The notes beneath the pieces are model-generated. The model did not search any database. It worked only from the letters and a program-made list of their open reading frames with translations, and had not been told where the DNA came from. This document shows, piece after piece, positions 1-60,320 of a DNA stretch of 60,320 bases (position 1 is the first letter of the stretch; each line of letters begins with the position of its first letter). Made by a program: the position numbers and the translations under genes. This DNA is from an uncultured bacterium (lineage in GTDB: Bacteria > Krumholzibacteriota > Krumholzibacteriia > WVZY01 > JAKEHA01). The stretch covers positions 1-60,320 of the forward strand of contig CAZULB010000002.1 of assembly GCA_964621155.1 (NCBI GenBank). Reading direction: 5' to 3'.

Positions 1-1
1 G

Positions 2-2047
2 CGCACCTACCGCGTGACCGACGACTGCGGCAACACGACCGATCGCATCCAGCAGATCACCATCAAGGACACCACCAACCCGAGCATCTCGGGTCCGGCG
101 GACGTCACGGTGTCATGCAATGGTCAGATTCCGGTGGCCAACAAGAGCCTGATCACCGCCAATGACAACTGCAGTACGCCCGTGGTTTCCATCGTGGGCG
201 ATGTATCCGACGGCCGGTCGTGCCCGCAGGTTATCCTGCGCACCTATCGTGCAACGGATGCGTGCGGCAACTTCTCCGACTGGGTCCAGAAGATCACGGT
301 CGATGACAGGACTGCGCCCACTGCGAGCCCCATGGCCGACATCACCGTGTCATGCGTGGCCGACGTGCCGTCGCCCGACCCGGGCAGTGTACAGGCGAGC
401 GACAACGGTTGCGGTCAGGTCTCCGTTTCCTTCCTCGGTGACCAGAACCTCGGCAACGGCTGCGGCAGCAAGATCCTGCGTACGTATCGCGTCGTCGACC
501 AGTGCGGCAACGCCATCACGATCCAGCAGAAGATCTGGGTCAACGACAAGATTGCGCCCGTGGTCACGCAGCAGCCGGGCCCCATCACGGTGGAATGCCT
601 GGGCGACGTGCCGGCGGCCGATATCAGCGCCGTCAGGGCGACCGACAATTGCGGCGCGGTGCGCGTCGAGTTCATGGGTGACATGAACGACGGCAACAGC
701 TGCCCGACCAAGATTACGCGCAAGTACCGTGTCCTCGATGCGTGCGGCAACTATGCCAGTGTGACGCAGCTCATCACCGTGGACGACAATACCGCACCCA
801 GGCTCTCGAACTGTGGATCCAACCAGACACTCGAGTGCCCGTCGCAGATTTTGTTCACGACGCCGACGGCGACCGACAACTGCGATCAGAACCCGACGGT
901 GAAGGTCGTCAATGAGAAGGTCACCTACGGTCCGGCGGACTGGACGTACAGCATCGCGAAAACGTTCCAGGCCTTCGACCAGTGCGGCAATGCCTCGCAG
1001 CAGTGCGAGCAGAAGCTCACCATTCACTGCGAAGCGGACCATCTGTGCTCGCTCACGCAGGGTGCGTACGGTTCGTACGGCGGCTACTTCAACGGCATGT
1101 CCACGATCCAGCTCGTGCGGAGCCTGCTCAAGGATAACCCGATGATCGTCGGTAACCTTGGGTTCCGCTCCGTGTACATGGACATCAACGATGCGGACTG
1201 CATCATCCTGCGTCTGCCCGGCAATACGACGCCGGCCGCACTGCCCGCGTTCGGCGACAAGGAGCTCAACGAGAGCACCTGTCAGGTGCCCGGTCAGATT
1301 CCCATTCCGCTCAACAGCGGCAAGTTTGAAAGCGTGCTGCTCGGTCAGACCATCACGCTCATCTTCAACTCGCGCATCAGCCCGGCCATGCCGCTCTTCC
1401 CGCTGACCAACAAGTTCTGCACGCAGGCAGCACTGCCGGGCAAGGACGGCTTGTACGGAACCGACGACGATGTGCTCGACGTCAATGATCCGGTACAGAC
1501 GTTCACGATCAAACTGGAAGTGCTCTCAGCACTCGACAAGCTGGGTTACCCGCGCAACGTGTACGGATTGATCCAGCTGTGCAACCGCGCTCTCGCGGGT
1601 CGTTACACCATGGGCGCATCGCTCTCTGCGATCAACGACGCGGCGACTGCGATCAACGAGGGCTTCGAGCGCTGCCGCTTCATCGTGGATTGCCCGGGTG
1701 GCGCGACCATGGCTGGTGTTCAGACCAAGAACGACAACCCCAGCGCCAGCACATTCTCGAACGCCCCGACGAAGTTCGAGCTCAAGCAGAACGCGCCCAA
1801 TCCGTTCAACCCTGTGACGACGATTCGTCTCGCCGTGCCCCAGGCCACGCCGTGGACAGTGACTGTCTACGATGTGCAGGGCAAGCTGGTGAAGACCTTC
1901 AAGGGCCAGACATCCGGCGCGGCCTACGTGGACGTTCAGTGGAACGGCACTGACGAACACGGGTCCCCGGTCGCGTCGGGTGTTTATCTCTATCGCGTTC
2001 GCGCCGACAGCTACGTCGACGTGAAGAAGATGGTGTTGCTGAAGTAG
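2..2047 (+). CDS. Secreted HYR-like repeat adhesin with T9SS-type C-terminal sorting domain (5' end cut by window edge)
   Basis: The frame is open from nt 2 (RTYRVTDDCGN matches the downstream repeat). It has about 85-aa repeats of the form D.TAP...V.C..D.P......A.DNCG.V.V.F.GD....C....RTYR..D.CGN....Q.I.V.D. The C-terminus is NAPNPFNP..VYDVQGKLV..GVYLYRV..KKMVLLK. Confidence 0.8.
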   Translation, partial: RTYRVTDDCGNTTDRIQQITIKDTTNPSISGPADVTVSCNGQIPVANKSLITANDNCSTPVVSIVGDVSDGRSCPQVILRTYRATDACGNFSDWVQKITVDDRTAPTASPMADITVSCVADVPSPDPGSVQASDNGCGQVSVSFLGDQNLGNGCGSKILRTYRVVDQCGNAITIQQKIWVNDKIAPVVTQQPGPITVECLGDVPAADISAVRATDNCGAVRVEFMGDMNDGNSCPTKITRKYRVLDACGNYASVTQLITVDDNTAPRLSNCGSNQTLECPSQILFTTPTATDNCDQNPTVKVVNEKVTYGPADWTYSIAKTFQAFDQCGNASQQCEQKLTIHCEADHLCSLTQGAYGSYGGYFNGMSTIQLVRSLLKDNPMIVGNLGFRSVYMDINDADCIILRLPGNTTPAALPAFGDKELNESTCQVPGQIPIPLNSGKFESVLLGQTITLIFNSRISPAMPLFPLTNKFCTQAALPGKDGLYGTDDDVLDVNDPVQTFTIKLEVLSALDKLGYPRNVYGLIQLCNRALAGRYTMGASLSAINDAATAINEGFERCRFIVDCPGGATMAGVQTKNDNPSASTFSNAPTKFELKQNAPNPFNPVTTIRLAVPQATPWTVTVYDVQGKLVKTFKGQTSGAAYVDVQWNGTDEHGSPVASGVYLYRVRADSYVDVKKMVLLK

Positions 2048-2103
2048 GCGGGAGCGGACGCAACCGCGGTGCATGCCGGCCGCGGGCCGAGTTAGCGGGG
2101 CAA

Positions 2104-2141
2104 CCGGCGGACTGGAGATGGTGTTATCTCCGGTCCGCCGG
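2104..2141 (+). terminator. 16-bp perfect GC-rich hairpin downstream of adhesin gene (terminator-like, no U tract)
   Basis: CCGGCGGACTGGAGAT-ggtgtt-ATCTCCGGTCCGCCGG gives 15 Watson-Crick pairs plus 1 G-U pair. It lies 57 nt after the stop codon. Confidence 0.45.
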
Positions 2142-2189
2142 CAGAGAAGGGGGAAGTTGCAATAAACCGTTTTCCCCCGCTATAGTGAA

Positions 2190-2221
2190 CATGACTCCTC
2201 CCTTAACCGGGGGGAGTCATG
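2190..2221 (+). promoter_or_regulatory. 13-bp hairpin sequestering the SD and ATG of the nuclease gene
   Basis: CATGACTCCTCCC-ttaacc-GGGGGGAGTCATG. The 3' arm contains the only purine-rich SD (GGGGGGAG) and the ATG at 2219. Confidence 0.35.
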
Positions 2222-4192
2222 TTTTTTTCCGCCTTCGTTTCTGCCGTTTCGTCTCTATTCGTGGCCGCGGCGCCTCACGTCTCCATCATGGAGATACAGG
2301 GCCTGTCCCACATTTCTCCATATTCTTCGGATTCGGTCTCCACATCGGGAGTCGTCACGACCGTCACGCGCGACGGGTTCTTTGTGCAGGACCCGTTCGG
2401 AAATGCCGACGACGCGACCTCCGACGCGGTGTTCGTCTACACCGGTGTCGCCCCCTCGGTGCTGGCGGGCGACGATGCAGGCGTGGAAGGCGTCGTGCAC
2501 GAGTACCTGCCGGGCAACGACGCCTCGAACTTGACGGTCACCGAGTTCGATCATCCCCGGGTTTTCGTGACTGCACACGGGCGGCCGTTGCCTGCTCCAA
2601 TCCGCTTGTCGCCGGACGGACGTCGCGCACCGTCGGATCTTCATGACGCCGTCGACTTCTACGAGGGACTGGAAGGCATGCGCGTTACGCTGGTGGCGCC
2701 GCGCGTCGTGCAGCAGACCAATGTGTTCGGCGAAGTGTGGGTGGTGCCGGGCGGGTTGGAGACCTCGCCGCGCGGCGCGCTCGCGGCGGCGCCGAATGTC
2801 TTTCATCCGGAGCGTGTGCAACTGGACGATGCACGGCTTGCGACCGCGATGCCGGACTTCGCAGTGGGTGATGTGCTCGCCGATGTGACGGGCGTGGTCA
2901 CGTACAGTTTCGGCAACTATGAGGTGCTGGTCGACTCCCCGCCGGTCAAACGTTCCGGCGCCCTGTCGCGCGAGGTGACCACGCTCGCGGCCGCGTCCGG
3001 TCGCGTGCGCATTGCGTCCTTCAATCTCTACAACCTGACGCGCATCGAGACCGCTCGCATGGATGAGATTGCGCGCGTCATCGTATCGCACCTGGGGTCT
3101 CCCGACATTATCGCCGTGGAGGAGATTCAGGACGATAGTGGCTCACTTGATGACGGCACCGTCGAGGCGAGCCTCACCCTCACTGCACTCACCGCCGCCA
3201 TCCGCCACGCCGACGGGCCTGCTTACGACTTTCGCGAGGTGCTCCCCGTCAACCATCAGGACGGGGGCGAACCCGGCGGAAATATCCGGGTGGCCTTTCT
3301 GTTCGATCCGGCGCGGGTCAACTTCGTGGATCGCGGCGATTCGTTCGGCAGCGCGGAAACACGGGTTGTCGGCGTCGACGGGCGCCCTCGCCTTACGCGC
3401 AGTCCCGGGCGCATCGATCCTACCAACGACGCCTGGGAGCAGTCGCGCAAACCGCTGGTGGGAGAGTTTCGCATCGGTGCGCAAACTCTGTTCGTGATCG
3501 CGTGTCATTTCGTGTCGCAAACCGGGTCGACGTCGCTGTTCGGCGCGATACAACCGCCCTTCGATCCCGGTGCCGCGCAGCGCCTCGCCCAGGCACAGCG
3601 TGTCGCGCGTTTCGTACTCGACATCTACGCCATTGATTCCGGCGCGCGCGTGGTGGTGCTTGGTGATCTCAACGACGATTGGTTCTCCCCGATCATGGGA
3701 GCGCTGGAACAGGCGCCTCTCACCGGCCTCTGGCGCACTATAAATGAGCAAGATCGCTACTCACTCCTCTTTGATGGCCTGGCACAGGAGTTCGACCACA
3801 TCCTCGTGAGTCCGGTTCTCGCGCCCGGCGCCCGGTTTGACATCGTTCACGTCGCGGCCGAGTTTGCCAATGGCGTGAGTGATCATGATCCGGTGATAGC
3901 GTCAATCCGCGTCAGCGAACCCGACGCCCAACGCGGAGAACCGACGCCGACCATCTCCCCGCCGGCCCCCAACCCCTTCAACGCGACAGTCGAGTTGCGA
4001 GTCACCGGAGCGTCACACGCCCACATTTTCGATGTCGCAGGACGGAGAGTCAGGACCGTAGCGGTCCTGGACGGGGCAGTCACATGGAATGGAAAAGACG
4101 ACGCCGGCCGCAACGTGCCGGCCGGCGTCTATTTCGTCCGCGTGTCGGATGGGGTTTCGACTCGCGCACGCAAAGTCGTATTGATGCGCTAG
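2219..4192 (+). CDS. Secreted endonuclease/exonuclease/phosphatase (EEP) family nuclease with T9SS-type C-terminal domain
   Basis: It has a signal peptide (MFFSAFVSAVSSLFVAAAP) and EEP motifs IASFNLYNL, IIAVEEIQDDSG, VVLGDLND and SDHDPVIASI. The C-terminus is PAPNPFNA..FDVAGRRV..GVYFVRV..KVVLMR. Confidence 0.8.
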   Translation: MFFSAFVSAVSSLFVAAAPHVSIMEIQGLSHISPYSSDSVSTSGVVTTVTRDGFFVQDPFGNADDATSDAVFVYTGVAPSVLAGDDAGVEGVVHEYLPGNDASNLTVTEFDHPRVFVTAHGRPLPAPIRLSPDGRRAPSDLHDAVDFYEGLEGMRVTLVAPRVVQQTNVFGEVWVVPGGLETSPRGALAAAPNVFHPERVQLDDARLATAMPDFAVGDVLADVTGVVTYSFGNYEVLVDSPPVKRSGALSREVTTLAAASGRVRIASFNLYNLTRIETARMDEIARVIVSHLGSPDIIAVEEIQDDSGSLDDGTVEASLTLTALTAAIRHADGPAYDFREVLPVNHQDGGEPGGNIRVAFLFDPARVNFVDRGDSFGSAETRVVGVDGRPRLTRSPGRIDPTNDAWEQSRKPLVGEFRIGAQTLFVIACHFVSQTGSTSLFGAIQPPFDPGAAQRLAQAQRVARFVLDIYAIDSGARVVVLGDLNDDWFSPIMGALEQAPLTGLWRTINEQDRYSLLFDGLAQEFDHILVSPVLAPGARFDIVHVAAEFANGVSDHDPVIASIRVSEPDAQRGEPTPTISPPAPNPFNATVELRVTGASHAHIFDVAGRRVRTVAVLDGAVTWNGKDDAGRNVPAGVYFVRVSDGVSTRARKVVLMR

Positions 4193-4560
4193 GCTTTCAC
4201 CAGGTCCGGGTAGTAGAGAAAGTCGAGACAGCGCTGCGCTTCGTCGCGCCAGTCCTTGAGGCTGCAGCCCGGCGCTTTGTCGTAGCTCTTGTGCGGCTCG
4301 TGGGTGCGCGCGTTGACGACGATGGCGTTGAGCGGCGGCCAATCGTTCGATGCGCAGAACTCTGCGATCTCCCACAGGCAACCGTTGACGGCCTCGAGCA
4401 GAAACGGGAGTCCGGCTTCGTCGCAGAGGTCGTGATACGTGATCAGACAATCCTGAAACGGCAGCTTTTTCGCGGCCGCCGCCATGGCGCGCTGATGATT
4501 CAGCAGCACCTGGCACAGCGCCGCCGCTTCCGGGCTCAGAGTCTCCCCGCCGTACTTCAT
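4189..4560 (-). CDS. Hypothetical 123-aa Cys-rich cytoplasmic protein, co-oriented 12 nt downstream of pilT
   Basis: This is a clean ORF with balanced composition and 7 Cys, and I recognise no domain. The segment ITYHDLCDEAGLP..LWEIAEFCASNDWPPLNAIVVN has the pattern of a winged-helix-like module (memory only). Its stop overlaps the stop of the convergent nuclease gene (CTAG, 4189-4192). Confidence 0.6.
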   Translation of the reverse strand: MKYGGETLSPEAAALCQVLLNHQRAMAAAAKKLPFQDCLITYHDLCDEAGLPFLLEAVNGCLWEIAEFCASNDWPPLNAIVVNARTHEPHKSYDKAPGCSLKDWRDEAQRCLDFLYYPDLVKA

Positions 4561-4572
4561 TCGCGAATCTTG

Positions 4573-5655
4573 CTAGCGCGCGCCCGCCGGCTGCGGCGCG
4601 GGCGCAACACCCGGCTGCCTGATCATGTCCGGATTGTTGGCCTTGGCGATGGCGTCTTCGGGACGGATCAGTTTCTGGGCGACCAGCTCGTTCATGTGAT
4701 CCTCGAGCATCTGCATCCCGAACTTCTTTCCGGTCTGCATCGCACCCGGAATCTGCGCCATCTTGTTCTCACGGATCATGGCGCGTACGGCATCCGTCGC
4801 GACCAGAATCTCGAGCGCGGCAATACGTCCGCCGCCCACCTTGGGAAGAAGCGTCTGCGAGATGATTCCCTGCAGTGTGCCCGCGAGCTGCATGCGGACC
4901 AGAGTCTGCTCGTCCGACGGGAACACGCCGACGATACGATCCACCGACTTCGCGGCACTCGTCGTGTGCAAAGTGCCGAACACGAGGTGTCCGGTTTCTG
5001 CCGCCGTCACCGCGAGCGAAATGGATTCGAGGTCGCGCATTTCACCCACGAGGATCACATCGGGGTCCTGGCGCAGCGCGCGCTTCAGTGCCGAGCTGAA
5101 ATCCTGGGTGTCGTTGCCGATTTCGCGCTGATTCACGTAGCAGCGCTTGTCCTTGTGCAGGAACTCGATGGGATCTTCCATCGTCAGAATGTGGCCGTGC
5201 TCCATGGAATTGATGAGGTCGATCATGGCGGCCAACGTCGTCGACTTGCCGCTTCCGGTGGGGCCCGTGACCAGGACGAGGCCGCGCGGCTTCATGGCGA
5301 GCTGCTCGCACACCTTGGGAAGGCCGAGCTGCGCAAAGGTCGGAATCACCATGGGAATCGCGCGCATTACGATCGAGATCGCCCCGCGCTGCCGCATCAC
5401 GTTGACGCGAAAACGCGCGACACCCGGCACCGAGTACGACGTGTCGAGGTCGCCGCAATAGTCGAACTTCTGCCACTTCTCCGGATCGAGGAGCTGCTTG
5501 GCGATGGTCTCGGTCTCGGTGGCGGAGAGCGGTGTCTCGCCGATCTGCGTGATCTTGCCGCTGATGCGAATGCCGGGAGGCATGCCCACCTTGAGGTGTG
5601 CGTCGCTGCCGCCCTTCTGGATCATCATGGTGAGGAATTCGTTGATTTGCTGCAT
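4573..5655 (-). CDS. pilT: Type IV pilus retraction ATPase PilT
   Basis: It has Walker A GPTGSGKST, Walker B ILVGEMRD and the PilT signature AVRAMIRENK (AIRNLIRE-like). The length of 360 aa is typical for PilT. Confidence 0.9.
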   Translation of the reverse strand: MQQINEFLTMMIQKGGSDAHLKVGMPPGIRISGKITQIGETPLSATETETIAKQLLDPEKWQKFDYCGDLDTSYSVPGVARFRVNVMRQRGAISIVMRAIPMVIPTFAQLGLPKVCEQLAMKPRGLVLVTGPTGSGKSTTLAAMIDLINSMEHGHILTMEDPIEFLHKDKRCYVNQREIGNDTQDFSSALKRALRQDPDVILVGEMRDLESISLAVTAAETGHLVFGTLHTTSAAKSVDRIVGVFPSDEQTLVRMQLAGTLQGIISQTLLPKVGGGRIAALEILVATDAVRAMIRENKMAQIPGAMQTGKKFGMQMLEDHMNELVAQKLIRPEDAIAKANNPDMIRQPGVAPAPQPAGAR

Positions 5656-5807
5656 TCGCCTTGCTCCGTGGTAGCAGTGATTTCAGGCACTTTGGAAGTC
5701 GTGGAAACGAAGACACAGGGCAACCCGCGTGCCACGGGTGCGAAAGCGGCAAGACTTACCCACCCCGAGAGTGGCACTTCCACGGCCCCGGCGTGTATAA
5801 TTCGTTC

Positions 5808-6473
5808 ATGAGCAACTCTTTTTGCATAACCCTCGTCCTCGTGGGCCTCTTGGCCGTTGCAAAACCCGCACGCGCCGACCACACGCAGATATTCTCGATC
5901 CAGGGCGCCGAGTGCGCCAACGTGCAGACCGAGATGGGTCCGTACTTCAAGAAGGCCGGCATCAAGAAATGGTCATACGACAAGGACAAGTTCGAGTTCA
6001 CCATCACCGCTCCCGACAAAGTCACTGACGACGACGTCGTGAAGCTGTTCGAGGAGCAGGGCTGCTTCCGCGCCATTCCCGGCGCCGGTCACGGTGCCCT
6101 CTCATCCGCGTACAAGCCTGAGCCGTATCCGGAAGGCTCCGACATGAAAATTGTGTCGGCGAATGGAGAAGCCGTCGGTGATCTCAAGAAGCTTCGGGTG
6201 GAAGGCAAGTACACCGTGCTCGATTTCTACGCCGATTGGTGCGGACCGTGCCGTCTCGTCGATGCCCAGCTGCGCGAGATTGCCGGCAAGCGCGACGACG
6301 TGGCCGTGCGCAAACTCAACATCGTCGGTTTCGAGTCAGAACTTGCGAAGGAGCTCGGGCGCAAGTTGAAAGCACTCCCCTACGTCGTTATCTACGATCC
6401 CGACGGCAAGAAGACAGAGATCACCGGTAACAGTCCCGACAAGATTGCCGAAGCGCTCGGCACCAAAGAATGA
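5808..6473 (+). CDS. Secreted thioredoxin-domain protein (WCGPC) with N-terminal ferredoxin-like domain
   Basis: The start was chosen at ATG 5808, which gives the signal peptide MSNSFCITLVLVGLLAVAKPARA. The thioredoxin motif is DFYADWCGPCR. The longer ORF from 5661 has no signal logic. Confidence 0.8.
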   Translation: MSNSFCITLVLVGLLAVAKPARADHTQIFSIQGAECANVQTEMGPYFKKAGIKKWSYDKDKFEFTITAPDKVTDDDVVKLFEEQGCFRAIPGAGHGALSSAYKPEPYPEGSDMKIVSANGEAVGDLKKLRVEGKYTVLDFYADWCGPCRLVDAQLREIAGKRDDVAVRKLNIVGFESELAKELGRKLKALPYVVIYDPDGKKTEITGNSPDKIAEALGTKE

Positions 6474-7447
6474 TGCGGCGCGCCGCGGCGCTCGCGGTGA
6501 TCGGCGCTCTCGCGCTCGCCTTCTCTCCCGGTACCGGCTGGACTTGAGCGGGCTGAAGCAATCCCAACCTGCCGGTCGGCGGGTTCTCACTGATTCCGCC
6601 GGATCCGGGAACGTGGTCGTTCGCGACATCGCTCGTCGCGGCCAAATTCAATATCGAGCACATCGCCGACGACGAGCCCGAGAATCCAACCCCGTACTGG
6701 CACCTGCAGACGTTGCTCGTAACGGAACTCGATGTTTCGATCAGCCGTGGTGTGGGCACGGGCCTCGCGCTGCAGCTGAATGTGCCGTTGCGCGCCGTGC
6801 GCAGTCGCGTTCACTACGAGACGCTCGACCGCGAGCCGTTCACACCCAACGAGCCCGACAACCATCATCGCAACGAAACCCTGTACGGAATCGCGGATCC
6901 GGCGGCAGCCGTTCACTACGGATGGAAAGGCGCCACGTGGATATTCTCCACACGCGTCGGGGTTTCGATTCCACTCGGAAAGACCGAACCCAATCCCTTC
7001 GAGCTCGGCCGCCAGGGACTTCAGCATCAGCACATTCAATTTGGAAGCGGGACGTTCTATCCCGTGCTGGGCATGGGGGTAGGGCGATCGATCGGCGCAT
7101 ATGACCTGCATTTGACCGGTGTCGCGCGCCTGCCGCTCTATGACAATGAGCACGGCTACAGGCCCGGCGCACGCTACGGCGCGCTCCTCGGCGCGGGGCG
7201 CAAGTTCGCCACACGCTGGACCGCAAGCACTGATTTCGCATTCCAACACGAGGAAGCCGAGACGTGGAACGGTGTCGTGGAAGAAGAAGGCAACCTCGGC
7301 CGCGACGATCTCCTCCTGTCACTCGGTCTCGGCTACGATACCGACGCGGGCATCGTGAGCTTTAACATACAGTTCCCGCTGGTCAGCGAAAGTGCCGGCG
7401 ACCAGGTGGAGATTCCGCTCGTCATGGCGCTGGTGTGGGAGTACTAG
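6473..7447 (+). CDS. Outer-membrane beta-barrel-like protein interrupted by two in-frame TGA codons (candidate UxxU selenoprotein; otherwise a pseudogene)
   Basis: The ATG at 6473 overlaps the thioredoxin stop (tgATG). The signal peptide MRRAAALAVIGALALAFSPGTGWT is followed by TGA(6545) GCG GGC TGA(6554). The same frame then stays open and protein-like to 7447. The C-terminus LVMALVWEY resembles an OMP beta-signal. There is no ATG/GTG/TTG between 6557 and the TTG at 6713. Confidence 0.45.
6566..6585 (+). promoter_or_regulatory. SECIS-like hairpin (8-bp stem, GGUC tetraloop)
   Basis: The sequence is AACCUGCC-GGUC-GGCGGGUU. The loop sits at nt 21-24 from the U of the second UGA, compared with a GGUC loop at nt 22-25 in the E. 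coli fdhF SECIS. Confidence 0.4.
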
Positions 7448-7653
7448 ACCCCTTCAAATGACACAGGCGAATATGATATACTTTTGTATACACAACTCCA
7501 TGTTCGCTCCCACGCGATAGCTCCTCACGGCGACGGCCGCCCGTTGCTCCCATCCCATCTTCGCTGCGGGCGTACCTGTCTTTCACCAGCACGACCGCGG
7601 CCGACCCGCTCAGAAAGTCGACTAAAGACCAAGGTAGATCCGATGCATAGCGG

Positions 7654-9798
7654 TTGAACGAAGTTCGGGATCCCCACCCGGCCTCAAAAGCGCCGAGCCC
7701 GCTGGAGCAACACAGCACCGGCCGTGCCTTGCTCATCGCAACTACTTCCTTCGCTTCTGTAATTCTCGCTGTTCATATCATCTCGTCCCTTCCCGGCTTC
7801 TCGTGGATGTGGGGCGCGCACTTCTACTCATTCTTCTCTCCGCTGTGGCTGTGCGCCGCCACGTTGCTCGTGGCAGGAGGTGTGGTGCTGGTCATGCGCC
7901 GGCCGCCGGCGCCGGTGAGCGCCCCGGTTGGCGCGCGCTCGTGGTGGATACTGCCCGTATTCGTGGTTGCAGGCGGGTTCCTCTTCTGGACATTCCGGAT
8001 CTGTCACGCCTACCTCGGCGATGGTTCTGTTCTCATCCAGGAAGTCAGCTCCTACGATCATCTGCTGCCGCGCGAACCGCTGACGAGCCTTGTGCAGCGT
8101 GGCGTGTATGCCACCGCCAGTTCGTGGTTTGCCGTGCCCGGTGCGCAGCCGGAGGCTGTGGCTCAAAATGCCATCGCGGTGGGAAGCGTTGTCGCGGGGT
8201 GCCTGTTTCTTTGCGCGGCGTGGCTGCTGGCGGGTGAGCTGTCGCGACTCATGCCCGCAGGCGACGACGATCGCGTGGAGCGCGCGCCGCTCCAGATTCT
8301 GCTGTGGTTGCTCCTCGTCACGCAGGGCTACGTCCAGCTCTTCTTCGGTTACGTCGAGAACTACTCCTACCAGGCCGCCTTCACGGTGCTGTTTCTCGCG
8401 CTGAGCCTGCGCTGTGCGCGCGGCGCGTGCGCGTTATTGTGGCCCGCGCTCGTGTTGTGCGTATGCGTCGCGCTTCACTTCTCGTCACTGCTGCTCGCAG
8501 TTCCGTTTCTGGTGCTTGTCGTAGCGCGTCTGCGCTCACGCGCTAGGCGGCAAGCGGCATTACGCGACCTGGCGATCGTCATGTGCGGCGCGGCGGTGGT
8601 GATCATGTTGGCGCTGCGGCAATACAACCCGTTTGCCACGCTGGGAAACATGTTTCACACCGCGTTTACGAGCCGGCAGGAACCCGGATACATGTTCAGC
8701 AGCGTCCACTATCGCGACTTCTTCAACGAACAGATTCTGATTGGACCACTCGGGTTGTTTCTCTTTCTCGGTGCCGCCGCGGGCGCCATCGGCGCCCGCA
8801 AGTCGCGCTCTCCGGCATCCATGTTCGCGCTTCTCGCGGGTGTGACGGTTATGGCGGCGTGCTGGATGATGGGTGACTCCAACCTCGGATATGCACGCGA
8901 CTGGGACATGCTGGCGCATACCGGCATCGTGTTCACCACCGCGGGGCTGGCCCTGCTCCTCGCCCTGCGCGTGCCACGCCCGGCGCTGACCGCAGCCCTC
9001 GGCATGGCATTGCTCGTCTCCGTCTTTCACACAGTCCCCTGGATCGCCACCAACGCGCGCGAAAGTACGAGCCTCGCGCGTCTGCAAACTTTGCCCCTCG
9101 GCCTGGGGCGGACGGAAGTCATGCTGGCGTGGTGGTACGACCGCAAAGGCGACGTGCCGGCGGAACGCGCGTGGCTGCAGCGCTCGATCATTGTCTTCAA
9201 CGGCAACGCCAGTGCGCACTACATGCTCGGCATGCTCGACATGAAGGACCGTAACTACGAGAACGCCATCCGCTCGTTCCAGCGCACGGTGGCGCTGCGC
9301 CCCGACAAAATCGAGTTCCGGGGAAATCTCGCACACGCGTACTACCTTGCCGATCGCTTCGGCGAGGCAACTCCCGATTTGCAGTTCATCGTGAGCAAAC
9401 AGCCCGAGAATGCCATGGCGCTCTTCTATCTCGGGGAAGCGCTCACGCAGGCCGGGCGATCGGACGATGCGATTCAAACCTTCTTGCGCGCGGAGCCTCT
9501 GTGCCGCGATTCGGCGGCGGCAAGGCCTCACGACAGCGCGGCCGCCGCGACCCTCGGGTGGGTCCAGTTCCGCCTCGGACAGGACGACAATTCGCTCTAC
9601 ACGCTGGAACGGGCCGCCACGCTCGTGCCGCCGGCCGCGATCGCCAACTGCTATCTGGGACACGTGCTCGAAAAAATGGGACGTGAGAGCGATGCGCGGG
9701 CACGCTTCACCGACTGCGTGGCGAGCGATGCCGAAGTCGCCGAACGTGCGCGCATCGAATCATGGCTCGCGGGCACCGGCCCTCCGCCCCGTCGCTAG
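7654..9798 (+). CDS. Polytopic membrane protein with C-terminal TPR repeats (PMT/ArnT-like glycosyltransferase-type architecture)
   Basis: There are at least 10 hydrophobic helices in the first ~480 aa, followed by TPR-like repeats (AHYMLGMLDMKDRNYENAIRSFQRTVALRPD...). The TTG start is uncertain. The antisense ORF 8560..9663 is Arg/His-rich shadow. Confidence 0.65.
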   Translation: MNEVRDPHPASKAPSPLEQHSTGRALLIATTSFASVILAVHIISSLPGFSWMWGAHFYSFFSPLWLCAATLLVAGGVVLVMRRPPAPVSAPVGARSWWILPVFVVAGGFLFWTFRICHAYLGDGSVLIQEVSSYDHLLPREPLTSLVQRGVYATASSWFAVPGAQPEAVAQNAIAVGSVVAGCLFLCAAWLLAGELSRLMPAGDDDRVERAPLQILLWLLLVTQGYVQLFFGYVENYSYQAAFTVLFLALSLRCARGACALLWPALVLCVCVALHFSSLLLAVPFLVLVVARLRSRARRQAALRDLAIVMCGAAVVIMLALRQYNPFATLGNMFHTAFTSRQEPGYMFSSVHYRDFFNEQILIGPLGLFLFLGAAAGAIGARKSRSPASMFALLAGVTVMAACWMMGDSNLGYARDWDMLAHTGIVFTTAGLALLLALRVPRPALTAALGMALLVSVFHTVPWIATNARESTSLARLQTLPLGLGRTEVMLAWWYDRKGDVPAERAWLQRSIIVFNGNASAHYMLGMLDMKDRNYENAIRSFQRTVALRPDKIEFRGNLAHAYYLADRFGEATPDLQFIVSKQPENAMALFYLGEALTQAGRSDDAIQTFLRAEPLCRDSAAARPHDSAAAATLGWVQFRLGQDDNSLYTLERAATLVPPAAIANCYLGHVLEKMGRESDARARFTDCVASDAEVAERARIESWLAGTGPPPRR

Positions 9799-9819
9799 TG
9801 ATGTTCTTACCGCACGGAC

Positions 9820-10185
9820 TCAGGCAACCAGGCGATGACCGGCCCACACAGCGCCCAGACCGATCCCATTGCTGAGCAGCACGTAACCGGCGGCGGCCAG
9901 CCAGTCGTGGGTGTGAGCGAGCGAGTAGCCTTCCAGCGCAAAGCTCGAGAACGTGGTGAAGCCGCCCAGGAATCCCACGATGACAGCAAGACGCACCGCC
10001 GGTGAAACCAGCGCCTGTTTTTCAACAGAGCCCGCCACAATTCCAATCAACAAGCCGCCGACCACGTTCACCGCGAATGTTCCCCACGGATACGTTCCGT
10101 CCGTCATGTTGAGCACCCAGCGACCGAGCGCGTACCGGCACAGTGTCCCCAGCGCACCCGCGAGTGCAATCCACATAACCGTCAT
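9820..10185 (-). CDS. crcB: Fluoride ion channel CrcB/FluC
   Basis: It has four TM segments and the motif GFLGGFTTFSSF. The ATG at 10185 is preceded by GGAGG, and a fluoride riboswitch lies immediately upstream. Confidence 0.9.
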   Translation of the reverse strand: MTVMWIALAGALGTLCRYALGRWVLNMTDGTYPWGTFAVNVVGGLLIGIVAGSVEKQALVSPAVRLAVIVGFLGGFTTFSSFALEGYSLAHTHDWLAAAGYVLLSNGIGLGAVWAGHRLVA

Positions 10186-10200
10186 TCCACGACCTCCAAC

Positions 10201-10277
10201 AAAAAACTCCTGCACGCTCTAGCGCACAGGAGTCATCAGCCGCTCGCGCGGCGGTTCAGGCGAACTCCATCGCCCTG
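10201..10277 (-). promoter_or_regulatory. Fluoride riboswitch (crcB motif) with intrinsic-terminator expression platform
   Basis: The minus strand reads GGGCGAUGGAGUUCGCCUGAACCGCCGCGCGAGCGGCUGAUGACUCCUGU, matching the GGCGAUGG.GUUC.CC...AACCGCC...GGCUGAUGA..CCU consensus. It is followed by CUCCUGUGCGCU-AG-AGCGUGCAGGAG plus UUUUUU, which overlaps the aptamer 3' strand. Confidence 0.9.
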
Positions 10278-10404
10278 TGTTCCTCATCGTTCCTCAAAAG
10301 GTAGCGTTGTTCCTTCGCGGCGGTCAACAATCTTCAAGAAAATGCATGAGGACGGCAGAAATTGCCGCTCGATGTGTTATCATTTTGTTGTCGGGGTTGT
10401 TGTG

Positions 10405-10581
10405 ATGGAAAAATACGTCGACATGCTTCTCAGTGCGCTCGCCTTCGTCGGTCGCCCGCTCATCGATGCAGCCCGTTTCCTGTTCGCCGAGCTCGGCCCC
10501 GCCGCGTGGGTCGTGTGCGCGCTCATTCCCGTGATCGCCATTCTCGGATTCTCGAGCCTCGTCAAGTCCCGCACGCGATAG
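10405..10581 (+). CDS. Possible small membrane protein (58 aa)
   Basis: The sequence MEKYVDMLLSALAFVGRPLIDAARFLFAELGPAAWVVCALIPVIAILGFSSLVKSRTR contains one clear TM helix. It has no recognised family and lies divergent from crcB. Confidence 0.3.
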   Translation: MEKYVDMLLSALAFVGRPLIDAARFLFAELGPAAWVVCALIPVIAILGFSSLVKSRTR

Positions 10582-10748
10582 ACGGGTCAAGCACCGGCTC
10601 CCTCATCTCCAGCACGACGCCTCGGGTCGCGAGGCCTTTCATGAGGTGTGTAAGTGACGCCCTTGACGCTGTAACGCGGGCCGCGGTAGTGTGGGACCGA
10701 TAGCAATCATTTCACGGCCTCATCTTCTACTTGCGGTCCCACCATCAT

Positions 10749-10779
10749 TTCGAACTGCATTGCATTGATGCACTTCGAA
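10749..10779. promoter_or_regulatory. 12-bp inverted repeat (operator candidate) upstream of lipoprotein gene
   Basis: TTCGAACTGCAT-tgcattg-ATGCACTTCGAA has 1 mismatch. It lies about 50 nt upstream of the GTG at 10829. Confidence 0.3.
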
Positions 10780-10828
10780 TCAGCCAAAGGCCGTCTAGGC
10801 TTGAGTACGAAACGTAACGAGGGGAACC

Positions 10829-12055
10829 GTGAAAACTCGCCTTCTGATTGGCCTCGCGACAATTCTCTCCCTTGGTTTCACCTGCGATCCCAAGAACGCT
10901 CGACCACCTGCAGAGTTTCCGCCGGGACAGGTCTATGCGCTAAAGCGAATGTGGCAAGGAGGTGCCACTGATGACCCGTACGGCGGTAGTGCGCCGTTCA
11001 CAGCAACCCTGTACCAGGGTATTGACACGGGCGCGCCGTCCGGATCTCATTTTTCCTGGTACATGGTCTCTACCGATGAGTGGGTATATGACTATCGCAA
11101 GCTCCCACCCGGATTGGTCTTTGGTCTCAAGCACTCCCGCGACCCCGGAACCCTGACCATCAAGGTACGCGGAGTCGATCCTGCTGATCCTGACGACACT
11201 CCGCCTGCCGGTCTACGCCGAATGCATGGTGGGGATCTCGGGCTGCCGTCCGGAAGTGGATACTACTGGTTCGAATCTACCGGCGAGAACTTTGCGGGAT
11301 GGGCTAACGAGTCCGACCGCAAGGTGTTCCTCGACGGGCTACCTCGACGTTTCGTTGTGGACTTGATGCATAGCGTAAACACGCCTGGCCACTCAGTTAC
11401 ATGGCCGGTATGGGAAAGCACAAGTGCAGCATTCAAAGACCATACGTTTTGCGCTTCGAAGGAGCTATTCAACGACCCCATGGGCGTCTGGCCTCCATTT
11501 GACCTCAAGCGACAAGAAGGCGGCGACTATGGCGCAAGCTCGGGGCAGGGATACTTCTGGTACTTGTATGAGTCAGCACCTGGCCCGGCAGTATCGAAGT
11601 GCCCGAACGGCAAGCCCGGCGATCCGTGCGATGACAAGAATCCCATGACCACCGGGGATGCAATTGGAAATGATTGCGCATGTCGCGGCAAACCTTCACC
11701 GAGCGTTGACTTGACAAAGATTGCCCCAGACGGTGGCGGCTGCCTTGTCTGGAATTGCGTACCCGGTGGGAAAAGTGGGTGCATACAGCGGTGCGAGTTA
11801 GCTGGCCTGCAAAACGCCTCGGCGTTTGCAATCCGTATCGTTCTCTGCGGAGACGCGAACGAGGCTGGCGATGCATCATGCTGCGGCAACAAGCCCTCTC
11901 TTATTCTGCCACTGGCTCCCGGCGCGACACTTTCGGCAGAAGATTACCTGGTGTGCAAGACCGGTCATGAAAGCGTGACGATTACCGTGTGCTCGGACAA
12001 CCCTGGCTCCAAGATTGTCGTGCGCGTATTCACTCAGGAGTGCAACATTCCCTGA
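10829..12055 (+). CDS. Secreted (possibly lipo-)protein of unknown function with internal duplication and Cys-rich C-terminal domain
   Basis: The GTG start follows GAGGGGAAC. The signal peptide is MKTRLLIGLATILSLGFTC. There are duplicated motifs GGDLGLPSGSGYYWFESTGENFAGW and GGDYGASSGQGYFWYLYESAPG, and at least 14 Cys in the last 150 aa. The gene is visibly more AT-rich than its neighbours. Confidence 0.7.
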   Translation: MKTRLLIGLATILSLGFTCDPKNARPPAEFPPGQVYALKRMWQGGATDDPYGGSAPFTATLYQGIDTGAPSGSHFSWYMVSTDEWVYDYRKLPPGLVFGLKHSRDPGTLTIKVRGVDPADPDDTPPAGLRRMHGGDLGLPSGSGYYWFESTGENFAGWANESDRKVFLDGLPRRFVVDLMHSVNTPGHSVTWPVWESTSAAFKDHTFCASKELFNDPMGVWPPFDLKRQEGGDYGASSGQGYFWYLYESAPGPAVSKCPNGKPGDPCDDKNPMTTGDAIGNDCACRGKPSPSVDLTKIAPDGGGCLVWNCVPGGKSGCIQRCELAGLQNASAFAIRIVLCGDANEAGDASCCGNKPSLILPLAPGATLSAEDYLVCKTGHESVTITVCSDNPGSKIVVRVFTQECNIP

Positions 12056-12096
12056 ACAACTGTGCGAGGCTTTCGAGCCTACCCCTTAAATTTCGA

Positions 12097-12122
12097 GGCC
12101 CCCGCTCTTTCGAACGGGGGCC
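12097..12122. terminator. 8-bp GC hairpin between lipoprotein gene and mini-ORF (terminator-like, either direction)
   Basis: The sequence is GGCCCCCG-ctctttcgaa-CGGGGGCC. On the minus strand it is followed by TCGAAATTT. Confidence 0.4.
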
Positions 12123-12199
12123 CCGGGATTAGCACAGGTGGCGTTGGGTTGACCCCCAAAGGGGTGACCAAGACAGAGCCACGATTGTGGAAGGTTCCC

Positions 12200-12244
12200 T
12201 TACGGGGACGCCACCTCCACCAAGCCGCAACTGTCTAGATTCAC
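12200..12244 (-). CDS. 14-codon mini-ORF (MNLDSCGLVEVASP) behind a perfect 13-nt Shine-Dalgarno
   Basis: The minus strand reads AAGGAGGTGATCC-a-GTG AAT CTA GAC AGT TGC GGC TTG GTG GAG GTG GCG TCC CCG TAA. There is a 7-nt spacer between GGAGG and the GTG. Coding status is unproven. Confidence 0.25.
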   Translation of the reverse strand: MNLDSCGLVEVASP

Positions 12245-12421
12245 TGGATCACCTCCTTCTGGGCATGCCCAATGTAATCGGCGAGACCCAACTCGCCCGG
12301 CCCCTCCGCCGCCCTAAGGCCCCGGGACCGCCGCAGCTTACGCCGCAGAGACAACGCACCAACGATAAAAAAGAGGGCTTTTTCCAGGCAAGAGGAATTT
12401 TGGGGCGAGAGGGTCCTTCTT

Positions 12422-12847
12422 TCACCAAGCGTCGAACCCGCCGGAACAGTACCAGTTGCTGGTCGAGAGTGCACGGTATGCCGCCGACTGCCAAGGATTG
12501 ACGTGCACCGCCGCATAGCTCTGCGCAGTCTTCATCAAGTGGTTCTGAACATTGTCAGCGCCCACGCTTGCGTTCAACTCACCAAGTAATGTCGAATGTT
12601 GGTGAGCTCTTCTGCACCGTGCGATGTATAGAGAGGGCTTCGCTGATGGCAATGGTCTGGTCGAGGCGGCCGAGTTGCGAAAGCACGGATCCGCATCGAG
12701 GAGCACCCTGGTGTCGGTGAGCGCCAATGAGATCGCGCGCTCAACATATCGCGCGGCGCCGGCAGGGTCGTTTTCAAAAATACAACGCGATGCCACCTTT
12801 GCCGAGCAGGCCGGTAATCTGAGATGGCCGAGCGTCTTGCCGATCAA
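12422..12847 (-). pseudogene. Decayed 5' remnant of a Ser/Thr kinase-type gene
   Basis: TTG-ATC-GGC-AAG-ACG-CTC-GGC-CAT gives LIGKTLGH. After a frameshift the text continues ITGLLGKGGIALYF, which is the kinase G-loop (compare the intact kinase MIGTTISHYRIIERLGQGGMGEVY at 49783). The remainder has no kinase motifs. Confidence 0.4.
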
Positions 12848-12999
12848 CTAGTGAGCTCCGGAGTTGGGGGCCAGACTCGGGAGCATGCTATCTCACCACC
12901 AACGCCCCCTCAACCTGACAATGAACCGACGCCGGTTGCTTCGAAGTCCCCACAATTGGTAGCATGGAGTGCCAGCCACACAACATCCCGGAGGCACCC

Positions 13000-14670
13000 A
13001 TGGTTCGCGCACTTGCTGTGGTCGTACCCCTGCTACTCCTGACCTTCTTCTCTATTTCTCACGCGGCCTGGACCGACGACGGGAACATCGTGTGTTCCGC
13101 CGCCACGCACCAGTACGGGCCTGTCGCCACTCCGGACGGCGCCGGCGGTGCGTTCATCGCGTGGACGGATCCGCGCACGGATACCGGGGACATCTACATC
13201 CAGCGCGTGAACAGCGCGGGTGTGGCGCAGTGGGCGGCCAACGGCGTCGCGGTATGTTCGGCCACGGGCGCGCAGGACTACGTCGCCCTGGTTGCGGACG
13301 GCGCTGGCGGGGTCATCGTTGCGTGGTCGGACGTTCGCGGCGCAACCTTCTACGACATCTACGCCCAGCGCCTGAACGGCGCGGGCGTGCCCCAGTGGGC
13401 GGCCAACGGCGTCGCGGTATGCGTGGCCGCACGCGGGCAGTATTACCCGAAGCTCGCCGATAACGGCGCGGGTGGCGCCATCGTCACCTGGTACGACGAC
13501 CGCGCGAGCAACGCGGACGTGTACGCCGCACGTCTCTCCGCAAGCGGGCTCACTGCGGACTCACCGAACGGGGTTGCGATCTCGACCGGCGCCACGTCGG
13601 AGACTCCGAGTTCCATCATGCCGTTCGGCGCGGGTGGCGCTCTCATCGCGTGGACGGACGCGCGCCACGGCGCGTTCGACATCTACGCGGCGCGCTTCTC
13701 GAGCGCCGGCACTCTGCTCGATGCCGCCGGTATTCCAGTCTGCCAGGCGGCCGGCGACCAGGAATACCCCGCGTGTGTGAGCGATGCCGCCGGCGGTGCC
13801 ATCATTGCCTGGTCCGACAGTCGCCTGGAAACGATCTATGCACAGCGCGTGAATGCCAGCGGCGTCATCCAGTGGGGCGTCAGTGGCCTGCCGGTGGGCG
13901 ACGGCGGCACGGGCGCGATTTTTCAGCTACCGCAGGTAGTTGCCGATGGCGCGGGTGGAGCAATCATTTCGTGGATGGATTTTGACGGCGACTACGACAT
14001 CTACGCGCAGCGCGTCAACGGCGCCGGTGCGCGGCAGTGGGTGCCGAACGATATCTATGTTTGCAACCAGGGCAGCGAGCAGCGCACACCGGTGATTGCT
14101 CCCGATGAATCCGGTGGTGCCGTGATTGCATGGCGCGACAAGCGCAACCTGTTCACAGGCTATGACGTCTTCGCGCAGCGCGTGAACGGCGCCGGAGCCG
14201 CGCAATGGACGGCCAACGGCGTCGCGGTGTGCGACGACGTATTCGATCAGGACGAACTCTCTCTTGTATCCGACGGTAGCGGCGGCGTCATCTGCGCGTG
14301 GAAGGACAAGCGTGATTTCCAGAACTACGACATCTACGCCATGCGCGTAGGCTCCTCCGGACAAACGCCCACGACGGTGCGGGAAGCCGCGGTGCCCGCT
14401 TTCGATATGAGCGCTGCCTGGCCCAATCCGTTTTCCGGGGAAACGTCGTTCGATGTGCGGAGTGACTGGCACTCCAACGTGGTTGTCAATCTGTTCGACG
14501 CCGCCGGGCGCCGCGTGCGTTCGCTTTCTATGGCGTCGCCCGCAGCATCGCGTCGCATCGTGATCGATGGCCTCGACGATCGTGGCCGCACGCTCCCCAG
14601 CGGCGTCTATTTCTGCCGCGTCGAAGTCGGGGACGCGGTTCGCAGCCAAAAACTCATTCTCGTTCGATAA
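13000..14670 (+). CDS. Secreted 8-repeat (about 53-55 aa, propeller-like) protein with T9SS-type C-terminal domain
   Basis: GGAGG is followed by the ATG at 13000, and the signal peptide is MVRALAVVVPLLLLTFFSISHA. Eight repeats have the form W..NGV.VC.......P....DG.GGAI.AW.D.R....DIYAQRVN..G..Q. The C-terminus is AWPNPFSG..LFDAAGRRV..GVYFCRV..KLILVR. Confidence 0.8.
   Translation: MVRALAVVVPLLLLTFFSISHAAWTDDGNIVCSAATHQYGPVATPDGAGGAFIAWTDPRTDTGDIYIQRVNSAGVAQWAANGVAVCSATGAQDYVALVADGAGGVIVAWSDVRGATFYDIYAQRLNGAGVPQWAANGVAVCVAARGQYYPKLADNGAGGAIVTWYDDRASNADVYAARLSASGLTADSPNGVAISTGATSETPSSIMPFGAGGALIAWTDARHGAFDIYAARFSSAGTLLDAAGIPVCQAAGDQEYPACVSDAAGGAIIAWSDSRLETIYAQRVNASGVIQWGVSGLPVGDGGTGAIFQLPQVVADGAGGAIISWMDFDGDYDIYAQRVNGAGARQWVPNDIYVCNQGSEQRTPVIAPDESGGAVIAWRDKRNLFTGYDVFAQRVNGAGAAQWTANGVAVCDDVFDQDELSLVSDGSGGVICAWKDKRDFQNYDIYAMRVGSSGQTPTTVREAAVPAFDMSAAWPNPFSGETSFDVRSDWHSNVVVNLFDAAGRRVRSLSMASPAASRRIVIDGLDDRGRTLPSGVYFCRVEVGDAVRSQKLILVR
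13072..14364 (+). repeat. Eight tandem coding repeats, period about 159-165 nt
   Basis: For example, a 29-nt identical block CAGTGGGCGGCCAACGGCGTCGCGGTATG occurs at 13228-13256 and 13393-13421, with a near copy at about 14205. Confidence 0.8.
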
Positions 14671-14707
14671 TCGTGGGGAGACACGCTCGACGTGCTATGC
14701 TCTCCCC

Positions 14708-15400
14708 ATGACCAATCCCCTCAACGCGGGCCCGCTCTCCGAAGCGGAGTTTGACCGCCTCGACGACATTCTGAGTATCAATGAAGACGGCGGGCTGACC
14801 GTCGAGAGCGTGGACGGCTTCTTTGCCGCCCTCGCCTGCTCGCCCGTGGTCACGCAACCGGGCGAATGGCTCCCCGTGGTGTGGGGCGGCGCGCCCCCGG
14901 AATGGGCGACCGCCGAAGAGGCGCAGGAGGCCATGGGGCTATTGCTGCGTCTGTGGGACCAGGTTGCCGAGGAAATCCGCAACGACGACTTTGCTCCTCT
15001 CATGACGACCGGCCTCGACGGCCTGGGCAACGAAGTCACGCTTCCGCACGCCTGGTGCATGGGCTTCATGGAAGGCATGCAGCTCCACGAGAAGTACTGG
15101 CTCGACGAGTCGAACGAAGAACTGCAGAAGCTCCTGCTTCCCATCGCGATTGTTGCCATGGACGCGGCCGTTCTGCTCGGCGTGGCTCCGGAGGGGCAGG
15201 AGCAGTTGCCGCCCGCGGAGCTCGCGCAATGTGTCGAGCTTCTGCCCGACGTCGTGCTCGAGCTTCGCCACTACTGGCTCGAGCATCCCGTCACGCAGTC
15301 GAAACCGCGCAACGGTGCTGCGAATGTCGTGGCCAGCGAGCCCTGCCCGTGCGGCAGCGGCAAGGCGTTCAAGAGCTGCCACGGCGCGACACCTCAATAA
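14708..15400 (+). CDS. UPF0149 (YgfB/YecA-like) protein with C-terminal SEC-C metal-binding motif
   Basis: The ATG at 14708 gives MTNPLNAGPLSEAEFDRLDDIL.., a UPF0149-type N-terminus. The C-terminus carries EPCPCGSGKAFKSCHG, which is a SEC-C motif. Confidence 0.75.
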   Translation: MTNPLNAGPLSEAEFDRLDDILSINEDGGLTVESVDGFFAALACSPVVTQPGEWLPVVWGGAPPEWATAEEAQEAMGLLLRLWDQVAEEIRNDDFAPLMTTGLDGLGNEVTLPHAWCMGFMEGMQLHEKYWLDESNEELQKLLLPIAIVAMDAAVLLGVAPEGQEQLPPAELAQCVELLPDVVLELRHYWLEHPVTQSKPRNGAANVVASEPCPCGSGKAFKSCHGATPQ

Positions 15401-15415
15401 TTCTGCACCGGGAGA

Positions 15416-15826
15416 ATGGGACGAGACATGGACGAGTCCACCCCGACACTCGACGAGTTTCTGGCCGCATGCGACACGGCGTTCGCTTTTCTGGTGCACG
15501 ACTACGGCTTCAAGCGCCTTGCAAGGCCGATGGAGTCGAACCGCTACAGTGTCCGCTACAGGAAAGACGAGCTGGAAGTGCACGTCTACGGAGAGAGCTA
15601 CGGCGATTCGGCGGAATGTCAACTGGTGCGCGGCGACGATCGCCTGTACCTCTCGCTGCTCCTGCCATCATCGGCGCACACGCCGCGCCCCCAGGGACAA
15701 CTCGCACAGGTGACGGCCATCGCGGCGGAACTGCGCGATCACGCCGGGGATTTTCTGAGCGGTGATGCCAAACGCTTTGATACCTGGCTCTGCGAGTGGC
15801 GAAAGCGTTTTCCCAGGCTTTCGTAG
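15416..15826 (+). CDS. Hypothetical 136-aa cytoplasmic protein (immunity-protein-like pattern)
   Basis: It has balanced composition and starts 15 nt after the SEC-C gene. The pattern FAFLVHDYGFKR...YSVRYRKDELEVHVYGE recalls small alpha/beta immunity-type proteins (memory only). Confidence 0.55.
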   Translation: MGRDMDESTPTLDEFLAACDTAFAFLVHDYGFKRLARPMESNRYSVRYRKDELEVHVYGESYGDSAECQLVRGDDRLYLSLLLPSSAHTPRPQGQLAQVTAIAAELRDHAGDFLSGDAKRFDTWLCEWRKRFPRLS

Positions 15827-15899
15827 TCGATTCACTTCGCAGCCGGTGAGTCCAACCCGTCTGCGGCGCCGTCCAAAGTCCAGACAGGGCGCAGCTTGC

Positions 15900-15932
15900 G
15901 ATCGGGTAGTGGGCGAGGGTTTTTCCGATCAA
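15900..15932 (-). pseudogene. 11-codon kinase-type 5' fragment (LIGKTLAHYPI)
   Basis: TTG ATC GGA AAA ACC CTC GCC CAC TAC CCG ATC has the same N-terminal signature as 12847 and the intact kinase. Similarity is lost immediately afterwards. Confidence 0.3.
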
Positions 15933-16031
15933 GAGAATGGACTCCGCGTGTTGGGGAGCCGCGATTCTTGAGGGGCGCCCGGCGCAGTGTCAACGGGAGG
16001 CAGGGCGAGAATGTCAGCCCGCGCGGGCGTT

Positions 16032-18290
16032 TTACCTCATCGCCGTGAACCACAGGTACACGGTGAAATCGTCCGCAGGATTAGCGAGAGGCCACGCAAA
16101 ATCAAGCCGCAGGTTAGCCGCGTTTTGAACGGGCCACAGATAGCGCTGCAGACCGAATCCCACCGAGGTGATCCAGTCGTTGGAGTCACCATCACCGACA
16201 CGGGCTGCGTCTGCCCACGGGATCAGCTGCACGCCGAGATCCTCGATCAGCGGAATCTTGCTGGAGGCAAAGATGTCGTACGGGAACATGTACTCGACGC
16301 GCGCCGCGAACGAGTGCTCGCCCACGTGCGTCCGTCGATCGTAACCGCGCACCGTGCTCAGCCCCCCCACATCGGCCAGCTGCTGAAACGGCGGCGCGTC
16401 CGCCGTGGTCACTCCGCGCAGCGTCGCCTCGAATTCCTGCCGGCCCAGGATGAAGCCGCGCGCGCGCAGCATGATGTCCGTGCGCGCGTAGCGGAAATCA
16501 CCGCCCAGTGAACCGCCGGCGAGGCGCTGCGTGAGCTGCGCGTTGAGCCAGCGCCTTCCGCCCAGCTCGAAGCCGGCCACCACCGCGTGCTCGTCGCCTT
16601 CGTTGATTTCCGGGTTGGGCTGGTCGAGATCGCCCCAGATGGAAAAGTCCGCGTCCCGCGCCACGCTGCGCTCGCGCGAACCCTCGTAGCCGAGGTCGAA
16701 GTGCACGTCGTCCCACGGCGTGAGCTCGAGACCGGCACTACCGCCGGTGCGGCGCAGATAGTCCTGATCGTCCGCGCCGCCCACGAACGCGCGCAGTGAG
16801 TTGAACGCAATGCGATTCGATCCGTACGGATCGACGTAGTCGCGGAAGATGGCAAACGCGGAGAGCTTGTGATCCAGCCCCGGAAGGTCGCCTTTGAATT
16901 TCGCGCGCCACCGGAACTTCTCCGACGCCGTCGCATAGCCGCCAAACGCTTCCAGCTGCGCGCGCTTGTCGGCGCGGCCGAACAACCCGCCGCCACCGAA
17001 CAGGAATCCCTCCACGCGGTTGTAATCCCAGTCCGCCACGTGAGGATCGAAGTTCAAACGCCACGCATCTCCATACAATGGAGGGCCGCCCTTCAAACCC
17101 GCGACACCCAGCGAATCATGCAGCGCCGCAGTGGAATCGATGAACGCGTGATTGGTGATGTCGACTTCGGGTGAATAGGCCGCGTCATCTTCCCGCTGCA
17201 GAGCCGCCAGCAGCGCCGGCCCGGACTGCCGCACGGCAGAGTGCGATGAATCGACGGCCGCACCCGACGAATCGATGACGACACGGGTCGTATCGAGAAA
17301 CACCTTGAAGGTATCGGCCGCGTATCCCGGTGCCGGAGCGCTCACGCCCGTGGGAATGGACGGAATGATCTGCGGCTTCGTCGCATTCTTCTCCGCCGGC
17401 GTTTTCGCGCTCGCCACGATCGCCGCCGGTGCTTTTCCGCCAAACAACTTCTCGTCATATCCCTGATCGAAACGAAAATCCTGCCAGATCAGTTTGAACG
17501 ATATCGAGGACGGCACAAAAGGCATGGCATTGCGGCGCAGATCGATCTCGCCGGCAATCTGCTTGGGCACCCATTCGCCGCCGGGAAGCTCGTGCCATTG
17601 CACGGAAACGCGCCGGATGCCCTTGATGAGCACTGGAAACGGATTCTGCGTGAAATCGTACAGCTCGTGCACAACGCGGAAGCCGTTTCCATCCACCCAG
17701 ATCTCACCGCTTGGCATTTCACTGAAGTCGCTCTTGGGTTTGAAGGCGCAGTGAAACACCACGCGGTCTTTCTCGAGCGTTCGATCCAGCAATGTGAAAT
17801 CGAACTCTTCGTCGTGCTCGAGGTATACGGGAATCCGCGTGAAGCGGCTCATGTCCTCTTCCGTGATGCGGTATCCGCCCGTCTCGGGTTTGCCGGTCTT
17901 GTCGAAAACCCACGCGTTGTCCTTCTTCTTGAACTTCTCGTTGCGTGAGGCCAGCAGCACGCGACGGTTGTAGCCGGTGGAATCGCCGTACAGCCGGTAG
18001 ATATCGGTTTGCACTTCCTTCTTGTCCGGCCAGACCATGGCGGCGTGCGACGCGATGGTGTAGGTAGCGTTGGCGTGGCCGGCAAGCTTGGTGCGCTCGC
18101 CCTTCATCGCCCGCACCACCAGTTCGCGCACGGTGAACTCTTTGCCTTTGATCACGATGGGCGCCAGGGTTGGCATCATCGAGGTGGGGGGCTTGATGAC
18201 CGGAATGGAGTCCGGTGGTGCCGCTGCGGCGTGGGCACCGGCCGGAACGGCCAGCAACAGGATCGGAAAAATGAGGCTGCGGAGCGTCAT
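16032..18290 (-). CDS. Omp85/BamA-family outer membrane protein with LolA-like N-terminal domain
   Basis: It has a signal peptide (MTLRSLIFPILLLAVPAGAHA). The C-terminal ~330 aa are a beta-barrel with the surface-antigen motif LSTVRGYDRR and alternating aromatic strands. The competing plus-strand ORFs are Arg-rich shadow frames. Confidence 0.65.
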   Translation of the reverse strand: MTLRSLIFPILLLAVPAGAHAAAAPPDSIPVIKPPTSMMPTLAPIVIKGKEFTVRELVVRAMKGERTKLAGHANATYTIASHAAMVWPDKKEVQTDIYRLYGDSTGYNRRVLLASRNEKFKKKDNAWVFDKTGKPETGGYRITEEDMSRFTRIPVYLEHDEEFDFTLLDRTLEKDRVVFHCAFKPKSDFSEMPSGEIWVDGNGFRVVHELYDFTQNPFPVLIKGIRRVSVQWHELPGGEWVPKQIAGEIDLRRNAMPFVPSSISFKLIWQDFRFDQGYDEKLFGGKAPAAIVASAKTPAEKNATKPQIIPSIPTGVSAPAPGYAADTFKVFLDTTRVVIDSSGAAVDSSHSAVRQSGPALLAALQREDDAAYSPEVDITNHAFIDSTAALHDSLGVAGLKGGPPLYGDAWRLNFDPHVADWDYNRVEGFLFGGGGLFGRADKRAQLEAFGGYATASEKFRWRAKFKGDLPGLDHKLSAFAIFRDYVDPYGSNRIAFNSLRAFVGGADDQDYLRRTGGSAGLELTPWDDVHFDLGYEGSRERSVARDADFSIWGDLDQPNPEINEGDEHAVVAGFELGGRRWLNAQLTQRLAGGSLGGDFRYARTDIMLRARGFILGRQEFEATLRGVTTADAPPFQQLADVGGLSTVRGYDRRTHVGEHSFAARVEYMFPYDIFASSKIPLIEDLGVQLIPWADAARVGDGDSNDWITSVGFGLQRYLWPVQNAANLRLDFAWPLANPADDFTVYLWFTAMR

Positions 18291-18360
18291 GGAGTGACTC
18301 TAATACGGACGAACGGCGTCAGGGTTGCCAGCCCGGCACGAGTATTGCGGTTCCCGGGGC

Positions 18361-18543
18361 ATGAATACAACGATCTCGATTCCGGATGGTCACCTGGCCG
18401 CCATCGACAGACTGGCGAAAGAATTGGGAATTACAAGGAACGAAGCGTTCCGTAAGGCCATCGAACTGTTCCTCCAGTATGGCAACCCGGAAGTGGAGGC
18501 GATGACCGGCGGCACCGGACGTCGCAAAGAGCCAAAGTGGTGA
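18361..18543 (+). CDS. Ribbon-helix-helix (CopG/Arc/MetJ) protein
   Basis: The sequence MNTTISIPDGHLAAIDRLAKELGITRNEAFRKAIELFL shows the canonical RHH beta-strand plus two helices. Confidence 0.65.
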   Translation: MNTTISIPDGHLAAIDRLAKELGITRNEAFRKAIELFLQYGNPEVEAMTGGTGRRKEPKW

Positions 18544-18599
18544 ACCGACCGCCGCGAAGCGGCGGTCCCGGCCTATCAACCTTTCAAGCAACTTCCACT

Positions 18600-18785
18600 A
18601 TGAACCTTAACATTACAGTCCCCGACCATCTCGTTTCCACTGCCGACAAACTCGCCAGGCGCATGGGAGTCTCGCGCAACGAACTCTTTCGCCTGGCACT
18701 CACTCAACTTCTCGAAGAGCTGCACTCGGACAGCGAGCTCGTGGCCGCGGCCCCGAGTGCCGCAGACGACGACGAAGACTGGTAA
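18600..18785 (+). CDS. Ribbon-helix-helix (CopG/Arc/MetJ) protein, paralog of the preceding gene, with acidic tail
   Basis: The sequence is MNLNITVPDHLVSTADKLARRMGVSRNELFRLALTQLL. The C-terminus is ...AADDDEDW. Confidence 0.65.
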   Translation: MNLNITVPDHLVSTADKLARRMGVSRNELFRLALTQLLEELHSDSELVAAAPSAADDDEDW

Positions 18786-18900
18786 CCTCCGGCGTCGATA
18801 GCTCGCGCCCCGGGATATGCAGAGTGACAGATTCATCGCCGAGATCGAACGCCATACCCACTCACAGTAGTATCGTCGCACGCTGCGCCCCTTACTGACC

Positions 18901-18938
18901 GCAAAACGGGAGAGGGTCGACAAAGCCGACCCTCTCCC
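18901..18938 (-). terminator. Intrinsic terminator of the giant secreted-protein gene
   Basis: A 12-bp stem GGGAGAGGGTCG/CGACCCTCTCCC is followed on the minus strand by GTTTTGC. It lies about 35 nt after the stop at 18972. Confidence 0.7.
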
Positions 18939-18971
18939 GCCAAATCAGGTTGACGAACAGTCGCGTCCGAA

Positions 18972-21900
18972 CTACTTCAGGAGCACCATCTTCCGGGTCT
19001 TGGTGAACCCCGGGGCCTCGAGGCGATAGAAATACACGCCACTCGCCACGCCCTGTCCACGCGTATCGCGCCCGTCCCACGGCACCTCGTGGGATCCGGC
19101 TGGGCGGTTCTCATCGACAAGCGTCCGCACCAGGGCACCACTGACATCGTAGACCTTCAGTGTCACCTGTCCCCTTTGCCTGATTGAAAACGCGATCATC
19201 GTCGTTGGATTGAACGGATTGGGATGGTTCTGCGACAGCTCATTTCTGAACGCGGGACCCGCGCCCACCGGATACGTTACCAAGTTCCCGAGGCAAGTAA
19301 TGATCTTGTAAAGAAACAGGTTCCGGTCCCAGACACCATCGAGCTCGTCGTCGCGAATGTGCGAGAATGAAATGCCCGAAAGAATCACGCCCCCGTTTCC
19401 AGTAAAGTTGGATATCACAGCACCGTTTGCGCCAGAAGTCGAGCCATAGGACATCTCCACTTTCGATGTCCCCTGCGCCGTCATTACATCGAACGCATCC
19501 AAACCGGGGCACCCTCCAAATGCGACCCAGTCGTCATCGAAACACCGGCCGGGCCATGCATACAGCTTGGGCGATACTGGATAGTTGGTCGGTGCGAGCC
19601 GGTGATTCCCGCTACCGATGTTGAACGGAATAAATGCATTCCGGAAATCATTCGCACAGGCAATTTGGGAACCTGCAATGAAAGCGGGAACATTATCTCC
19701 TGCGAGAAATACGCCACCCGGAAGCGTCAGACCCGACACGAATTCACTCAACAGGCAGAGATCGGGCGACTTCTCCGGCGTTCCGGAACCATCACCGACG
19801 GTCACCTCAAGGGTCCCGCAGTCCCAGATGATCTTCCGGTATCGTGCGAGCAACTGGTTCACGTTCTTGACGCGACTACCCAGGCGGTTCCCCACAGCCG
19901 ACGAAGGCGCGCGGACGTCAAATCGGTCTACCTTTCCGGTCAGACCTATCGATCTGAACGACGAATCGAAATATTCCTGGCCCGGAATGCCGTCCGTCCC
20001 ATCCACATAAAGGATGTCGCCGCAGCCGCTTGCACAAAGTGTCGGCAAACACGTGAACTCCGCAGCGTCGAGCGCGGCCGCCACCGGATCAACACCAGTG
20101 AGGTTGAGATGTGCACCGTACGCGAACGTCTCTAACCCCAACCCGTTCTCCGCGCCATAGAAAAAGAGTACTGTGTCACCCGGTGTGAAGTAGCAATCAT
20201 TGAGGTCGACGCAGTACTCGCCCGGCTTGCAGCCGTCATCCAACCGGATGCGATCCCAAGTTCGGTAGGCCAGCGTGGTCGAGCCAACCCAGGGGTATCG
20301 CGCTGGGTTGTCGGTTAGCGCAGGTCCCGACTTCGCAGGCCCATTTCCATTCTGCACACTCACATAGAGATAAACGGCCGGCCCGCCGGTTCCCGGATCT
20401 GTGCCGATTCCGGACTGACAATCGCCGACCATGACAACCGCCGAGTCGCCCGGAACAATCGAAGTCGTGGAGCTCACCGGCGTGATATCAGCGGCCATGT
20501 CTGCGCGCACGCATCCGGTAATCGTGCCATTTTCGGGGAAGTTGTCCTGAAACTGGTTCATGTCATGGATGATCCATTGCGGTCCCTGCAGCGCGACCCT
20601 GAACACCTTCACGTTGTCGAACAACGGAGCGTGGCTGTGACACACATCGGTTCCAATGGTTCCGCACCAGGCATCACACATGTCGCGAACACCGAGTGCA
20701 ACCTGAATGTCCGTCGCACCCGAATCGACCAACGGACCGAGTACTTCCAGATGCGTAATCCATTCCTTCAGGTGCCCATAGTAGACAAGGTTCTTGTCAC
20801 GCCAGGGCCCCCAGTTCCCCCCCACCTTGCTTCGCACGTGCCACGTGTAGAACACGAGATTCTGATACGACAGATCGCGATAAACAGAAAACTGGAAACC
20901 GAGGTTCTGACACCCACTCCCGATTGGTATGGATGGCGACCATATCTCGTTTCGAACGTACCGTTGTTGCGCATCATGGCGCGGCACGACCATCTGCGCA
21001 GGTGATGGAGGCGCATTGCAGGCGTAACTTTCCGTAGATGTGTTGATGAACGCCCACAGACAGGAGAGACTGCTGACGCAGGGATCCTCCTGGAGAACAC
21101 CGCTCTTGAACAGTCCCGCAAAGTCGCCGCGGCCAGAAAGATCGACAGACGTCCAGCCCTGCACGTTGCAGTTCGAGCCCGTGTTGAACCTCGATAACAG
21201 GAGCACCGTCGTGTCACCGGCAGCGGTGGACTGAGGCGTGTACACGTGCATTCGCGTCATTGACGTATTAGTGCAAGAACCTTCATTGCCAAAATCACCG
21301 CGCGCGACCTCGCCCCTGTACAAATTGAACGTGTGAACGCCGGAGATCGGGAAAGTTCGATGCCATCCGGGCTGCAGGAACTCGCTGACGGCATACGTCC
21401 CTTCCGAGAGACCGGTAAAGTAATAGTTGCCATGACCGTCGGAGCTGGTGGTTGCACCCGATGAGAGATTCACCGTCCAGCCGGGCAGAATAGATTCGCT
21501 AGCGTCCTTCACCCCGTCCTGATCGAAGTCATACCAGACTTTCCCCATGACGATGTTGTTTGCGCCGCTGCAGCAGTAGCCGGTCTTCACGAGGTTGCCC
21601 TGAACCAGTCCGCTGACATCCAGGCCAAGGACAGACGCTTGGTTTGTGAGCACAACTTTCAGTACGTTGGTACCATTGATGAAGAACGACGAAGTCGAGA
21701 TGTGATACGCCGGTCCAGGCTGGAACGAGTTGGTTGTAGTTCCAATCTGATTCCCGTTCAAATACACATTCGCTATATTGTCGGCGCGAACCCACAAATT
21801 CAACGCGGCACTCGTCGTGGTCTGAAGGCAGAACTTGTACTCGAGGCTATACGTGAGATTGCCAGAGGTCGCGTTCACAGATTCGTACGGGCTGATCCAC

Positions 21901-22793
21901 TGTGACCCCGATTCGGGAGGAGCCCACGAGGCGTACTGGGGGATAACATATGCGGGGCGCGGCTCAGACGTCGAAGGATCGTCGTCGGCCACAACCATCC
22001 ACTCCGAATCGATGGAGCTGAGAAGCGTGCCATGCAGCTGATCCCATCCAGAGGCGACTTCGACGGCGTTCACCGGCTCGCACGCAAGCAGTACGTCCGC
22101 GGGAATTCTGAAGATCAGGTATTCCCGGTCGTTGTTTGGGTTGTAGTGGAAAGCGTCCGCTACGGCGGTGGTTTGATACCACATCCATCGCGCCGCACCG
22201 TCGAGGCACGAAATCGCCGGGAATACATCCGAGCTTGTGTTGTCCTGACCAATCGCCAGCACGCCAGAATACCCGGACACCGGCGTTGTGCCAACCCAGC
22301 CCACGCTTGTGTTCGCTCCGCCCGTTCCAGCATTCGCAATGGCGAGCTGGGCATTAATTTGTGAAATGGTTGGCGGAGTGTCGCCGCAGTCCATGGACAC
22401 GCCGGTTGCGTAGACCTCCCAGGGGCCGACTCCGGTATAGACCACGGCAGTAGTTCCCACCTTGAACTGGGCGATGACGCCCTGGGTACCCCCGTTGTCG
22501 GCCCATCCGATAATATAGAGATAGGCACCACTGGAGACGTCGATGGAATAGTGCTCGACCCCCCCTGATCCACATCCGAAGATATTGCTTGGACTCGTGT
22601 TGCACAGGTTACCGTACGTCTGCGCAATCGCCGTGGCGCTACCGTAGGCGAACGAGTAGCCGTTGTCGCACGTGATATCGACGTTCACGTTCGTTGACCA
22701 CGCACGCGGAGAGATGAGGAGCACCGAAAGTAGAATGAGAAAAAAGCAGACGACTGGAAGGGCCACACAACGGGATGTGTTGTGAGACATCAT
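18972..22793 (-). CDS. Giant (~1270 aa) secreted protein of unknown function with SdrD-B/CnaB-like module and T9SS-type C-terminal domain
   Basis: The start is near GAGG-tca-ATGATG (22793/22790), with signal/anchor ALPVVCFFLILLSVLLISPRAWS. It contains GKVWYDFDQDGVKDASE..GWTVNL.....SDGHGNYYF..L..GTYAV, an SdrD B-like module. The C-terminus is NHPNPFNP..VYDVSGALV..GVYFYRL..RKMVLLK. The gene is visibly more AT-rich than its flanks. Confidence 0.8.
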   Translation of the reverse strand: MMSHNTSRCVALPVVCFFLILLSVLLISPRAWSTNVNVDITCDNGYSFAYGSATAIAQTYGNLCNTSPSNIFGCGSGGVEHYSIDVSSGAYLYIIGWADNGGTQGVIAQFKVGTTAVVYTGVGPWEVYATGVSMDCGDTPPTISQINAQLAIANAGTGGANTSVGWVGTTPVSGYSGVLAIGQDNTSSDVFPAISCLDGAARWMWYQTTAVADAFHYNPNNDREYLIFRIPADVLLACEPVNAVEVASGWDQLHGTLLSSIDSEWMVVADDDPSTSEPRPAYVIPQYASWAPPESGSQWISPYESVNATSGNLTYSLEYKFCLQTTTSAALNLWVRADNIANVYLNGNQIGTTTNSFQPGPAYHISTSSFFINGTNVLKVVLTNQASVLGLDVSGLVQGNLVKTGYCCSGANNIVMGKVWYDFDQDGVKDASESILPGWTVNLSSGATTSSDGHGNYYFTGLSEGTYAVSEFLQPGWHRTFPISGVHTFNLYRGEVARGDFGNEGSCTNTSMTRMHVYTPQSTAAGDTTVLLLSRFNTGSNCNVQGWTSVDLSGRGDFAGLFKSGVLQEDPCVSSLSCLWAFINTSTESYACNAPPSPAQMVVPRHDAQQRYVRNEIWSPSIPIGSGCQNLGFQFSVYRDLSYQNLVFYTWHVRSKVGGNWGPWRDKNLVYYGHLKEWITHLEVLGPLVDSGATDIQVALGVRDMCDAWCGTIGTDVCHSHAPLFDNVKVFRVALQGPQWIIHDMNQFQDNFPENGTITGCVRADMAADITPVSSTTSIVPGDSAVVMVGDCQSGIGTDPGTGGPAVYLYVSVQNGNGPAKSGPALTDNPARYPWVGSTTLAYRTWDRIRLDDGCKPGEYCVDLNDCYFTPGDTVLFFYGAENGLGLETFAYGAHLNLTGVDPVAAALDAAEFTCLPTLCASGCGDILYVDGTDGIPGQEYFDSSFRSIGLTGKVDRFDVRAPSSAVGNRLGSRVKNVNQLLARYRKIIWDCGTLEVTVGDGSGTPEKSPDLCLLSEFVSGLTLPGGVFLAGDNVPAFIAGSQIACANDFRNAFIPFNIGSGNHRLAPTNYPVSPKLYAWPGRCFDDDWVAFGGCPGLDAFDVMTAQGTSKVEMSYGSTSGANGAVISNFTGNGGVILSGISFSHIRDDELDGVWDRNLFLYKIITCLGNLVTYPVGAGPAFRNELSQNHPNPFNPTTMIAFSIRQRGQVTLKVYDVSGALVRTLVDENRPAGSHEVPWDGRDTRGQGVASGVYFYRLEAPGFTKTRKMVLLK

Positions 22794-23136
22794 TGACCTC
22801 GTCGTTGAAAGTGAAATGCACCGGGCTCGCAAAAATCACAATCACCGAAAGGCCGAATGATATCTGTTCGGCAAACGATCGTTCAACATGAAACTACACG
22901 TGTGTGTGCTTGCATGCGAACCTGAGAAATGATTCTCCATTGATTCCACGCTTGGACATGTGTCATGATTTTCCGACGGGCGATCTATCCGCGCCCAACC
23001 TCTTCGGTTCTCCTCCGGCGGGGACCTTCGTGAGGCAAAGGGGGGCATACTCCCGGATAAACCATCGTCGACTTTGGTCGCCGACGTGCGCGCCGCCGGA
23101 GGGTGCTCGCGACGGCGTGCCCAAAGGAGACGAACC

Positions 23137-23838
23137 ATGCCTCAGCACAAAGACCTCAAGCGCCTCGTGCGCTCCCGCATGAAGAAAACCGGCGAGTCCT
23201 ACACCGCCGCCCGTGCTCACGTCACAAAGAAGCAGACCAAGGCCTCGCCGAAGTCCGTCCCGGCGGTGGCGAAATCGAAGTCGGCGCTGAAGTCCGACTT
23301 CGCGAAACTCGCCGGCATGAGCGACGACATCGTCAAGGACCGCACCGGTTGCGATTGGACCCGGTGGGTATACGTGCTCGACAAGTGGGGTGCGGTGAAC
23401 AAGTCCCACACCGAGATCGCGGCGCACATCCATGAGAAGTACAAGATCGACGGCTGGTGGGCGCAGACGCTGACCGTGGGCTACGAGCGCATCCGCGGAT
23501 TGCGCGCGCGCGGCCAACGTCGCGACGGCGGGTGGGAAGCATCCAAGAGCAAGACCGTGGCGGCACCCGTAGCGGAGCTCTTCGAGGCCTGGAACTCAGC
23601 GAAGCTGCGCGCGAAGTGGCTTCCCGAGAAACTCACGGTGCGCAAAGCGACACCGCACAAGTCCATGCGCATTTCGTGGCCCGATGGGACAAGCGTTGAG
23701 TTGTATTTTCAGGCCAAGGGCAACAAGTCGATCGTGGGAGTTCAACACACGAAGCTCAAGACGAAAGCGGAAGCCGACGAGCGGAAGAAATTCTGGTCGG
23801 AAAGACTTGCGGCTTTGAGCGAGCTCCTGGCAGACTAG
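23137..23838 (+). CDS. DUF4287-like / SRPBCC-like two-domain protein
   Basis: AAGGAG is followed by the ATG at 23137. It has a basic N-tail and the motif WTRWVYVLDKWGA..SHTEIAAHIHEKYKIDGWWAQTLTVGYERIRG, which I recall as DUF4287-type. The C-terminal half is of unknown fold. Confidence 0.6.
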   Translation: MPQHKDLKRLVRSRMKKTGESYTAARAHVTKKQTKASPKSVPAVAKSKSALKSDFAKLAGMSDDIVKDRTGCDWTRWVYVLDKWGAVNKSHTEIAAHIHEKYKIDGWWAQTLTVGYERIRGLRARGQRRDGGWEASKSKTVAAPVAELFEAWNSAKLRAKWLPEKLTVRKATPHKSMRISWPDGTSVELYFQAKGNKSIVGVQHTKLKTKAEADERKKFWSERLAALSELLAD

Positions 23839-23864
23839 ACATCGACGATTAGTGATAGCGCCGA

Positions 23865-23900
23865 GGAGCCCGGTGACGAGAAACGCCGGGCTCCTTTTTT
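23865..23900 (+). terminator. Intrinsic terminator
   Basis: The sequence is GGAGCCCGG-tgacgagaaacg-CCGGGCTCC followed by TTTTTT. Confidence 0.8.
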
Positions 23901-24687
23901 ATCCCCTCAACGCTCCCACGCTCACAACCGGTCCCTGCGGTCCCGCGCCCTTGGATCCGCCCGCCTCCTCCACGGAAAGTGCGAAGGCCGTCACCGCGCC
24001 CGCATTGGCAAGGGCGGGCATGTGGATCACGGCGTGACCGTTCGCATCTGCGCGCACGAGGCCGAGGCTGGTCGGCGTATCGCCGCGCAGCACCCACAGC
24101 TCGATGTCCTTCCCTGTCGGCGTGATCACATGATCGAGAACAACGAGCGCCTCGCCGTTTGCCGGGCTGAAGCACGCGCGCGCCACCATCGTGGAATCGC
24201 CCTGGCCGGTGCCGTTGAAATCGAAGCAATCGGTGCCGGAACCGGTCAGGAATGCCACCGACGACTGCGCCTGCGCGAGTTGCTGCTCCATACTATCGAG
24301 CCGCGCCCGCATGGCCGTCTGTTCGCCGGTGAGATGCTGCAAGCGTGTCCACAGAAGCACGCTGGTTACGAAGAATACAATCGACGCTGCAGCCAGCACG
24401 CCGGTAACAATGCGCAACCCGCCCCTCGAACGGACGCGTGTGCGACGCGGTTCGCGGCGCGCGGCGTCGGCCACACGCTCGCGGAGCGCCGGCGACGGCA
24501 TCGCCGCGGGCGCGGCGGCGGCCATCGCCGTCGTCGCCAGACCAAAATCGCGCAGAGCCGCTTCACATTCGCGGCATCCTGCGCGCAAATGCTCTTCCAG
24601 CCGGCGACGCGAAACGTCGTCGATGGTACCCAGCGCGTACTCGGCGCACAGGTCGAGATGTTCCTCGCTGTGGCGGCTCACCACCAT
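23899..24687 (-). CDS. Anti-sigma factor (zf-HC2 N-terminus, single TM, RskA-like periplasmic domain)
   Basis: The zf-HC2 motif is EEHLRAGCRECEAAL. It has a TM helix (IVTGVLAAASIVFFVTSVLLW) and a C-terminal IELWVLRGDTPTSLGLV. It overlaps the sigma gene by 10 nt. Confidence 0.85.
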   Translation of the reverse strand: MVVSRHSEEHLDLCAEYALGTIDDVSRRRLEEHLRAGCRECEAALRDFGLATTAMAAAAPAAMPSPALRERVADAARREPRRTRVRSRGGLRIVTGVLAAASIVFFVTSVLLWTRLQHLTGEQTAMRARLDSMEQQLAQAQSSVAFLTGSGTDCFDFNGTGQGDSTMVARACFSPANGEALVVLDHVITPTGKDIELWVLRGDTPTSLGLVRADANGHAVIHMPALANAGAVTAFALSVEEAGGSKGAGPQGPVVSVGALRG

Positions 24688-25232
24688 TCTCCTTCCGGCA
24701 ACGCGCCCTTCAAGTCACGCAGCGCCTGCCGCGTCCATGACTTCACGGTCCCCAGCGGCTGCTGCAGCTTCTCTGCTATCTCGCGTTGCGACAATCCCTG
24801 CCAGTATGCCATTTCCAGCACCGATCGATGATGCGGTTCCAGCCGTTCGATCGCATTGCGCACGGCTTCGCGGGAGGAGGCTGCTTCTCCGTTCAACACC
24901 GGCGCCACCGATTGCGGCGCGTCAGCGCGAACCTGATCCTCACGCTTCGTTCGGGCGGCGCGCGAGCGGATCGCATCCAGCGCGCGACTTCTTGTAATTG
25001 TGAGCAACCAGGCGCCCATCGCCCCGCGTGACGCATCGTATGCTGCGGCATTGCGCCACACCTGGAGCCATACGTCCTGCATCACATCCTCCGCTTCCGC
25101 CTGATTTCCGAGAATACGTACGGCAACCGGAAACACGAGCGCGATATAGCGGTCGTAGAGCTCCGTCAACGCGGACTCGTCACCCGCGCGTATGCGCGCG
25201 AGGCAGTCGATATCGCGATTGCCACCGGTCAT
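24678..25232 (-). CDS. ECF-type RNA polymerase sigma-70 family factor
   Basis: Region 2 is DVMQDVWLQVWRNAAAYD. Region 4 HTH is LSQREIAEKLQQPLGTVKSWTRQAL. Confidence 0.9.
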   Translation of the reverse strand: MTGGNRDIDCLARIRAGDESALTELYDRYIALVFPVAVRILGNQAEAEDVMQDVWLQVWRNAAAYDASRGAMGAWLLTITRSRALDAIRSRAARTKREDQVRADAPQSVAPVLNGEAASSREAVRNAIERLEPHHRSVLEMAYWQGLSQREIAEKLQQPLGTVKSWTRQALRDLKGALPEGEWW

Positions 25233-25395
25233 CGTTCGTCCTTCTTGCGCCTCCGTCCTGTATACGACGCCGCGGACGCACCGGATGACAAGAGAAAATA
25301 GTTGCCGGCGCCCCTCATCCGCTCCCTATCCGGCCCCGTAGCGGGGGAAACAACACAGGCCGGCCCTCGCCGGACCAACCAGAAAGGGAGCAATC

Positions 25396-26022
25396 ATGAG
25401 GAAAAATCCATTCTGCCTCGCGGCGGCCGTGGCGCTGGCCGGGCTCGCGGGATCGGCGCAAGTTCGGGCCGCCGACCACCGCGAAACCCCGGCCACGCTC
25501 GCGGACGCCGTGGCGGACATCGCTGATGTCTACACGTGGAAGGACGGCGATCGCTTCGTCGTCGTGATGACGGTCGACGGGTTACGCATGCCGACGCCCG
25601 GGCAGGCAGCGCGCTTCGACGAAGACGTTCGCTATGAGTTTCACATCGGGCGCGATTCCTTCGCCACCACGCGACAGTCCGCCGTGGACATCGTGGTGCG
25701 CATGAAGCAGGCGAACGGCAACTGGACCGTCACGGCCCAGGGCATCCCCGGCGCCAACGGCACCGTGACCGGCAACGCCGAAAGCGTGCTCACCAAGGGT
25801 TCGGCGCATGTTTTCGTGGGACTGCGCGACGATCCGTTCTTCTTCGACCTCGAAGGTTTTCGCAACACGCTTATGACGGGCACACTCATGTTCAATTCGG
25901 CGCGCGACACGTTCGCCGGCATGAACGCGACTGCCATTGTGATCGAGATGGACCTGAACGCCGTCAAGAGCGGCAGCAACAAGCTGTACGTGTGGGGCAC
26001 GACGGCACGAAAGGATGGCTAA
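25396..26022 (+). CDS. DUF4331 N-terminal-half protein, secreted
   Basis: It has a signal peptide, and the mature N-terminus ADHRETP...DIADVYTW matches the DUF4331 opening motif (SDHREAP..D..D.Y.F). Confidence 0.7.
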   Translation: MRKNPFCLAAAVALAGLAGSAQVRAADHRETPATLADAVADIADVYTWKDGDRFVVVMTVDGLRMPTPGQAARFDEDVRYEFHIGRDSFATTRQSAVDIVVRMKQANGNWTVTAQGIPGANGTVTGNAESVLTKGSAHVFVGLRDDPFFFDLEGFRNTLMTGTLMFNSARDTFAGMNATAIVIEMDLNAVKSGSNKLYVWGTTARKDG

Positions 26023-26024
26023 CC

Positions 26025-26591
26025 ATGCGCACCACGCACTTCCTATTGGCGGCGCTGGCGGTATCGGCGCTGAGCGCCTGCTCGGAGGATTCCCCGATGT
26101 CGGGCAACTCCACGTTGCAGAAAACGCCGGCGTCCTACACGCGCATCGACCGGATGGGCATGCCCGCCGTGGCGACCGCACTTATCACCAGCAAACAGAA
26201 CTACAATGAGGCTGATCCGACTGACGATGCGGCGGGTGATTTCGTCCCTGAGATCGTCGACCACCTGACCACATTGCACAACGCGCTCGACGACGACCTC
26301 ACCGGGCTCGGTCTCACACCGGCCACGGTGAACGAAGCCGCGGCGCAGGGTGCGCCGCTGGTGGTGCCGGATGTCATCACGGTGGACACGAACGCGCCGT
26401 CGGGCTTCCCCAACGGCCGCCGTCTCGCCGACCCCGTGATCGACGTCACGCTCGCGGTGCTGCTGCTCGACGTGAGTGGTCTCGGCGACAGCAACGGCCC
26501 GCATCCCGCCACCGCGCTGGTGGGCGTAAATCCGACGGCGAACGACGCTCCGTTCTCCACCATGTTTCCCTTCCTGGCGCAGCCGCATTAG
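26025..26591 (+). CDS. DUF4331 C-terminal-half-like lipoprotein
   Basis: It has a lipobox (LSAC). The motifs IDRMGMPAVATALI...YN..DP and FPNGRRLADPVIDVTLAVLL match DUF4331 C-terminal motifs. It starts 2 nt after the previous stop. Confidence 0.7.
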   Translation: MRTTHFLLAALAVSALSACSEDSPMSGNSTLQKTPASYTRIDRMGMPAVATALITSKQNYNEADPTDDAAGDFVPEIVDHLTTLHNALDDDLTGLGLTPATVNEAAAQGAPLVVPDVITVDTNAPSGFPNGRRLADPVIDVTLAVLLLDVSGLGDSNGPHPATALVGVNPTANDAPFSTMFPFLAQPH

Positions 26592-26608
26592 CCCCAAGGA
26601 GAATCACC

Positions 26609-27643
26609 ATGGCGAATATCTCGCACCGAATTTTTCTCTGCGTGGCCACGGTTCTGGTTCTCCTGGCGGTGCGGCTGGCATTTTCGCCTCGCAACGTCGC
26701 GTCCTCCGCTCCGGCGGGGGGCGTGACGTACGCGGCGGCGGTGGCCGATGCTGACGCGCAGGTTGCGGCCGCGGACGCGCGTGTCGCGCGTGTGAAGACA
26801 GACTCGTGGATGGAGTTGGAGCGGGCGGCCAACGCGCATATGAGCCGCGGCCGTCTCAGTGACAACTGGAGTGACTACGCCACGGCAGATTCGCTCATGG
26901 CGCGCGCGTTCGACATGGCACCCGAAGGGACCGGACCGTTTCTCGGGCGTGCGCGTCTCAATTTCACCATGCACCGTTTCGATCGTGTTAATGACGATCT
27001 CGTGCGCGCCGAGTCGCAGATGCTGCTATCTCCCCGCACGCAGGCCGAAATCGAGGCCCTGCGTGCGGATGTCGATCTCGAACGCGGCGAAACCGCTGCG
27101 GCGCTGGCGCACTATCGCAATGCGGTGGAAGTAGAGCATAACTTCGATAACCTCGCGCGTCTCGCGGGTGGTCTGGCGAAGTCAGGTTCGCTGGAGGCGG
27201 CAGACCGGACTTACACTGAAGCAGCCGCAGCCTTGCCGCGGTCGGCCACTCGTGAGCGCGCGTGGGTGAGTTTGCAGCGCGGGTTGCTCGCGCTCGATAC
27301 GCATGACCTGGACCGCGCACTCAAGCACTATCGTGATGCGAAAAGGCAGTTTCCGGGTTGGTGGTTGGCGGACGAACACATTGCCGAGGCACTGACTCTG
27401 CAGGGGCACGACGAGGAGGCGCTCGCGATCTATCGCGACGTTCTGGCCCGTACCGGCGACCCGGAATTCATGGACGCCATGGCGCGCATCTACCGCCACC
27501 GCGGTGATGAAGCAACGGCAACCAGATGGATTGCGATCGCCAAAGCCGGCCACGCCCGGCGCCTCGCGCGCTTCCCGGAGGCGGCAGCGGGACATGCCCG
27601 GCAGCACATCAAGGATTTCGGGCCCATCACGGGAGGAGCGTAA
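26609..27643 (+). CDS. Membrane-anchored TPR-repeat protein
   Basis: AAGGAG is followed by the ATG. It has an N-terminal anchor (IFLCVATVLVLLAV) and multiple TPR-like helices (AALAHYRNAVEVEHNFDNL.., ALKHYRDAKRQFPGWW..). Confidence 0.7.
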   Translation: MANISHRIFLCVATVLVLLAVRLAFSPRNVASSAPAGGVTYAAAVADADAQVAAADARVARVKTDSWMELERAANAHMSRGRLSDNWSDYATADSLMARAFDMAPEGTGPFLGRARLNFTMHRFDRVNDDLVRAESQMLLSPRTQAEIEALRADVDLERGETAAALAHYRNAVEVEHNFDNLARLAGGLAKSGSLEAADRTYTEAAAALPRSATRERAWVSLQRGLLALDTHDLDRALKHYRDAKRQFPGWWLADEHIAEALTLQGHDEEALAIYRDVLARTGDPEFMDAMARIYRHRGDEATATRWIAIAKAGHARRLARFPEAAAGHARQHIKDFGPITGGA

Positions 27644-27677
27644 ATCGTTCGTCCAGCTTGTGACCTTCCGTGAGCAT

Positions 27678-27718
27678 CGGGGCCTGTGCGCGCAAGCGGA
27701 CGGGCCCCGGATGTTTTC
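27678..27718 (+). terminator. Terminator-like hairpin after the TPR gene
   Basis: CGGGGCCTG...CGGGCCCCG forms a 9-bp stem (including one G-U wobble pair) with a large loop, followed by GATGTTTTC. Confidence 0.4.
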
Positions 27719-27723
27719 ACCGG

Positions 27724-28590
27724 CTACACCGTCTCGCTGAATACGGGCTCGCGCGCTTCGGCGACAATGCGCACTTTGGCGTGCGCAGAATGCCCGGAGC
27801 TGCGCGAGCCGGCGAGGCGGCGCAGATCGATGGCAGTACGCAGGTCCTGAACATCCGCGGGTGTCATGCGCTTCAGATAGACACTCTGCGCGTCACGCAT
27901 CTCGGCCACGGCGGAAAGGAAACGTTTGCGATCGCGACGGCTGCTCAGGTCCATCCGCTCGTCGTTGGTCCACGCAAACACGTAGTGACCTTCCGATCCG
28001 CCCAGTTTCCATGGGAACGCTGCATCCACTTCGACGATGAGGCCGTGGCCGGTCGAGTCGACCAGGTGCGAACGCCGGCCCAGGAACTGAAACAGACTTG
28101 CCTCTGCGTCCATCGCGGCGGCGGAAACGATGTCCTCGGTGAGCCCCTGGAACGCCTGCACCTGCGGAAGTTGAGCCAGCGCGCGCAGCATGTGTGCGCG
28201 GAAATCATTCTGGACGATGGAACGCGGCACCACGCACACGCAGTGGTCCGTGTCGAACGTGCTCATGTGCCCGAAAGCACCCTTGCGGATGGCCAGCGCA
28301 CACGACCTCACCACGGTGGGAAGCTCGTTCGCGCGCTTCTTCATCGCGTCCGAGAATGTCCCGCGGGGGCGAAACGCGTTGCGCGCATCCGCAAACAACC
28401 GCTGGCGCGCGCGTGTCTCACCGAAGAACCAACGCTGCCTCGTATTCCGCAACGCTTCACGCAACGCGTGCTTCCCTTCGCGGGAAAGCCAGTGGTCGAA
28501 TGCCGTTGAGGTCAGAGGATGCCGCGTGACTTTGAACTCGTCGCGTTTCCATCCAAGCGTTCCCAATACGTCCTCCTTCGCGGGCATCAT
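27724..28590 (-). CDS. Hypothetical 288-aa protein, no recognised domain
   Basis: Its composition is diverse (W, F, D, K and H present), whereas the overlapping plus-strand ORF 27670..28509 is Arg/His/Ala-rich. No signal peptide is present. Confidence 0.6.
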   Translation of the reverse strand: MMPAKEDVLGTLGWKRDEFKVTRHPLTSTAFDHWLSREGKHALREALRNTRQRWFFGETRARQRLFADARNAFRPRGTFSDAMKKRANELPTVVRSCALAIRKGAFGHMSTFDTDHCVCVVPRSIVQNDFRAHMLRALAQLPQVQAFQGLTEDIVSAAAMDAEASLFQFLGRRSHLVDSTGHGLIVEVDAAFPWKLGGSEGHYVFAWTNDERMDLSSRRDRKRFLSAVAEMRDAQSVYLKRMTPADVQDLRTAIDLRRLAGSRSSGHSAHAKVRIVAEAREPVFSETV

Positions 28591-28720
28591 GCGCCGTCAT
28601 GCGCGCACGCGGTCTTGCGACCATGCCCGGTAATGACTCAAGAAGGAAGAGAAGCTGCAAGGCGCACGCCACGCACGCTCGTCACCCGGAGCCGTGAAGA
28701 TGAACGTGTCGGAGATTGCT

Positions 28721-30109
28721 CTAGCGCGAGTGGCGAAAACGCGCGCCATACAACATTACCGCAATACCAATGCTGCACAGTCCGATCCATGCTGCATTGC
28801 GCGTCGCATCCAATTGAAAACATCCGAAGATGACCGCGAGCTGGAACGCAACAAAGACAAGCGGAACCACCGGATAGAGCGGCACGCGCACGAAACGCTC
28901 GGCCTCGGGCCGGCGCTTGCGCAGCACCATGACGGCAGCTCCCGTGAGCGCGAAGAAAACGGCGTCCACGATCACAACACCGGTGAGCAGACGATCGATG
29001 GCATTCTTGCCGGCGCTCACCACCAGCACGATGGCGATACCACCCACCAGGCACAGAGCCAGCGCGGGGGTTTGGAAGCGCTGCTGCGGGCGTCCGAACG
29101 ACGCAAAAAAGCGACGATCGCGTGCCATACCGTAGAGGAGGCGCGGCCCGGAGAGGATCTGCACATTGAGCACGCCAAAAGCCGACAGCGCCACGGCGCC
29201 CGCAATCAAACGCGCGCCGATGTTGGGCCACACGGTGGAGACTGCATCGGCCGCGAGCGCCTGGCTGTTCACCACGCCGTCAAATCCGAGCAGGTGCAGG
29301 TACGCCCAGTTCGTGAGCAGATAGATGACGACCACGATGAAATTCCCCAGGATCAGCGCCAGCGGTACGTCGCGACGCGGATTCTTCATCTCGCCCGCAA
29401 CCCACAGCGCATAGTGACCGCCGCCCAGTGCAAAGAGCGCGGGAACCAGTCCCGAGAAAAGACGCACTGCAAGCGATGACGATAGCGGCGCCAGCGGTTC
29501 CACGCTGGCAACATGCGGCGCCGCGATTACAGCGAGTGCGGTGACGAGCAGCAGTGCCCCCACTTTGGCGACCACGGTGACATTCTGGATGGCCGTGCCG
29601 TAGCGCACGCCGACGATGTTGGCTCCCGTCACCAGGGCGAGCAACAGCGCCGGCAGCACCGTCGCCAGAGGTCCGGAAAGCGGCGTCCCGGCGAACGCCG
29701 CGGAGAGATTCTCCGCGCACACGATCGCGATGATCGCCGTTCCTCCGGCGATGATCGCGCACGCGTTGCAGAGCGAGAAACAGAATGCAATCAGGGGACC
29801 GTACGCATCACGCAGCATTTCGTACTGTCCGGCGGTGCGCGAGTACATGCCGCCGAGCTCCGCGAAGGTGAGTGCGCCAAGGAGCGCGATCAGCCCGCCC
29901 GCTGCCCACGTCCACATGGCCAGCGACGGGCCGCCGGCGACGCGCGCAACGTTGGTGGGTGTGAAGAAGATGCCGACACCGATGATGGCGCCGATCACAA
30001 TCGAAGTGGCGCTGACCGGACCGATGACGCGGCGCAGGCCGTCGGCTGAAGCGCTGCCGGAGGATGTCGCGTTCGTCGTGCGCTCCGTGCTCACCGCTCC
30101 CGCTTCCAT
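28721..30109 (-). CDS. APC-superfamily amino acid permease
   Basis: It has about 12 TM helices. The N-terminal motif is IVIGAIIGVGIFFTP and the length is 462 aa. Confidence 0.85.
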   Translation of the reverse strand: MEAGAVSTERTTNATSSGSASADGLRRVIGPVSATSIVIGAIIGVGIFFTPTNVARVAGGPSLAMWTWAAGGLIALLGALTFAELGGMYSRTAGQYEMLRDAYGPLIAFCFSLCNACAIIAGGTAIIAIVCAENLSAAFAGTPLSGPLATVLPALLLALVTGANIVGVRYGTAIQNVTVVAKVGALLLVTALAVIAAPHVASVEPLAPLSSSLAVRLFSGLVPALFALGGGHYALWVAGEMKNPRRDVPLALILGNFIVVVIYLLTNWAYLHLLGFDGVVNSQALAADAVSTVWPNIGARLIAGAVALSAFGVLNVQILSGPRLLYGMARDRRFFASFGRPQQRFQTPALALCLVGGIAIVLVVSAGKNAIDRLLTGVVIVDAVFFALTGAAVMVLRKRRPEAERFVRVPLYPVVPLVFVAFQLAVIFGCFQLDATRNAAWIGLCSIGIAVMLYGARFRHSR

Positions 30110-30435
30110 TGGTATTTTTTCAGATCGACACGCCCCTTCTTGTCGAAAACAACCTTCTCGGCCTCGAGCAACGCGCGCTGCAGGCCTCCGCCACCCAGCC
30201 CCGCGTCGAGGCTGATCTCGCCGCGACTATTGATGATGCGATGCCAGGGGAGATCGTGGCCCGCGGGAAGTGAGTGCAGCGCATAGCCCACCTGCCTCGG
30301 CCCCGAGGCCCCGGCGAGCTCGGCGATCTGGCCGTACGTGGCAACCCGCCCGCGGGGCACGCGGCGCACGGTCCTGTAGATGCGCTCGTAGGCTGTCACG
30401 CGGCCATTGTAGGAGGAGTGCCGTAAAAATTCCAA
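30091..30435 (-). CDS. MGMT-family DNA-binding protein lacking the catalytic Cys (alkyltransferase-like, Atl/YbaZ type)
   Basis: The motifs are VPRGRVATYGQIAELAG and LPWHRIINSRGEIS, with PWHR in place of PCHR. It overlaps the permease start by 19 nt. Confidence 0.8.
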   Translation of the reverse strand: MEFLRHSSYNGRVTAYERIYRTVRRVPRGRVATYGQIAELAGASGPRQVGYALHSLPAGHDLPWHRIINSRGEISLDAGLGGGGLQRALLEAEKVVFDKKGRVDLKKYQWKRER

Positions 30436-30530
30436 GCGGAGGCATTGTACCGGGTACGCATGTGCGCTAACGTGTTAACGTCCGCCCCGGATCGATCAGG
30501 TCGCTGCCCCACGGCGATGTGGAGGTACTC

Positions 30531-31619
30531 ATGAAACGCCTGGTCTCTCCCACGCTTCTCATTCTCATCATTTCATCGTTCGCGATCGGCTGGCGCGCCG
30601 ACGCTGACGGTATTTACTCCCCGCGCAGCATGACCCTGGCCGGGAATCAACTGCTGGTTTCTGACAGATACAGCGGCTTGCACATTTATGACGTGTCGAA
30701 CTTGTCCGCGCCTACCAGGGTCCTGCAAATTCCATTACGTGGAAACGTCAGCTCGGCGGTGAAGGACGATGTCGTCTACACGAATCAATACAGCCAGCTC
30801 CAGGTCATTCGCGTCACGGGCGACAGCTACGAGGTCCTGGCCAAACTCGGCGACGAACTCCCACCGCTGCCGCCCCCATGGGAGGGTAGCCCCGGCGGCT
30901 CCGGGTACGGATGTTCTGCATGCAACGACTATGACGCCGTCACGTCCCCGACTCCAACGTCGAGCGGCGGATCATCGTTTGCCACCTTCGCAGTAGTCGA
31001 CAACGAGCTCTATCGCGTGAATGAGTCGACGCTGTATGCGTACGACGTAACCAACGCCGAGAAGCCCGCGTTCCAATCGAAAACCCCCGTCGACTGGAAC
31101 ATCGAGACCCTGTTTCCGGCCGGGGACTTCCTTTTCATCGGCGGAAACCGCGGCATGTACATCTATGACCGCACCGATCCGGCGCATCCGCATCAGTTGT
31201 CGAAAATCGAGCACACGGTCGCGTGCGACCCGGTGGTGGTGGAAGGCTCAACGGCTTTCGTCACGTTGCAATCATTTGGCGCGTGCGGTGGGTTTACCAA
31301 TGAGCTCATGTGCGTGAACATCGCGGACCCGTCGAAGCCGGTGATCATCGGCGAGAAGCCGATGGCATCACCGTACGGGCTGGCGGTACAGAATGCGCAA
31401 TTGTTCGTGAGCCACGGCAGCAACGGCTACTCGCTGGTCGATGTGAGCCGGCCCGACGCCCCGGTCGTAAAGGCCACGTGGACGGACGCGACGCGTGACT
31501 TCATCTGGTCGGGGTCGACGCTGTTCGTGCTGGAGGAGAACAACGTCGCCATCTATGACGTGACCGATCCGATGGCGCCGGTGCTCATCGCGCGCGTGGA
31601 ACCGACCGGTTCTTCGTAG
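30531..31619 (+). CDS. Secreted LVIVD-repeat beta-propeller protein
   Basis: GGAGG is followed by the ATG at 30531, and a signal peptide is present. The protein has repeated G..L.V.D...GL.IYDVS.P..P segments. Confidence 0.65.
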   Translation: MKRLVSPTLLILIISSFAIGWRADADGIYSPRSMTLAGNQLLVSDRYSGLHIYDVSNLSAPTRVLQIPLRGNVSSAVKDDVVYTNQYSQLQVIRVTGDSYEVLAKLGDELPPLPPPWEGSPGGSGYGCSACNDYDAVTSPTPTSSGGSSFATFAVVDNELYRVNESTLYAYDVTNAEKPAFQSKTPVDWNIETLFPAGDFLFIGGNRGMYIYDRTDPAHPHQLSKIEHTVACDPVVVEGSTAFVTLQSFGACGGFTNELMCVNIADPSKPVIIGEKPMASPYGLAVQNAQLFVSHGSNGYSLVDVSRPDAPVVKATWTDATRDFIWSGSTLFVLEENNVAIYDVTDPMAPVLIARVEPTGSS

Positions 31620-31695
31620 CAACGAGCCGGGCCCTGCCGGCTGCGGGTGTGGTATCATTGTGGGGCTTTCGCCCCCGCGATCAAGGGATCCCACC

Positions 31696-32577
31696 GTGAA
31701 GCACATCTGCAGCATCGCGACCGCCTGCGCACTCACGCTCTCGTCGCCTGCGCTGGCCCAGGTTCCCGCGCTCGACCACGTCGTTGTGGTTGTGATGGAG
31801 AATCACAGCTACAACCAGGTACGCACGGCGCCGTTCACGGCGAGCCTCATCGCCGCCTCTTCCGTGTGCACGCAGTCGTATGCCATCACGCACCCGTCGT
31901 TCCCGAACTATCTGTGTTTGTGGGCGGGTTCAACGCTGGGGATCACCAACAACAATTGTCCTGCCCCCGGTGCGCCATTCATGGTCGCCAACCTGGGCCA
32001 GGCCTGTGAAGCGGCGGGCGTCTCGTGGCGCGCCTACTGCGAAGATCTTCCCGAAGCAGGCAGCGCGGTGTGTTCGTCAACCGGCTACCAGCGCAAGCAT
32101 GCGCCGTGGACATATTTCGGGAACCTCGATCACATGAACGAAAGGCCGCTCGGCGACCTTGTGCCCGACATCACCGCGGGAAATCTTCCCCGCCTTGCCT
32201 TCATCGTTCCCAATCAATGCAACAGCACACATGACTGCCCCGTGGCCACGGGCGATGCCTGGCTGGAGAGCATGATTCCAACGCTGATCGCGGCTGTGGG
32301 TGCGCGCGGTGTGGTGATTCTCACGTGGGACGAGGACGACGGCGCCAACCAGAACAACATTCTAACGGTCATCTCCGGCCCGCTGGTCAAGCCGGGATAT
32401 GCGCACACATCCCACACGGACCACTTCGATGTTCTACGCACGATCTGCGATGCGCTCGGGGTCGCCGCCATGGGCAACGCGGCCACAGCAGCGCCGATCG
32501 ACAACATCTGGATCCCGGACACGCCCCCAAGGCGCATTACGCTGGGCCGGATGAAAGCCAATTTCATCCACGAGTAG
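31696..32577 (+). CDS. Secreted phosphoesterase-family protein (PLC/acid phosphatase, PF04185-like)
   Basis: The GTG at 31696 follows AAGGGA. The signal peptide is VKHICSIATACALTLSSPALA. The motifs are HVVVVVMENHSYNQV and ILTWDEDDG. Confidence 0.7.
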   Translation: MKHICSIATACALTLSSPALAQVPALDHVVVVVMENHSYNQVRTAPFTASLIAASSVCTQSYAITHPSFPNYLCLWAGSTLGITNNNCPAPGAPFMVANLGQACEAAGVSWRAYCEDLPEAGSAVCSSTGYQRKHAPWTYFGNLDHMNERPLGDLVPDITAGNLPRLAFIVPNQCNSTHDCPVATGDAWLESMIPTLIAAVGARGVVILTWDEDDGANQNNILTVISGPLVKPGYAHTSHTDHFDVLRTICDALGVAAMGNAATAAPIDNIWIPDTPPRRITLGRMKANFIHE

Positions 32578-32615
32578 CTTCTCGTGTTGTGAAGGCTGGA
32601 TGAGAGCGGCCTGAA

Positions 32616-34715
32616 CTAGCGCACCACAACGAACTTCTTCGTGCTGTGTCCCTGGGCGCTCGCGAGCCGCAGGAAATAGACGCCCGAGGCCAGTTGCCCC
32701 GTATCCAGGTCGAACGTCTGCAGACCTTTCTCGGCGTTGGTGCGCGCGGCGAGCACGCGTTTGCCGGCAATATCGAACACCTGAACGTCCACCGGGCCGT
32801 CGCGGTCGACGGTGTACTGGATGGTGAGAGCACCCCGGGTGGGAACCGGACTCAGCGATGAGATGGCCGGATAGGCGGGCACGTTGGCCGCGAGTGCGAC
32901 CACGTTGTCGCTGCGCAGGATCTTCTTGTCAGGATCGACGAGCACCTCGAAGGGAGCCTGCGGCACCGTAAACGTAAACGTCTGCGACCGCAGGTTGTTC
33001 TGCACCGTCTCCCGGTGAATCTCAACCAGCGAATCGGCCGGCAACATGTCGTAAACGACAATATCCACCGGCATCTTGAACACGCTCACGTTCGACTGTG
33101 ACGGCGTCTGCTGCTGTTGAATCGTCACCTTTACTTCATAGTTGCCGCCGCCGACATCCTTCCACGATGTGGCCGCCGCGTAGCGTGGGTATCCCGTGCC
33201 TGTCGTCACCCACTGGCTGAAAAACGCATCGAGGTCGAGGCCGGACACCTGCTCGGCCACACGCTGAAAGTCGGCCGTGACCGCGTTGCCGTAGCGCACA
33301 GCGGGATCGGCTGCATAGGCCTGCAGGATCTGCTTGAAGACGTCGTCGCCGACCATGTTACGAAGCATGTACAGAACCATGCTTCCCTTGGCGTACACGC
33401 GATACCCGTCAAACATGTCGTTCACGGAAGTCGTGTCCTGCAGCACGAGCGTTCCGGTGGCGCGTCGCGCGCTGCGGTATTGCTGGTCGCGCGCAATCTT
33501 GTACGAGTCCGGAAATTGAACCGGTCGGGCTTCCCAGTAGAGCAGCTCCGCGTACGACGCGAAGCCTTCAGCCAGCCACAGGTGCGGCCAGCGCTTGACC
33601 GTGATCTTGTCGCCGTACCACTGATGCGCGAGTTCGTGAACGACCACGCCCGTGGAGCCGCCGCCGATTGACGACATGGTCTGATGCTCCATGCCACCCG
33701 GAAATGTGAACTCGGAGTGTCCGTACTTTTCAACGCCGTATTGTGGATCGGCAAACGGATACGGCCCGAACCAGCCTTCCTCCACCTCGAGCGCATCGCC
33801 GGTTAGCGTCCAGCCATCGTTGTTCCTCGTGCCAGGGAGCTCATTGGTGATGTCGTCATAAACCAGAAACTCGAGCGGAAGCGCAAGCGGGCCGTAGCCG
33901 GGAAGTCCTGCCAGCGCGGCCGGGCGATTGTAGGTGTCCTGGTAGCGCACGTACTCACCAATGGCCACCGAAATCAGATAGCTTGAAATCCTGTAGTGCG
34001 ACACCCAGTCGTAGACCGTGTTGGGGCCGATAGTGGTTTCACCAACCAGCAATCCGTTGGAACCGACTCGATACAGCGACGGCACCGTTACGGTAACGCG
34101 CGACGAGTCCGCCTTGTCGGACGGATGATCCTTGCACGGCCACCATTCGCGCGCGCCGTACGGCTCGGACAGACTCCACGCCAGACGCATTTCGTTGCCC
34201 GGGCACGGCGAAATGTTGTTGCGGCATTTCTTCCCGAAGAAGAAGTTCCCGAAGTCGTCGCTCACAGGAACACCACGATACGCGATATCCACCGCAACCA
34301 CAGTGCCCACCGGTTGTGACCCCGGCAATGTGATATTGAGCGCCGCGCCGGGATGGGTGAAAGCGAGCGCGCCGCCGCCGGCAGCATTCACCGACGTGAC
34401 AAGCATCGACGGCGCCAGATCGAGGGTCAGTGTGGTGAGGCTCGAGTTGACGACACGTCCTTCGACGCGCACGACGCCCACAATCGAGTCGTCATCCATG
34501 GCGATGTTCAGATTCAGATGATAGTAGGTGGCGTCGAAATTCGAACTGGCTGCGGAGGAGCTGTAGCGCGCGGTACGACTTGCGAAGGCGACCTTCGCGG
34601 CCTGGCAGGCTTCGGCACCGCTTTCGACTCTCCGGGGAGGCGCCGCGTGTGATGAAACGACGGGCAGGGATAGAGACAGCGCCAACGTTGCGGCAGTAAG
34701 AATCCGTCCGGGCAT
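32616..34715 (-). CDS. Secreted M1-family zinc aminopeptidase with T9SS-type C-terminal domain
   Basis: It has GGMEHQ (GxMEN-like) and HELAHQWYGD...WLAEGFASY (HExxH-18-E). The C-terminus is VFDIAGKRV..GVYFLRL..KKFVVVR. Confidence 0.9.
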   Translation of the reverse strand: MPGRILTAATLALSLSLPVVSSHAAPPRRVESGAEACQAAKVAFASRTARYSSSAASSNFDATYYHLNLNIAMDDDSIVGVVRVEGRVVNSSLTTLTLDLAPSMLVTSVNAAGGGALAFTHPGAALNITLPGSQPVGTVVAVDIAYRGVPVSDDFGNFFFGKKCRNNISPCPGNEMRLAWSLSEPYGAREWWPCKDHPSDKADSSRVTVTVPSLYRVGSNGLLVGETTIGPNTVYDWVSHYRISSYLISVAIGEYVRYQDTYNRPAALAGLPGYGPLALPLEFLVYDDITNELPGTRNNDGWTLTGDALEVEEGWFGPYPFADPQYGVEKYGHSEFTFPGGMEHQTMSSIGGGSTGVVVHELAHQWYGDKITVKRWPHLWLAEGFASYAELLYWEARPVQFPDSYKIARDQQYRSARRATGTLVLQDTTSVNDMFDGYRVYAKGSMVLYMLRNMVGDDVFKQILQAYAADPAVRYGNAVTADFQRVAEQVSGLDLDAFFSQWVTTGTGYPRYAAATSWKDVGGGNYEVKVTIQQQQTPSQSNVSVFKMPVDIVVYDMLPADSLVEIHRETVQNNLRSQTFTFTVPQAPFEVLVDPDKKILRSDNVVALAANVPAYPAISSLSPVPTRGALTIQYTVDRDGPVDVQVFDIAGKRVLAARTNAEKGLQTFDLDTGQLASGVYFLRLASAQGHSTKKFVVVR

Positions 34716-34725
34716 CGTTTGACCT

Positions 34726-36480
34726 CTATTTCAACAGAACGACTTTGCGGTTCATGCGGGACTGTCCGGCGCTGAGCTTGAGCAGGTAGACGCCGGATGC
34801 GAGCGGCGCGCCCGCATCATCCACGGCCTGCCACCGGAACGAGTGGGCACCGGCCGTACGTTGGTCGTCCAGGAGAGTGGCGACACGGCGCCCGGTTACA
34901 TCGTACGCCGTAATGGTTACGTGGACTGGACGCGTCAGGTCAAAGTTGATCGTGGTGGCCGGATTGAAGGGGTTGGGATATGCCACCAGCGATGCGGCAT
35001 CCGGCATGCGCGGGGTGTCATTGACGCCGGTGGGTATTGCATTTCTCGCCGCGAGCGCGTCGATGACGCCCCACCCGTAGGTGCGATTGGGGTTGGCGTG
35101 ATTGGTGGCGGTGTTGCGCAGCGCGTTCATGAGCATGATGTTGCTGGCGTCGGGACGAGCCTGCAGCACGAGCGCGGCGGCGCCGGCGACGAGCGGTGTC
35201 GAGAGCGACGTGCCGCTCACCTCGGTGTAGAACTCGCTGTTGGGATCGACGGTGTGCACGTTCGATCCCATCGCCATCACGTCGGGCTTGATGCGATTAT
35301 CGGTGGTGTTACCGACCGAGCTGAAGCTGGCGCGCGTGCCCTGGTTGTCGGTCGCCCCCACCGTGAGCACCATGTCGCCGTCCGCGGGAGCGCCGAGCGT
35401 ATTCTGCGGCTCGGAGACAAACCCGGCATTGCCCGCCGCGTTGCAGATCAGGATGCCGCGGCTGGCCGCAATGTCGGCGCCCACGGTAATAATGGCGGTG
35501 TCGCCGTCCATGTTCTGCCAGGTATAGCCGGTTTCGCCGTTGGTGAATCCGCCCAGATACGTGAGGGAACTCGTGATGATGTCGGCGCCGTTGTTGTCGG
35601 CCCATTCGGCAGCCGCCACCCACGCGTCTTCTTCGATGTGGCGCTCCCACTGGGTGTTCTCTGTCTTGGCGAGCAGATATGTCGCGCCGAACGCAGGACC
35701 AATCAGCTCGCCCGGTTTGAAACCCGCGATGGCACCGAGCACGAGCGTGCCGTGGAAACCACTCCCCATCTGCCCCGGCTCATCGCTCACCACGCCGTCG
35801 TTGTTCACGAAATCCCACTTCGCCGCCACGTTGAGAACACCGAACGCTTCGTGGAGTGCGTTGTTGAAGCCGGTGTCGAACACGGCGATGACGACACCCT
35901 CCCCGTGAAACCCAAGGTCGTGCATGGCGGGAACGTCGATCAACAAATTCTGGAAGAAAGAACTGCCGTAGTCGTAACTGAGGTTCTGCTGCCGGAGCGC
36001 GCGCATAGGCTCGCGCGATGGCCCCTGCGTCCCGGGATCCGGCTCGGAGGAGCGCAGCGAATGCACGATGTCGAGACGGGACACCGCGCGCAGCGCCGTA
36101 ATTGCTTGCAACTGCTCCGCCGTAGCATCGACCGACACAGCATTCAGCCAATTCGAAACATGACGAACGTGTGCGCCGGTGGCACGAACCGCTTCCAGCG
36201 CGGTGGCGTCCACGGGGACATCGTAAGCATCCACGAGATGACCTTTGCCCATGTTGCGCTCACGACGCGCGCGGGCGTGATCGCTCAGCGCGGCTTCGGC
36301 AGCACCGAGTGCAGCCGGCGTGATGCGCTTGTCTTCAAAGTAGACCCAGGCGGGGATGGTGGCGCCGCTGGGCGCCGCGAGCAATGCTTCGTTGAGTGGC
36401 TGCGACTTCGTCGCGGCGGACACGACACACGGGAACACCAGCGCGAGTAACAACGCCATGCGGATCGTGTGCCGTGTCAT
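34726..36480 (-). CDS. Secreted S8 subtilisin-family serine protease with T9SS-type C-terminal domain
   Basis: The catalytic triad contexts are VIAVFDTGF (D), HGTLVLGAIAG (H) and SGTSLSTPLVAGAAAL (S). The signal peptide starts at ATG 36480 (MTRHTIRMALLLALVFPCVVSA). The C-terminus is AYPNPFNP..AYDVTGRRV..GVYLLKL..RKVVLLK. Confidence 0.9.
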   Translation of the reverse strand: MTRHTIRMALLLALVFPCVVSAATKSQPLNEALLAAPSGATIPAWVYFEDKRITPAALGAAEAALSDHARARRERNMGKGHLVDAYDVPVDATALEAVRATGAHVRHVSNWLNAVSVDATAEQLQAITALRAVSRLDIVHSLRSSEPDPGTQGPSREPMRALRQQNLSYDYGSSFFQNLLIDVPAMHDLGFHGEGVVIAVFDTGFNNALHEAFGVLNVAAKWDFVNNDGVVSDEPGQMGSGFHGTLVLGAIAGFKPGELIGPAFGATYLLAKTENTQWERHIEEDAWVAAAEWADNNGADIITSSLTYLGGFTNGETGYTWQNMDGDTAIITVGADIAASRGILICNAAGNAGFVSEPQNTLGAPADGDMVLTVGATDNQGTRASFSSVGNTTDNRIKPDVMAMGSNVHTVDPNSEFYTEVSGTSLSTPLVAGAAALVLQARPDASNIMLMNALRNTATNHANPNRTYGWGVIDALAARNAIPTGVNDTPRMPDAASLVAYPNPFNPATTINFDLTRPVHVTITAYDVTGRRVATLLDDQRTAGAHSFRWQAVDDAGAPLASGVYLLKLSAGQSRMNRKVVLLK

Positions 36481-36481
36481 T

Positions 36482-37576
36482 TCACATGCTCCCTGTCCAC
36501 TGGTCGCCGTCGGAATCACCAAGGCACATGTGCCAGCGCTCGAGATCTTTCACCCAGTCGGCAGGCATGACCTGTTGCCAGTTTGCAATCACCCATGCGT
36601 TGCGCGAGCCACCGGCCACGAACCCCAGCTTCTGGAGCGCGTTGACGGCAAAGGCCTGCGTCGAGATGGCGGCCACGGCGTCGATGCCCGCGTCGGACAC
36701 ATCGATCAAAACGCGGGAAACCATCTCTTCGAGAGTGCGCGCGTCGCCGCGCGCCACCAGAAAATCGGCAATGACAGCGCGGCTCTCCGCGTAGCCCGCC
36801 GGCGCAGGACGCCAGATCATGTAGCCCGCGGGCTTGTCGCCCCGGGTGGCCACAATGACGCGGTAGTCGAGAACGGGGTGCTCCGCATACTTCCAATTAA
36901 CGTAGGCGGCATCGCGCACGCGAGTGACATCGTAGGTCTTCGCCAGCTCGAGCCACCCGGCGTCCAGCGCGGGATCCATCCGCTCCACCACCGAGAGCGT
37001 ATTGCGCGCGTCACCCAGCGTTTTTCTGGCCCGCGCCAGCGCCTGCATGCGCTTGACGCCCAGTCCGGCCCGCCCCACCGCCGCCTTGATCGGCGAGAAG
37101 CCGCGGCGCGACGTGAACGAAGCCGGGTCGAGCACGGCCGTGTACGTGACCAACTCCGTCACGTCGTCGAATCCCATGCTCTGATGAATCTTCCAGCACG
37201 CGCCCGTCATCCACATGCCGCCCGGATAGAAATCGCCGAGCTCGCGCGCGTATCCGACGATCACCTTGCCCAGTCCGCCGCCGCGATACTCGGGGTCGAC
37301 CAGGAGATCGTGCGTGTATCGCGACGCAATGCGCTTTCCGCCCACGAGAAAATCGACGGGCATGTGCCCGAGAGTTCCGGCCACGACGTCGCCATCCATC
37401 AGCACGTGGCGCAGCGGCGTGCGCTCGCGGCCCGGCATGCGCTCGTGGTAGGTGTCAATGACACGCTGGCGGCGCGCGCACACATCGGCGCCCAGCACCT
37501 TCTCGGTGAAGCGTTTGAGCGCCGGCTCATGGTGCTCGCGATCGTAGGCGACCACAGGAAGCGTCTTGACGCTCAT
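36482..37576 (-). CDS. GNAT-family N-acetyltransferase (double-domain, 364 aa)
   Basis: The acetyl-CoA motif is YRGGGLGKVIVGYA. Its stop lies 1 nt before the S8 start, and its ATG overlaps the deacetylase stop (ATGA). Confidence 0.7.
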   Translation of the reverse strand: MSVKTLPVVAYDREHHEPALKRFTEKVLGADVCARRQRVIDTYHERMPGRERTPLRHVLMDGDVVAGTLGHMPVDFLVGGKRIASRYTHDLLVDPEYRGGGLGKVIVGYARELGDFYPGGMWMTGACWKIHQSMGFDDVTELVTYTAVLDPASFTSRRGFSPIKAAVGRAGLGVKRMQALARARKTLGDARNTLSVVERMDPALDAGWLELAKTYDVTRVRDAAYVNWKYAEHPVLDYRVIVATRGDKPAGYMIWRPAPAGYAESRAVIADFLVARGDARTLEEMVSRVLIDVSDAGIDAVAAISTQAFAVNALQKLGFVAGGSRNAWVIANWQQVMPADWVKDLERWHMCLGDSDGDQWTGSM

Positions 37577-38643
37577 GGTTGCAGCGCCGCCTGCGGCCGC
37601 GCAGCGGCGTGATGGGCCGCCGGACGCGCGCCGGGACGATTGAGCAGGGCGCGCAACGCACCGGGCAGGCCGCTGAGCTCGGCGGCAAACTCGGCCACCG
37701 TGACGCCGTTGTGCGTCAGGGTGCAGCGCGGTATTGCGTAGCAGTCGTCGATGCGCGACACGCGTCGCTTGATGGTGGTGAAGGCACAGCGATACCCGGC
37801 GTCGATGACGCGCGCGCGAGTTTCGTCGTTGAAATCGCCGGGACCACCGTTGGGGTAGGCGAATTCATCGCAAATGCTGCCGGTGATCGACTCAATCATT
37901 TGTTTCGACTGCACAAGCTCGCGTGTCTGTTCCTCCGGCGTCAGGCGCGCCAGAATGGGATGACTGCACGTATGCGCGCCGACGGTCACGCCGATCCCGC
38001 GCAGGAGGCGCATCTCATCGGGGTCGATGGGGCGAAATCCGTCCCATGCCGACGCGAGTTGCGCGTCGTCGACCTGCAGTCGCTCGATAATTCCGCCGAG
38101 AAGCGAGAGCCGGTCTTGCTGGGAGAGGGACTTGCACAGTGCGTTGAGGTGCGCGTTGGCGCGCAGCTTTGCATCGCGTGTCGTGAGATCATGTATCTGC
38201 CGCGTGCCATGCACCTCGAGCTCGAGACGCGTTGCGCGCGTCAACGCGATGGCACTCACCAATCGATCGGGCCACAGCATCTGCTGCTTGAATACAAAAT
38301 CCGTGGTGACGAACAACGTGGCGGGAATACCGTACCGCTTGAGGGCGGGCCCGGCCTCGGTCAGCACGTTGCGAAAACCATCGTCGAAGGTGACGGCAAC
38401 CGCGCGCTCCGGGACGGTCTCCTTCCCTTCCAGCCAGTCGACGACGCGCGTCAGCGCGACGGGATGATAGTGCTGGGCCACGTGCCCCATCAGCCGCTCG
38501 AACAGCGGCCGGTGCAGGTGCAGCCCCTCTTCGTTGCAGATGGTGCCGGAAGCATCCGAGGTAACGCCGTGAAAGGTAAGAATGACCGGCCGGTTCCGGT
38601 GCAGAGCAGCGGAAACACGGTTTACACCGAGGATTTCGGTCAT
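37573..38643 (-). CDS. Polysaccharide deacetylase (NodB homology domain)
   Basis: The motifs are AVAVTFDDGFRNV and IPATLFVT..., with a conserved His in GAHTCSHP. The start is uncertain (ATG 38643, or GTG/TTG up to 38721). Confidence 0.75.
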   Translation of the reverse strand: MTEILGVNRVSAALHRNRPVILTFHGVTSDASGTICNEEGLHLHRPLFERLMGHVAQHYHPVALTRVVDWLEGKETVPERAVAVTFDDGFRNVLTEAGPALKRYGIPATLFVTTDFVFKQQMLWPDRLVSAIALTRATRLELEVHGTRQIHDLTTRDAKLRANAHLNALCKSLSQQDRLSLLGGIIERLQVDDAQLASAWDGFRPIDPDEMRLLRGIGVTVGAHTCSHPILARLTPEEQTRELVQSKQMIESITGSICDEFAYPNGGPGDFNDETRARVIDAGYRCAFTTIKRRVSRIDDCYAIPRCTLTHNGVTVAEFAAELSGLPGALRALLNRPGARPAAHHAAARPQAALQP

Positions 38644-38725
38644 GGAGTACAAGCTTTGCTTCACGCGCGGGTCTCCGCTACAGGGGCGGTGCGGGGCGGG
38701 AATCGGCCCGGATATCCTCAATTAG

Positions 38726-38746
38726 AACACACCGGGAAGGTGTGTT
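38726..38746. promoter_or_regulatory. 8-bp inverted repeat in divergent promoter region, followed by an AT-rich -10-like stretch
   Basis: AACACACC-gggaa-GGTGTGTT is followed by TACAATATTGATTCTTATGG. It lies between the divergent deacetylase and glycosyltransferase genes. Confidence 0.3.
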
Positions 38747-38784
38747 ACAATATTGATTCTTATGGCAGTTAGCATTCCCCCGCG

Positions 38785-39885
38785 ATGAAAGTCTGCGTTG
38801 TCTCTCTAAACCTCGCCGCCTACTTCGATACCACGCCGCGCTCCAGGTACGGCGGGGCCGAGGTGCAGGCTGCCTTTGTGGCGCGCGCGCTGCGCGAACA
38901 GGGCGTTGACGTCTCCCTGGTGGTGGCGGACCTGCCCGACGGTGTGGCCGTGCCCTACCCCGTCGAAAGCGCATTTCACAGCGCTGAAGGCCTGCCGGGT
39001 CTGCGCTTCTTTCATCCCCGCATGACCGGCATCAACGATGCACTCGCGCGCGCCGATGCCGACGTCTACTACCAGCGCAACGCCGGCATGCTGACCGGCC
39101 TCGTGGCCCACTACGCGCGCCAGCACGGGCGCCGGTTCGTCTACGGCGCGGGCAGCGACACCGACTTTTCATTTCGCGACGTGCTCATCGACGGACTACG
39201 CGACAAGACCATGTTCATGTACGGGCTGCGGCGCGCGAACGGCGTGGTCGTGCAGAACAACGCGCAACTCGAGGTGGCGCAGCGATCGTTGCGCGCGCCG
39301 GTGGTGGCGATTTCCAACGGCGTGCTGCCGGTGGAGAATGCGCAGGCAGACATCAATGGTCCCATTCTGTGGGCGGGCGGGTTGAGGCCGGTCAAGCGCC
39401 CCGAACTGTTCATCGAGCTCGCCCGCCGCTTCCCGCATCGCCAGTTCGTAATCGTGGGTGGCAGCACGACGACAGAAGTGGCGCACGCAACCGCCGTCGA
39501 GCAGGAAGCGCGCACGGTGCCGAACATGCGGCTCACGGGCTGGCTCCCCAACTCGGACGTGATTCGGGAGATCGCTCGTGCCGCGGTGGTGGTGAACACG
39601 TCGGTGGTCGAGGGCTTTCCGAATGTATACCTCGAGGCCTGGAACCACGGCGTTCCGGTGGTGTCTTTCAACGATGTCAACGGACTACTGGCGAATGGGA
39701 AGCTCGGCGCGTTGTGCACCGATCTGGACGACATGGAGAGGAAGCTGCGGACGTTGATCGAGGACCCGGACGCCATGCGCGCAGCGGGTGAACGCGCGCA
39801 GCGCGTCATTCACGAAAGATTCTCGCCCGCGGTTCTGGGGCCGAAATACGTGAGTTTTCTGGAGAGCCTGCGCGCGCAGTCCTAG
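38785..39885 (+). CDS. GT4/GT1-family glycosyltransferase
   Basis: The C-terminal Rossmann domain carries the EGFPNVYLEAWNHGVPVVS (E-x7-E) motif. Confidence 0.8.
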   Translation: MKVCVVSLNLAAYFDTTPRSRYGGAEVQAAFVARALREQGVDVSLVVADLPDGVAVPYPVESAFHSAEGLPGLRFFHPRMTGINDALARADADVYYQRNAGMLTGLVAHYARQHGRRFVYGAGSDTDFSFRDVLIDGLRDKTMFMYGLRRANGVVVQNNAQLEVAQRSLRAPVVAISNGVLPVENAQADINGPILWAGGLRPVKRPELFIELARRFPHRQFVIVGGSTTTEVAHATAVEQEARTVPNMRLTGWLPNSDVIREIARAAVVVNTSVVEGFPNVYLEAWNHGVPVVSFNDVNGLLANGKLGALCTDLDDMERKLRTLIEDPDAMRAAGERAQRVIHERFSPAVLGPKYVSFLESLRAQS

Positions 39886-41090
39886 GGGGTATTCGCACTG
39901 GCGAGCAGGTAGTCCACGAAGGATTCCGCGAAGGCCCGGTGCCCCTCGGGCGTGAAATGATTGTGGTACATCTTCTGACCTGCGTCTTCGCGCTTCACGA
40001 ACAGCGCCGTGGGCTCCACCAGCGGGATTTCTCGCGTTGTGCAGTACGCCTCGAGTCGCGTTGCCCACGTGTCCTGCTGTGCAAACGGAATCCGCAGTAC
40101 CTCTTCCCCACGCGGCACGTGCATGATGACAAACTTGCGTTGGGCGTGTTCCACGTCGCGGCGCCACTTGTCCATCACCCGCTCCTGCAGGTCCCATCCT
40201 TCTGGAACTAGTTCCGGCGGCCACGCCGAAGGCGCCATGGGCGCGAAGCCGACCGCACCCGCCGCGCCGTTGCGGTCCGCCTGCGTGACCGTGCGCTTGG
40301 CGCCGTATGACTTGAGCAGCTTGAGCCGCCCTTCGATCGTGCTCACCACCAGCGAGTTGGACTTGATGCGCTGCATGCCCCGGTGCCACCACGAGGCCTT
40401 GTACGCCTGCGCTCTGATCTCGGAGTCATCCACCGTGAAGGAGTCGCCGGCAGCGATTGGATATGGAATCAGCCCCGGTCCCTTGAGCTGACGGATCTGA
40501 TCCGCGGGATCGTTTTCCACGAAGACATAAACGACGTAGTCCAGGTCGAGCTTATTCATCCAGTTCATGCACTCGCGATAGGACTGGAGAGCACCGCGAC
40601 CCGAGATTCCAAACGCGATCGTTTCCACCGCGTTGATGGTCTTTCCGTCGTGAGTTTTCAGCTTCGCGAGCTCGCTGGTCCGCAGGTCGAGGTCGTCTTC
40701 AACCAGTCTGAAAAAAGTGGTTTCGATGGGAACCTGCAGCGCTTCCACGTACGAATCACCGAAGAACCCGATGCGCAGCGTTCCCGGCGCTTTGGCGACG
40801 CTGTGCCCGACGTCGACGAATCCCCACGCGTTCACGCTGCGCCGGATGAGAACGCCGTCGTCCCCGCGAAACGTGACCGTGCTGTTGGGGTAGTACTTGC
40901 CACCCGTGACGGCGTCGTAATAGTAGTTGTGAAAGATGATACCGGGGATCGGAAACAGCCGCAGCGCGATCTCGGCAAGAATGAGCGCGATGACGCCGGA
41001 AATTGCGAGCATCGCCGTGAACAGCGCGAAGCGCTTTGCGCGCGGAGTCCGCGCGCGCCGGGGGAGTTCTCTCTTCGAAGCGGTGCTCAT
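39882..41090 (-). CDS. Membrane-anchored SGNH/GDSL-type hydrolase
   Basis: It has an N-terminal TM helix (FALFTAMLAISGVIALILAEIALRLF) and block I RIGFFGDSYVEA. It is a paralog of 52588..53814. Confidence 0.7.
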   Translation of the reverse strand: MSTASKRELPRRARTPRAKRFALFTAMLAISGVIALILAEIALRLFPIPGIIFHNYYYDAVTGGKYYPNSTVTFRGDDGVLIRRSVNAWGFVDVGHSVAKAPGTLRIGFFGDSYVEALQVPIETTFFRLVEDDLDLRTSELAKLKTHDGKTINAVETIAFGISGRGALQSYRECMNWMNKLDLDYVVYVFVENDPADQIRQLKGPGLIPYPIAAGDSFTVDDSEIRAQAYKASWWHRGMQRIKSNSLVVSTIEGRLKLLKSYGAKRTVTQADRNGAAGAVGFAPMAPSAWPPELVPEGWDLQERVMDKWRRDVEHAQRKFVIMHVPRGEEVLRIPFAQQDTWATRLEAYCTTREIPLVEPTALFVKREDAGQKMYHNHFTPEGHRAFAESFVDYLLASANTP

Positions 41091-41176
41091 CGCTCGGTTC
41101 CATTATAGGGTGCTCCGGCTATGCTATGATAGAAGAACCCCCGGGCTCCCATAAACGCCAACGCGGGAGTTGTCGC

Positions 41177-42112
41177 ATGCTTCACACCACACGCGTCTTG
41201 ATTGTTTTCGTTCTACTCGTGACCCTTGCCGGTTGCGCCCGGAATGATTCGTCGCCGACTTCGAGCGCATCACACCGGGCGCTATTCGGCGGGCCCTCCT
41301 GGCAGACCATGAACAGCGGCACCCGCGAGCTCTTGTGGAGTGTCTGGAGCGCGAAGGACGAAGTCATCGCGGTGGGCACCAGCGGCACCGCCGACCATCT
41401 GCGTAATGCCACGTGGAACACGAAAACCAGCGGCACCGACGGTAGTCTGTGCGATGTGTGGATGAACACCGACGGCAGCGCCCTGGCTGTCGGCGTGGGC
41501 GGCGTGATCCTTCGTTACGACGGAAACGCGTGGAGTGCGATGAACAGTCACACGTCCAACGACCTCTTCGACGTGTTCGGATTCCAGAACGGGCGTGCGT
41601 TTGCTGTCGGCCTCAACGGAACCGTGCTGGCGCTGAACGGCAGCACGTGGAGCCCTGTCGACGTGGGCCCCGCCGTGAACTACTTTGGAGTATGGGGCTC
41701 GTCGCCGGATTCGATCTACGCGGTCGGCGTGGGCGGCACCATCGTGCGCTCCGACGGCGGCGACTGGACTTTCATGGATTCACCCACCCCGAACAATCTC
41801 TCCAGCGTGTTCGGCTTCTCGAGTCGCAATGTGTATGCGGTCGGCGACGGCGGTACGATTGTTCATTTCGACGGCTCTTCCTGGACCACGATGAATTCCG
41901 GCAGCAGCGTGAACCTGTACGATGTGCACGGCCTCACATCTTCCAGCATCTGGACGGCGGGCGCCAACGGGACGATCCTGCACTACAACGGGGCGGCGTG
42001 GAATCCCTCCTCGAGCGGAACCACCCAGGATCTGTACGGCGTCTTCGCGCGGCGCGCCGACAGCGTGTACGCCGTTGGCGATGCCGGGACCATTCTGCAC
42101 TACGCTCCCTGA
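41177..42112 (+). CDS. Lipoprotein beta-propeller (Ycf48/BNR-like blades)
   Basis: It has a lipobox (LAGC). There are about 7 repeats of the form GG.I..YDG..W..M.S.T...L..V.G.....YAVG..GTI.. Confidence 0.7.
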   Translation: MLHTTRVLIVFVLLVTLAGCARNDSSPTSSASHRALFGGPSWQTMNSGTRELLWSVWSAKDEVIAVGTSGTADHLRNATWNTKTSGTDGSLCDVWMNTDGSALAVGVGGVILRYDGNAWSAMNSHTSNDLFDVFGFQNGRAFAVGLNGTVLALNGSTWSPVDVGPAVNYFGVWGSSPDSIYAVGVGGTIVRSDGGDWTFMDSPTPNNLSSVFGFSSRNVYAVGDGGTIVHFDGSSWTTMNSGSSVNLYDVHGLTSSSIWTAGANGTILHYNGAAWNPSSSGTTQDLYGVFARRADSVYAVGDAGTILHYAP

Positions 42113-42195
42113 TCAACACCGGGCGACAAACAAGAATGGCTCGCGAGACGTCCGCATCTCGCGAGCCATTTTCATTGCGGGTAACCCCACGAAGT

Positions 42196-44283
42196 CTACC
42201 GGATGACGACCAGTTTGCGCGTGATCAACTCGCCGTGCGCGGCGCGCATGCGCACGAAATACACACCGGCCGGAAGCTTCGAAGCGCTGAACAGCTCGGC
42301 GCCCGGACCCGCCGCCGCCTGCGCGACCGTGCGTGAGAGGACGCGACGCCCGGCCACGTCGTAAACGGCGAGATCGATCTTCCCCGCTTCGCCTGCCACA
42401 TACTGCACCTGAAAAGCGCCCGTGGCCGGATTCGGATACACGCTCACAATGTCAGTCCGGATTGCCAGCGGGCCGGCGTCGGTGCCGATCGGGTCGCACG
42501 GCCCGTTGGGGATGGGATCCGCGCGCAGGATGGCCTTGTTGGGATCGACGTCAAACCCTGTAACTGGATTGGGAACGAAGAACACGAAGGTCTGGTCACG
42601 TTGATCATTCAGCACCACCTGACTCACGTCACCGCCGGTGGTGTGAATGACAATGGGAACCGGCATCACGAACACGTTGACGTTGGACGTCGGCAGGGCC
42701 TGGATCTGGTGCAATGTGACCTGCACACGATAGTCGCCGTTGCCCGTCGGGACCCACTGCATGCACTTGGTGTAGCTCGGATACCCGGTCCCATTCTCGA
42801 CCCACTGTGAGAAAAACGTGTCCCAATCCGAGCCCGTGACCGTCTCCACCACGCGTTTGAAATCGCTCGTTCGCGCGCAGTTGTACTGCAGCGCCGGATC
42901 TGTCGCATATGACTTCATGATGTTCTTGAACACATTGTCGCCCACGATGCTGCGCAGCATGTGCAGCACCATCCCGCCCTTGTTGTAGACGCGCGAGGAC
43001 GCGAACATGTTGGCCACGTCGGTGGTGTCCTGCAACACGATGGTTCCGGTGGCGGTCAGGGCACTGTTATAAGTGCTGGCGAAATTCGCCTCGTATGTCC
43101 CGGGATAGGCGACCGGCCTCTGCTGGAAATAGAGCAGCGCCGAATAGGTCGCGAATCCTTCGTTGAGCCACAGATGCGGCCACGTCTTCGTCGTCACTTT
43201 GTCGCCGTACCATTGGTGCCCGAGCTCGTGACTCACCAGCGAGGCCGAAGAACCGTTGAGCGACGTCATAGTCTGGTGTTCCATGCCGCCGCTGAACGTG
43301 CACTCGGAGTGGCCGTACTTTTCGTTCGCGAACCCGTAGGGCCCGTACCATTCCTCGAAAACGCTGATCATGTCGGCCGAGTTGCTCCACCCCGATGGAA
43401 GCGCGTCGCTGCCGTCGTTGTACACGAGGTGGTCCATCATCATGGTGAGCGGGCCGTACAGGATCGCGAGCGCTGGAGACCGGGTGTACGTGCCCGTGTG
43501 GCGAGTGTAGTCGCCGATGGCGACCGAGATCAGATAGTTGGAAATCCGGTAGTGCGTGACCCAGTCGTAAACCTTGTTGGGACCGACCGTGGTTTCGCTG
43601 ACAAGCAACCCGTTCGAACCCACGCGATAGGCGGCAGGCACGGTGACGGTGACCCGCGATGAATCCGCTTTGTCGGACGGATGATCCTTGCACGGAAACC
43701 ATTCGCGCGCGCCATACGGCTCAGAGAGGCTCCATGCGAAGCGATCACCGGCTCGGGTTCCGAACACGAAATATCCGAACCCACCCTGCTGCGGCGCGCC
43801 ATGGTAGGTAATATCAACTTTGACCGTGCCACCCACAGCGACCGGCGCCGGCAGCGTGATGTTCAAAATGGCGCCGGGATGCGTGGTCGAGCACGGCGTG
43901 CCATCGGCCAGCTGCACCGCATCCACGATCATGGTGCTCTGCAGATCCAGCACGAGCGTCGACATGGTCGAGCCGACGACGGTTCCTTCCACACGAACGA
44001 CGCCGGATAGCGTGTTCGTCGTCATAGGAAAGGTGAGGCTCAGGTGATAGTAGGTGATGTCGATGTTGGTGCTGGCGGACGACAGCTGCGGATGATGCGG
44101 TGCCGCCGCAAGCGCCATCTTGGCCGCGGAGCATTCTTTGGCTCCATCGCCGATCAGCAACTCGGGATCAACCGCTCCGGGGGGCGCGGTCTGAGTCCCG
44201 GGGGCTCCCGAGGCTCCCTCTACTCCCAGGCAAACAAACAAGATCCCAACTGTAAGAATAAGCGCGCGGTGTAGACGAAGCAT
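42196..44283 (-). CDS. Secreted M1-family zinc aminopeptidase with T9SS-type C-terminal domain (paralog of 32616..34715)
   Basis: It has GGMEHQ and HELGHQWYGD...WLNEGFATY. The C-terminus is VYDVAGRRV..GVYFVRM..RKLVVIR. Confidence 0.9.
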   Translation of the reverse strand: MLRLHRALILTVGILFVCLGVEGASGAPGTQTAPPGAVDPELLIGDGAKECSAAKMALAAAPHHPQLSSASTNIDITYYHLSLTFPMTTNTLSGVVRVEGTVVGSTMSTLVLDLQSTMIVDAVQLADGTPCSTTHPGAILNITLPAPVAVGGTVKVDITYHGAPQQGGFGYFVFGTRAGDRFAWSLSEPYGAREWFPCKDHPSDKADSSRVTVTVPAAYRVGSNGLLVSETTVGPNKVYDWVTHYRISNYLISVAIGDYTRHTGTYTRSPALAILYGPLTMMMDHLVYNDGSDALPSGWSNSADMISVFEEWYGPYGFANEKYGHSECTFSGGMEHQTMTSLNGSSASLVSHELGHQWYGDKVTTKTWPHLWLNEGFATYSALLYFQQRPVAYPGTYEANFASTYNSALTATGTIVLQDTTDVANMFASSRVYNKGGMVLHMLRSIVGDNVFKNIMKSYATDPALQYNCARTSDFKRVVETVTGSDWDTFFSQWVENGTGYPSYTKCMQWVPTGNGDYRVQVTLHQIQALPTSNVNVFVMPVPIVIHTTGGDVSQVVLNDQRDQTFVFFVPNPVTGFDVDPNKAILRADPIPNGPCDPIGTDAGPLAIRTDIVSVYPNPATGAFQVQYVAGEAGKIDLAVYDVAGRRVLSRTVAQAAAGPGAELFSASKLPAGVYFVRMRAAHGELITRKLVVIR

Positions 44284-44411
44284 GTGTCGGACTCCCCGGT
44301 TAGGTGTATCACATTATAATAGGAAGGGCGTCCGTACGGCAACGTCGGTGCGTTTGACAGTCTCCCGGCGCGTGCCGATATTCGAGAGCTTCAACCAGAC
44401 AGGTGTTCATC

Positions 44412-44987
44412 ATGGCCAACACGGCAGTTTCCACGGCTCTTGCTGCAGCAGTCTTCGCGGGTGGTTGTTTCTGGTGTGTCGAGGCGGTCTTCGAAGAGCT
44501 CGACGGCGTCCAGGATGCCGTCTCCGGCTATGCCGGAGGTTCGGCCGAAACCGCCAATTACGAGGCGGTTTGTTCCGGCACCACCGGTCATGCCGAGTCT
44601 GTGAAGATTCTCTACGATCCCAAGAAGATCACGTTCCGCAAGCTGCTCGAGGTCCACTTCGCGACGCATGATCCGACATCACTCAACCGCCAGGGTAACG
44701 ACGTCGGCACCCAGTATCGCAGCACGATCTTCTACGCCAACGAAGAGGAAAAGAAGGTTGCGCAGGACTACATCGACGAGTTGACGAAGAAGCATGCGTA
44801 CAACAAGCCCATCGTCACCACGCTCGAGCCGCTCAAGGGCTTCTACCCGGCGGAGACGTACCATCAGAACTACGTGTGCAACAACCCGAACCAGGGTTAC
44901 GTGCGCGCGGTGGCGCTGCCCAAGGTGGACAAGGTGCGTCACAAGTTCGCGGATGACCTGAAGGAAAAGTCACCGTTGGAAAAGTAG
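44412..44987 (+). CDS. msrA: Peptide-methionine (S)-S-oxide reductase MsrA
   Basis: It has the [12 protein letters not shown] active site plus [12 protein letters not shown] and [13 protein letters not shown]. An alternative GTG start exists at 44403. Confidence 0.9.
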
Positions 44988-45020
44988 CGAATCCGGCTGC
45001 CGGACTTGCTCACAGTGCGC

Positions 45021-45056
45021 GAAGCCCGCGTCTCGACAGGGGCGCGGGCTTTCCTG
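45021..45056 (+). terminator. Terminator-like hairpin after msrA
   Basis: The sequence is GAAGCCCGCG-tctcgacagggg-CGCGGGCTTTC. Confidence 0.6.
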
Positions 45057-45109
45057 TAACATGGCGTTTCGCGACGGCGCCCGCCGTCGCCATACCAAGG
45101 AGCAATTTC

Positions 45110-45301
45110 ATGGCAACTTACACATGCGACAAGTGCGGCATGAGCGTGGACATCACCTGCGCCAAGTGCGGCGAAGAGCTCGTGGCCGACTCGATCACCA
45201 AGGCCGACGGAATGAAGGTCCAGGTTTCCAAGTGCCCGGAGGGCCACGGCAAGATCAAGTCGCCGATGTGCTGCGGCCAGGACATGACCTGCGAAGTCTG
45301 A
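45110..45301 (+). CDS. 63-aa Cys-rich (8 Cys) putative zinc-ribbon protein
   Basis: A strong SD (CAAGGAGCAATTTC) precedes the ATG. The pairs CDKC, CAKC and a C-terminal CC..C suggest two metal sites. No family is recognised. Confidence 0.65.
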   Translation: MATYTCDKCGMSVDITCAKCGEELVADSITKADGMKVQVSKCPEGHGKIKSPMCCGQDMTCEV

Positions 45302-45314
45302 TCCGGCGCACGCG

Positions 45315-46577
45315 ATGCGAATGCCCCTCCACACGCGCGTCCTGATCGGCGCGCTTGCCGGTGCCGCTGCCGGCGCGCTTGCCTTTGCTTTCTTCCGGGA
45401 TTCACCCGGTCTCGATGCGTTCATAAAATACGCCGCCCAACCCGTGGGCCAGGTCTTCCTGCGCCTGCTCTTCATGCTCGTCGTTCCGCTCCTGTTCTCG
45501 GCGCTGGCGCTGGGCGTGGCGGGGCTGGGCGACGTGGGCGCGCTGGGCCGCATCGGTGTGCGCACGCTGCTCTACACCATCTGTGTTTCGACCATAGCGG
45601 TGCTGCTCGGCATCGCACTCGTCAACATCATCGGACCCGGGCGCGGCATCGACCCCGAACTGCGCGCGCGGCTGCTCGCTGAAACGGCCAATCGCGCCTC
45701 GGCGATTACGGCCGCGAAAACGTCCGCCACCGGGGTGAACCTGTTCGTGCAGATCATCCCCGATAATCCGCTCAAGGCCGCCGCCAACGGCGACATGCTG
45801 GGCTGGATGTTCTTCTCGCTCATGATCGGTGTGGGACTGTGTCTCACGCGCACGCCGGCAGCGCAGAAGTTCCAGGACGCGCTGGAAGGCCTGTACGAAG
45901 TGAGCATGAAGCTGATCGATATTGTGATCCGGTTTTCGCCCATCGGCGTGGCCGCGCTGCTCTTCACGCTCACGTCCACACTCGGCTACCAGATCCTGGC
46001 CCAGCTCGGGCGTTATGTGTTCGTGGTGGTGCTGGCGCTGGCCATTCATCAGTTCGTTGTTTACTCGCTGATGCTCGCGACACTGGGCCGCATGTCGCCG
46101 TGGAAGTTTTTCAAAGGCGTCGAGGAGGCCATGCTGGTTGCGTTCTCAACGGCGTCGTCGAACGCGACACTGCCCACGGCTTTGAAAGTCGCCGAAGAGA
46201 ATCTGAAGCTTCCGTCACAGGTGAGCCGTTTTGTACTGACCATCGGCTCTACTGCCAACCAAAACGGCACTGCGCTCTTCGAGGGCGTAACGGTACTGTT
46301 TCTGGCGCAGTTCTACGACATTCCCCTCACGTTCGCGCAGCAGCTCATGGTGGTTTCCATTTGCGTGTTGGGCGGCATCGGCACGGCCGGCGTTCCGGCC
46401 GGCTCGATTCCGGTCGTGGCCATGATCCTCGGAATGGTGGGCGTGCCGCTCGAGGGCCTCGGCCTCATTCTCGGGGTAGACCGCTTCCTCGACATGTGCC
46501 GCACCACACTCAATGTGACCGGCGACCTGGTGGCAGCGGTGGTGGTGTCGCGCGGGGAAAAGCCGGCGCCTTCGTGA
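45315..46577 (+). CDS. Dicarboxylate/amino acid:cation symporter (DAACS, GltP-like)
   Basis: It has 8 or more TM/hairpin segments. The motifs are SSNATLP and TANQNGTALFEG (NMDGTAL-like), and the length is 420 aa. Confidence 0.9.
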   Translation: MRMPLHTRVLIGALAGAAAGALAFAFFRDSPGLDAFIKYAAQPVGQVFLRLLFMLVVPLLFSALALGVAGLGDVGALGRIGVRTLLYTICVSTIAVLLGIALVNIIGPGRGIDPELRARLLAETANRASAITAAKTSATGVNLFVQIIPDNPLKAAANGDMLGWMFFSLMIGVGLCLTRTPAAQKFQDALEGLYEVSMKLIDIVIRFSPIGVAALLFTLTSTLGYQILAQLGRYVFVVVLALAIHQFVVYSLMLATLGRMSPWKFFKGVEEAMLVAFSTASSNATLPTALKVAEENLKLPSQVSRFVLTIGSTANQNGTALFEGVTVLFLAQFYDIPLTFAQQLMVVSICVLGGIGTAGVPAGSIPVVAMILGMVGVPLEGLGLILGVDRFLDMCRTTLNVTGDLVAAVVVSRGEKPAPS

Positions 46578-46661
46578 CGGGAGTCCGCGCTAGCCTGGTG
46601 CCGACAATGCCGGTCGGGAATGAACGGCATCTCACCAAGCGAATGAATGCACCGTGCAGAC

Positions 46662-46694
46662 AAAAACGGCCCGCAAGCGCGGGCCGTTGAAATT
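46662..46694. terminator. Bidirectional intrinsic terminator
   Basis: AAAAACGGCCCGC-aagc-GCGGGCCGTTGAAATT lies between convergent genes. Confidence 0.75.
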
Positions 46695-46724
46695 GATTGG
46701 AAGCGCTGCGCGCGACGCGAGCCT

Positions 46725-47396
46725 TCAGCTCACGTCTCTCCGCGACTCCGCAAACTTCTGATTCATCTGCTCGGTCGCCTCGTGGATGACTTCTTCTGAA
46801 TAATGCTTCCCATCGGCGGCCGCCTGACGGCGGACTTCTTCCTTCGTCACTCCGCCCCGGCGCGCGCGCCAATCCATGTCGTCGGCGTAGGCCTGTTCGA
46901 ACTTCGCTTTGAAGTTCTCCGCCGTCCAGTCGTCATAAGGCCCTTCGGGCTTTCGTGACTTGGCCAGCTCGAACAACGCCGGAATTGCCAGCGTCTTGTC
47001 GTAGTGCTTCTCCTGTCCGTCGCGGTGGTCGAGCGCACCCCCGGTCGGCGCGTTGGTCGCGGTGAAACTGTTCCCGGAAGTGCTCTTGCACACCATGTCC
47101 ACGAAGCAGCCCACGATGGGATGGTGATAGACGACGGCACAAATGTGCTCTTGAGGATTGGAGAATGCGGTCGCAATGACATTGAGCGGGTCGATGCGAT
47201 ATGTGCCGATGCGCTTCAGGCCGCACTGATCGAGGTCGTGTTTGCGCGCGATCAGATCCTTGGCGTGCTGCCCCCCCGCCGTGGCTGCAAACAGCTGAAT
47301 ACGCGGTGGCGCGTTGAACTTTGGCGCTTTCTTTTTCAGCGCGCGGACGACCAGCGAGAGGATAAAGAGGCCGGCAATGTAAACGATCGCATTCAT
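46725..47396 (-). CDS. Hypothetical N-terminally anchored protein downstream of the kinase
   Basis: GGAGGGG plus a 6-nt spacer precedes the ATG at 47396. It has a TM helix (MNAIVYIAGLFILSLVVRAL). The soluble domain has no recognised family. Confidence 0.6.
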   Translation of the reverse strand: MNAIVYIAGLFILSLVVRALKKKAPKFNAPPRIQLFAATAGGQHAKDLIARKHDLDQCGLKRIGTYRIDPLNVIATAFSNPQEHICAVVYHHPIVGCFVDMVCKSTSGNSFTATNAPTGGALDHRDGQEKHYDKTLAIPALFELAKSRKPEGPYDDWTAENFKAKFEQAYADDMDWRARRGGVTKEEVRRQAAADGKHYSEEVIHEATEQMNQKFAESRRDVS

Positions 47397-47461
47397 GGTG
47401 AACCCCTCCAGGGGAAGATTCACCATGAAAAGAGCAGAATGTATGCCAGCAGATTAACTGT

Positions 47462-49783
47462 TCAGGGAGCCGTCAGGCGGGCAAATCTTGCATCGCTGCG
47501 AATATTGTCCCACTCGGGCTCGATGCGCGCGCGGCCCAGCACAAAGGCTGCGGGACCCTGCAGGGCGCTTTGCAGCAGTTCCAGCGCTGCGTCGCTTTCG
47601 CCGCGCAAGGCATGGATGGCGCCTGCGTAATAGCGGGTCAGCGGCTCATCCGCCCCCAGCGCGCGCCGGCTTGCAAACGCATCAAGGCCGGCGGCAAACG
47701 CGGATTCCGCGCGGGAGGCGTCACCCAACGCCTGCCAGGCAGCCCCGAGCCGCATGTGGAGTTCGATGCGGATGCGCGAGCGCAGCGCGTGCTCGAGCCG
47801 CTCGGTGAACGCAAGCTCGCTGGCCAATGCGTCCGCGGATTCGCGGAACTTCTTTTTCAGAAACAGCACGTGCCCGAGGCGCATGTACGCCCCCACCACG
47901 TGAACGCCCTGCTGGCCGGAAAGAAAGCCCTCCTGCAGCTGAATGGCACGCCGTGCTGCTTTTTCGGCACCCTCCAACTCGCGCGTAAGCGCGAGTGCAT
48001 GTGACAACTGGAGCCAGTACCATCCGGCCTGCGGATCACGTTCCACCGCGCGACGGTAGAAAGCTGCTGCGGTTGCAAAATCGGCGCGGCCGATCAAATA
48101 CACACGTCCCATACCGCCCAGCACACGCGGGTCCTCAGGATTCGAGGCGAGCGCCCGCTCCAGGCATTCCATTGCTTCGTCCGCGCGCCCCAGTGCAAGG
48201 TACGTGATACCGAGCTCGCGCCACGCGCGCCCCGAATCCGGGCGTACGTCGAGCACGCGGCGCAACGTCACCCGCGCTTTCTCCAGCACGTCGTTGGAAG
48301 CGAGGTACTCGCCCTTCTGCTCGTACGCGGCTCCGAGCTCGATCTGGGCGCGCGCATAGTGGGGATCGAGCGCCAGCGCCCGTTCAAAAAGCAGAATGGC
48401 GCGCTCCATCGCTTCATAGCTGTCGGCGCGCATGTTGAGCAGTCCCTTGGACAGCGCCTCGTAGGCCGCCACCACCTGCGTCTCCGCACCGTCGCGTGTC
48501 TGCATGGCGGTGACGCGCAATGCTTCGGTCAGCTCGGCCACAATGCGATCCTGCAACTCGAAGATGCGGTCCAGATTGCCGTCATTCTTCAGTACGCGCA
48601 CCACGCGTTCTCCCGGCACATCGAGCACGCGCGCCGTGATGCGCACCTGCTCACCCAGGCGCTGAAAAGCGCCCGAAACCACCCACCGTGCCCCCAGCAT
48701 GCGTCCGAGTTGCGTCGCATCCTCCACCGCGAGCTCGCCCGATTCGACGCCGAGCCTGCGCAGGTTCTCGCGCAGGCGTTCGCGTCCCCATACGTCAAAG
48801 CCTTCCACTTCCTGGAGCGCCGCCGTCACCGTCTCGGCGAGACCGGTGCCCAGCCATTCGTCCTGTCCGTTACCGGTCAGATTGGCGAAGCCTGTAATCG
48901 CCACCCGTTCTCCCCCATCCCCGGAGGGCGCGGCAAACACGCCGCTGCGCAGGCGATTCATCAGAGTCGACACGTCGTGAAGATTCTTCAATCGTTCGTC
49001 GCGGGAACGCGCCAGCATGCGCTGGACCAGCCGCTCCATTTCTGGAAAGCGCGGGTCGGAGAATCGAACCGGCAGCGGCGGCGGATCACGGTGCAGAATC
49101 GAATCCGCCACCTGCACCAGATTGTTGCCGTCAAAAGGACGGCGGCCAGCGAGCATTTCGTAAAGAACGACACCGAGCGAAAATACGTCCGAGCGGGCGT
49201 CGAGCGGATGCCCGAGCGCCTGCTCGGGTGACATATAGTAGAGCGTCCCCGCAAAACCGGCCGGGTGGTCGTCGGCGCGCGTCCATGTTCTCGCATCGGG
49301 CGCCACCACCGGTTGCAGTCGCGCGAGACCGAAGTCGAGAATCTTGACACGCCCCTGCGCCACCATAAGATTGGTGGGCTTGATGTCGCGGTGCACCACG
49401 CCGCGCTCGTGCGCACTCGCCAGACCGTCCGCCGCCTGCGCGCCGATGTCGAGAATCTCGTCGAAAGAAAGCGCCGACGTAGCGATCAGGTCCGCCAGCG
49501 TGCGACCGGGCACGTACTCCATCGCCAGCAGGTACACACGCCCTTCGGGCAGGTCGCATACTTCGACATCGTAGATAACCGCGATGTTGGGATGGTTGAG
49601 AACCGAGGCCGCGCGCGCTTCGTTGAACAGGCGCGCTTCGGCGGCGCCGTCTGCCTGCGAGCGCAGGAGCTTGAGTGCCACCTGGCGGTGCAGACGCACA
49701 TCTTCCGCCAGGTAGACCTCTCCCATTCCACCCTGACCGAGGCGCTCGATGATGCGGTAGTGAGAGATGGTGGTGCCGATCAT
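47462..49783 (-). CDS. Ser/Thr protein kinase with central sensor-like domain and C-terminal TPR repeats
   Basis: It has the G-loop LGQGGMGEVY, VALK, the catalytic loop HRDIKPTNL, DFG, and the P+1 motif TLYYMSPEQ. The C-terminal ~330 aa are TPR repeats. Confidence 0.9.
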   Translation of the reverse strand: MIGTTISHYRIIERLGQGGMGEVYLAEDVRLHRQVALKLLRSQADGAAEARLFNEARAASVLNHPNIAVIYDVEVCDLPEGRVYLLAMEYVPGRTLADLIATSALSFDEILDIGAQAADGLASAHERGVVHRDIKPTNLMVAQGRVKILDFGLARLQPVVAPDARTWTRADDHPAGFAGTLYYMSPEQALGHPLDARSDVFSLGVVLYEMLAGRRPFDGNNLVQVADSILHRDPPPLPVRFSDPRFPEMERLVQRMLARSRDERLKNLHDVSTLMNRLRSGVFAAPSGDGGERVAITGFANLTGNGQDEWLGTGLAETVTAALQEVEGFDVWGRERLRENLRRLGVESGELAVEDATQLGRMLGARWVVSGAFQRLGEQVRITARVLDVPGERVVRVLKNDGNLDRIFELQDRIVAELTEALRVTAMQTRDGAETQVVAAYEALSKGLLNMRADSYEAMERAILLFERALALDPHYARAQIELGAAYEQKGEYLASNDVLEKARVTLRRVLDVRPDSGRAWRELGITYLALGRADEAMECLERALASNPEDPRVLGGMGRVYLIGRADFATAAAFYRRAVERDPQAGWYWLQLSHALALTRELEGAEKAARRAIQLQEGFLSGQQGVHVVGAYMRLGHVLFLKKKFRESADALASELAFTERLEHALRSRIRIELHMRLGAAWQALGDASRAESAFAAGLDAFASRRALGADEPLTRYYAGAIHALRGESDAALELLQSALQGPAAFVLGRARIEPEWDNIRSDARFARLTAP

Positions 49784-49867
49784 GCTGTCATGATATGACG
49801 CACGTGACCGCTACCGCAACGACGTCGGGAGTGTTAGGTTAGTCGGCGGCATAGCAAGGAGGCCAAC

Positions 49868-50260
49868 ATGCCAAAGAAATGGTTGTTTCCACTTCTATTG
49901 CTCACACTTGCGTGCGGGTCTTCGGGGCTCGATCGCGCCGAGATCAGCAAACAGGCGACACTCGACGCCGACGGGGTGCAGCGCATCGACGTTGAAATGC
50001 ACAGCTATTACTTCGAACCCAACAAGATCATCGTCAAGGCGGGAGCGCCGGTTGAGATCAAGCTGCACAACTGCTCGCACATCGTTCCACACAACTTCAC
50101 GATTTCATCGGGAGATATCGTCGCCAGTGACGACAAATGGGGCTGGGGTACGGGCCACGTGCGCTTCACGCCCACCAAGCCCGGCGAGTATCATTTCTTC
50201 TGCAAGAAGGACAGTCACGAGAAGAAAGGCATGGCAGGCACGTTGGTCGTTGAAGAGTGA
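49868..50260 (+). CDS. Cupredoxin (type-1 copper) lipoprotein
   Basis: AAGGAGG is followed by the ATG, and it has a lipobox (LTLAC). The copper ligands fit the pattern H(N)...C-x4-H-x4-M, seen as VPHNF and YHFFCKKDSHEKKGMAG. Confidence 0.8.
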   Translation: MPKKWLFPLLLLTLACGSSGLDRAEISKQATLDADGVQRIDVEMHSYYFEPNKIIVKAGAPVEIKLHNCSHIVPHNFTISSGDIVASDDKWGWGTGHVRFTPTKPGEYHFFCKKDSHEKKGMAGTLVVEE

Positions 50261-50716
50261 CAGGGGTTCGCTCAGCGCTCAACCTTCGTATTTCTGGTCG
50301 CGCGTTTTCATCCGAGAGCGCCGTGATGGGAGTCTGGACCTGGATGCGGGTGTCCTGATCCGGTCGCGACGTGATGGTCAGGGTTCCTTCGACCGGGAAG
50401 GCAGTCGGTGTTGACACACACGGCCGGCAAGTTCACTGCGTCTTCCGCAACGGAGAGGCTGCTGGTTCAGATGGGTGCGCCGTTCCTTTGGTTTGTGCTT
50501 TACTTCCACTGGCAACGCGCTTCCTAAACGGAAACGCCAGACGGGCCAACGCGAGCGGTGAAGCCGCCTCCAACCGGGAGATGTCACCCTTTGCGAACGC
50601 ATCCCGTCGCCGGTGGTCGGAAATATCAATGGAACATCCTGATTGCCTGCCCGGCAATCATGGGTAGGAAACACCGTTTGCACCCTGCTTTCCGGCGGGC
50701 ATGCACCAGGGAATAC

Positions 50717-51523
50717 ATGTCACTCATCAGGAAACTCGTGGTGTTGGTTGGGGTTGTTGCATTGGCCTTCGTGGCGCCCATGACAGATGCCGGAGCGGAG
50801 TCTCCGTACGAACTCAATCGTTCGCAGGAATGGTTTTGGATGGGGCTGGGGTTGTCCCTGTGCGCCGGCGGCCTCTATGCAGCGAGCAACGTGCCGCCGC
50901 TCACCCCGACCGAGATTCAGGCCCTCGATATTTCGAACATCAACTCCTTCGACCGCGGGACGATGCAGCCGTTTCGCGATGACCACGCCGGCGATGCGCT
51001 TGCGTTCGGTTCATTCCTGCTGCCGTTCACTTTTCTCGCCCGCGATGACATGCGTGATGATGCCGGAACCCTCGGAGCGATGTGGTTGGAAGCGGCCGTG
51101 TGGAGCGAAGGGCTGGTGGCGGTCACGAAGAGTATCGCGAGGCGCACGCGGCCATATGCGTATGATCCCGGCGCGCCCGACTATCTCAAGAGCCAGACCG
51201 AAGCGCGTCTCTCGTTCTATTCCGCGCACACCACCGGGGCGGCGATGAACTGCGTCTTCATGGCCAAAGTCTTTTCGGACTACTCATCGAACCGCAACGC
51301 GGAAATCGCCATGTGGAGCGGGGCCATTCTGTACCCGGCTCTGGTTGGGTACTTCCGTGTCGATTCCGGCCATCACTTCACCACCGACGCCATACTCGGT
51401 CTCGTGGTCGGCGGCGCCGTTGGTTACCTCGTTCCCGCGCTTCATCAACGCGATACCGGTCCTTCGGTTGCGCCGGCATCGAACAACGGAGGCTTTGGCT
51501 TCAGCGCGACGTTTTCGTTCTAG
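50717..51523 (+). CDS. PAP2-family membrane phosphatase
   Basis: The ATG at 50717 gives a signal/anchor MSLIRKLVVLVGVVALAFVAP. The PAP2 motifs are KSIARRTRPY, SFYSAHT and VDSGHHFTTD. Confidence 0.8.
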   Translation: MSLIRKLVVLVGVVALAFVAPMTDAGAESPYELNRSQEWFWMGLGLSLCAGGLYAASNVPPLTPTEIQALDISNINSFDRGTMQPFRDDHAGDALAFGSFLLPFTFLARDDMRDDAGTLGAMWLEAAVWSEGLVAVTKSIARRTRPYAYDPGAPDYLKSQTEARLSFYSAHTTGAAMNCVFMAKVFSDYSSNRNAEIAMWSGAILYPALVGYFRVDSGHHFTTDAILGLVVGGAVGYLVPALHQRDTGPSVAPASNNGGFGFSATFSF

Positions 51524-51563
51524 TCACCGGTTGCGCGCGTGGAAGCCGTGCTACACTCCCGCC

Positions 51564-52643
51564 GTGAGAAGCGCCTTCTGGAAGATGCTTCCGGTGTTGC
51601 TGGTCGGCCTCGTCCCCGGAGTGACTGCCCTCGCGCAGCCCGTCGCCGGCCAGGGCTACTTCTACCGCAGTCTGCCCTACGGATCCGACGCGTCGTTCCA
51701 TCCCGTGAGCGAAGTGATCAACGGCGCTTTCGGAATCATGCAGATATCGACCAACTGGGCGCCCCTCGACCAGATCGACTGGAAGCAGGGCCTCGCCATC
51801 ACATGGCGCAGCATCACGCACGCCGAGAGCACCATCGACGCCTACGGGCGCGCGGATTTCATCCACGACAATATTGTTCCCGACCGCGTCGGTTGGAACA
51901 ATCTCCAGTACGTTCCCAACTACTGCCTGCATCTCGTCGGCGGCGGGGCGCGCCATCGCGCGTTCACCGAATGGTATGACGCGCACAGCTATCCGGCGCC
52001 GTGGGCCTGGGCGTGGGGAACGACCATCGCGCACGCGTTTGCCGTGGAAGCCGTCGAACATTACAACGAGACGGTGCCGACGGTGGATCCGGTGGCGGAC
52101 ATGCTGCTGTTCGATCCCGCCGGCGCACTGCTTTTCACCAGCGACCACGTGGCCCGCTTCTTCTCTCAAACATTGCACATGGGCATCTGGTCGGGGCAAC
52201 CCGCGTACAACCCGGTCGCCAACACGTTCGAGAATGCCGGAGAAAACTACGGGCTGCATTATTTCTTCGGTCAGCATCGGGTCGGTCTGTTTTCGTACTG
52301 GGGCATGAGCCATCTCTTCGGCGTCACGGTGCGCAGCGACGGTGCCTTCGACTGGTCGGTGGGTGTGGGAGGCGCGGTCGACGAACTGCACGAGCGTGAC
52401 CGCGGAGCACTCTTCCCCCGCGTCAAGCTGGATGCGGGCGCGTTCATACACAAGAACAGCTCCCTGCTCGCGTCCGTCCAGGTATCGCAGTCGTGGTCGC
52501 AGCCGTTCCGGCTCACGATGTATCCGGGCATGTTCAGCGTGGGCAGCCTGACGCCGGGCTTCTACACCGGCGTGCGCGGCAACGATGTCATCCTCGGCGT
52601 GAGCTTTTCTCGCCTTCCAGTCGGCCTCGCAATTTCGAACTAG
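51564..52643 (+). CDS. Hypothetical secreted protein (359 aa), aromatic-rich
   Basis: A GTG at 51564 (or ATG at 51585) gives a signal peptide ..MLPVLLVGLVPGVTALAQP. The composition is diverse (many W/Y/F/N), whereas the antisense ORF 51501..52850 is Arg/His-rich. No family is recognised. Confidence 0.6.
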   Translation: MRSAFWKMLPVLLVGLVPGVTALAQPVAGQGYFYRSLPYGSDASFHPVSEVINGAFGIMQISTNWAPLDQIDWKQGLAITWRSITHAESTIDAYGRADFIHDNIVPDRVGWNNLQYVPNYCLHLVGGGARHRAFTEWYDAHSYPAPWAWAWGTTIAHAFAVEAVEHYNETVPTVDPVADMLLFDPAGALLFTSDHVARFFSQTLHMGIWSGQPAYNPVANTFENAGENYGLHYFFGQHRVGLFSYWGMSHLFGVTVRSDGAFDWSVGVGGAVDELHERDRGALFPRVKLDAGAFIHKNSSLLASVQVSQSWSQPFRLTMYPGMFSVGSLTPGFYTGVRGNDVILGVSFSRLPVGLAISN

Positions 52644-53814
52644 TCTCCTCCAGGATTCCCCGCAGAATTTCGGCCGCCAGCGCGTTCCCGCGCAGATTGG
52701 GGTGACTGTCTTTCTTGAAGTAGAGGGTTCCCCGGGCGGCGGCGGCGCGGAACTGATCCGCCGGATACACGAACTCGATCCCATGCGCCGCGCAGTACGC
52801 AGTGAGGCGGTGGTAGGGATATCCCATGTCGAGGCGCGACGGATCGGCATGCGTCCCCTTGATCACTTCCTCACGCCAGGCGTTGTCGATTTCCAGCTTG
52901 AGTGGCATCGCAAAGACGATGAACCGCGCGGAATCCGCGCGGCAGTCGGCTGCAAAGCGTGAAAGCAACGCCTCCGTCACTCTCCAGGCCGCCTCGGTCG
53001 CATCGTCGGGCGGACTCTCATACGCCGACCAGTGCGACAGGTCTCGATAGGATTCGAAACCGTGGAGCTGCTGTGACGTCTCCTCGTGTACCTGGCGCTG
53101 GTATGCACGGCGCATCAACCGGCGCCTGGCAAACACCAGGAACCGGCTTCTGTGCGCCACGGACCTGAGGCGAGACTCGAGGCTGGGAGGAGGCAAGGGC
53201 GCGGGTGGAATCATGACCAGTGCATGGCCCGCCAGCTGGAAACGCGGCTTGGTGCCACCTTCGAGCAGCGCACCACCCAGCGCATTGTTGACGATATCGT
53301 TGCCCACCGTGAAGCTGAGCACAACCACGTCGGGCCGGAGCCGGCGCAGGCGGTGCTCGTAGAAGAGCATCTCCTGGTCGTTCCCCCAGCCGGGGACACC
53401 CGCGTTGATCACCTCGACGTCGTCGCCGAGTTTGTGACCAAGGAGATCGGAGAAACGCTCTCCCACGTCCACCCCGGTGCCGAATGCAATCGAATCGCCC
53501 ACGATCAGAATGCGCCTGCGCCCGGGGGTCCGGGCCACGGCGACTTCCCGTTCGCGCAGCCCCAGCGAGTCGATATCGATGTGGTTGTGAATCCCGCGCT
53601 CGGTGACATCGGTGGTGACCGATGCTCCGGGAATGAGGCTCCAGCCGAGGAGTGGATCGTAGCGAATGAAGCTGCGGACAATCGACGGGTGGTAGACGAG
53701 GCGCAGTACCACCTCGGTGCTGATCAGGAGCGCCACCACGGTGGCGAACAGGATCGCGGCGTTGGTACGGCTATTTGTGGAAGAAAGACTTTTTTGGGCC
53801 GACAAGAGGACCAC
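52588..53814 (-). CDS. Membrane-anchored SGNH/GDSL-type hydrolase (paralog of 39882..41090)
   Basis: It has an N-terminal TM helix (AAILFATVVALLISTEVVLRLV), block I ILIVGDSIAFGTG and a C-terminal DSHPN. Its 3' end overlaps the convergent gene by 56 nt. Confidence 0.7.
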   Translation of the reverse strand: MVLLSAQKSLSSTNSRTNAAILFATVVALLISTEVVLRLVYHPSIVRSFIRYDPLLGWSLIPGASVTTDVTERGIHNHIDIDSLGLREREVAVARTPGRRRILIVGDSIAFGTGVDVGERFSDLLGHKLGDDVEVINAGVPGWGNDQEMLFYEHRLRRLRPDVVVLSFTVGNDIVNNALGGALLEGGTKPRFQLAGHALVMIPPAPLPPPSLESRLRSVAHRSRFLVFARRRLMRRAYQRQVHEETSQQLHGFESYRDLSHWSAYESPPDDATEAAWRVTEALLSRFAADCRADSARFIVFAMPLKLEIDNAWREEVIKGTHADPSRLDMGYPYHRLTAYCAAHGIEFVYPADQFRAAAARGTLYFKKDSHPNLRGNALAAEILRGILEETSSKLRGRLEGEKSSRRG

Positions 53815-53967
53815 TTCCGCCCATGCCCCACCGCCATACTAGCACCCGAGGCACCCCTGTCAAGTTGGCCGCCCGGTCAAAACTCCCGATCTTTTTTGCT
53901 TCGGTTCTGCGCCGATTCCGTGTTTAATGCCTCTGCCCGGATCTTCCTGATCCCGACAAACCATCTT

Positions 53968-55071
53968 ATGCCCAGTACCCAAGTTTCCGGCGTCGTCGAA
54001 GTCGTCAACGGCCGAGGCGGTTTTCTCCGCAACCCCGAGCGATCGTTTCAACCCGATCGCACTGACGTCTTTGTCCCGCAACAGACTATAAACCAGTTCG
54101 GCCTCGCCACCGGCGCCGTAGTGCGCGGTGAGAGCGAGAGCGCCAAGCAGGGCCCGCGGCTCGTCAACATCGAGAAGATCTGCGGGCTCACGCCGGAGGC
54201 GTACCGCAAGCGCGTACCCTTCGCCGACCTTCCCGCCATCAATCCGGACCGCCGCTTTCGCATCGGTGACGGCGGCAACGTGTCGATGCGCATCATCGAC
54301 CTGTTTGCACCCATCGCTCGCGGCACGCGCGGATTGATCGTCTCGCCTCCCAAGGCGGGAAAGACACGCCTTCTGGAGGAGCTCACGGCGGCTATTCGCG
54401 CCGATGCGCCGAACGCCCGCATCGTGGTGCTCCTGATCGACGAGCGGCCGGAAGAAGTGACCCATTTTCGCCGCCAGGTGCCCGCCGAAGTGCTGGCCAG
54501 CTCGAGTGACCAGAGCGTCGACCAGCACGTGCGCATCGCCAACATGTGCATGGCGCAGGCGCGCTGCGAACTGGAGTGCGGCCATGACGTCGTCATCATG
54601 GTCGACAGCCTGACGCGCATGGGGCGAGCCTTCAACACCTATGGCTCGGGATCGGGCCGGACCATGACGGGCGGGCTGGATTCACGGGCGCTCGAGATTC
54701 CGCGCAAGTTCTTCGGAATGGCGCGCAACGTGGAAAACGGCGGCTCGATCACGGTGATTGCGTCGGCGCTGATCGAGACGGGGTCGCGCATGGACGACCT
54801 CATCTTCGAGGAGTTCAAGGGGACGGGAAACAGTGAGGTCGTGCTCGACCGTGCGCTCGCGGAAGCGCGCGTGTTCCCCGCCATCAACCTGCCCAAGACG
54901 GGAACGCGTCGCGACGAACTCCTCTACACCGCGGCGGAGATGAATGCGATCAACAAGCTGCGCCGGCGCGCGCTGGCGACCACGCCTTCCCAGGCGATCG
55001 AAGGACTGCTCAAGCTGCTCGAGAAGTATCCGACTAACGAGGACCTGCTGAAGGGCGTCGATTCGATGTAG
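53968..55071 (+). CDS. rho: Transcription termination factor Rho (short form, 367 aa)
   Basis: The ATG at 53968 gives MPSTQVSGVVEVVNGRGGFLR (CSD-like RNA-binding domain). It has Walker A PPKAGKT, LLIDERPEEVT and a C-terminal Rho core. The 882 nt upstream in the same frame (53086-53967) are antisense to the SGNH gene. Confidence 0.9.
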   Translation: MPSTQVSGVVEVVNGRGGFLRNPERSFQPDRTDVFVPQQTINQFGLATGAVVRGESESAKQGPRLVNIEKICGLTPEAYRKRVPFADLPAINPDRRFRIGDGGNVSMRIIDLFAPIARGTRGLIVSPPKAGKTRLLEELTAAIRADAPNARIVVLLIDERPEEVTHFRRQVPAEVLASSSDQSVDQHVRIANMCMAQARCELECGHDVVIMVDSLTRMGRAFNTYGSGSGRTMTGGLDSRALEIPRKFFGMARNVENGGSITVIASALIETGSRMDDLIFEEFKGTGNSEVVLDRALAEARVFPAINLPKTGTRRDELLYTAAEMNAINKLRRRALATTPSQAIEGLLKLLEKYPTNEDLLKGVDSM

Positions 55072-55351
55072 CGGCGCGCCGAGAGGCGCGCTTGCGTGGT
55101 TTCCCAGGCTTCGCTTCCGCCACCAGAGCCTCCTTGCCGGCGGAGTTCAAACGTTTGATCTCGTGCTCGCGCCGGAGCGCCGCACCAAGATCTTCCACTT
55201 TTTCCAGGTAGACAAGTTCCACCGGAGCACGTGAGCGCGTGTAACGCGCGCCGGTTCCGTCGTTGTGTTGCGCCACGCGGCGCTCAGCATCGGTGGTAAT
55301 GCCGGTATAGAGCGAGCGGTCGGAGCAACGCACCACGTACACGAACCACAT
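55034..55351 (-). CDS. GIY-YIG domain protein (UPF0213-like) with basic tail
   Basis: The sequence is MWFVYVVRCSDRSLYTGITTDAERRVAQHNDG..YTRSRAPVELVY.E......A.RRE..IK. The tail overlaps the rho 3' end by 38 nt. Confidence 0.8.
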   Translation of the reverse strand: MWFVYVVRCSDRSLYTGITTDAERRVAQHNDGTGARYTRSRAPVELVYLEKVEDLGAALRREHEIKRLNSAGKEALVAEAKPGKPRKRASRRAATSNRRPSAGPR

Positions 55352-55705
55352 GGTTCGCGATAGTACAGCGCGCATCAACCCATGGTCACGGCTTGAATGT
55401 GGCGGGACGAGGCTCGGGAGACGTTGCAAGGGCCGGGTCCATGAGCGCGCGCGGGTTGGTGATCGTGGCGTCCTCATCGAATGGACGGCTGGAAAGCCGC
55501 CGGGCGGCGGCTGGCAATTTCTGCCCGGTAGACCGAATGGCAGACACGCCGGGAAATCCGCGACAGTCGCGCGCAATCGCAATCGGACCCGCGGGGAGCG
55601 CGGGCACGCGTTCTGTCCGGCTCCGGCAGTGGGGGCGGCAAAAGCAATCGCCCGCGAAGTTTTCTCTCTTCGCGGGCGATTGCTCTGAATGCTTGCGCCG
55701 GTAAG

Positions 55706-56398
55706 CTACAGGCGGATGATCAGGCCTCCGCCAATATCGAGCTGCGACACACCCGTGCCAGTGATGCCCACGCCCGCACCGCCGGTTCCGACGGTGACGC
55801 CGCCCCATGCATCCGTGAATGTGATGGGCCAGTTGGCGTCGAGCATGATGCCGATCTTGGGCGAGGTGTACACCTTCACACCCAGGCCGAAAATCATGGA
55901 GAACTTCCATGAATCGCCGCCCTGAACCTGCACGTTGCCCGAGCTGAAGTCATCGACGGAGAAATGCGTCGCGCCCAGACTGACGGTTCCAAACGGCATG
56001 GCCTTGCCGCGATTGACGCCGGTCACACCGCCGATCTGGAAATACTCCACAGAGCCATCCGTCGTGAAGCGGTTGCCGATACCGCGCGCCTGGAGCTCTC
56101 CATCCTCGCGACGGTACATGAGACGGACCTGCGCCACCTTCATCGAGCCGGGCGGGCTCACGGTGTAGTCAAGCGCGCCGCCGTAATAAACATCGTCGCT
56201 GAAATCCAGCTCGCCGAGCTGGTTTCCGAAGTACACGTCCATCGCCATGGTCCAGGCGTAGCCGGCCATGCCGATGAGTTCGATGCGACTCTCGGGCTGT
56301 GAATACATGGTCGAGGTCTTGCGCATGGTATTCTGCGCCGACGCGACCGCCGCGCTGAGCATCAACAACGCGGCCATCGATAACAAAACGCGTTTCAT
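55706..56398 (-). CDS. Small outer-membrane beta-barrel protein (OmpW/OprF-N-like)
   Basis: It has a signal peptide (MKRVLLSMAALLMLSAAVASA), alternating beta-strand pattern and Gly/aromatic-rich sequence. Confidence 0.7.
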   Translation of the reverse strand: MKRVLLSMAALLMLSAAVASAQNTMRKTSTMYSQPESRIELIGMAGYAWTMAMDVYFGNQLGELDFSDDVYYGGALDYTVSPPGSMKVAQVRLMYRREDGELQARGIGNRFTTDGSVEYFQIGGVTGVNRGKAMPFGTVSLGATHFSVDDFSSGNVQVQGGDSWKFSMIFGLGVKVYTSPKIGIMLDANWPITFTDAWGGVTVGTGGAGVGITGTGVSQLDIGGGLIIRL

Positions 56399-56532
56399 TT
56401 AGGCACCTCCATGGCGCACAGCATAGACGAAACCACCGCTCATGACCAGCGAGTTGCGCAAAGACCAGCCACGCTCCGCCAGCCGGTCGTTGGCGTCAAG
56501 GCGGAGCACCGATATGCTACAATGAAGGCTCC

Positions 56533-57786
56533 GTGATTGAAGTCCGCTCGCGGTTCTTTCCCCTTCTTTTCGCGCTCGTACTTGTGCATGCGTGCGAAGA
56601 CGAAACGCCCGCCGCATCACACTCGCTCCGTTGCGACGCGAACGCAGTTCCCGTATTGCTCGCCTCCAGGGCCGACGACGACGATGGCGACGGGCGCGTG
56701 CTCGACGAGGACTTTCCCAGGATCGACGACGAAGACGATGACATCGCTGACCACGCCTGGATTCGCGATCGCGCCGGCTTCTATCACCTCTACTTTCACA
56801 ATGAGGGCCGGGGCGCGCCGTGGTTCATCGAGCACTACGTGACGGACGATCTCGCGTCGTTGTCCTATGTCGGCCGCGCGCTCGAGGCGCAGCCAAACGC
56901 GTGGGACGCCGGCGGCGCCTGGGCTCCCTACGTGCTCGAAGTGGCGGGCACGTACTACATGTTCTACACGGGCATCGAAAGTATCGAGCCCGGTGCGAAG
57001 CAGCGCATCGGGCTCGCTACCTCGAGCGACCTGCGCCATTGGACGCGCGCGCATGTGAACCGCTGCCCCGGCACCTCGGGCGATGGTTGCATCTACGAAT
57101 GTAACCAGACCTGGACAACCTGGAGCGACGGTGGCAACCCATTCAATCAGCAGTGCCGGGACCAGTTTGTAATGCGCGACGATGAGCACGAGCGCTGGCT
57201 GATGTTCGCAACCGCGCGCAGCAGCAACGGCTACGGCGTGGTAACCGTGGCCTGGTCACAGGACTTGACGACCTGGAACGGCGCCGGATACATCAACGCC
57301 ACCAGGCGTCTCAGCGGCGGCGTCGGCGCCCAGACCACGGGCGGCCAGTGCGAAAACCCGTTTGTCGTCGCGCACGCTGGAACCAACTACCTGCTCTTCA
57401 CCGATTGGCAGGACCCCGAAGACAGCGTGAGTGTGGCCACACCGCGCACCATCGTTCAATACGCGACATCCACCACGCTTGCGATCGATGAGGATGGAAG
57501 CGAGGACTGGGTTTATCAGGGATACATCCCCGACCCGGGAGTCAATGCCATCGAGGTGTTTCTGTACAACGCCGACACGTCGATCATGTCGCAGAGCCTG
57601 TCCAATCCGCATACGGGCTACAAAAGGCCGATCCGCCGCATGCTGCGGCTCAAATGCATCGACTGGGGCCCGGGCGTTTCATTCAGCACCACCACTGTCG
57701 GCTACGAACGCGCGGAGCCGGCCACGCTGGTGGCGCCGGAAAGCAAGACGGGCGAGCGTGCATTCGCACACCCGCCCGCTCATTGA
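56533..57786 (+). CDS. Lipoprotein with five-bladed beta-propeller glycoside-hydrolase-like domain (GH43/GH32-like)
   Basis: It has a GTG start and signal ..LFALVLVHAC. The motifs are WAPYVLEVAGTYYMFYTG, IGLATSSDLRHWT and DQFVMRDDEHERWLMF. The family assignment is tentative. Confidence 0.5.
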   Translation: MIEVRSRFFPLLFALVLVHACEDETPAASHSLRCDANAVPVLLASRADDDDGDGRVLDEDFPRIDDEDDDIADHAWIRDRAGFYHLYFHNEGRGAPWFIEHYVTDDLASLSYVGRALEAQPNAWDAGGAWAPYVLEVAGTYYMFYTGIESIEPGAKQRIGLATSSDLRHWTRAHVNRCPGTSGDGCIYECNQTWTTWSDGGNPFNQQCRDQFVMRDDEHERWLMFATARSSNGYGVVTVAWSQDLTTWNGAGYINATRRLSGGVGAQTTGGQCENPFVVAHAGTNYLLFTDWQDPEDSVSVATPRTIVQYATSTTLAIDEDGSEDWVYQGYIPDPGVNAIEVFLYNADTSIMSQSLSNPHTGYKRPIRRMLRLKCIDWGPGVSFSTTTVGYERAEPATLVAPESKTGERAFAHPPAH

Positions 57787-57813
57787 AGCGCGGTAAAAGA
57801 ACCCGGCAAGCCA

Positions 57814-58392
57814 CTAGCGGTAGAGCGACTTCACCTTTCCCCACGTCGACGGCTCGGTGGCCACACCGACTTCGAGCACGAACTCCACGTCATACGTTTC
57901 GACGAAGGGGCCCAGTTGCTGGACCAGCCAGCAGTAGGTACCCGGACCGAGTGCCGCCTGGGGCAGTGCGTTTGTCGTCACCTTGCGGTCACGGAAAAGC
58001 ACCATGAGATCCTTGGTGACGTCTTCGCCACTGAGGTGAATGCCGCTCAGGAAGCTCGCGTTGGTGGCGCCACTGGGAATGAAACTCGTCGACCCGGCGT
58101 TGAACGACATGAAACCGAAATCATCCGGATCCCATGTGTGCAGCCAGAGGTGTGACAGGATCATCCCGGCCGGAATCGTGAAGGTGATGTAGTCGCGGTC
58201 GACTGCCGGACCGCCCGAAATGTTCCCGTTACAGGTGCCGGTAATCGTGTTGGATCCGTTGGCAAAAATGATGGGCGTGGGCGTCGCGGGATCCCCGGAG
58301 AGGTCTCCGTTGGTGCCTTCATCCCATGCGGTGGCACCCATCGCCGGAGCGGCAAGAAGTACGAGCAGCAATGCGGTAGCGAGGGTCTTCAT
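57814..58392 (-). CDS. Secreted protein, unknown family, ending in ..TWGKVKSLYR
   Basis: It has a signal peptide (MKTLATALLLVLLAAPAMG). The motifs are WDEGTNGDLSGDPATPTPI, DRDYITFTIPAG and GPGTYCW. It is a paralog of the next gene. Confidence 0.75.
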   Translation of the reverse strand: MKTLATALLLVLLAAPAMGATAWDEGTNGDLSGDPATPTPIIFANGSNTITGTCNGNISGGPAVDRDYITFTIPAGMILSHLWLHTWDPDDFGFMSFNAGSTSFIPSGATNASFLSGIHLSGEDVTKDLMVLFRDRKVTTNALPQAALGPGTYCWLVQQLGPFVETYDVEFVLEVGVATEPSTWGKVKSLYR

Positions 58393-58498
58393 GTGTACTC
58401 CCTGTCTGTCAGTTGTGCGACCCGAAGCAATTGTACCAAAAAAAGACGGGTGGGCGCCCGTGGCACCCACCCGTCCATGCGGAACAATACGGTGATTC

Positions 58499-59062
58499 CT
58501 ACCGGTACAGGGACTTAATCAGACCCCACGTGGCATCGCTCGCGTTCAACGCGCCGTCTATCACAAATTCCACGGAATAACTCTGCAACTGGGGGCTGGT
58601 TTGCTGGATCATCCAGCAGTACGTGCCGGGGCCGAGGCTCGGGCTCGGCAGCGAATTCGTGGTCACGTTGCGCGTGTCGAAGAACGGCATGAGGTCGTGG
58701 CCCGCATCGGCGGAACTGATATGGATACCGCTGAGGAACAGGCCGTTGGTGCCTCCGCTCGGGATGAAGCTTGTCGAACCCGTGTTGAAGGCGCTGAACG
58801 CCAGATTGTCCGGCGAAAACGTGATCAGGTTGAGATGGCTCAGTGTCTGGCCGGGAGCAATTGTGAACGTGATGTAGTCGCGGTCCAGCGGATTACCGTT
58901 GATGGTGCCAACGATCTGGTTGGTGCCGACACCGAATGAAATCGAAGTTGGCGCCGCTTCACTCGAAGACAGGTCGCCGTTGATCCCTTCGTTCCATACA
59001 ACAGCCGCTCCCGCGGGTACTGCCATGGCGGCCAGGAGCAATACGATTGCAATTGTCTTCAT
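58499..59062 (-). CDS. Secreted protein, unknown family, ending in ..TWGLIKSLYR
   Basis: It has a signal peptide (MKTIAIVLLLAAMAVPAGA). It is roughly half identical by eye to 57814..58392 along its full length and has the same C-terminal nonapeptide pattern. Confidence 0.75.
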   Translation of the reverse strand: MKTIAIVLLLAAMAVPAGAAVVWNEGINGDLSSSEAAPTSISFGVGTNQIVGTINGNPLDRDYITFTIAPGQTLSHLNLITFSPDNLAFSAFNTGSTSFIPSGGTNGLFLSGIHISSADAGHDLMPFFDTRNVTTNSLPSPSLGPGTYCWMIQQTSPQLQSYSVEFVIDGALNASDATWGLIKSLYR

Positions 59063-59255
59063 GCTGCTCTCCCGTTAAAAGGCAATGCCGGCGGCCGGGG
59101 GGTTTCCGGTGATTCTAGCACAGATAGGGCCGGTTTTGGCCCAACCCCATCTTGATCCGGGCGCCGGCCCATGCAATTGACCGTCGGCCGCGCGCCCATC
59201 CACCGCCGGCGGTCAACCGTATGGGCCCGCCGCGGGCGGCCCCACGCAACAGCGC

Positions 59256-60320
<1,065 letters not shown>

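Follow-up and report, generated by a model that had tools for sequence, protein, structure and literature searches.

The question raised by this locus is whether two in-frame TGA codons, which stand directly behind a signal peptide, are stops or are read as selenocysteine (Sec, U). A Sec-x-x-Sec protein had been proposed here from the sequence alone, and this original prediction was followed up in the window (the whole analysed stretch of 60,320 nucleotides) and in related loci. On comparative sequence grounds, the TGAs at 6545 and 6554 are almost certainly genuine Sec codons of a widespread soil-bacterial family of outer-membrane channels. Positions 6473-7447 very probably form a single gene for an exported selenoprotein, in which both UGAs would be read as Sec by means of one hairpin and of which the barrel would be paired with a thioredoxin.

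Organization of the gene

The frame opened by the ATG at 6473 translates as MRRAAALAVIGALALAFSPGTGWT, a TGA, Ala-Gly, a second TGA and SNPNLPVGG..., the element TGA-GCG-GGC-TGA occupying 6545-6556. As predicted, both TGAs could be read directly in the sequence, the frame stays open past the second one for 296 codons until the stop at 7445-7447, its C-terminal end is LVMALVWEY and the first in-frame ATG, GTG or TTG past the second TGA is the TTG at 6713. The proposed overlap with the thioredoxin gene was also recovered, since the stop TGA of that gene (6471-6473) overlaps the ATG (6473-6475) within the sequence ATGATG. The features of the locus are as follows.

5808-6473, forward strand: exported thioredoxin partner gene, with signal peptide, degenerate HMA-like domain and thioredoxin domain (WCGPC)
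6473-7447, forward strand: predicted selenoprotein gene (324 codons plus stop), coding for a signal peptide, the U-A-G-U motif and an outer-membrane barrel of 12 strands
6473-6544, forward strand: signal peptide MRRAAALAVIGALALAFSPGTGWT, from the in-frame translation starting at ATG 6473
6545-6547, forward strand: first UGA (putative Sec 1), aligned with Cys in homologs of C-x-x-U or C-x-x-C form
6554-6556, forward strand: second UGA (putative Sec 2), taken as the anchor; all Sec-form loci have TGA here (the 62 tabulated ones and L011)
6557-7444, forward strand: barrel domain of 296 aa (Pfam PF13557, AlphaFold, Foldseek)
6566-6585, forward strand: candidate SECIS hairpin encoding N-L-P-V-G-G, with stem 6566-6573/6578-6585 and loop GGUC at 6574-6577

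The signal peptide (6473-6544) is joined to the barrel only when both TGAs are read through. According to the proposed explanation, ribosomes would start at ATG 6473, translationally coupled to the upstream thioredoxin gene, and both UGAs would be decoded as Sec by one bacterial-type SECIS hairpin located within the coding sequence.

Cysteine and selenocysteine forms among related loci

The search for relatives yielded 83 loci from about six phyla. A UxxU motif was present in 48 of them (window included), CxxU in 15 and CxxC in 19, while UxxC was found in none. The Sec-form loci other than the window (n = 62; 47 UxxU and 15 CxxU) belong to Eisenbacteria, Acidobacteriota, Verrucomicrobiota, Dormibacterota and Myxococcota, with Archangium gephyra and a Myxococcus sp. 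representing the CxxU form. It had been asked whether homologs carry a signal peptide followed by a Cys pair at this position, and they do: the full-length ones read ACAGCSNPNLP, to be compared with T-U-A-G-U-SNPNLP in the window. The C-A-G-C of the 19 Cys-form loci and of proteins P0052-P0077 aligns with the U-A-G-U of the window, which places in-frame UGAs opposite Cys. Cysteine is the classical counterpart of selenocysteine.

An in-frame start and a hydrophobic stretch 5' of the motif were found in 61 of the 62 Sec-form loci and in 18 of the 19 Cys-form loci, and at least 250 codons remain open 3' of it in essentially all loci; the UGAs are shared with other species, and the sequence on either side of them is conserved as coding. 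Two independently assembled relatives, at 87% and 73% protein identity, retain the TGA pair and the hairpin, and their stop and start overlap as well. In favour of the original prediction, the TGAs are kept in dozens of species as well as in independent assemblies of close relatives.

These data bear on two other explanations. An assembly or sequencing error that turned TGC or TGT into both TGAs is extremely improbable even for a metagenome-type contig, as TGA-NNN-GGN-TGA recurs in more than 45 other loci, including the independent assemblies Logan ERR9963538 and ENA ERZ27256960, and isolate genomes of Archangium, Pyxidicoccus and Myxococcus carry TGC...TGA at the motif.

The second explanation is that of a pseudogene or a conventional short gene, in which the TGAs do terminate translation and the barrel, unless dead, begins at TTG 6713 or later. 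Such a reading would agree with the gene callers, which shorten the gene everywhere: the called product at the window locus is an N-terminally shortened protein of 231 aa (P0002), fragments of 260-300 aa occur in other assemblies, and in every assembly and sequence collection examined the genes of the family are called with a truncated N-terminus and either no name or the label 'hypothetical protein'. It could also call upon the Sec machinery, which was not seen within the 60 kb window. However, any start past 6557 (TTG 6713 or later) would leave a barrel that has no signal peptide and has lost its first strand or strands. Moreover, the signal peptide, the positions of the TGAs and the stretch between TGA and TTG (SNPNLPVGG..PP.PG.W) are kept across phyla at approximately 35-55% identity, and 19 homologs have Cys at precisely these codons. 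Taken against this evidence, a dead or short gene is very unlikely.

The putative SECIS hairpin

The predicted 8-bp stem with a GGUC loop was confirmed at 6566-6585 as AACCUGCC GGUC GGCGGGUU, with a folding energy of -12.0 kcal/mol when folded alone. Numbered from the U of the second UGA, its loop occupies nt 21-24, as claimed, and from that of the first UGA nt 30-33, corresponding to 17 nt past the second UGA and 26 nt past the first. In the window the hairpin alone is not statistically remarkable, the minimum free energy fold of 6540-6610 (z = -0.34) favouring a competing pairing; single-sequence folding thus speaks neither for nor against it. The significance of the hairpin derives only from the comparison with relatives.

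In this comparison, an invariant GGUC loop on a hairpin of 6-8 bp, 17 nt past the second UGA, was found in 62 of 62 tabulated Sec forms and in 0 of 19 Cys forms, that is, a stem-loop just 3' of the UGA with conserved apical G and U. The core conserved across the family corresponds to 6568-6583. The covariation score of the stem amounted to 0.293, compared with 0.113 +/- 0.010 in shuffles (reached by 0 of 500), and slid controls gave at most 0.043. For the pair 33-42, CG was observed 34 times, GC 20 times, UA four times and GU once, with none unpaired. Outer pairs show compensatory changes, as do third codon positions where the exchange is silent (Leu CUG:GGC Gly, CUC:GGG, CUU:GGA). All 62 Sec forms use CCG for Pro and GTC for Val, two codons that vary among the Cys forms. 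Through the hairpin, the residues following the motif would be forced to P-V-G-[G/R/K]; the covariation at codon level reveals this constraint of the SECIS on the protein sequence (P-V-G-G/R). Another small helix, formed by alignment columns 12-17 and 21-26 around the second UGA, was considered as well and rejected, as it lacks compensatory change.

In the SECIS of E. coli fdhF, likewise a hairpin in the coding sequence just past the UGA, the apical GGUC is located at nt 22-25, 18 nt from the UGA, and the upper stem carries a bulged U. The second UGA of the window comes close to this arrangement (nt 21-24; 17 nt), whereas the first does not (nt 30-33), and the present hairpin is short and perfect (6-8 bp), has no bulge and would serve two UGAs 9 nt apart. 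No SECIS family of Rfam matched bases 6400-6750 at E<=10, where only a chance match to RT-15 appeared. The distance between the first UGA and the hairpin exceeds what the strict spacing rule of E. coli allows, a concern which the original prediction had already raised. The additional 9 nt to the loop are real, and the answer to the concern is only a comparative one, in that the conservation of the first UGA supports its decoding as Sec. The second codon is regarded as the anchor, and the first as a probable later addition on the same hairpin, because CxxU exists and UxxC is absent; of the two, the first would be expected to be decoded with lower efficiency. The order of evolution would run from C-x-x-C through C-x-x-U to U-x-x-U.

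A third explanation accepts read-through but not Sec: UGA would be read as Trp, Cys or Gly, by reassignment or near-cognate suppression, and the hairpin would act as a generic stimulator of read-through instead of a SelB site. The missing match to an Rfam SECIS model speaks for it, as does the search for the Sec machinery: neither selA, selB, selD nor tRNA-Sec was detected in the 60 kb window by ARAGORN and by Pfam scans of about 50 window ORFs, and ARAGORN found no tRNA-Sec within 10 kb of the related loci (82 loci). On the other side, 8 of the 28 confident genes with Pfam support in the window end in TGA, including the one immediately upstream, which speaks against a global reassignment of UGA, as the original prediction had argued. 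The homologous residues are Cys, and the GGUC loop with its 17-nt spacing is close to the SelB-binding loop of E. coli fdhF. Insertion of an amino acid other than Sec is for these reasons highly improbable.

The outer-membrane barrel and its thioredoxin partner

The assignment of the product as an outer-membrane barrel was borne out by three approaches. The window protein matched Pfam PF13557 (E=6.7e-8, 33.3 bits against a cut-off of 22), a match that was not obtained in Pfam for the Cys homologs P0074 and P0052. AlphaFold produced a 12-stranded model (pLDDT 92.4, pTM 0.86; pLDDT 88.7 for a Cys homolog), and the best PDB matches found by Foldseek were FapF (5o65) and the COG4313 channel 4rl8, with TM values of 0.61-0.69. 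The N-terminal residues are of low confidence in the AlphaFold models (pLDDT ~50-76). Conserved motifs rich in His and Glu (HHRNET, HQHIQFG[ST]GT, NEHGY and EExW.G..EEEGNLGR) fall between strands, in segments assigned to extracellular loops, with HH, HxH and EE..E as invariant clusters.

The COG4313/PF13557 (Phenol_MetA_deg) channels, such as Pput2725 (4rl8), and FapF (5o65) are also 12-stranded, with ~270-320 mature residues, and likewise possess a segment that precedes strand 1, and their conserved residues gather in loops L2-L4 (PMC4493636). Sequence identity to the present family is only ~12%, however, and the [U/C]-x-G-[U/C]-SNPNLP motif, the invariant His clusters and the obligatory thioredoxin partner of this family are not described for Pput2725, TcpY, SphA and FapF.

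The exported thioredoxin, predicted as a partner from its position in the window, proved to be a conserved one: a homologous gene is adjacent and on the same strand in 72 of the 83 loci. Clustering of ORFs within ~7 kb revealed no conserved neighbour besides it. Its thioredoxin domain was recognized by Pfam (Thioredoxin, E=2.5e-10). In relatives the N-terminal domain of the partner is a MerP/CopZ-like HMA domain (Pfam HMA, E=4e-8), with matches to the HMA, MerP and UxxU_metal_bind models, while in the window one Cys of this domain is left ('GAECANV') and the second is lost. The partners in Myxococcota contain CxxCH repeats with weak cytochrome-c-like matches in place of HMA.

Possible function of the Sec pair

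The mature product would be a 12-stranded barrel of FapF/COG4313 type with an N-terminal segment starting Sec-Ala-Gly-Sec. In the solved COG4313 barrel the N-terminal segment occludes the lumen (PMC4493636), and by likeness to this structure the segment may act as a plug. Together with the exported thioredoxin the gene would form a conserved two-gene module, with an HMA-type (MerP/CopZ-like) partner in the clade of the window and a partner with CxxCH repeats in Myxococcota. The Sec pair could be a redox-active site on the plug, a soft-metal-binding one, or both. The periplasmic thioredoxin may keep the pair reduced, or may use its HMA domain to pass a metal ion to or from the pair, and the His/Glu-rich loops of the barrel could provide the other half of a path for metal or substrate. 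The complete picture, in which a diselenol (U-x-G-U) plug is reduced or metal-loaded by a dedicated periplasmic HMA- or cytochrome-like thioredoxin, is encoded with one 20-nt SECIS at two spacings and gates the barrel by redox state or metal, is put forward tentatively and is on the whole less likely than not.

A real selenoprotein with a role other than in metal handling is a serious possibility. The Sec pair could then be a purely redox switch (diselenide/diselenol) that gates a channel for hydrophobic substrates, or a reductase site for an incoming oxidant. COG4313 channels have an N-terminal plug and are linked to the uptake of hydrophobic molecules (PMC4493636); the partner shows the classical WCGPC thioredoxin motif; and the loss of one Cys from the HMA-like domain in the window, like the CxxCH repeats that stand instead of HMA in Myxococcota, would fit this role. 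The invariant His/Glu clusters in the loops and the MerP/CopZ-like domains in many partners, on the contrary, point to the handling of metal.

Relation to known selenoproteins

This family could not be found in current selenoprotein catalogues and appears to be previously uncatalogued. In the 2026 list of 119 prokaryotic selenoprotein families (PMC13188914), Table 1 has no entry of PF13557/COG4313 type. Neither the window protein nor two Cys homologs matched any family of NCBIfam release 20 at E<=1, and a search of full-text literature for selenoproteins with PF13557, outer membrane, UxxU or the relevant taxa returned no description of the family.

Two kinds of outer-membrane selenoproteins are known, the TonB-dependent receptor of FCYXU type (NF049945) and the barrel of the GSU2204/MtrB-PioB family (NF041027), which are likewise Sec-containing beta-barrels predicted by alignment of Cys and Sec (PMC13188914, Table 1). 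They belong to other folds and families (a 22-stranded TonB-dependent receptor and an MtrB/PioB porin) and have a single Sec each. Among the known U-x-x-U selenoproteins, the metal-binding HMA/MerP-like NF041115, a Prx-like thiol:disulfide oxidoreductase and an FmdB-family protein (PMC13188914) also contain two Sec three positions apart in place of CxxC, and one downstream SECIS would presumably serve their two nearby UGAs. These are soluble proteins of thioredoxin fold, HMA or zinc-ribbon type, whereas the present motif is placed N-terminally in a membrane barrel. An HMA-like fold occurs here in the partner, which is not itself a selenoprotein.

Once the Sec codons are recognized, the shortened genes would regain their signal peptide together with a conserved motif resembling an active site. 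Myxococcota, Acidobacteriota, Eisenbacteria and Verrucomicrobiota, groups for which the search of full-text literature returned no link to selenoproteins, would gain an envelope selenoprotein, and a diselenol would be placed at the outer membrane, an unusual location. The presence of C-x-x-C, C-x-x-U and U-x-x-U and the absence of U-x-x-C provide a clean evolutionary series. If one SECIS indeed reads two UGAs 9 nt apart, the family represents a natural experiment on the strictness of spacing. The one-Sec (CxxU) form is carried by cultivable myxobacteria (Archangium, Pyxidicoccus and Myxococcus isolates), which makes experiments feasible. Genomes with the gene include those of Archangium gephyra (CP102578.1 and JBMEQQ01), A. 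violaceum (JPMI01), Pyxidicoccus caerfyrddinensis (JAAIYA01) and Myxococcus sp. (JAIQDG01), and in Archangium or Myxococcus the predicted mature N-terminal peptide is C-A-G-U-SNPNLPVGR.

Other elements of the window

When the window was scanned for open frames containing a TGA with a GGTC-looped hairpin behind it, no other selenoprotein candidate emerged. The MsrA encoded at 44403-44987 is of the Cys form. At gathering thresholds, the one element reported by Rfam over the whole window was a fluoride riboswitch.

Reading frame of the candidate selenoprotein

Comparison of related loci shows a single gene read through two UGAs, with an in-frame hairpin specific to the Sec forms, a barrel product and a conserved thioredoxin partner. 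In the window the elements are:
5808-6473 (+), exported thioredoxin gene (partner)
6473-7447 (+), candidate selenoprotein gene (barrel gene)
6566-6585, hairpin with GGUC loop, candidate SECIS

The frame was read as in the original prediction. The ATG at 6473-6475 overlaps the stop TGA of the thioredoxin ORF (6471-6473) and opens a signal peptide, MRRAAALAVIGALALAFSPGTGWT, followed by TGA (6545), GCG, GGC and TGA (6554). Past the second TGA the frame continues as SNPNLPVGGFSLIPPDPGTWSF... and remains open for 296 codons up to the stop at 7445-7447, with the C-terminal end LVMALVWEY; the earliest possible start in this part is the TTG at 6713. Global reassignment of TGA, already discounted in the prediction, is contradicted by its use as normal stop in 8 of the 28 window genes with Pfam support.

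An assembly error or a pseudogene had been kept as alternatives. Both were ruled out, as far as sequence can tell, by two close relatives from independent assemblies (Logan ERR9963538 and ENA ERZ27256960; 87% and 73% protein identity). Their sequences diverge at many other sites, yet both TGAs, the hairpin and the stop/start overlap, ATGAT(G/C), are retained.

Cysteine and selenocysteine forms

A protein search with the part of the barrel gene past the second TGA as query gave 78 relatives. About 50 nearer ones (roughly 40-87% identity) are 180-300 aa long and start within the conserved region. Remoter relatives (33-38% identity, 336-370 aa) carry a signal peptide followed by A-C-A-G-C-S-N-P-N-L-P, which places their Cys-Ala-Gly-Cys exactly at TGA-GCG-GGC-TGA of the window, before SNPNLP. 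The DNA 5' of two short gene calls had the layout of the window, with an in-frame signal peptide, a TGA pair (TGA-CCG-GGC-TGA or TGA-GCC-GGC-TGA) and, in both loci, AGC AAY CCN AAC CTG CCG GTC GGC.

Scanning one genome per GTDB species yielded 80 loci; the window, the locus L011 and two metagenome contigs bring the set to 83, in which L003, a repeat of L002, was not tallied apart. A Cys or Sec pair behind the signal peptide was found in three arrangements.

Forms of the motif after the signal peptide
U-x-x-U: 48 loci, including the window
C-x-x-U: 15 loci
C-x-x-C: 19 loci
U-x-x-C: 0 loci

Among the U-x-x-U loci are many from Myxococcota, as well as MAGs with the labels Eisenbacteria, Vicinamibacteria and other Acidobacteriota, Udaeobacter and Dormibacterota. 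C-x-x-U occurs, for example, in isolates of Archangium gephyra, A. violaceum, Pyxidicoccus and Myxococcus. The loci closest to the window are labelled Eisenbacteria and Acidobacteriota. An in-frame start and a hydrophobic stretch precede the motif in 61/62 Sec-form and 18/19 Cys-form loci, and downstream of it the frame stays open for 250 codons or more in every one.

L011 (Acidobacteriota, 2822-3020) reads U-A-G-U followed by TSPNLPVGG instead of x-NP-x-L, so the motif past the Sec pair allows some variation, with P-V-G-G kept. The Cys-form homologs P0053-P0074 have an additional Cys pair (H-[SP]-E-x-C-P-[DE]-I-G-P-I-C; columns 73-88 of the homolog alignment A1) in an insertion between strands 1 and 2, which the clade of the window lacks.

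The hairpin and decoding of the two UGAs

The predicted 8-bp stem with a GGUC loop was recovered at 6566-6585 (-12.0 kcal/mol folded alone). The MFE fold of 6540-6610 picks a competing pairing (z = -0.34), the window hairpin alone being unremarkable, and an Rfam search of the window DNA gave no match to it. All 62 tabulated Sec-form loci encode P-V-G-[G/R/K] after NP-x-L, invariably with CCG for Pro and GTC for Val; P-V-G occurs in 0/19 Cys forms, whose codons vary there.

Across 59 distinct Sec-form sequences, aligned without gaps, neither the GGUC loop nor the two C-G pairs that close it ever change. The pair between the third bases of the Leu and Gly codons is CG in 34, GC in 20, UA in 4 and GU in 1, the next-but-two outer pair is CG in 50, UA in 5 and GC in 4, and neither is ever unpaired. 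A further outer pair changes from AU to CG or GC where Thr/Ala or Ser/Gln replace Asn/Ser. The stem covariation score was 0.293 against 0.113 ± 0.010 in shuffles (reached by 0/500), and 0.043 or less in controls that shift the 3' partner by 1-3 columns. The constraint is on the RNA rather than the protein, since two of the positions that covary are synonymous. Judged from these alignments, the hairpin is an RNA structure that is conserved, covaries and is confined to the Sec forms. A small helix that might form around the second UGA was rejected, as it showed no compensatory change.

The GGUC loop lies 17 nt past the second UGA and 26 nt past the first; in fdhF it lies 18 nt past the UGA. The existence of C-x-x-U and the absence of U-x-x-C point to the second codon as the primary Sec site, the first having been recruited later to the same hairpin. 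From what is established on bacterial Sec decoding, SelB with Sec-tRNA would bind the loop and insert Sec at the second UGA, where the spacing is near-canonical, and the same hairpin would also serve the first UGA, 9 nt more distant. Precedents with Sec residues close together (UxU and UxxU motifs) are listed in PMC1976440 and PMC13188914. No selA, selB, selD or tRNA-Sec was found in the 60-kb window.

The barrel product and its novelty

The product was predicted to be an outer-membrane barrel, which the analysis supports. The window protein matches Pfam PF13557 (Phenol_MetA_deg; 33.3 bits, cut-off 22), which comprises the COG4313 outer-membrane channels. AlphaFold, run with a 66-sequence alignment, gave a confident barrel for its 296 residues (pLDDT 92.4, pTM 0.86) and a pLDDT of 88.7 for a full-length Cys homolog. 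The best PDB matches of the models were FapF and the COG4313 channel Pput2725 (4rl8), with TM 0.61-0.69. In Pput2725 the segment ahead of strand 1 occludes the lumen (PMC4493636), and [U/C]-x-G-[U/C]-SNPNLP sits in the corresponding segment, modelled with low confidence. Invariant residues in the homolog alignments include His-His, His-x-His, Glu, Trp and Gly/Arg motifs, and the segments bearing them were assigned to putative extracellular loops L2-L5 from the strand order of the Cys-homolog model.

In a review of May 2026 (PMC13188914), 119 families of prokaryotic selenoproteins are listed, among which a PF13557/COG4313-type barrel is absent. For the outer membrane it names a TonB-dependent receptor and a barrel of the MtrB/PioB family; its U-x-x-U proteins are a Prx-like oxidoreductase, a metal-binding protein of HMA-like type and a member of the FmdB family. 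The 'seleno_' models are part of NCBIfam release 20, which gave no match for the window protein or the Cys homologs, and the family goes unmentioned in the deep-Sep and BSepDB papers. On these grounds the barrel was classed as a new family of a familiar kind of bacterial selenoprotein, one that has Cys homologs and a SECIS in frame; the mechanism is not new. Database copies are truncated and either unnamed or labelled 'hypothetical protein'.

The thioredoxin partner and possible function

The proposed pairing with an exported thioredoxin is conserved: the thioredoxin gene adjoins the barrel gene on the same strand in 72/83 loci, 5' of it in 68 (ending 66-167 nt ahead of the motif) and 3' in four. 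It accompanies all C-x-x-C and C-x-x-U forms, and no other conserved neighbour was found among the loci examined. About 66 of 70 partner genes in L001-L082 end in TGA just ahead of, or overlapping, the selenoprotein gene start, a pattern for which GC-rich stop usage and ATGA overlaps may be reason enough.

Partner proteins combine a signal peptide with one of two kinds of N-terminal domain and a thioredoxin motif of the CxPC type (WCGPC in the window). In the clade of the window the N-terminal domain is an HMA domain with CxxC, as in the related locus L001 (1083-1748; Pfam HMA E=4e-8; NCBIfam MerP, UxxU_metal_bind and CopZ E ~1e-6 to 1e-7). In the window partner, 5808-6473 (+), the HMA-like domain is degenerate ('GAECANV', the second Cys of CxxC lost and one Cys left) and Pfam HMA was not detected, whereas relatives keep CxxC and match HMA, MerP and UxxU_metal_bind. 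Partners in Myxococcota and other loci (L014-L082, e.g. L026 9345-9983) have, instead of HMA, two copies of a Cys/His repeat, C-x-E-H-x-V-P-x-x-x-C-x-x-C-H-P-x-L, whose CxxCH is haem-c-like or metal-binding; cytochrome c7, NrfH and decahaem models were matched only weakly.

The Sec/Cys pair on the plug may form a redox-active and/or soft-metal-binding site. The periplasmic thioredoxin would keep this pair reduced, or swap metal with it through the HMA domain, and the His/Glu-rich barrel loops would supply the remainder of the binding path. Of the two readings, each less likely than not, a purely redox-gated channel or reductase is put slightly ahead of the metal relay.

Other features of the window

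A fluoride channel gene is directly preceded by a fluoride riboswitch (Rfam RF01734, 55.5 bits), a standard arrangement:
10220-10283 (-), fluoride riboswitch
9820-10215 (-), crcB

A DUF4331 homolog is spread over two overlapping ORFs that differ in frame, covering profile positions 156-237 and then 244-421, which suggests a frameshift (pseudogene, assembly indel or programmed):
25396-26022 (+), first part
25992-26591 (+), second part

Many large secreted proteins (M1 and S8 peptidases, nuclease-like and others) carry C-terminal FlgD_ig / Por_Secre_tail sorting domains, which might indicate an organism of the FCB group or one similar to Eisenbacteria:
14-2047
2219-4192
12964-14670
18972-22832 (-)
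32616-34715 (-)
34726-36522 (-)
42196-44283 (-)

Methionine sulfoxide reductase A, 44403-44987 (+), is a Cys form (GCFWC) and no selenoprotein.
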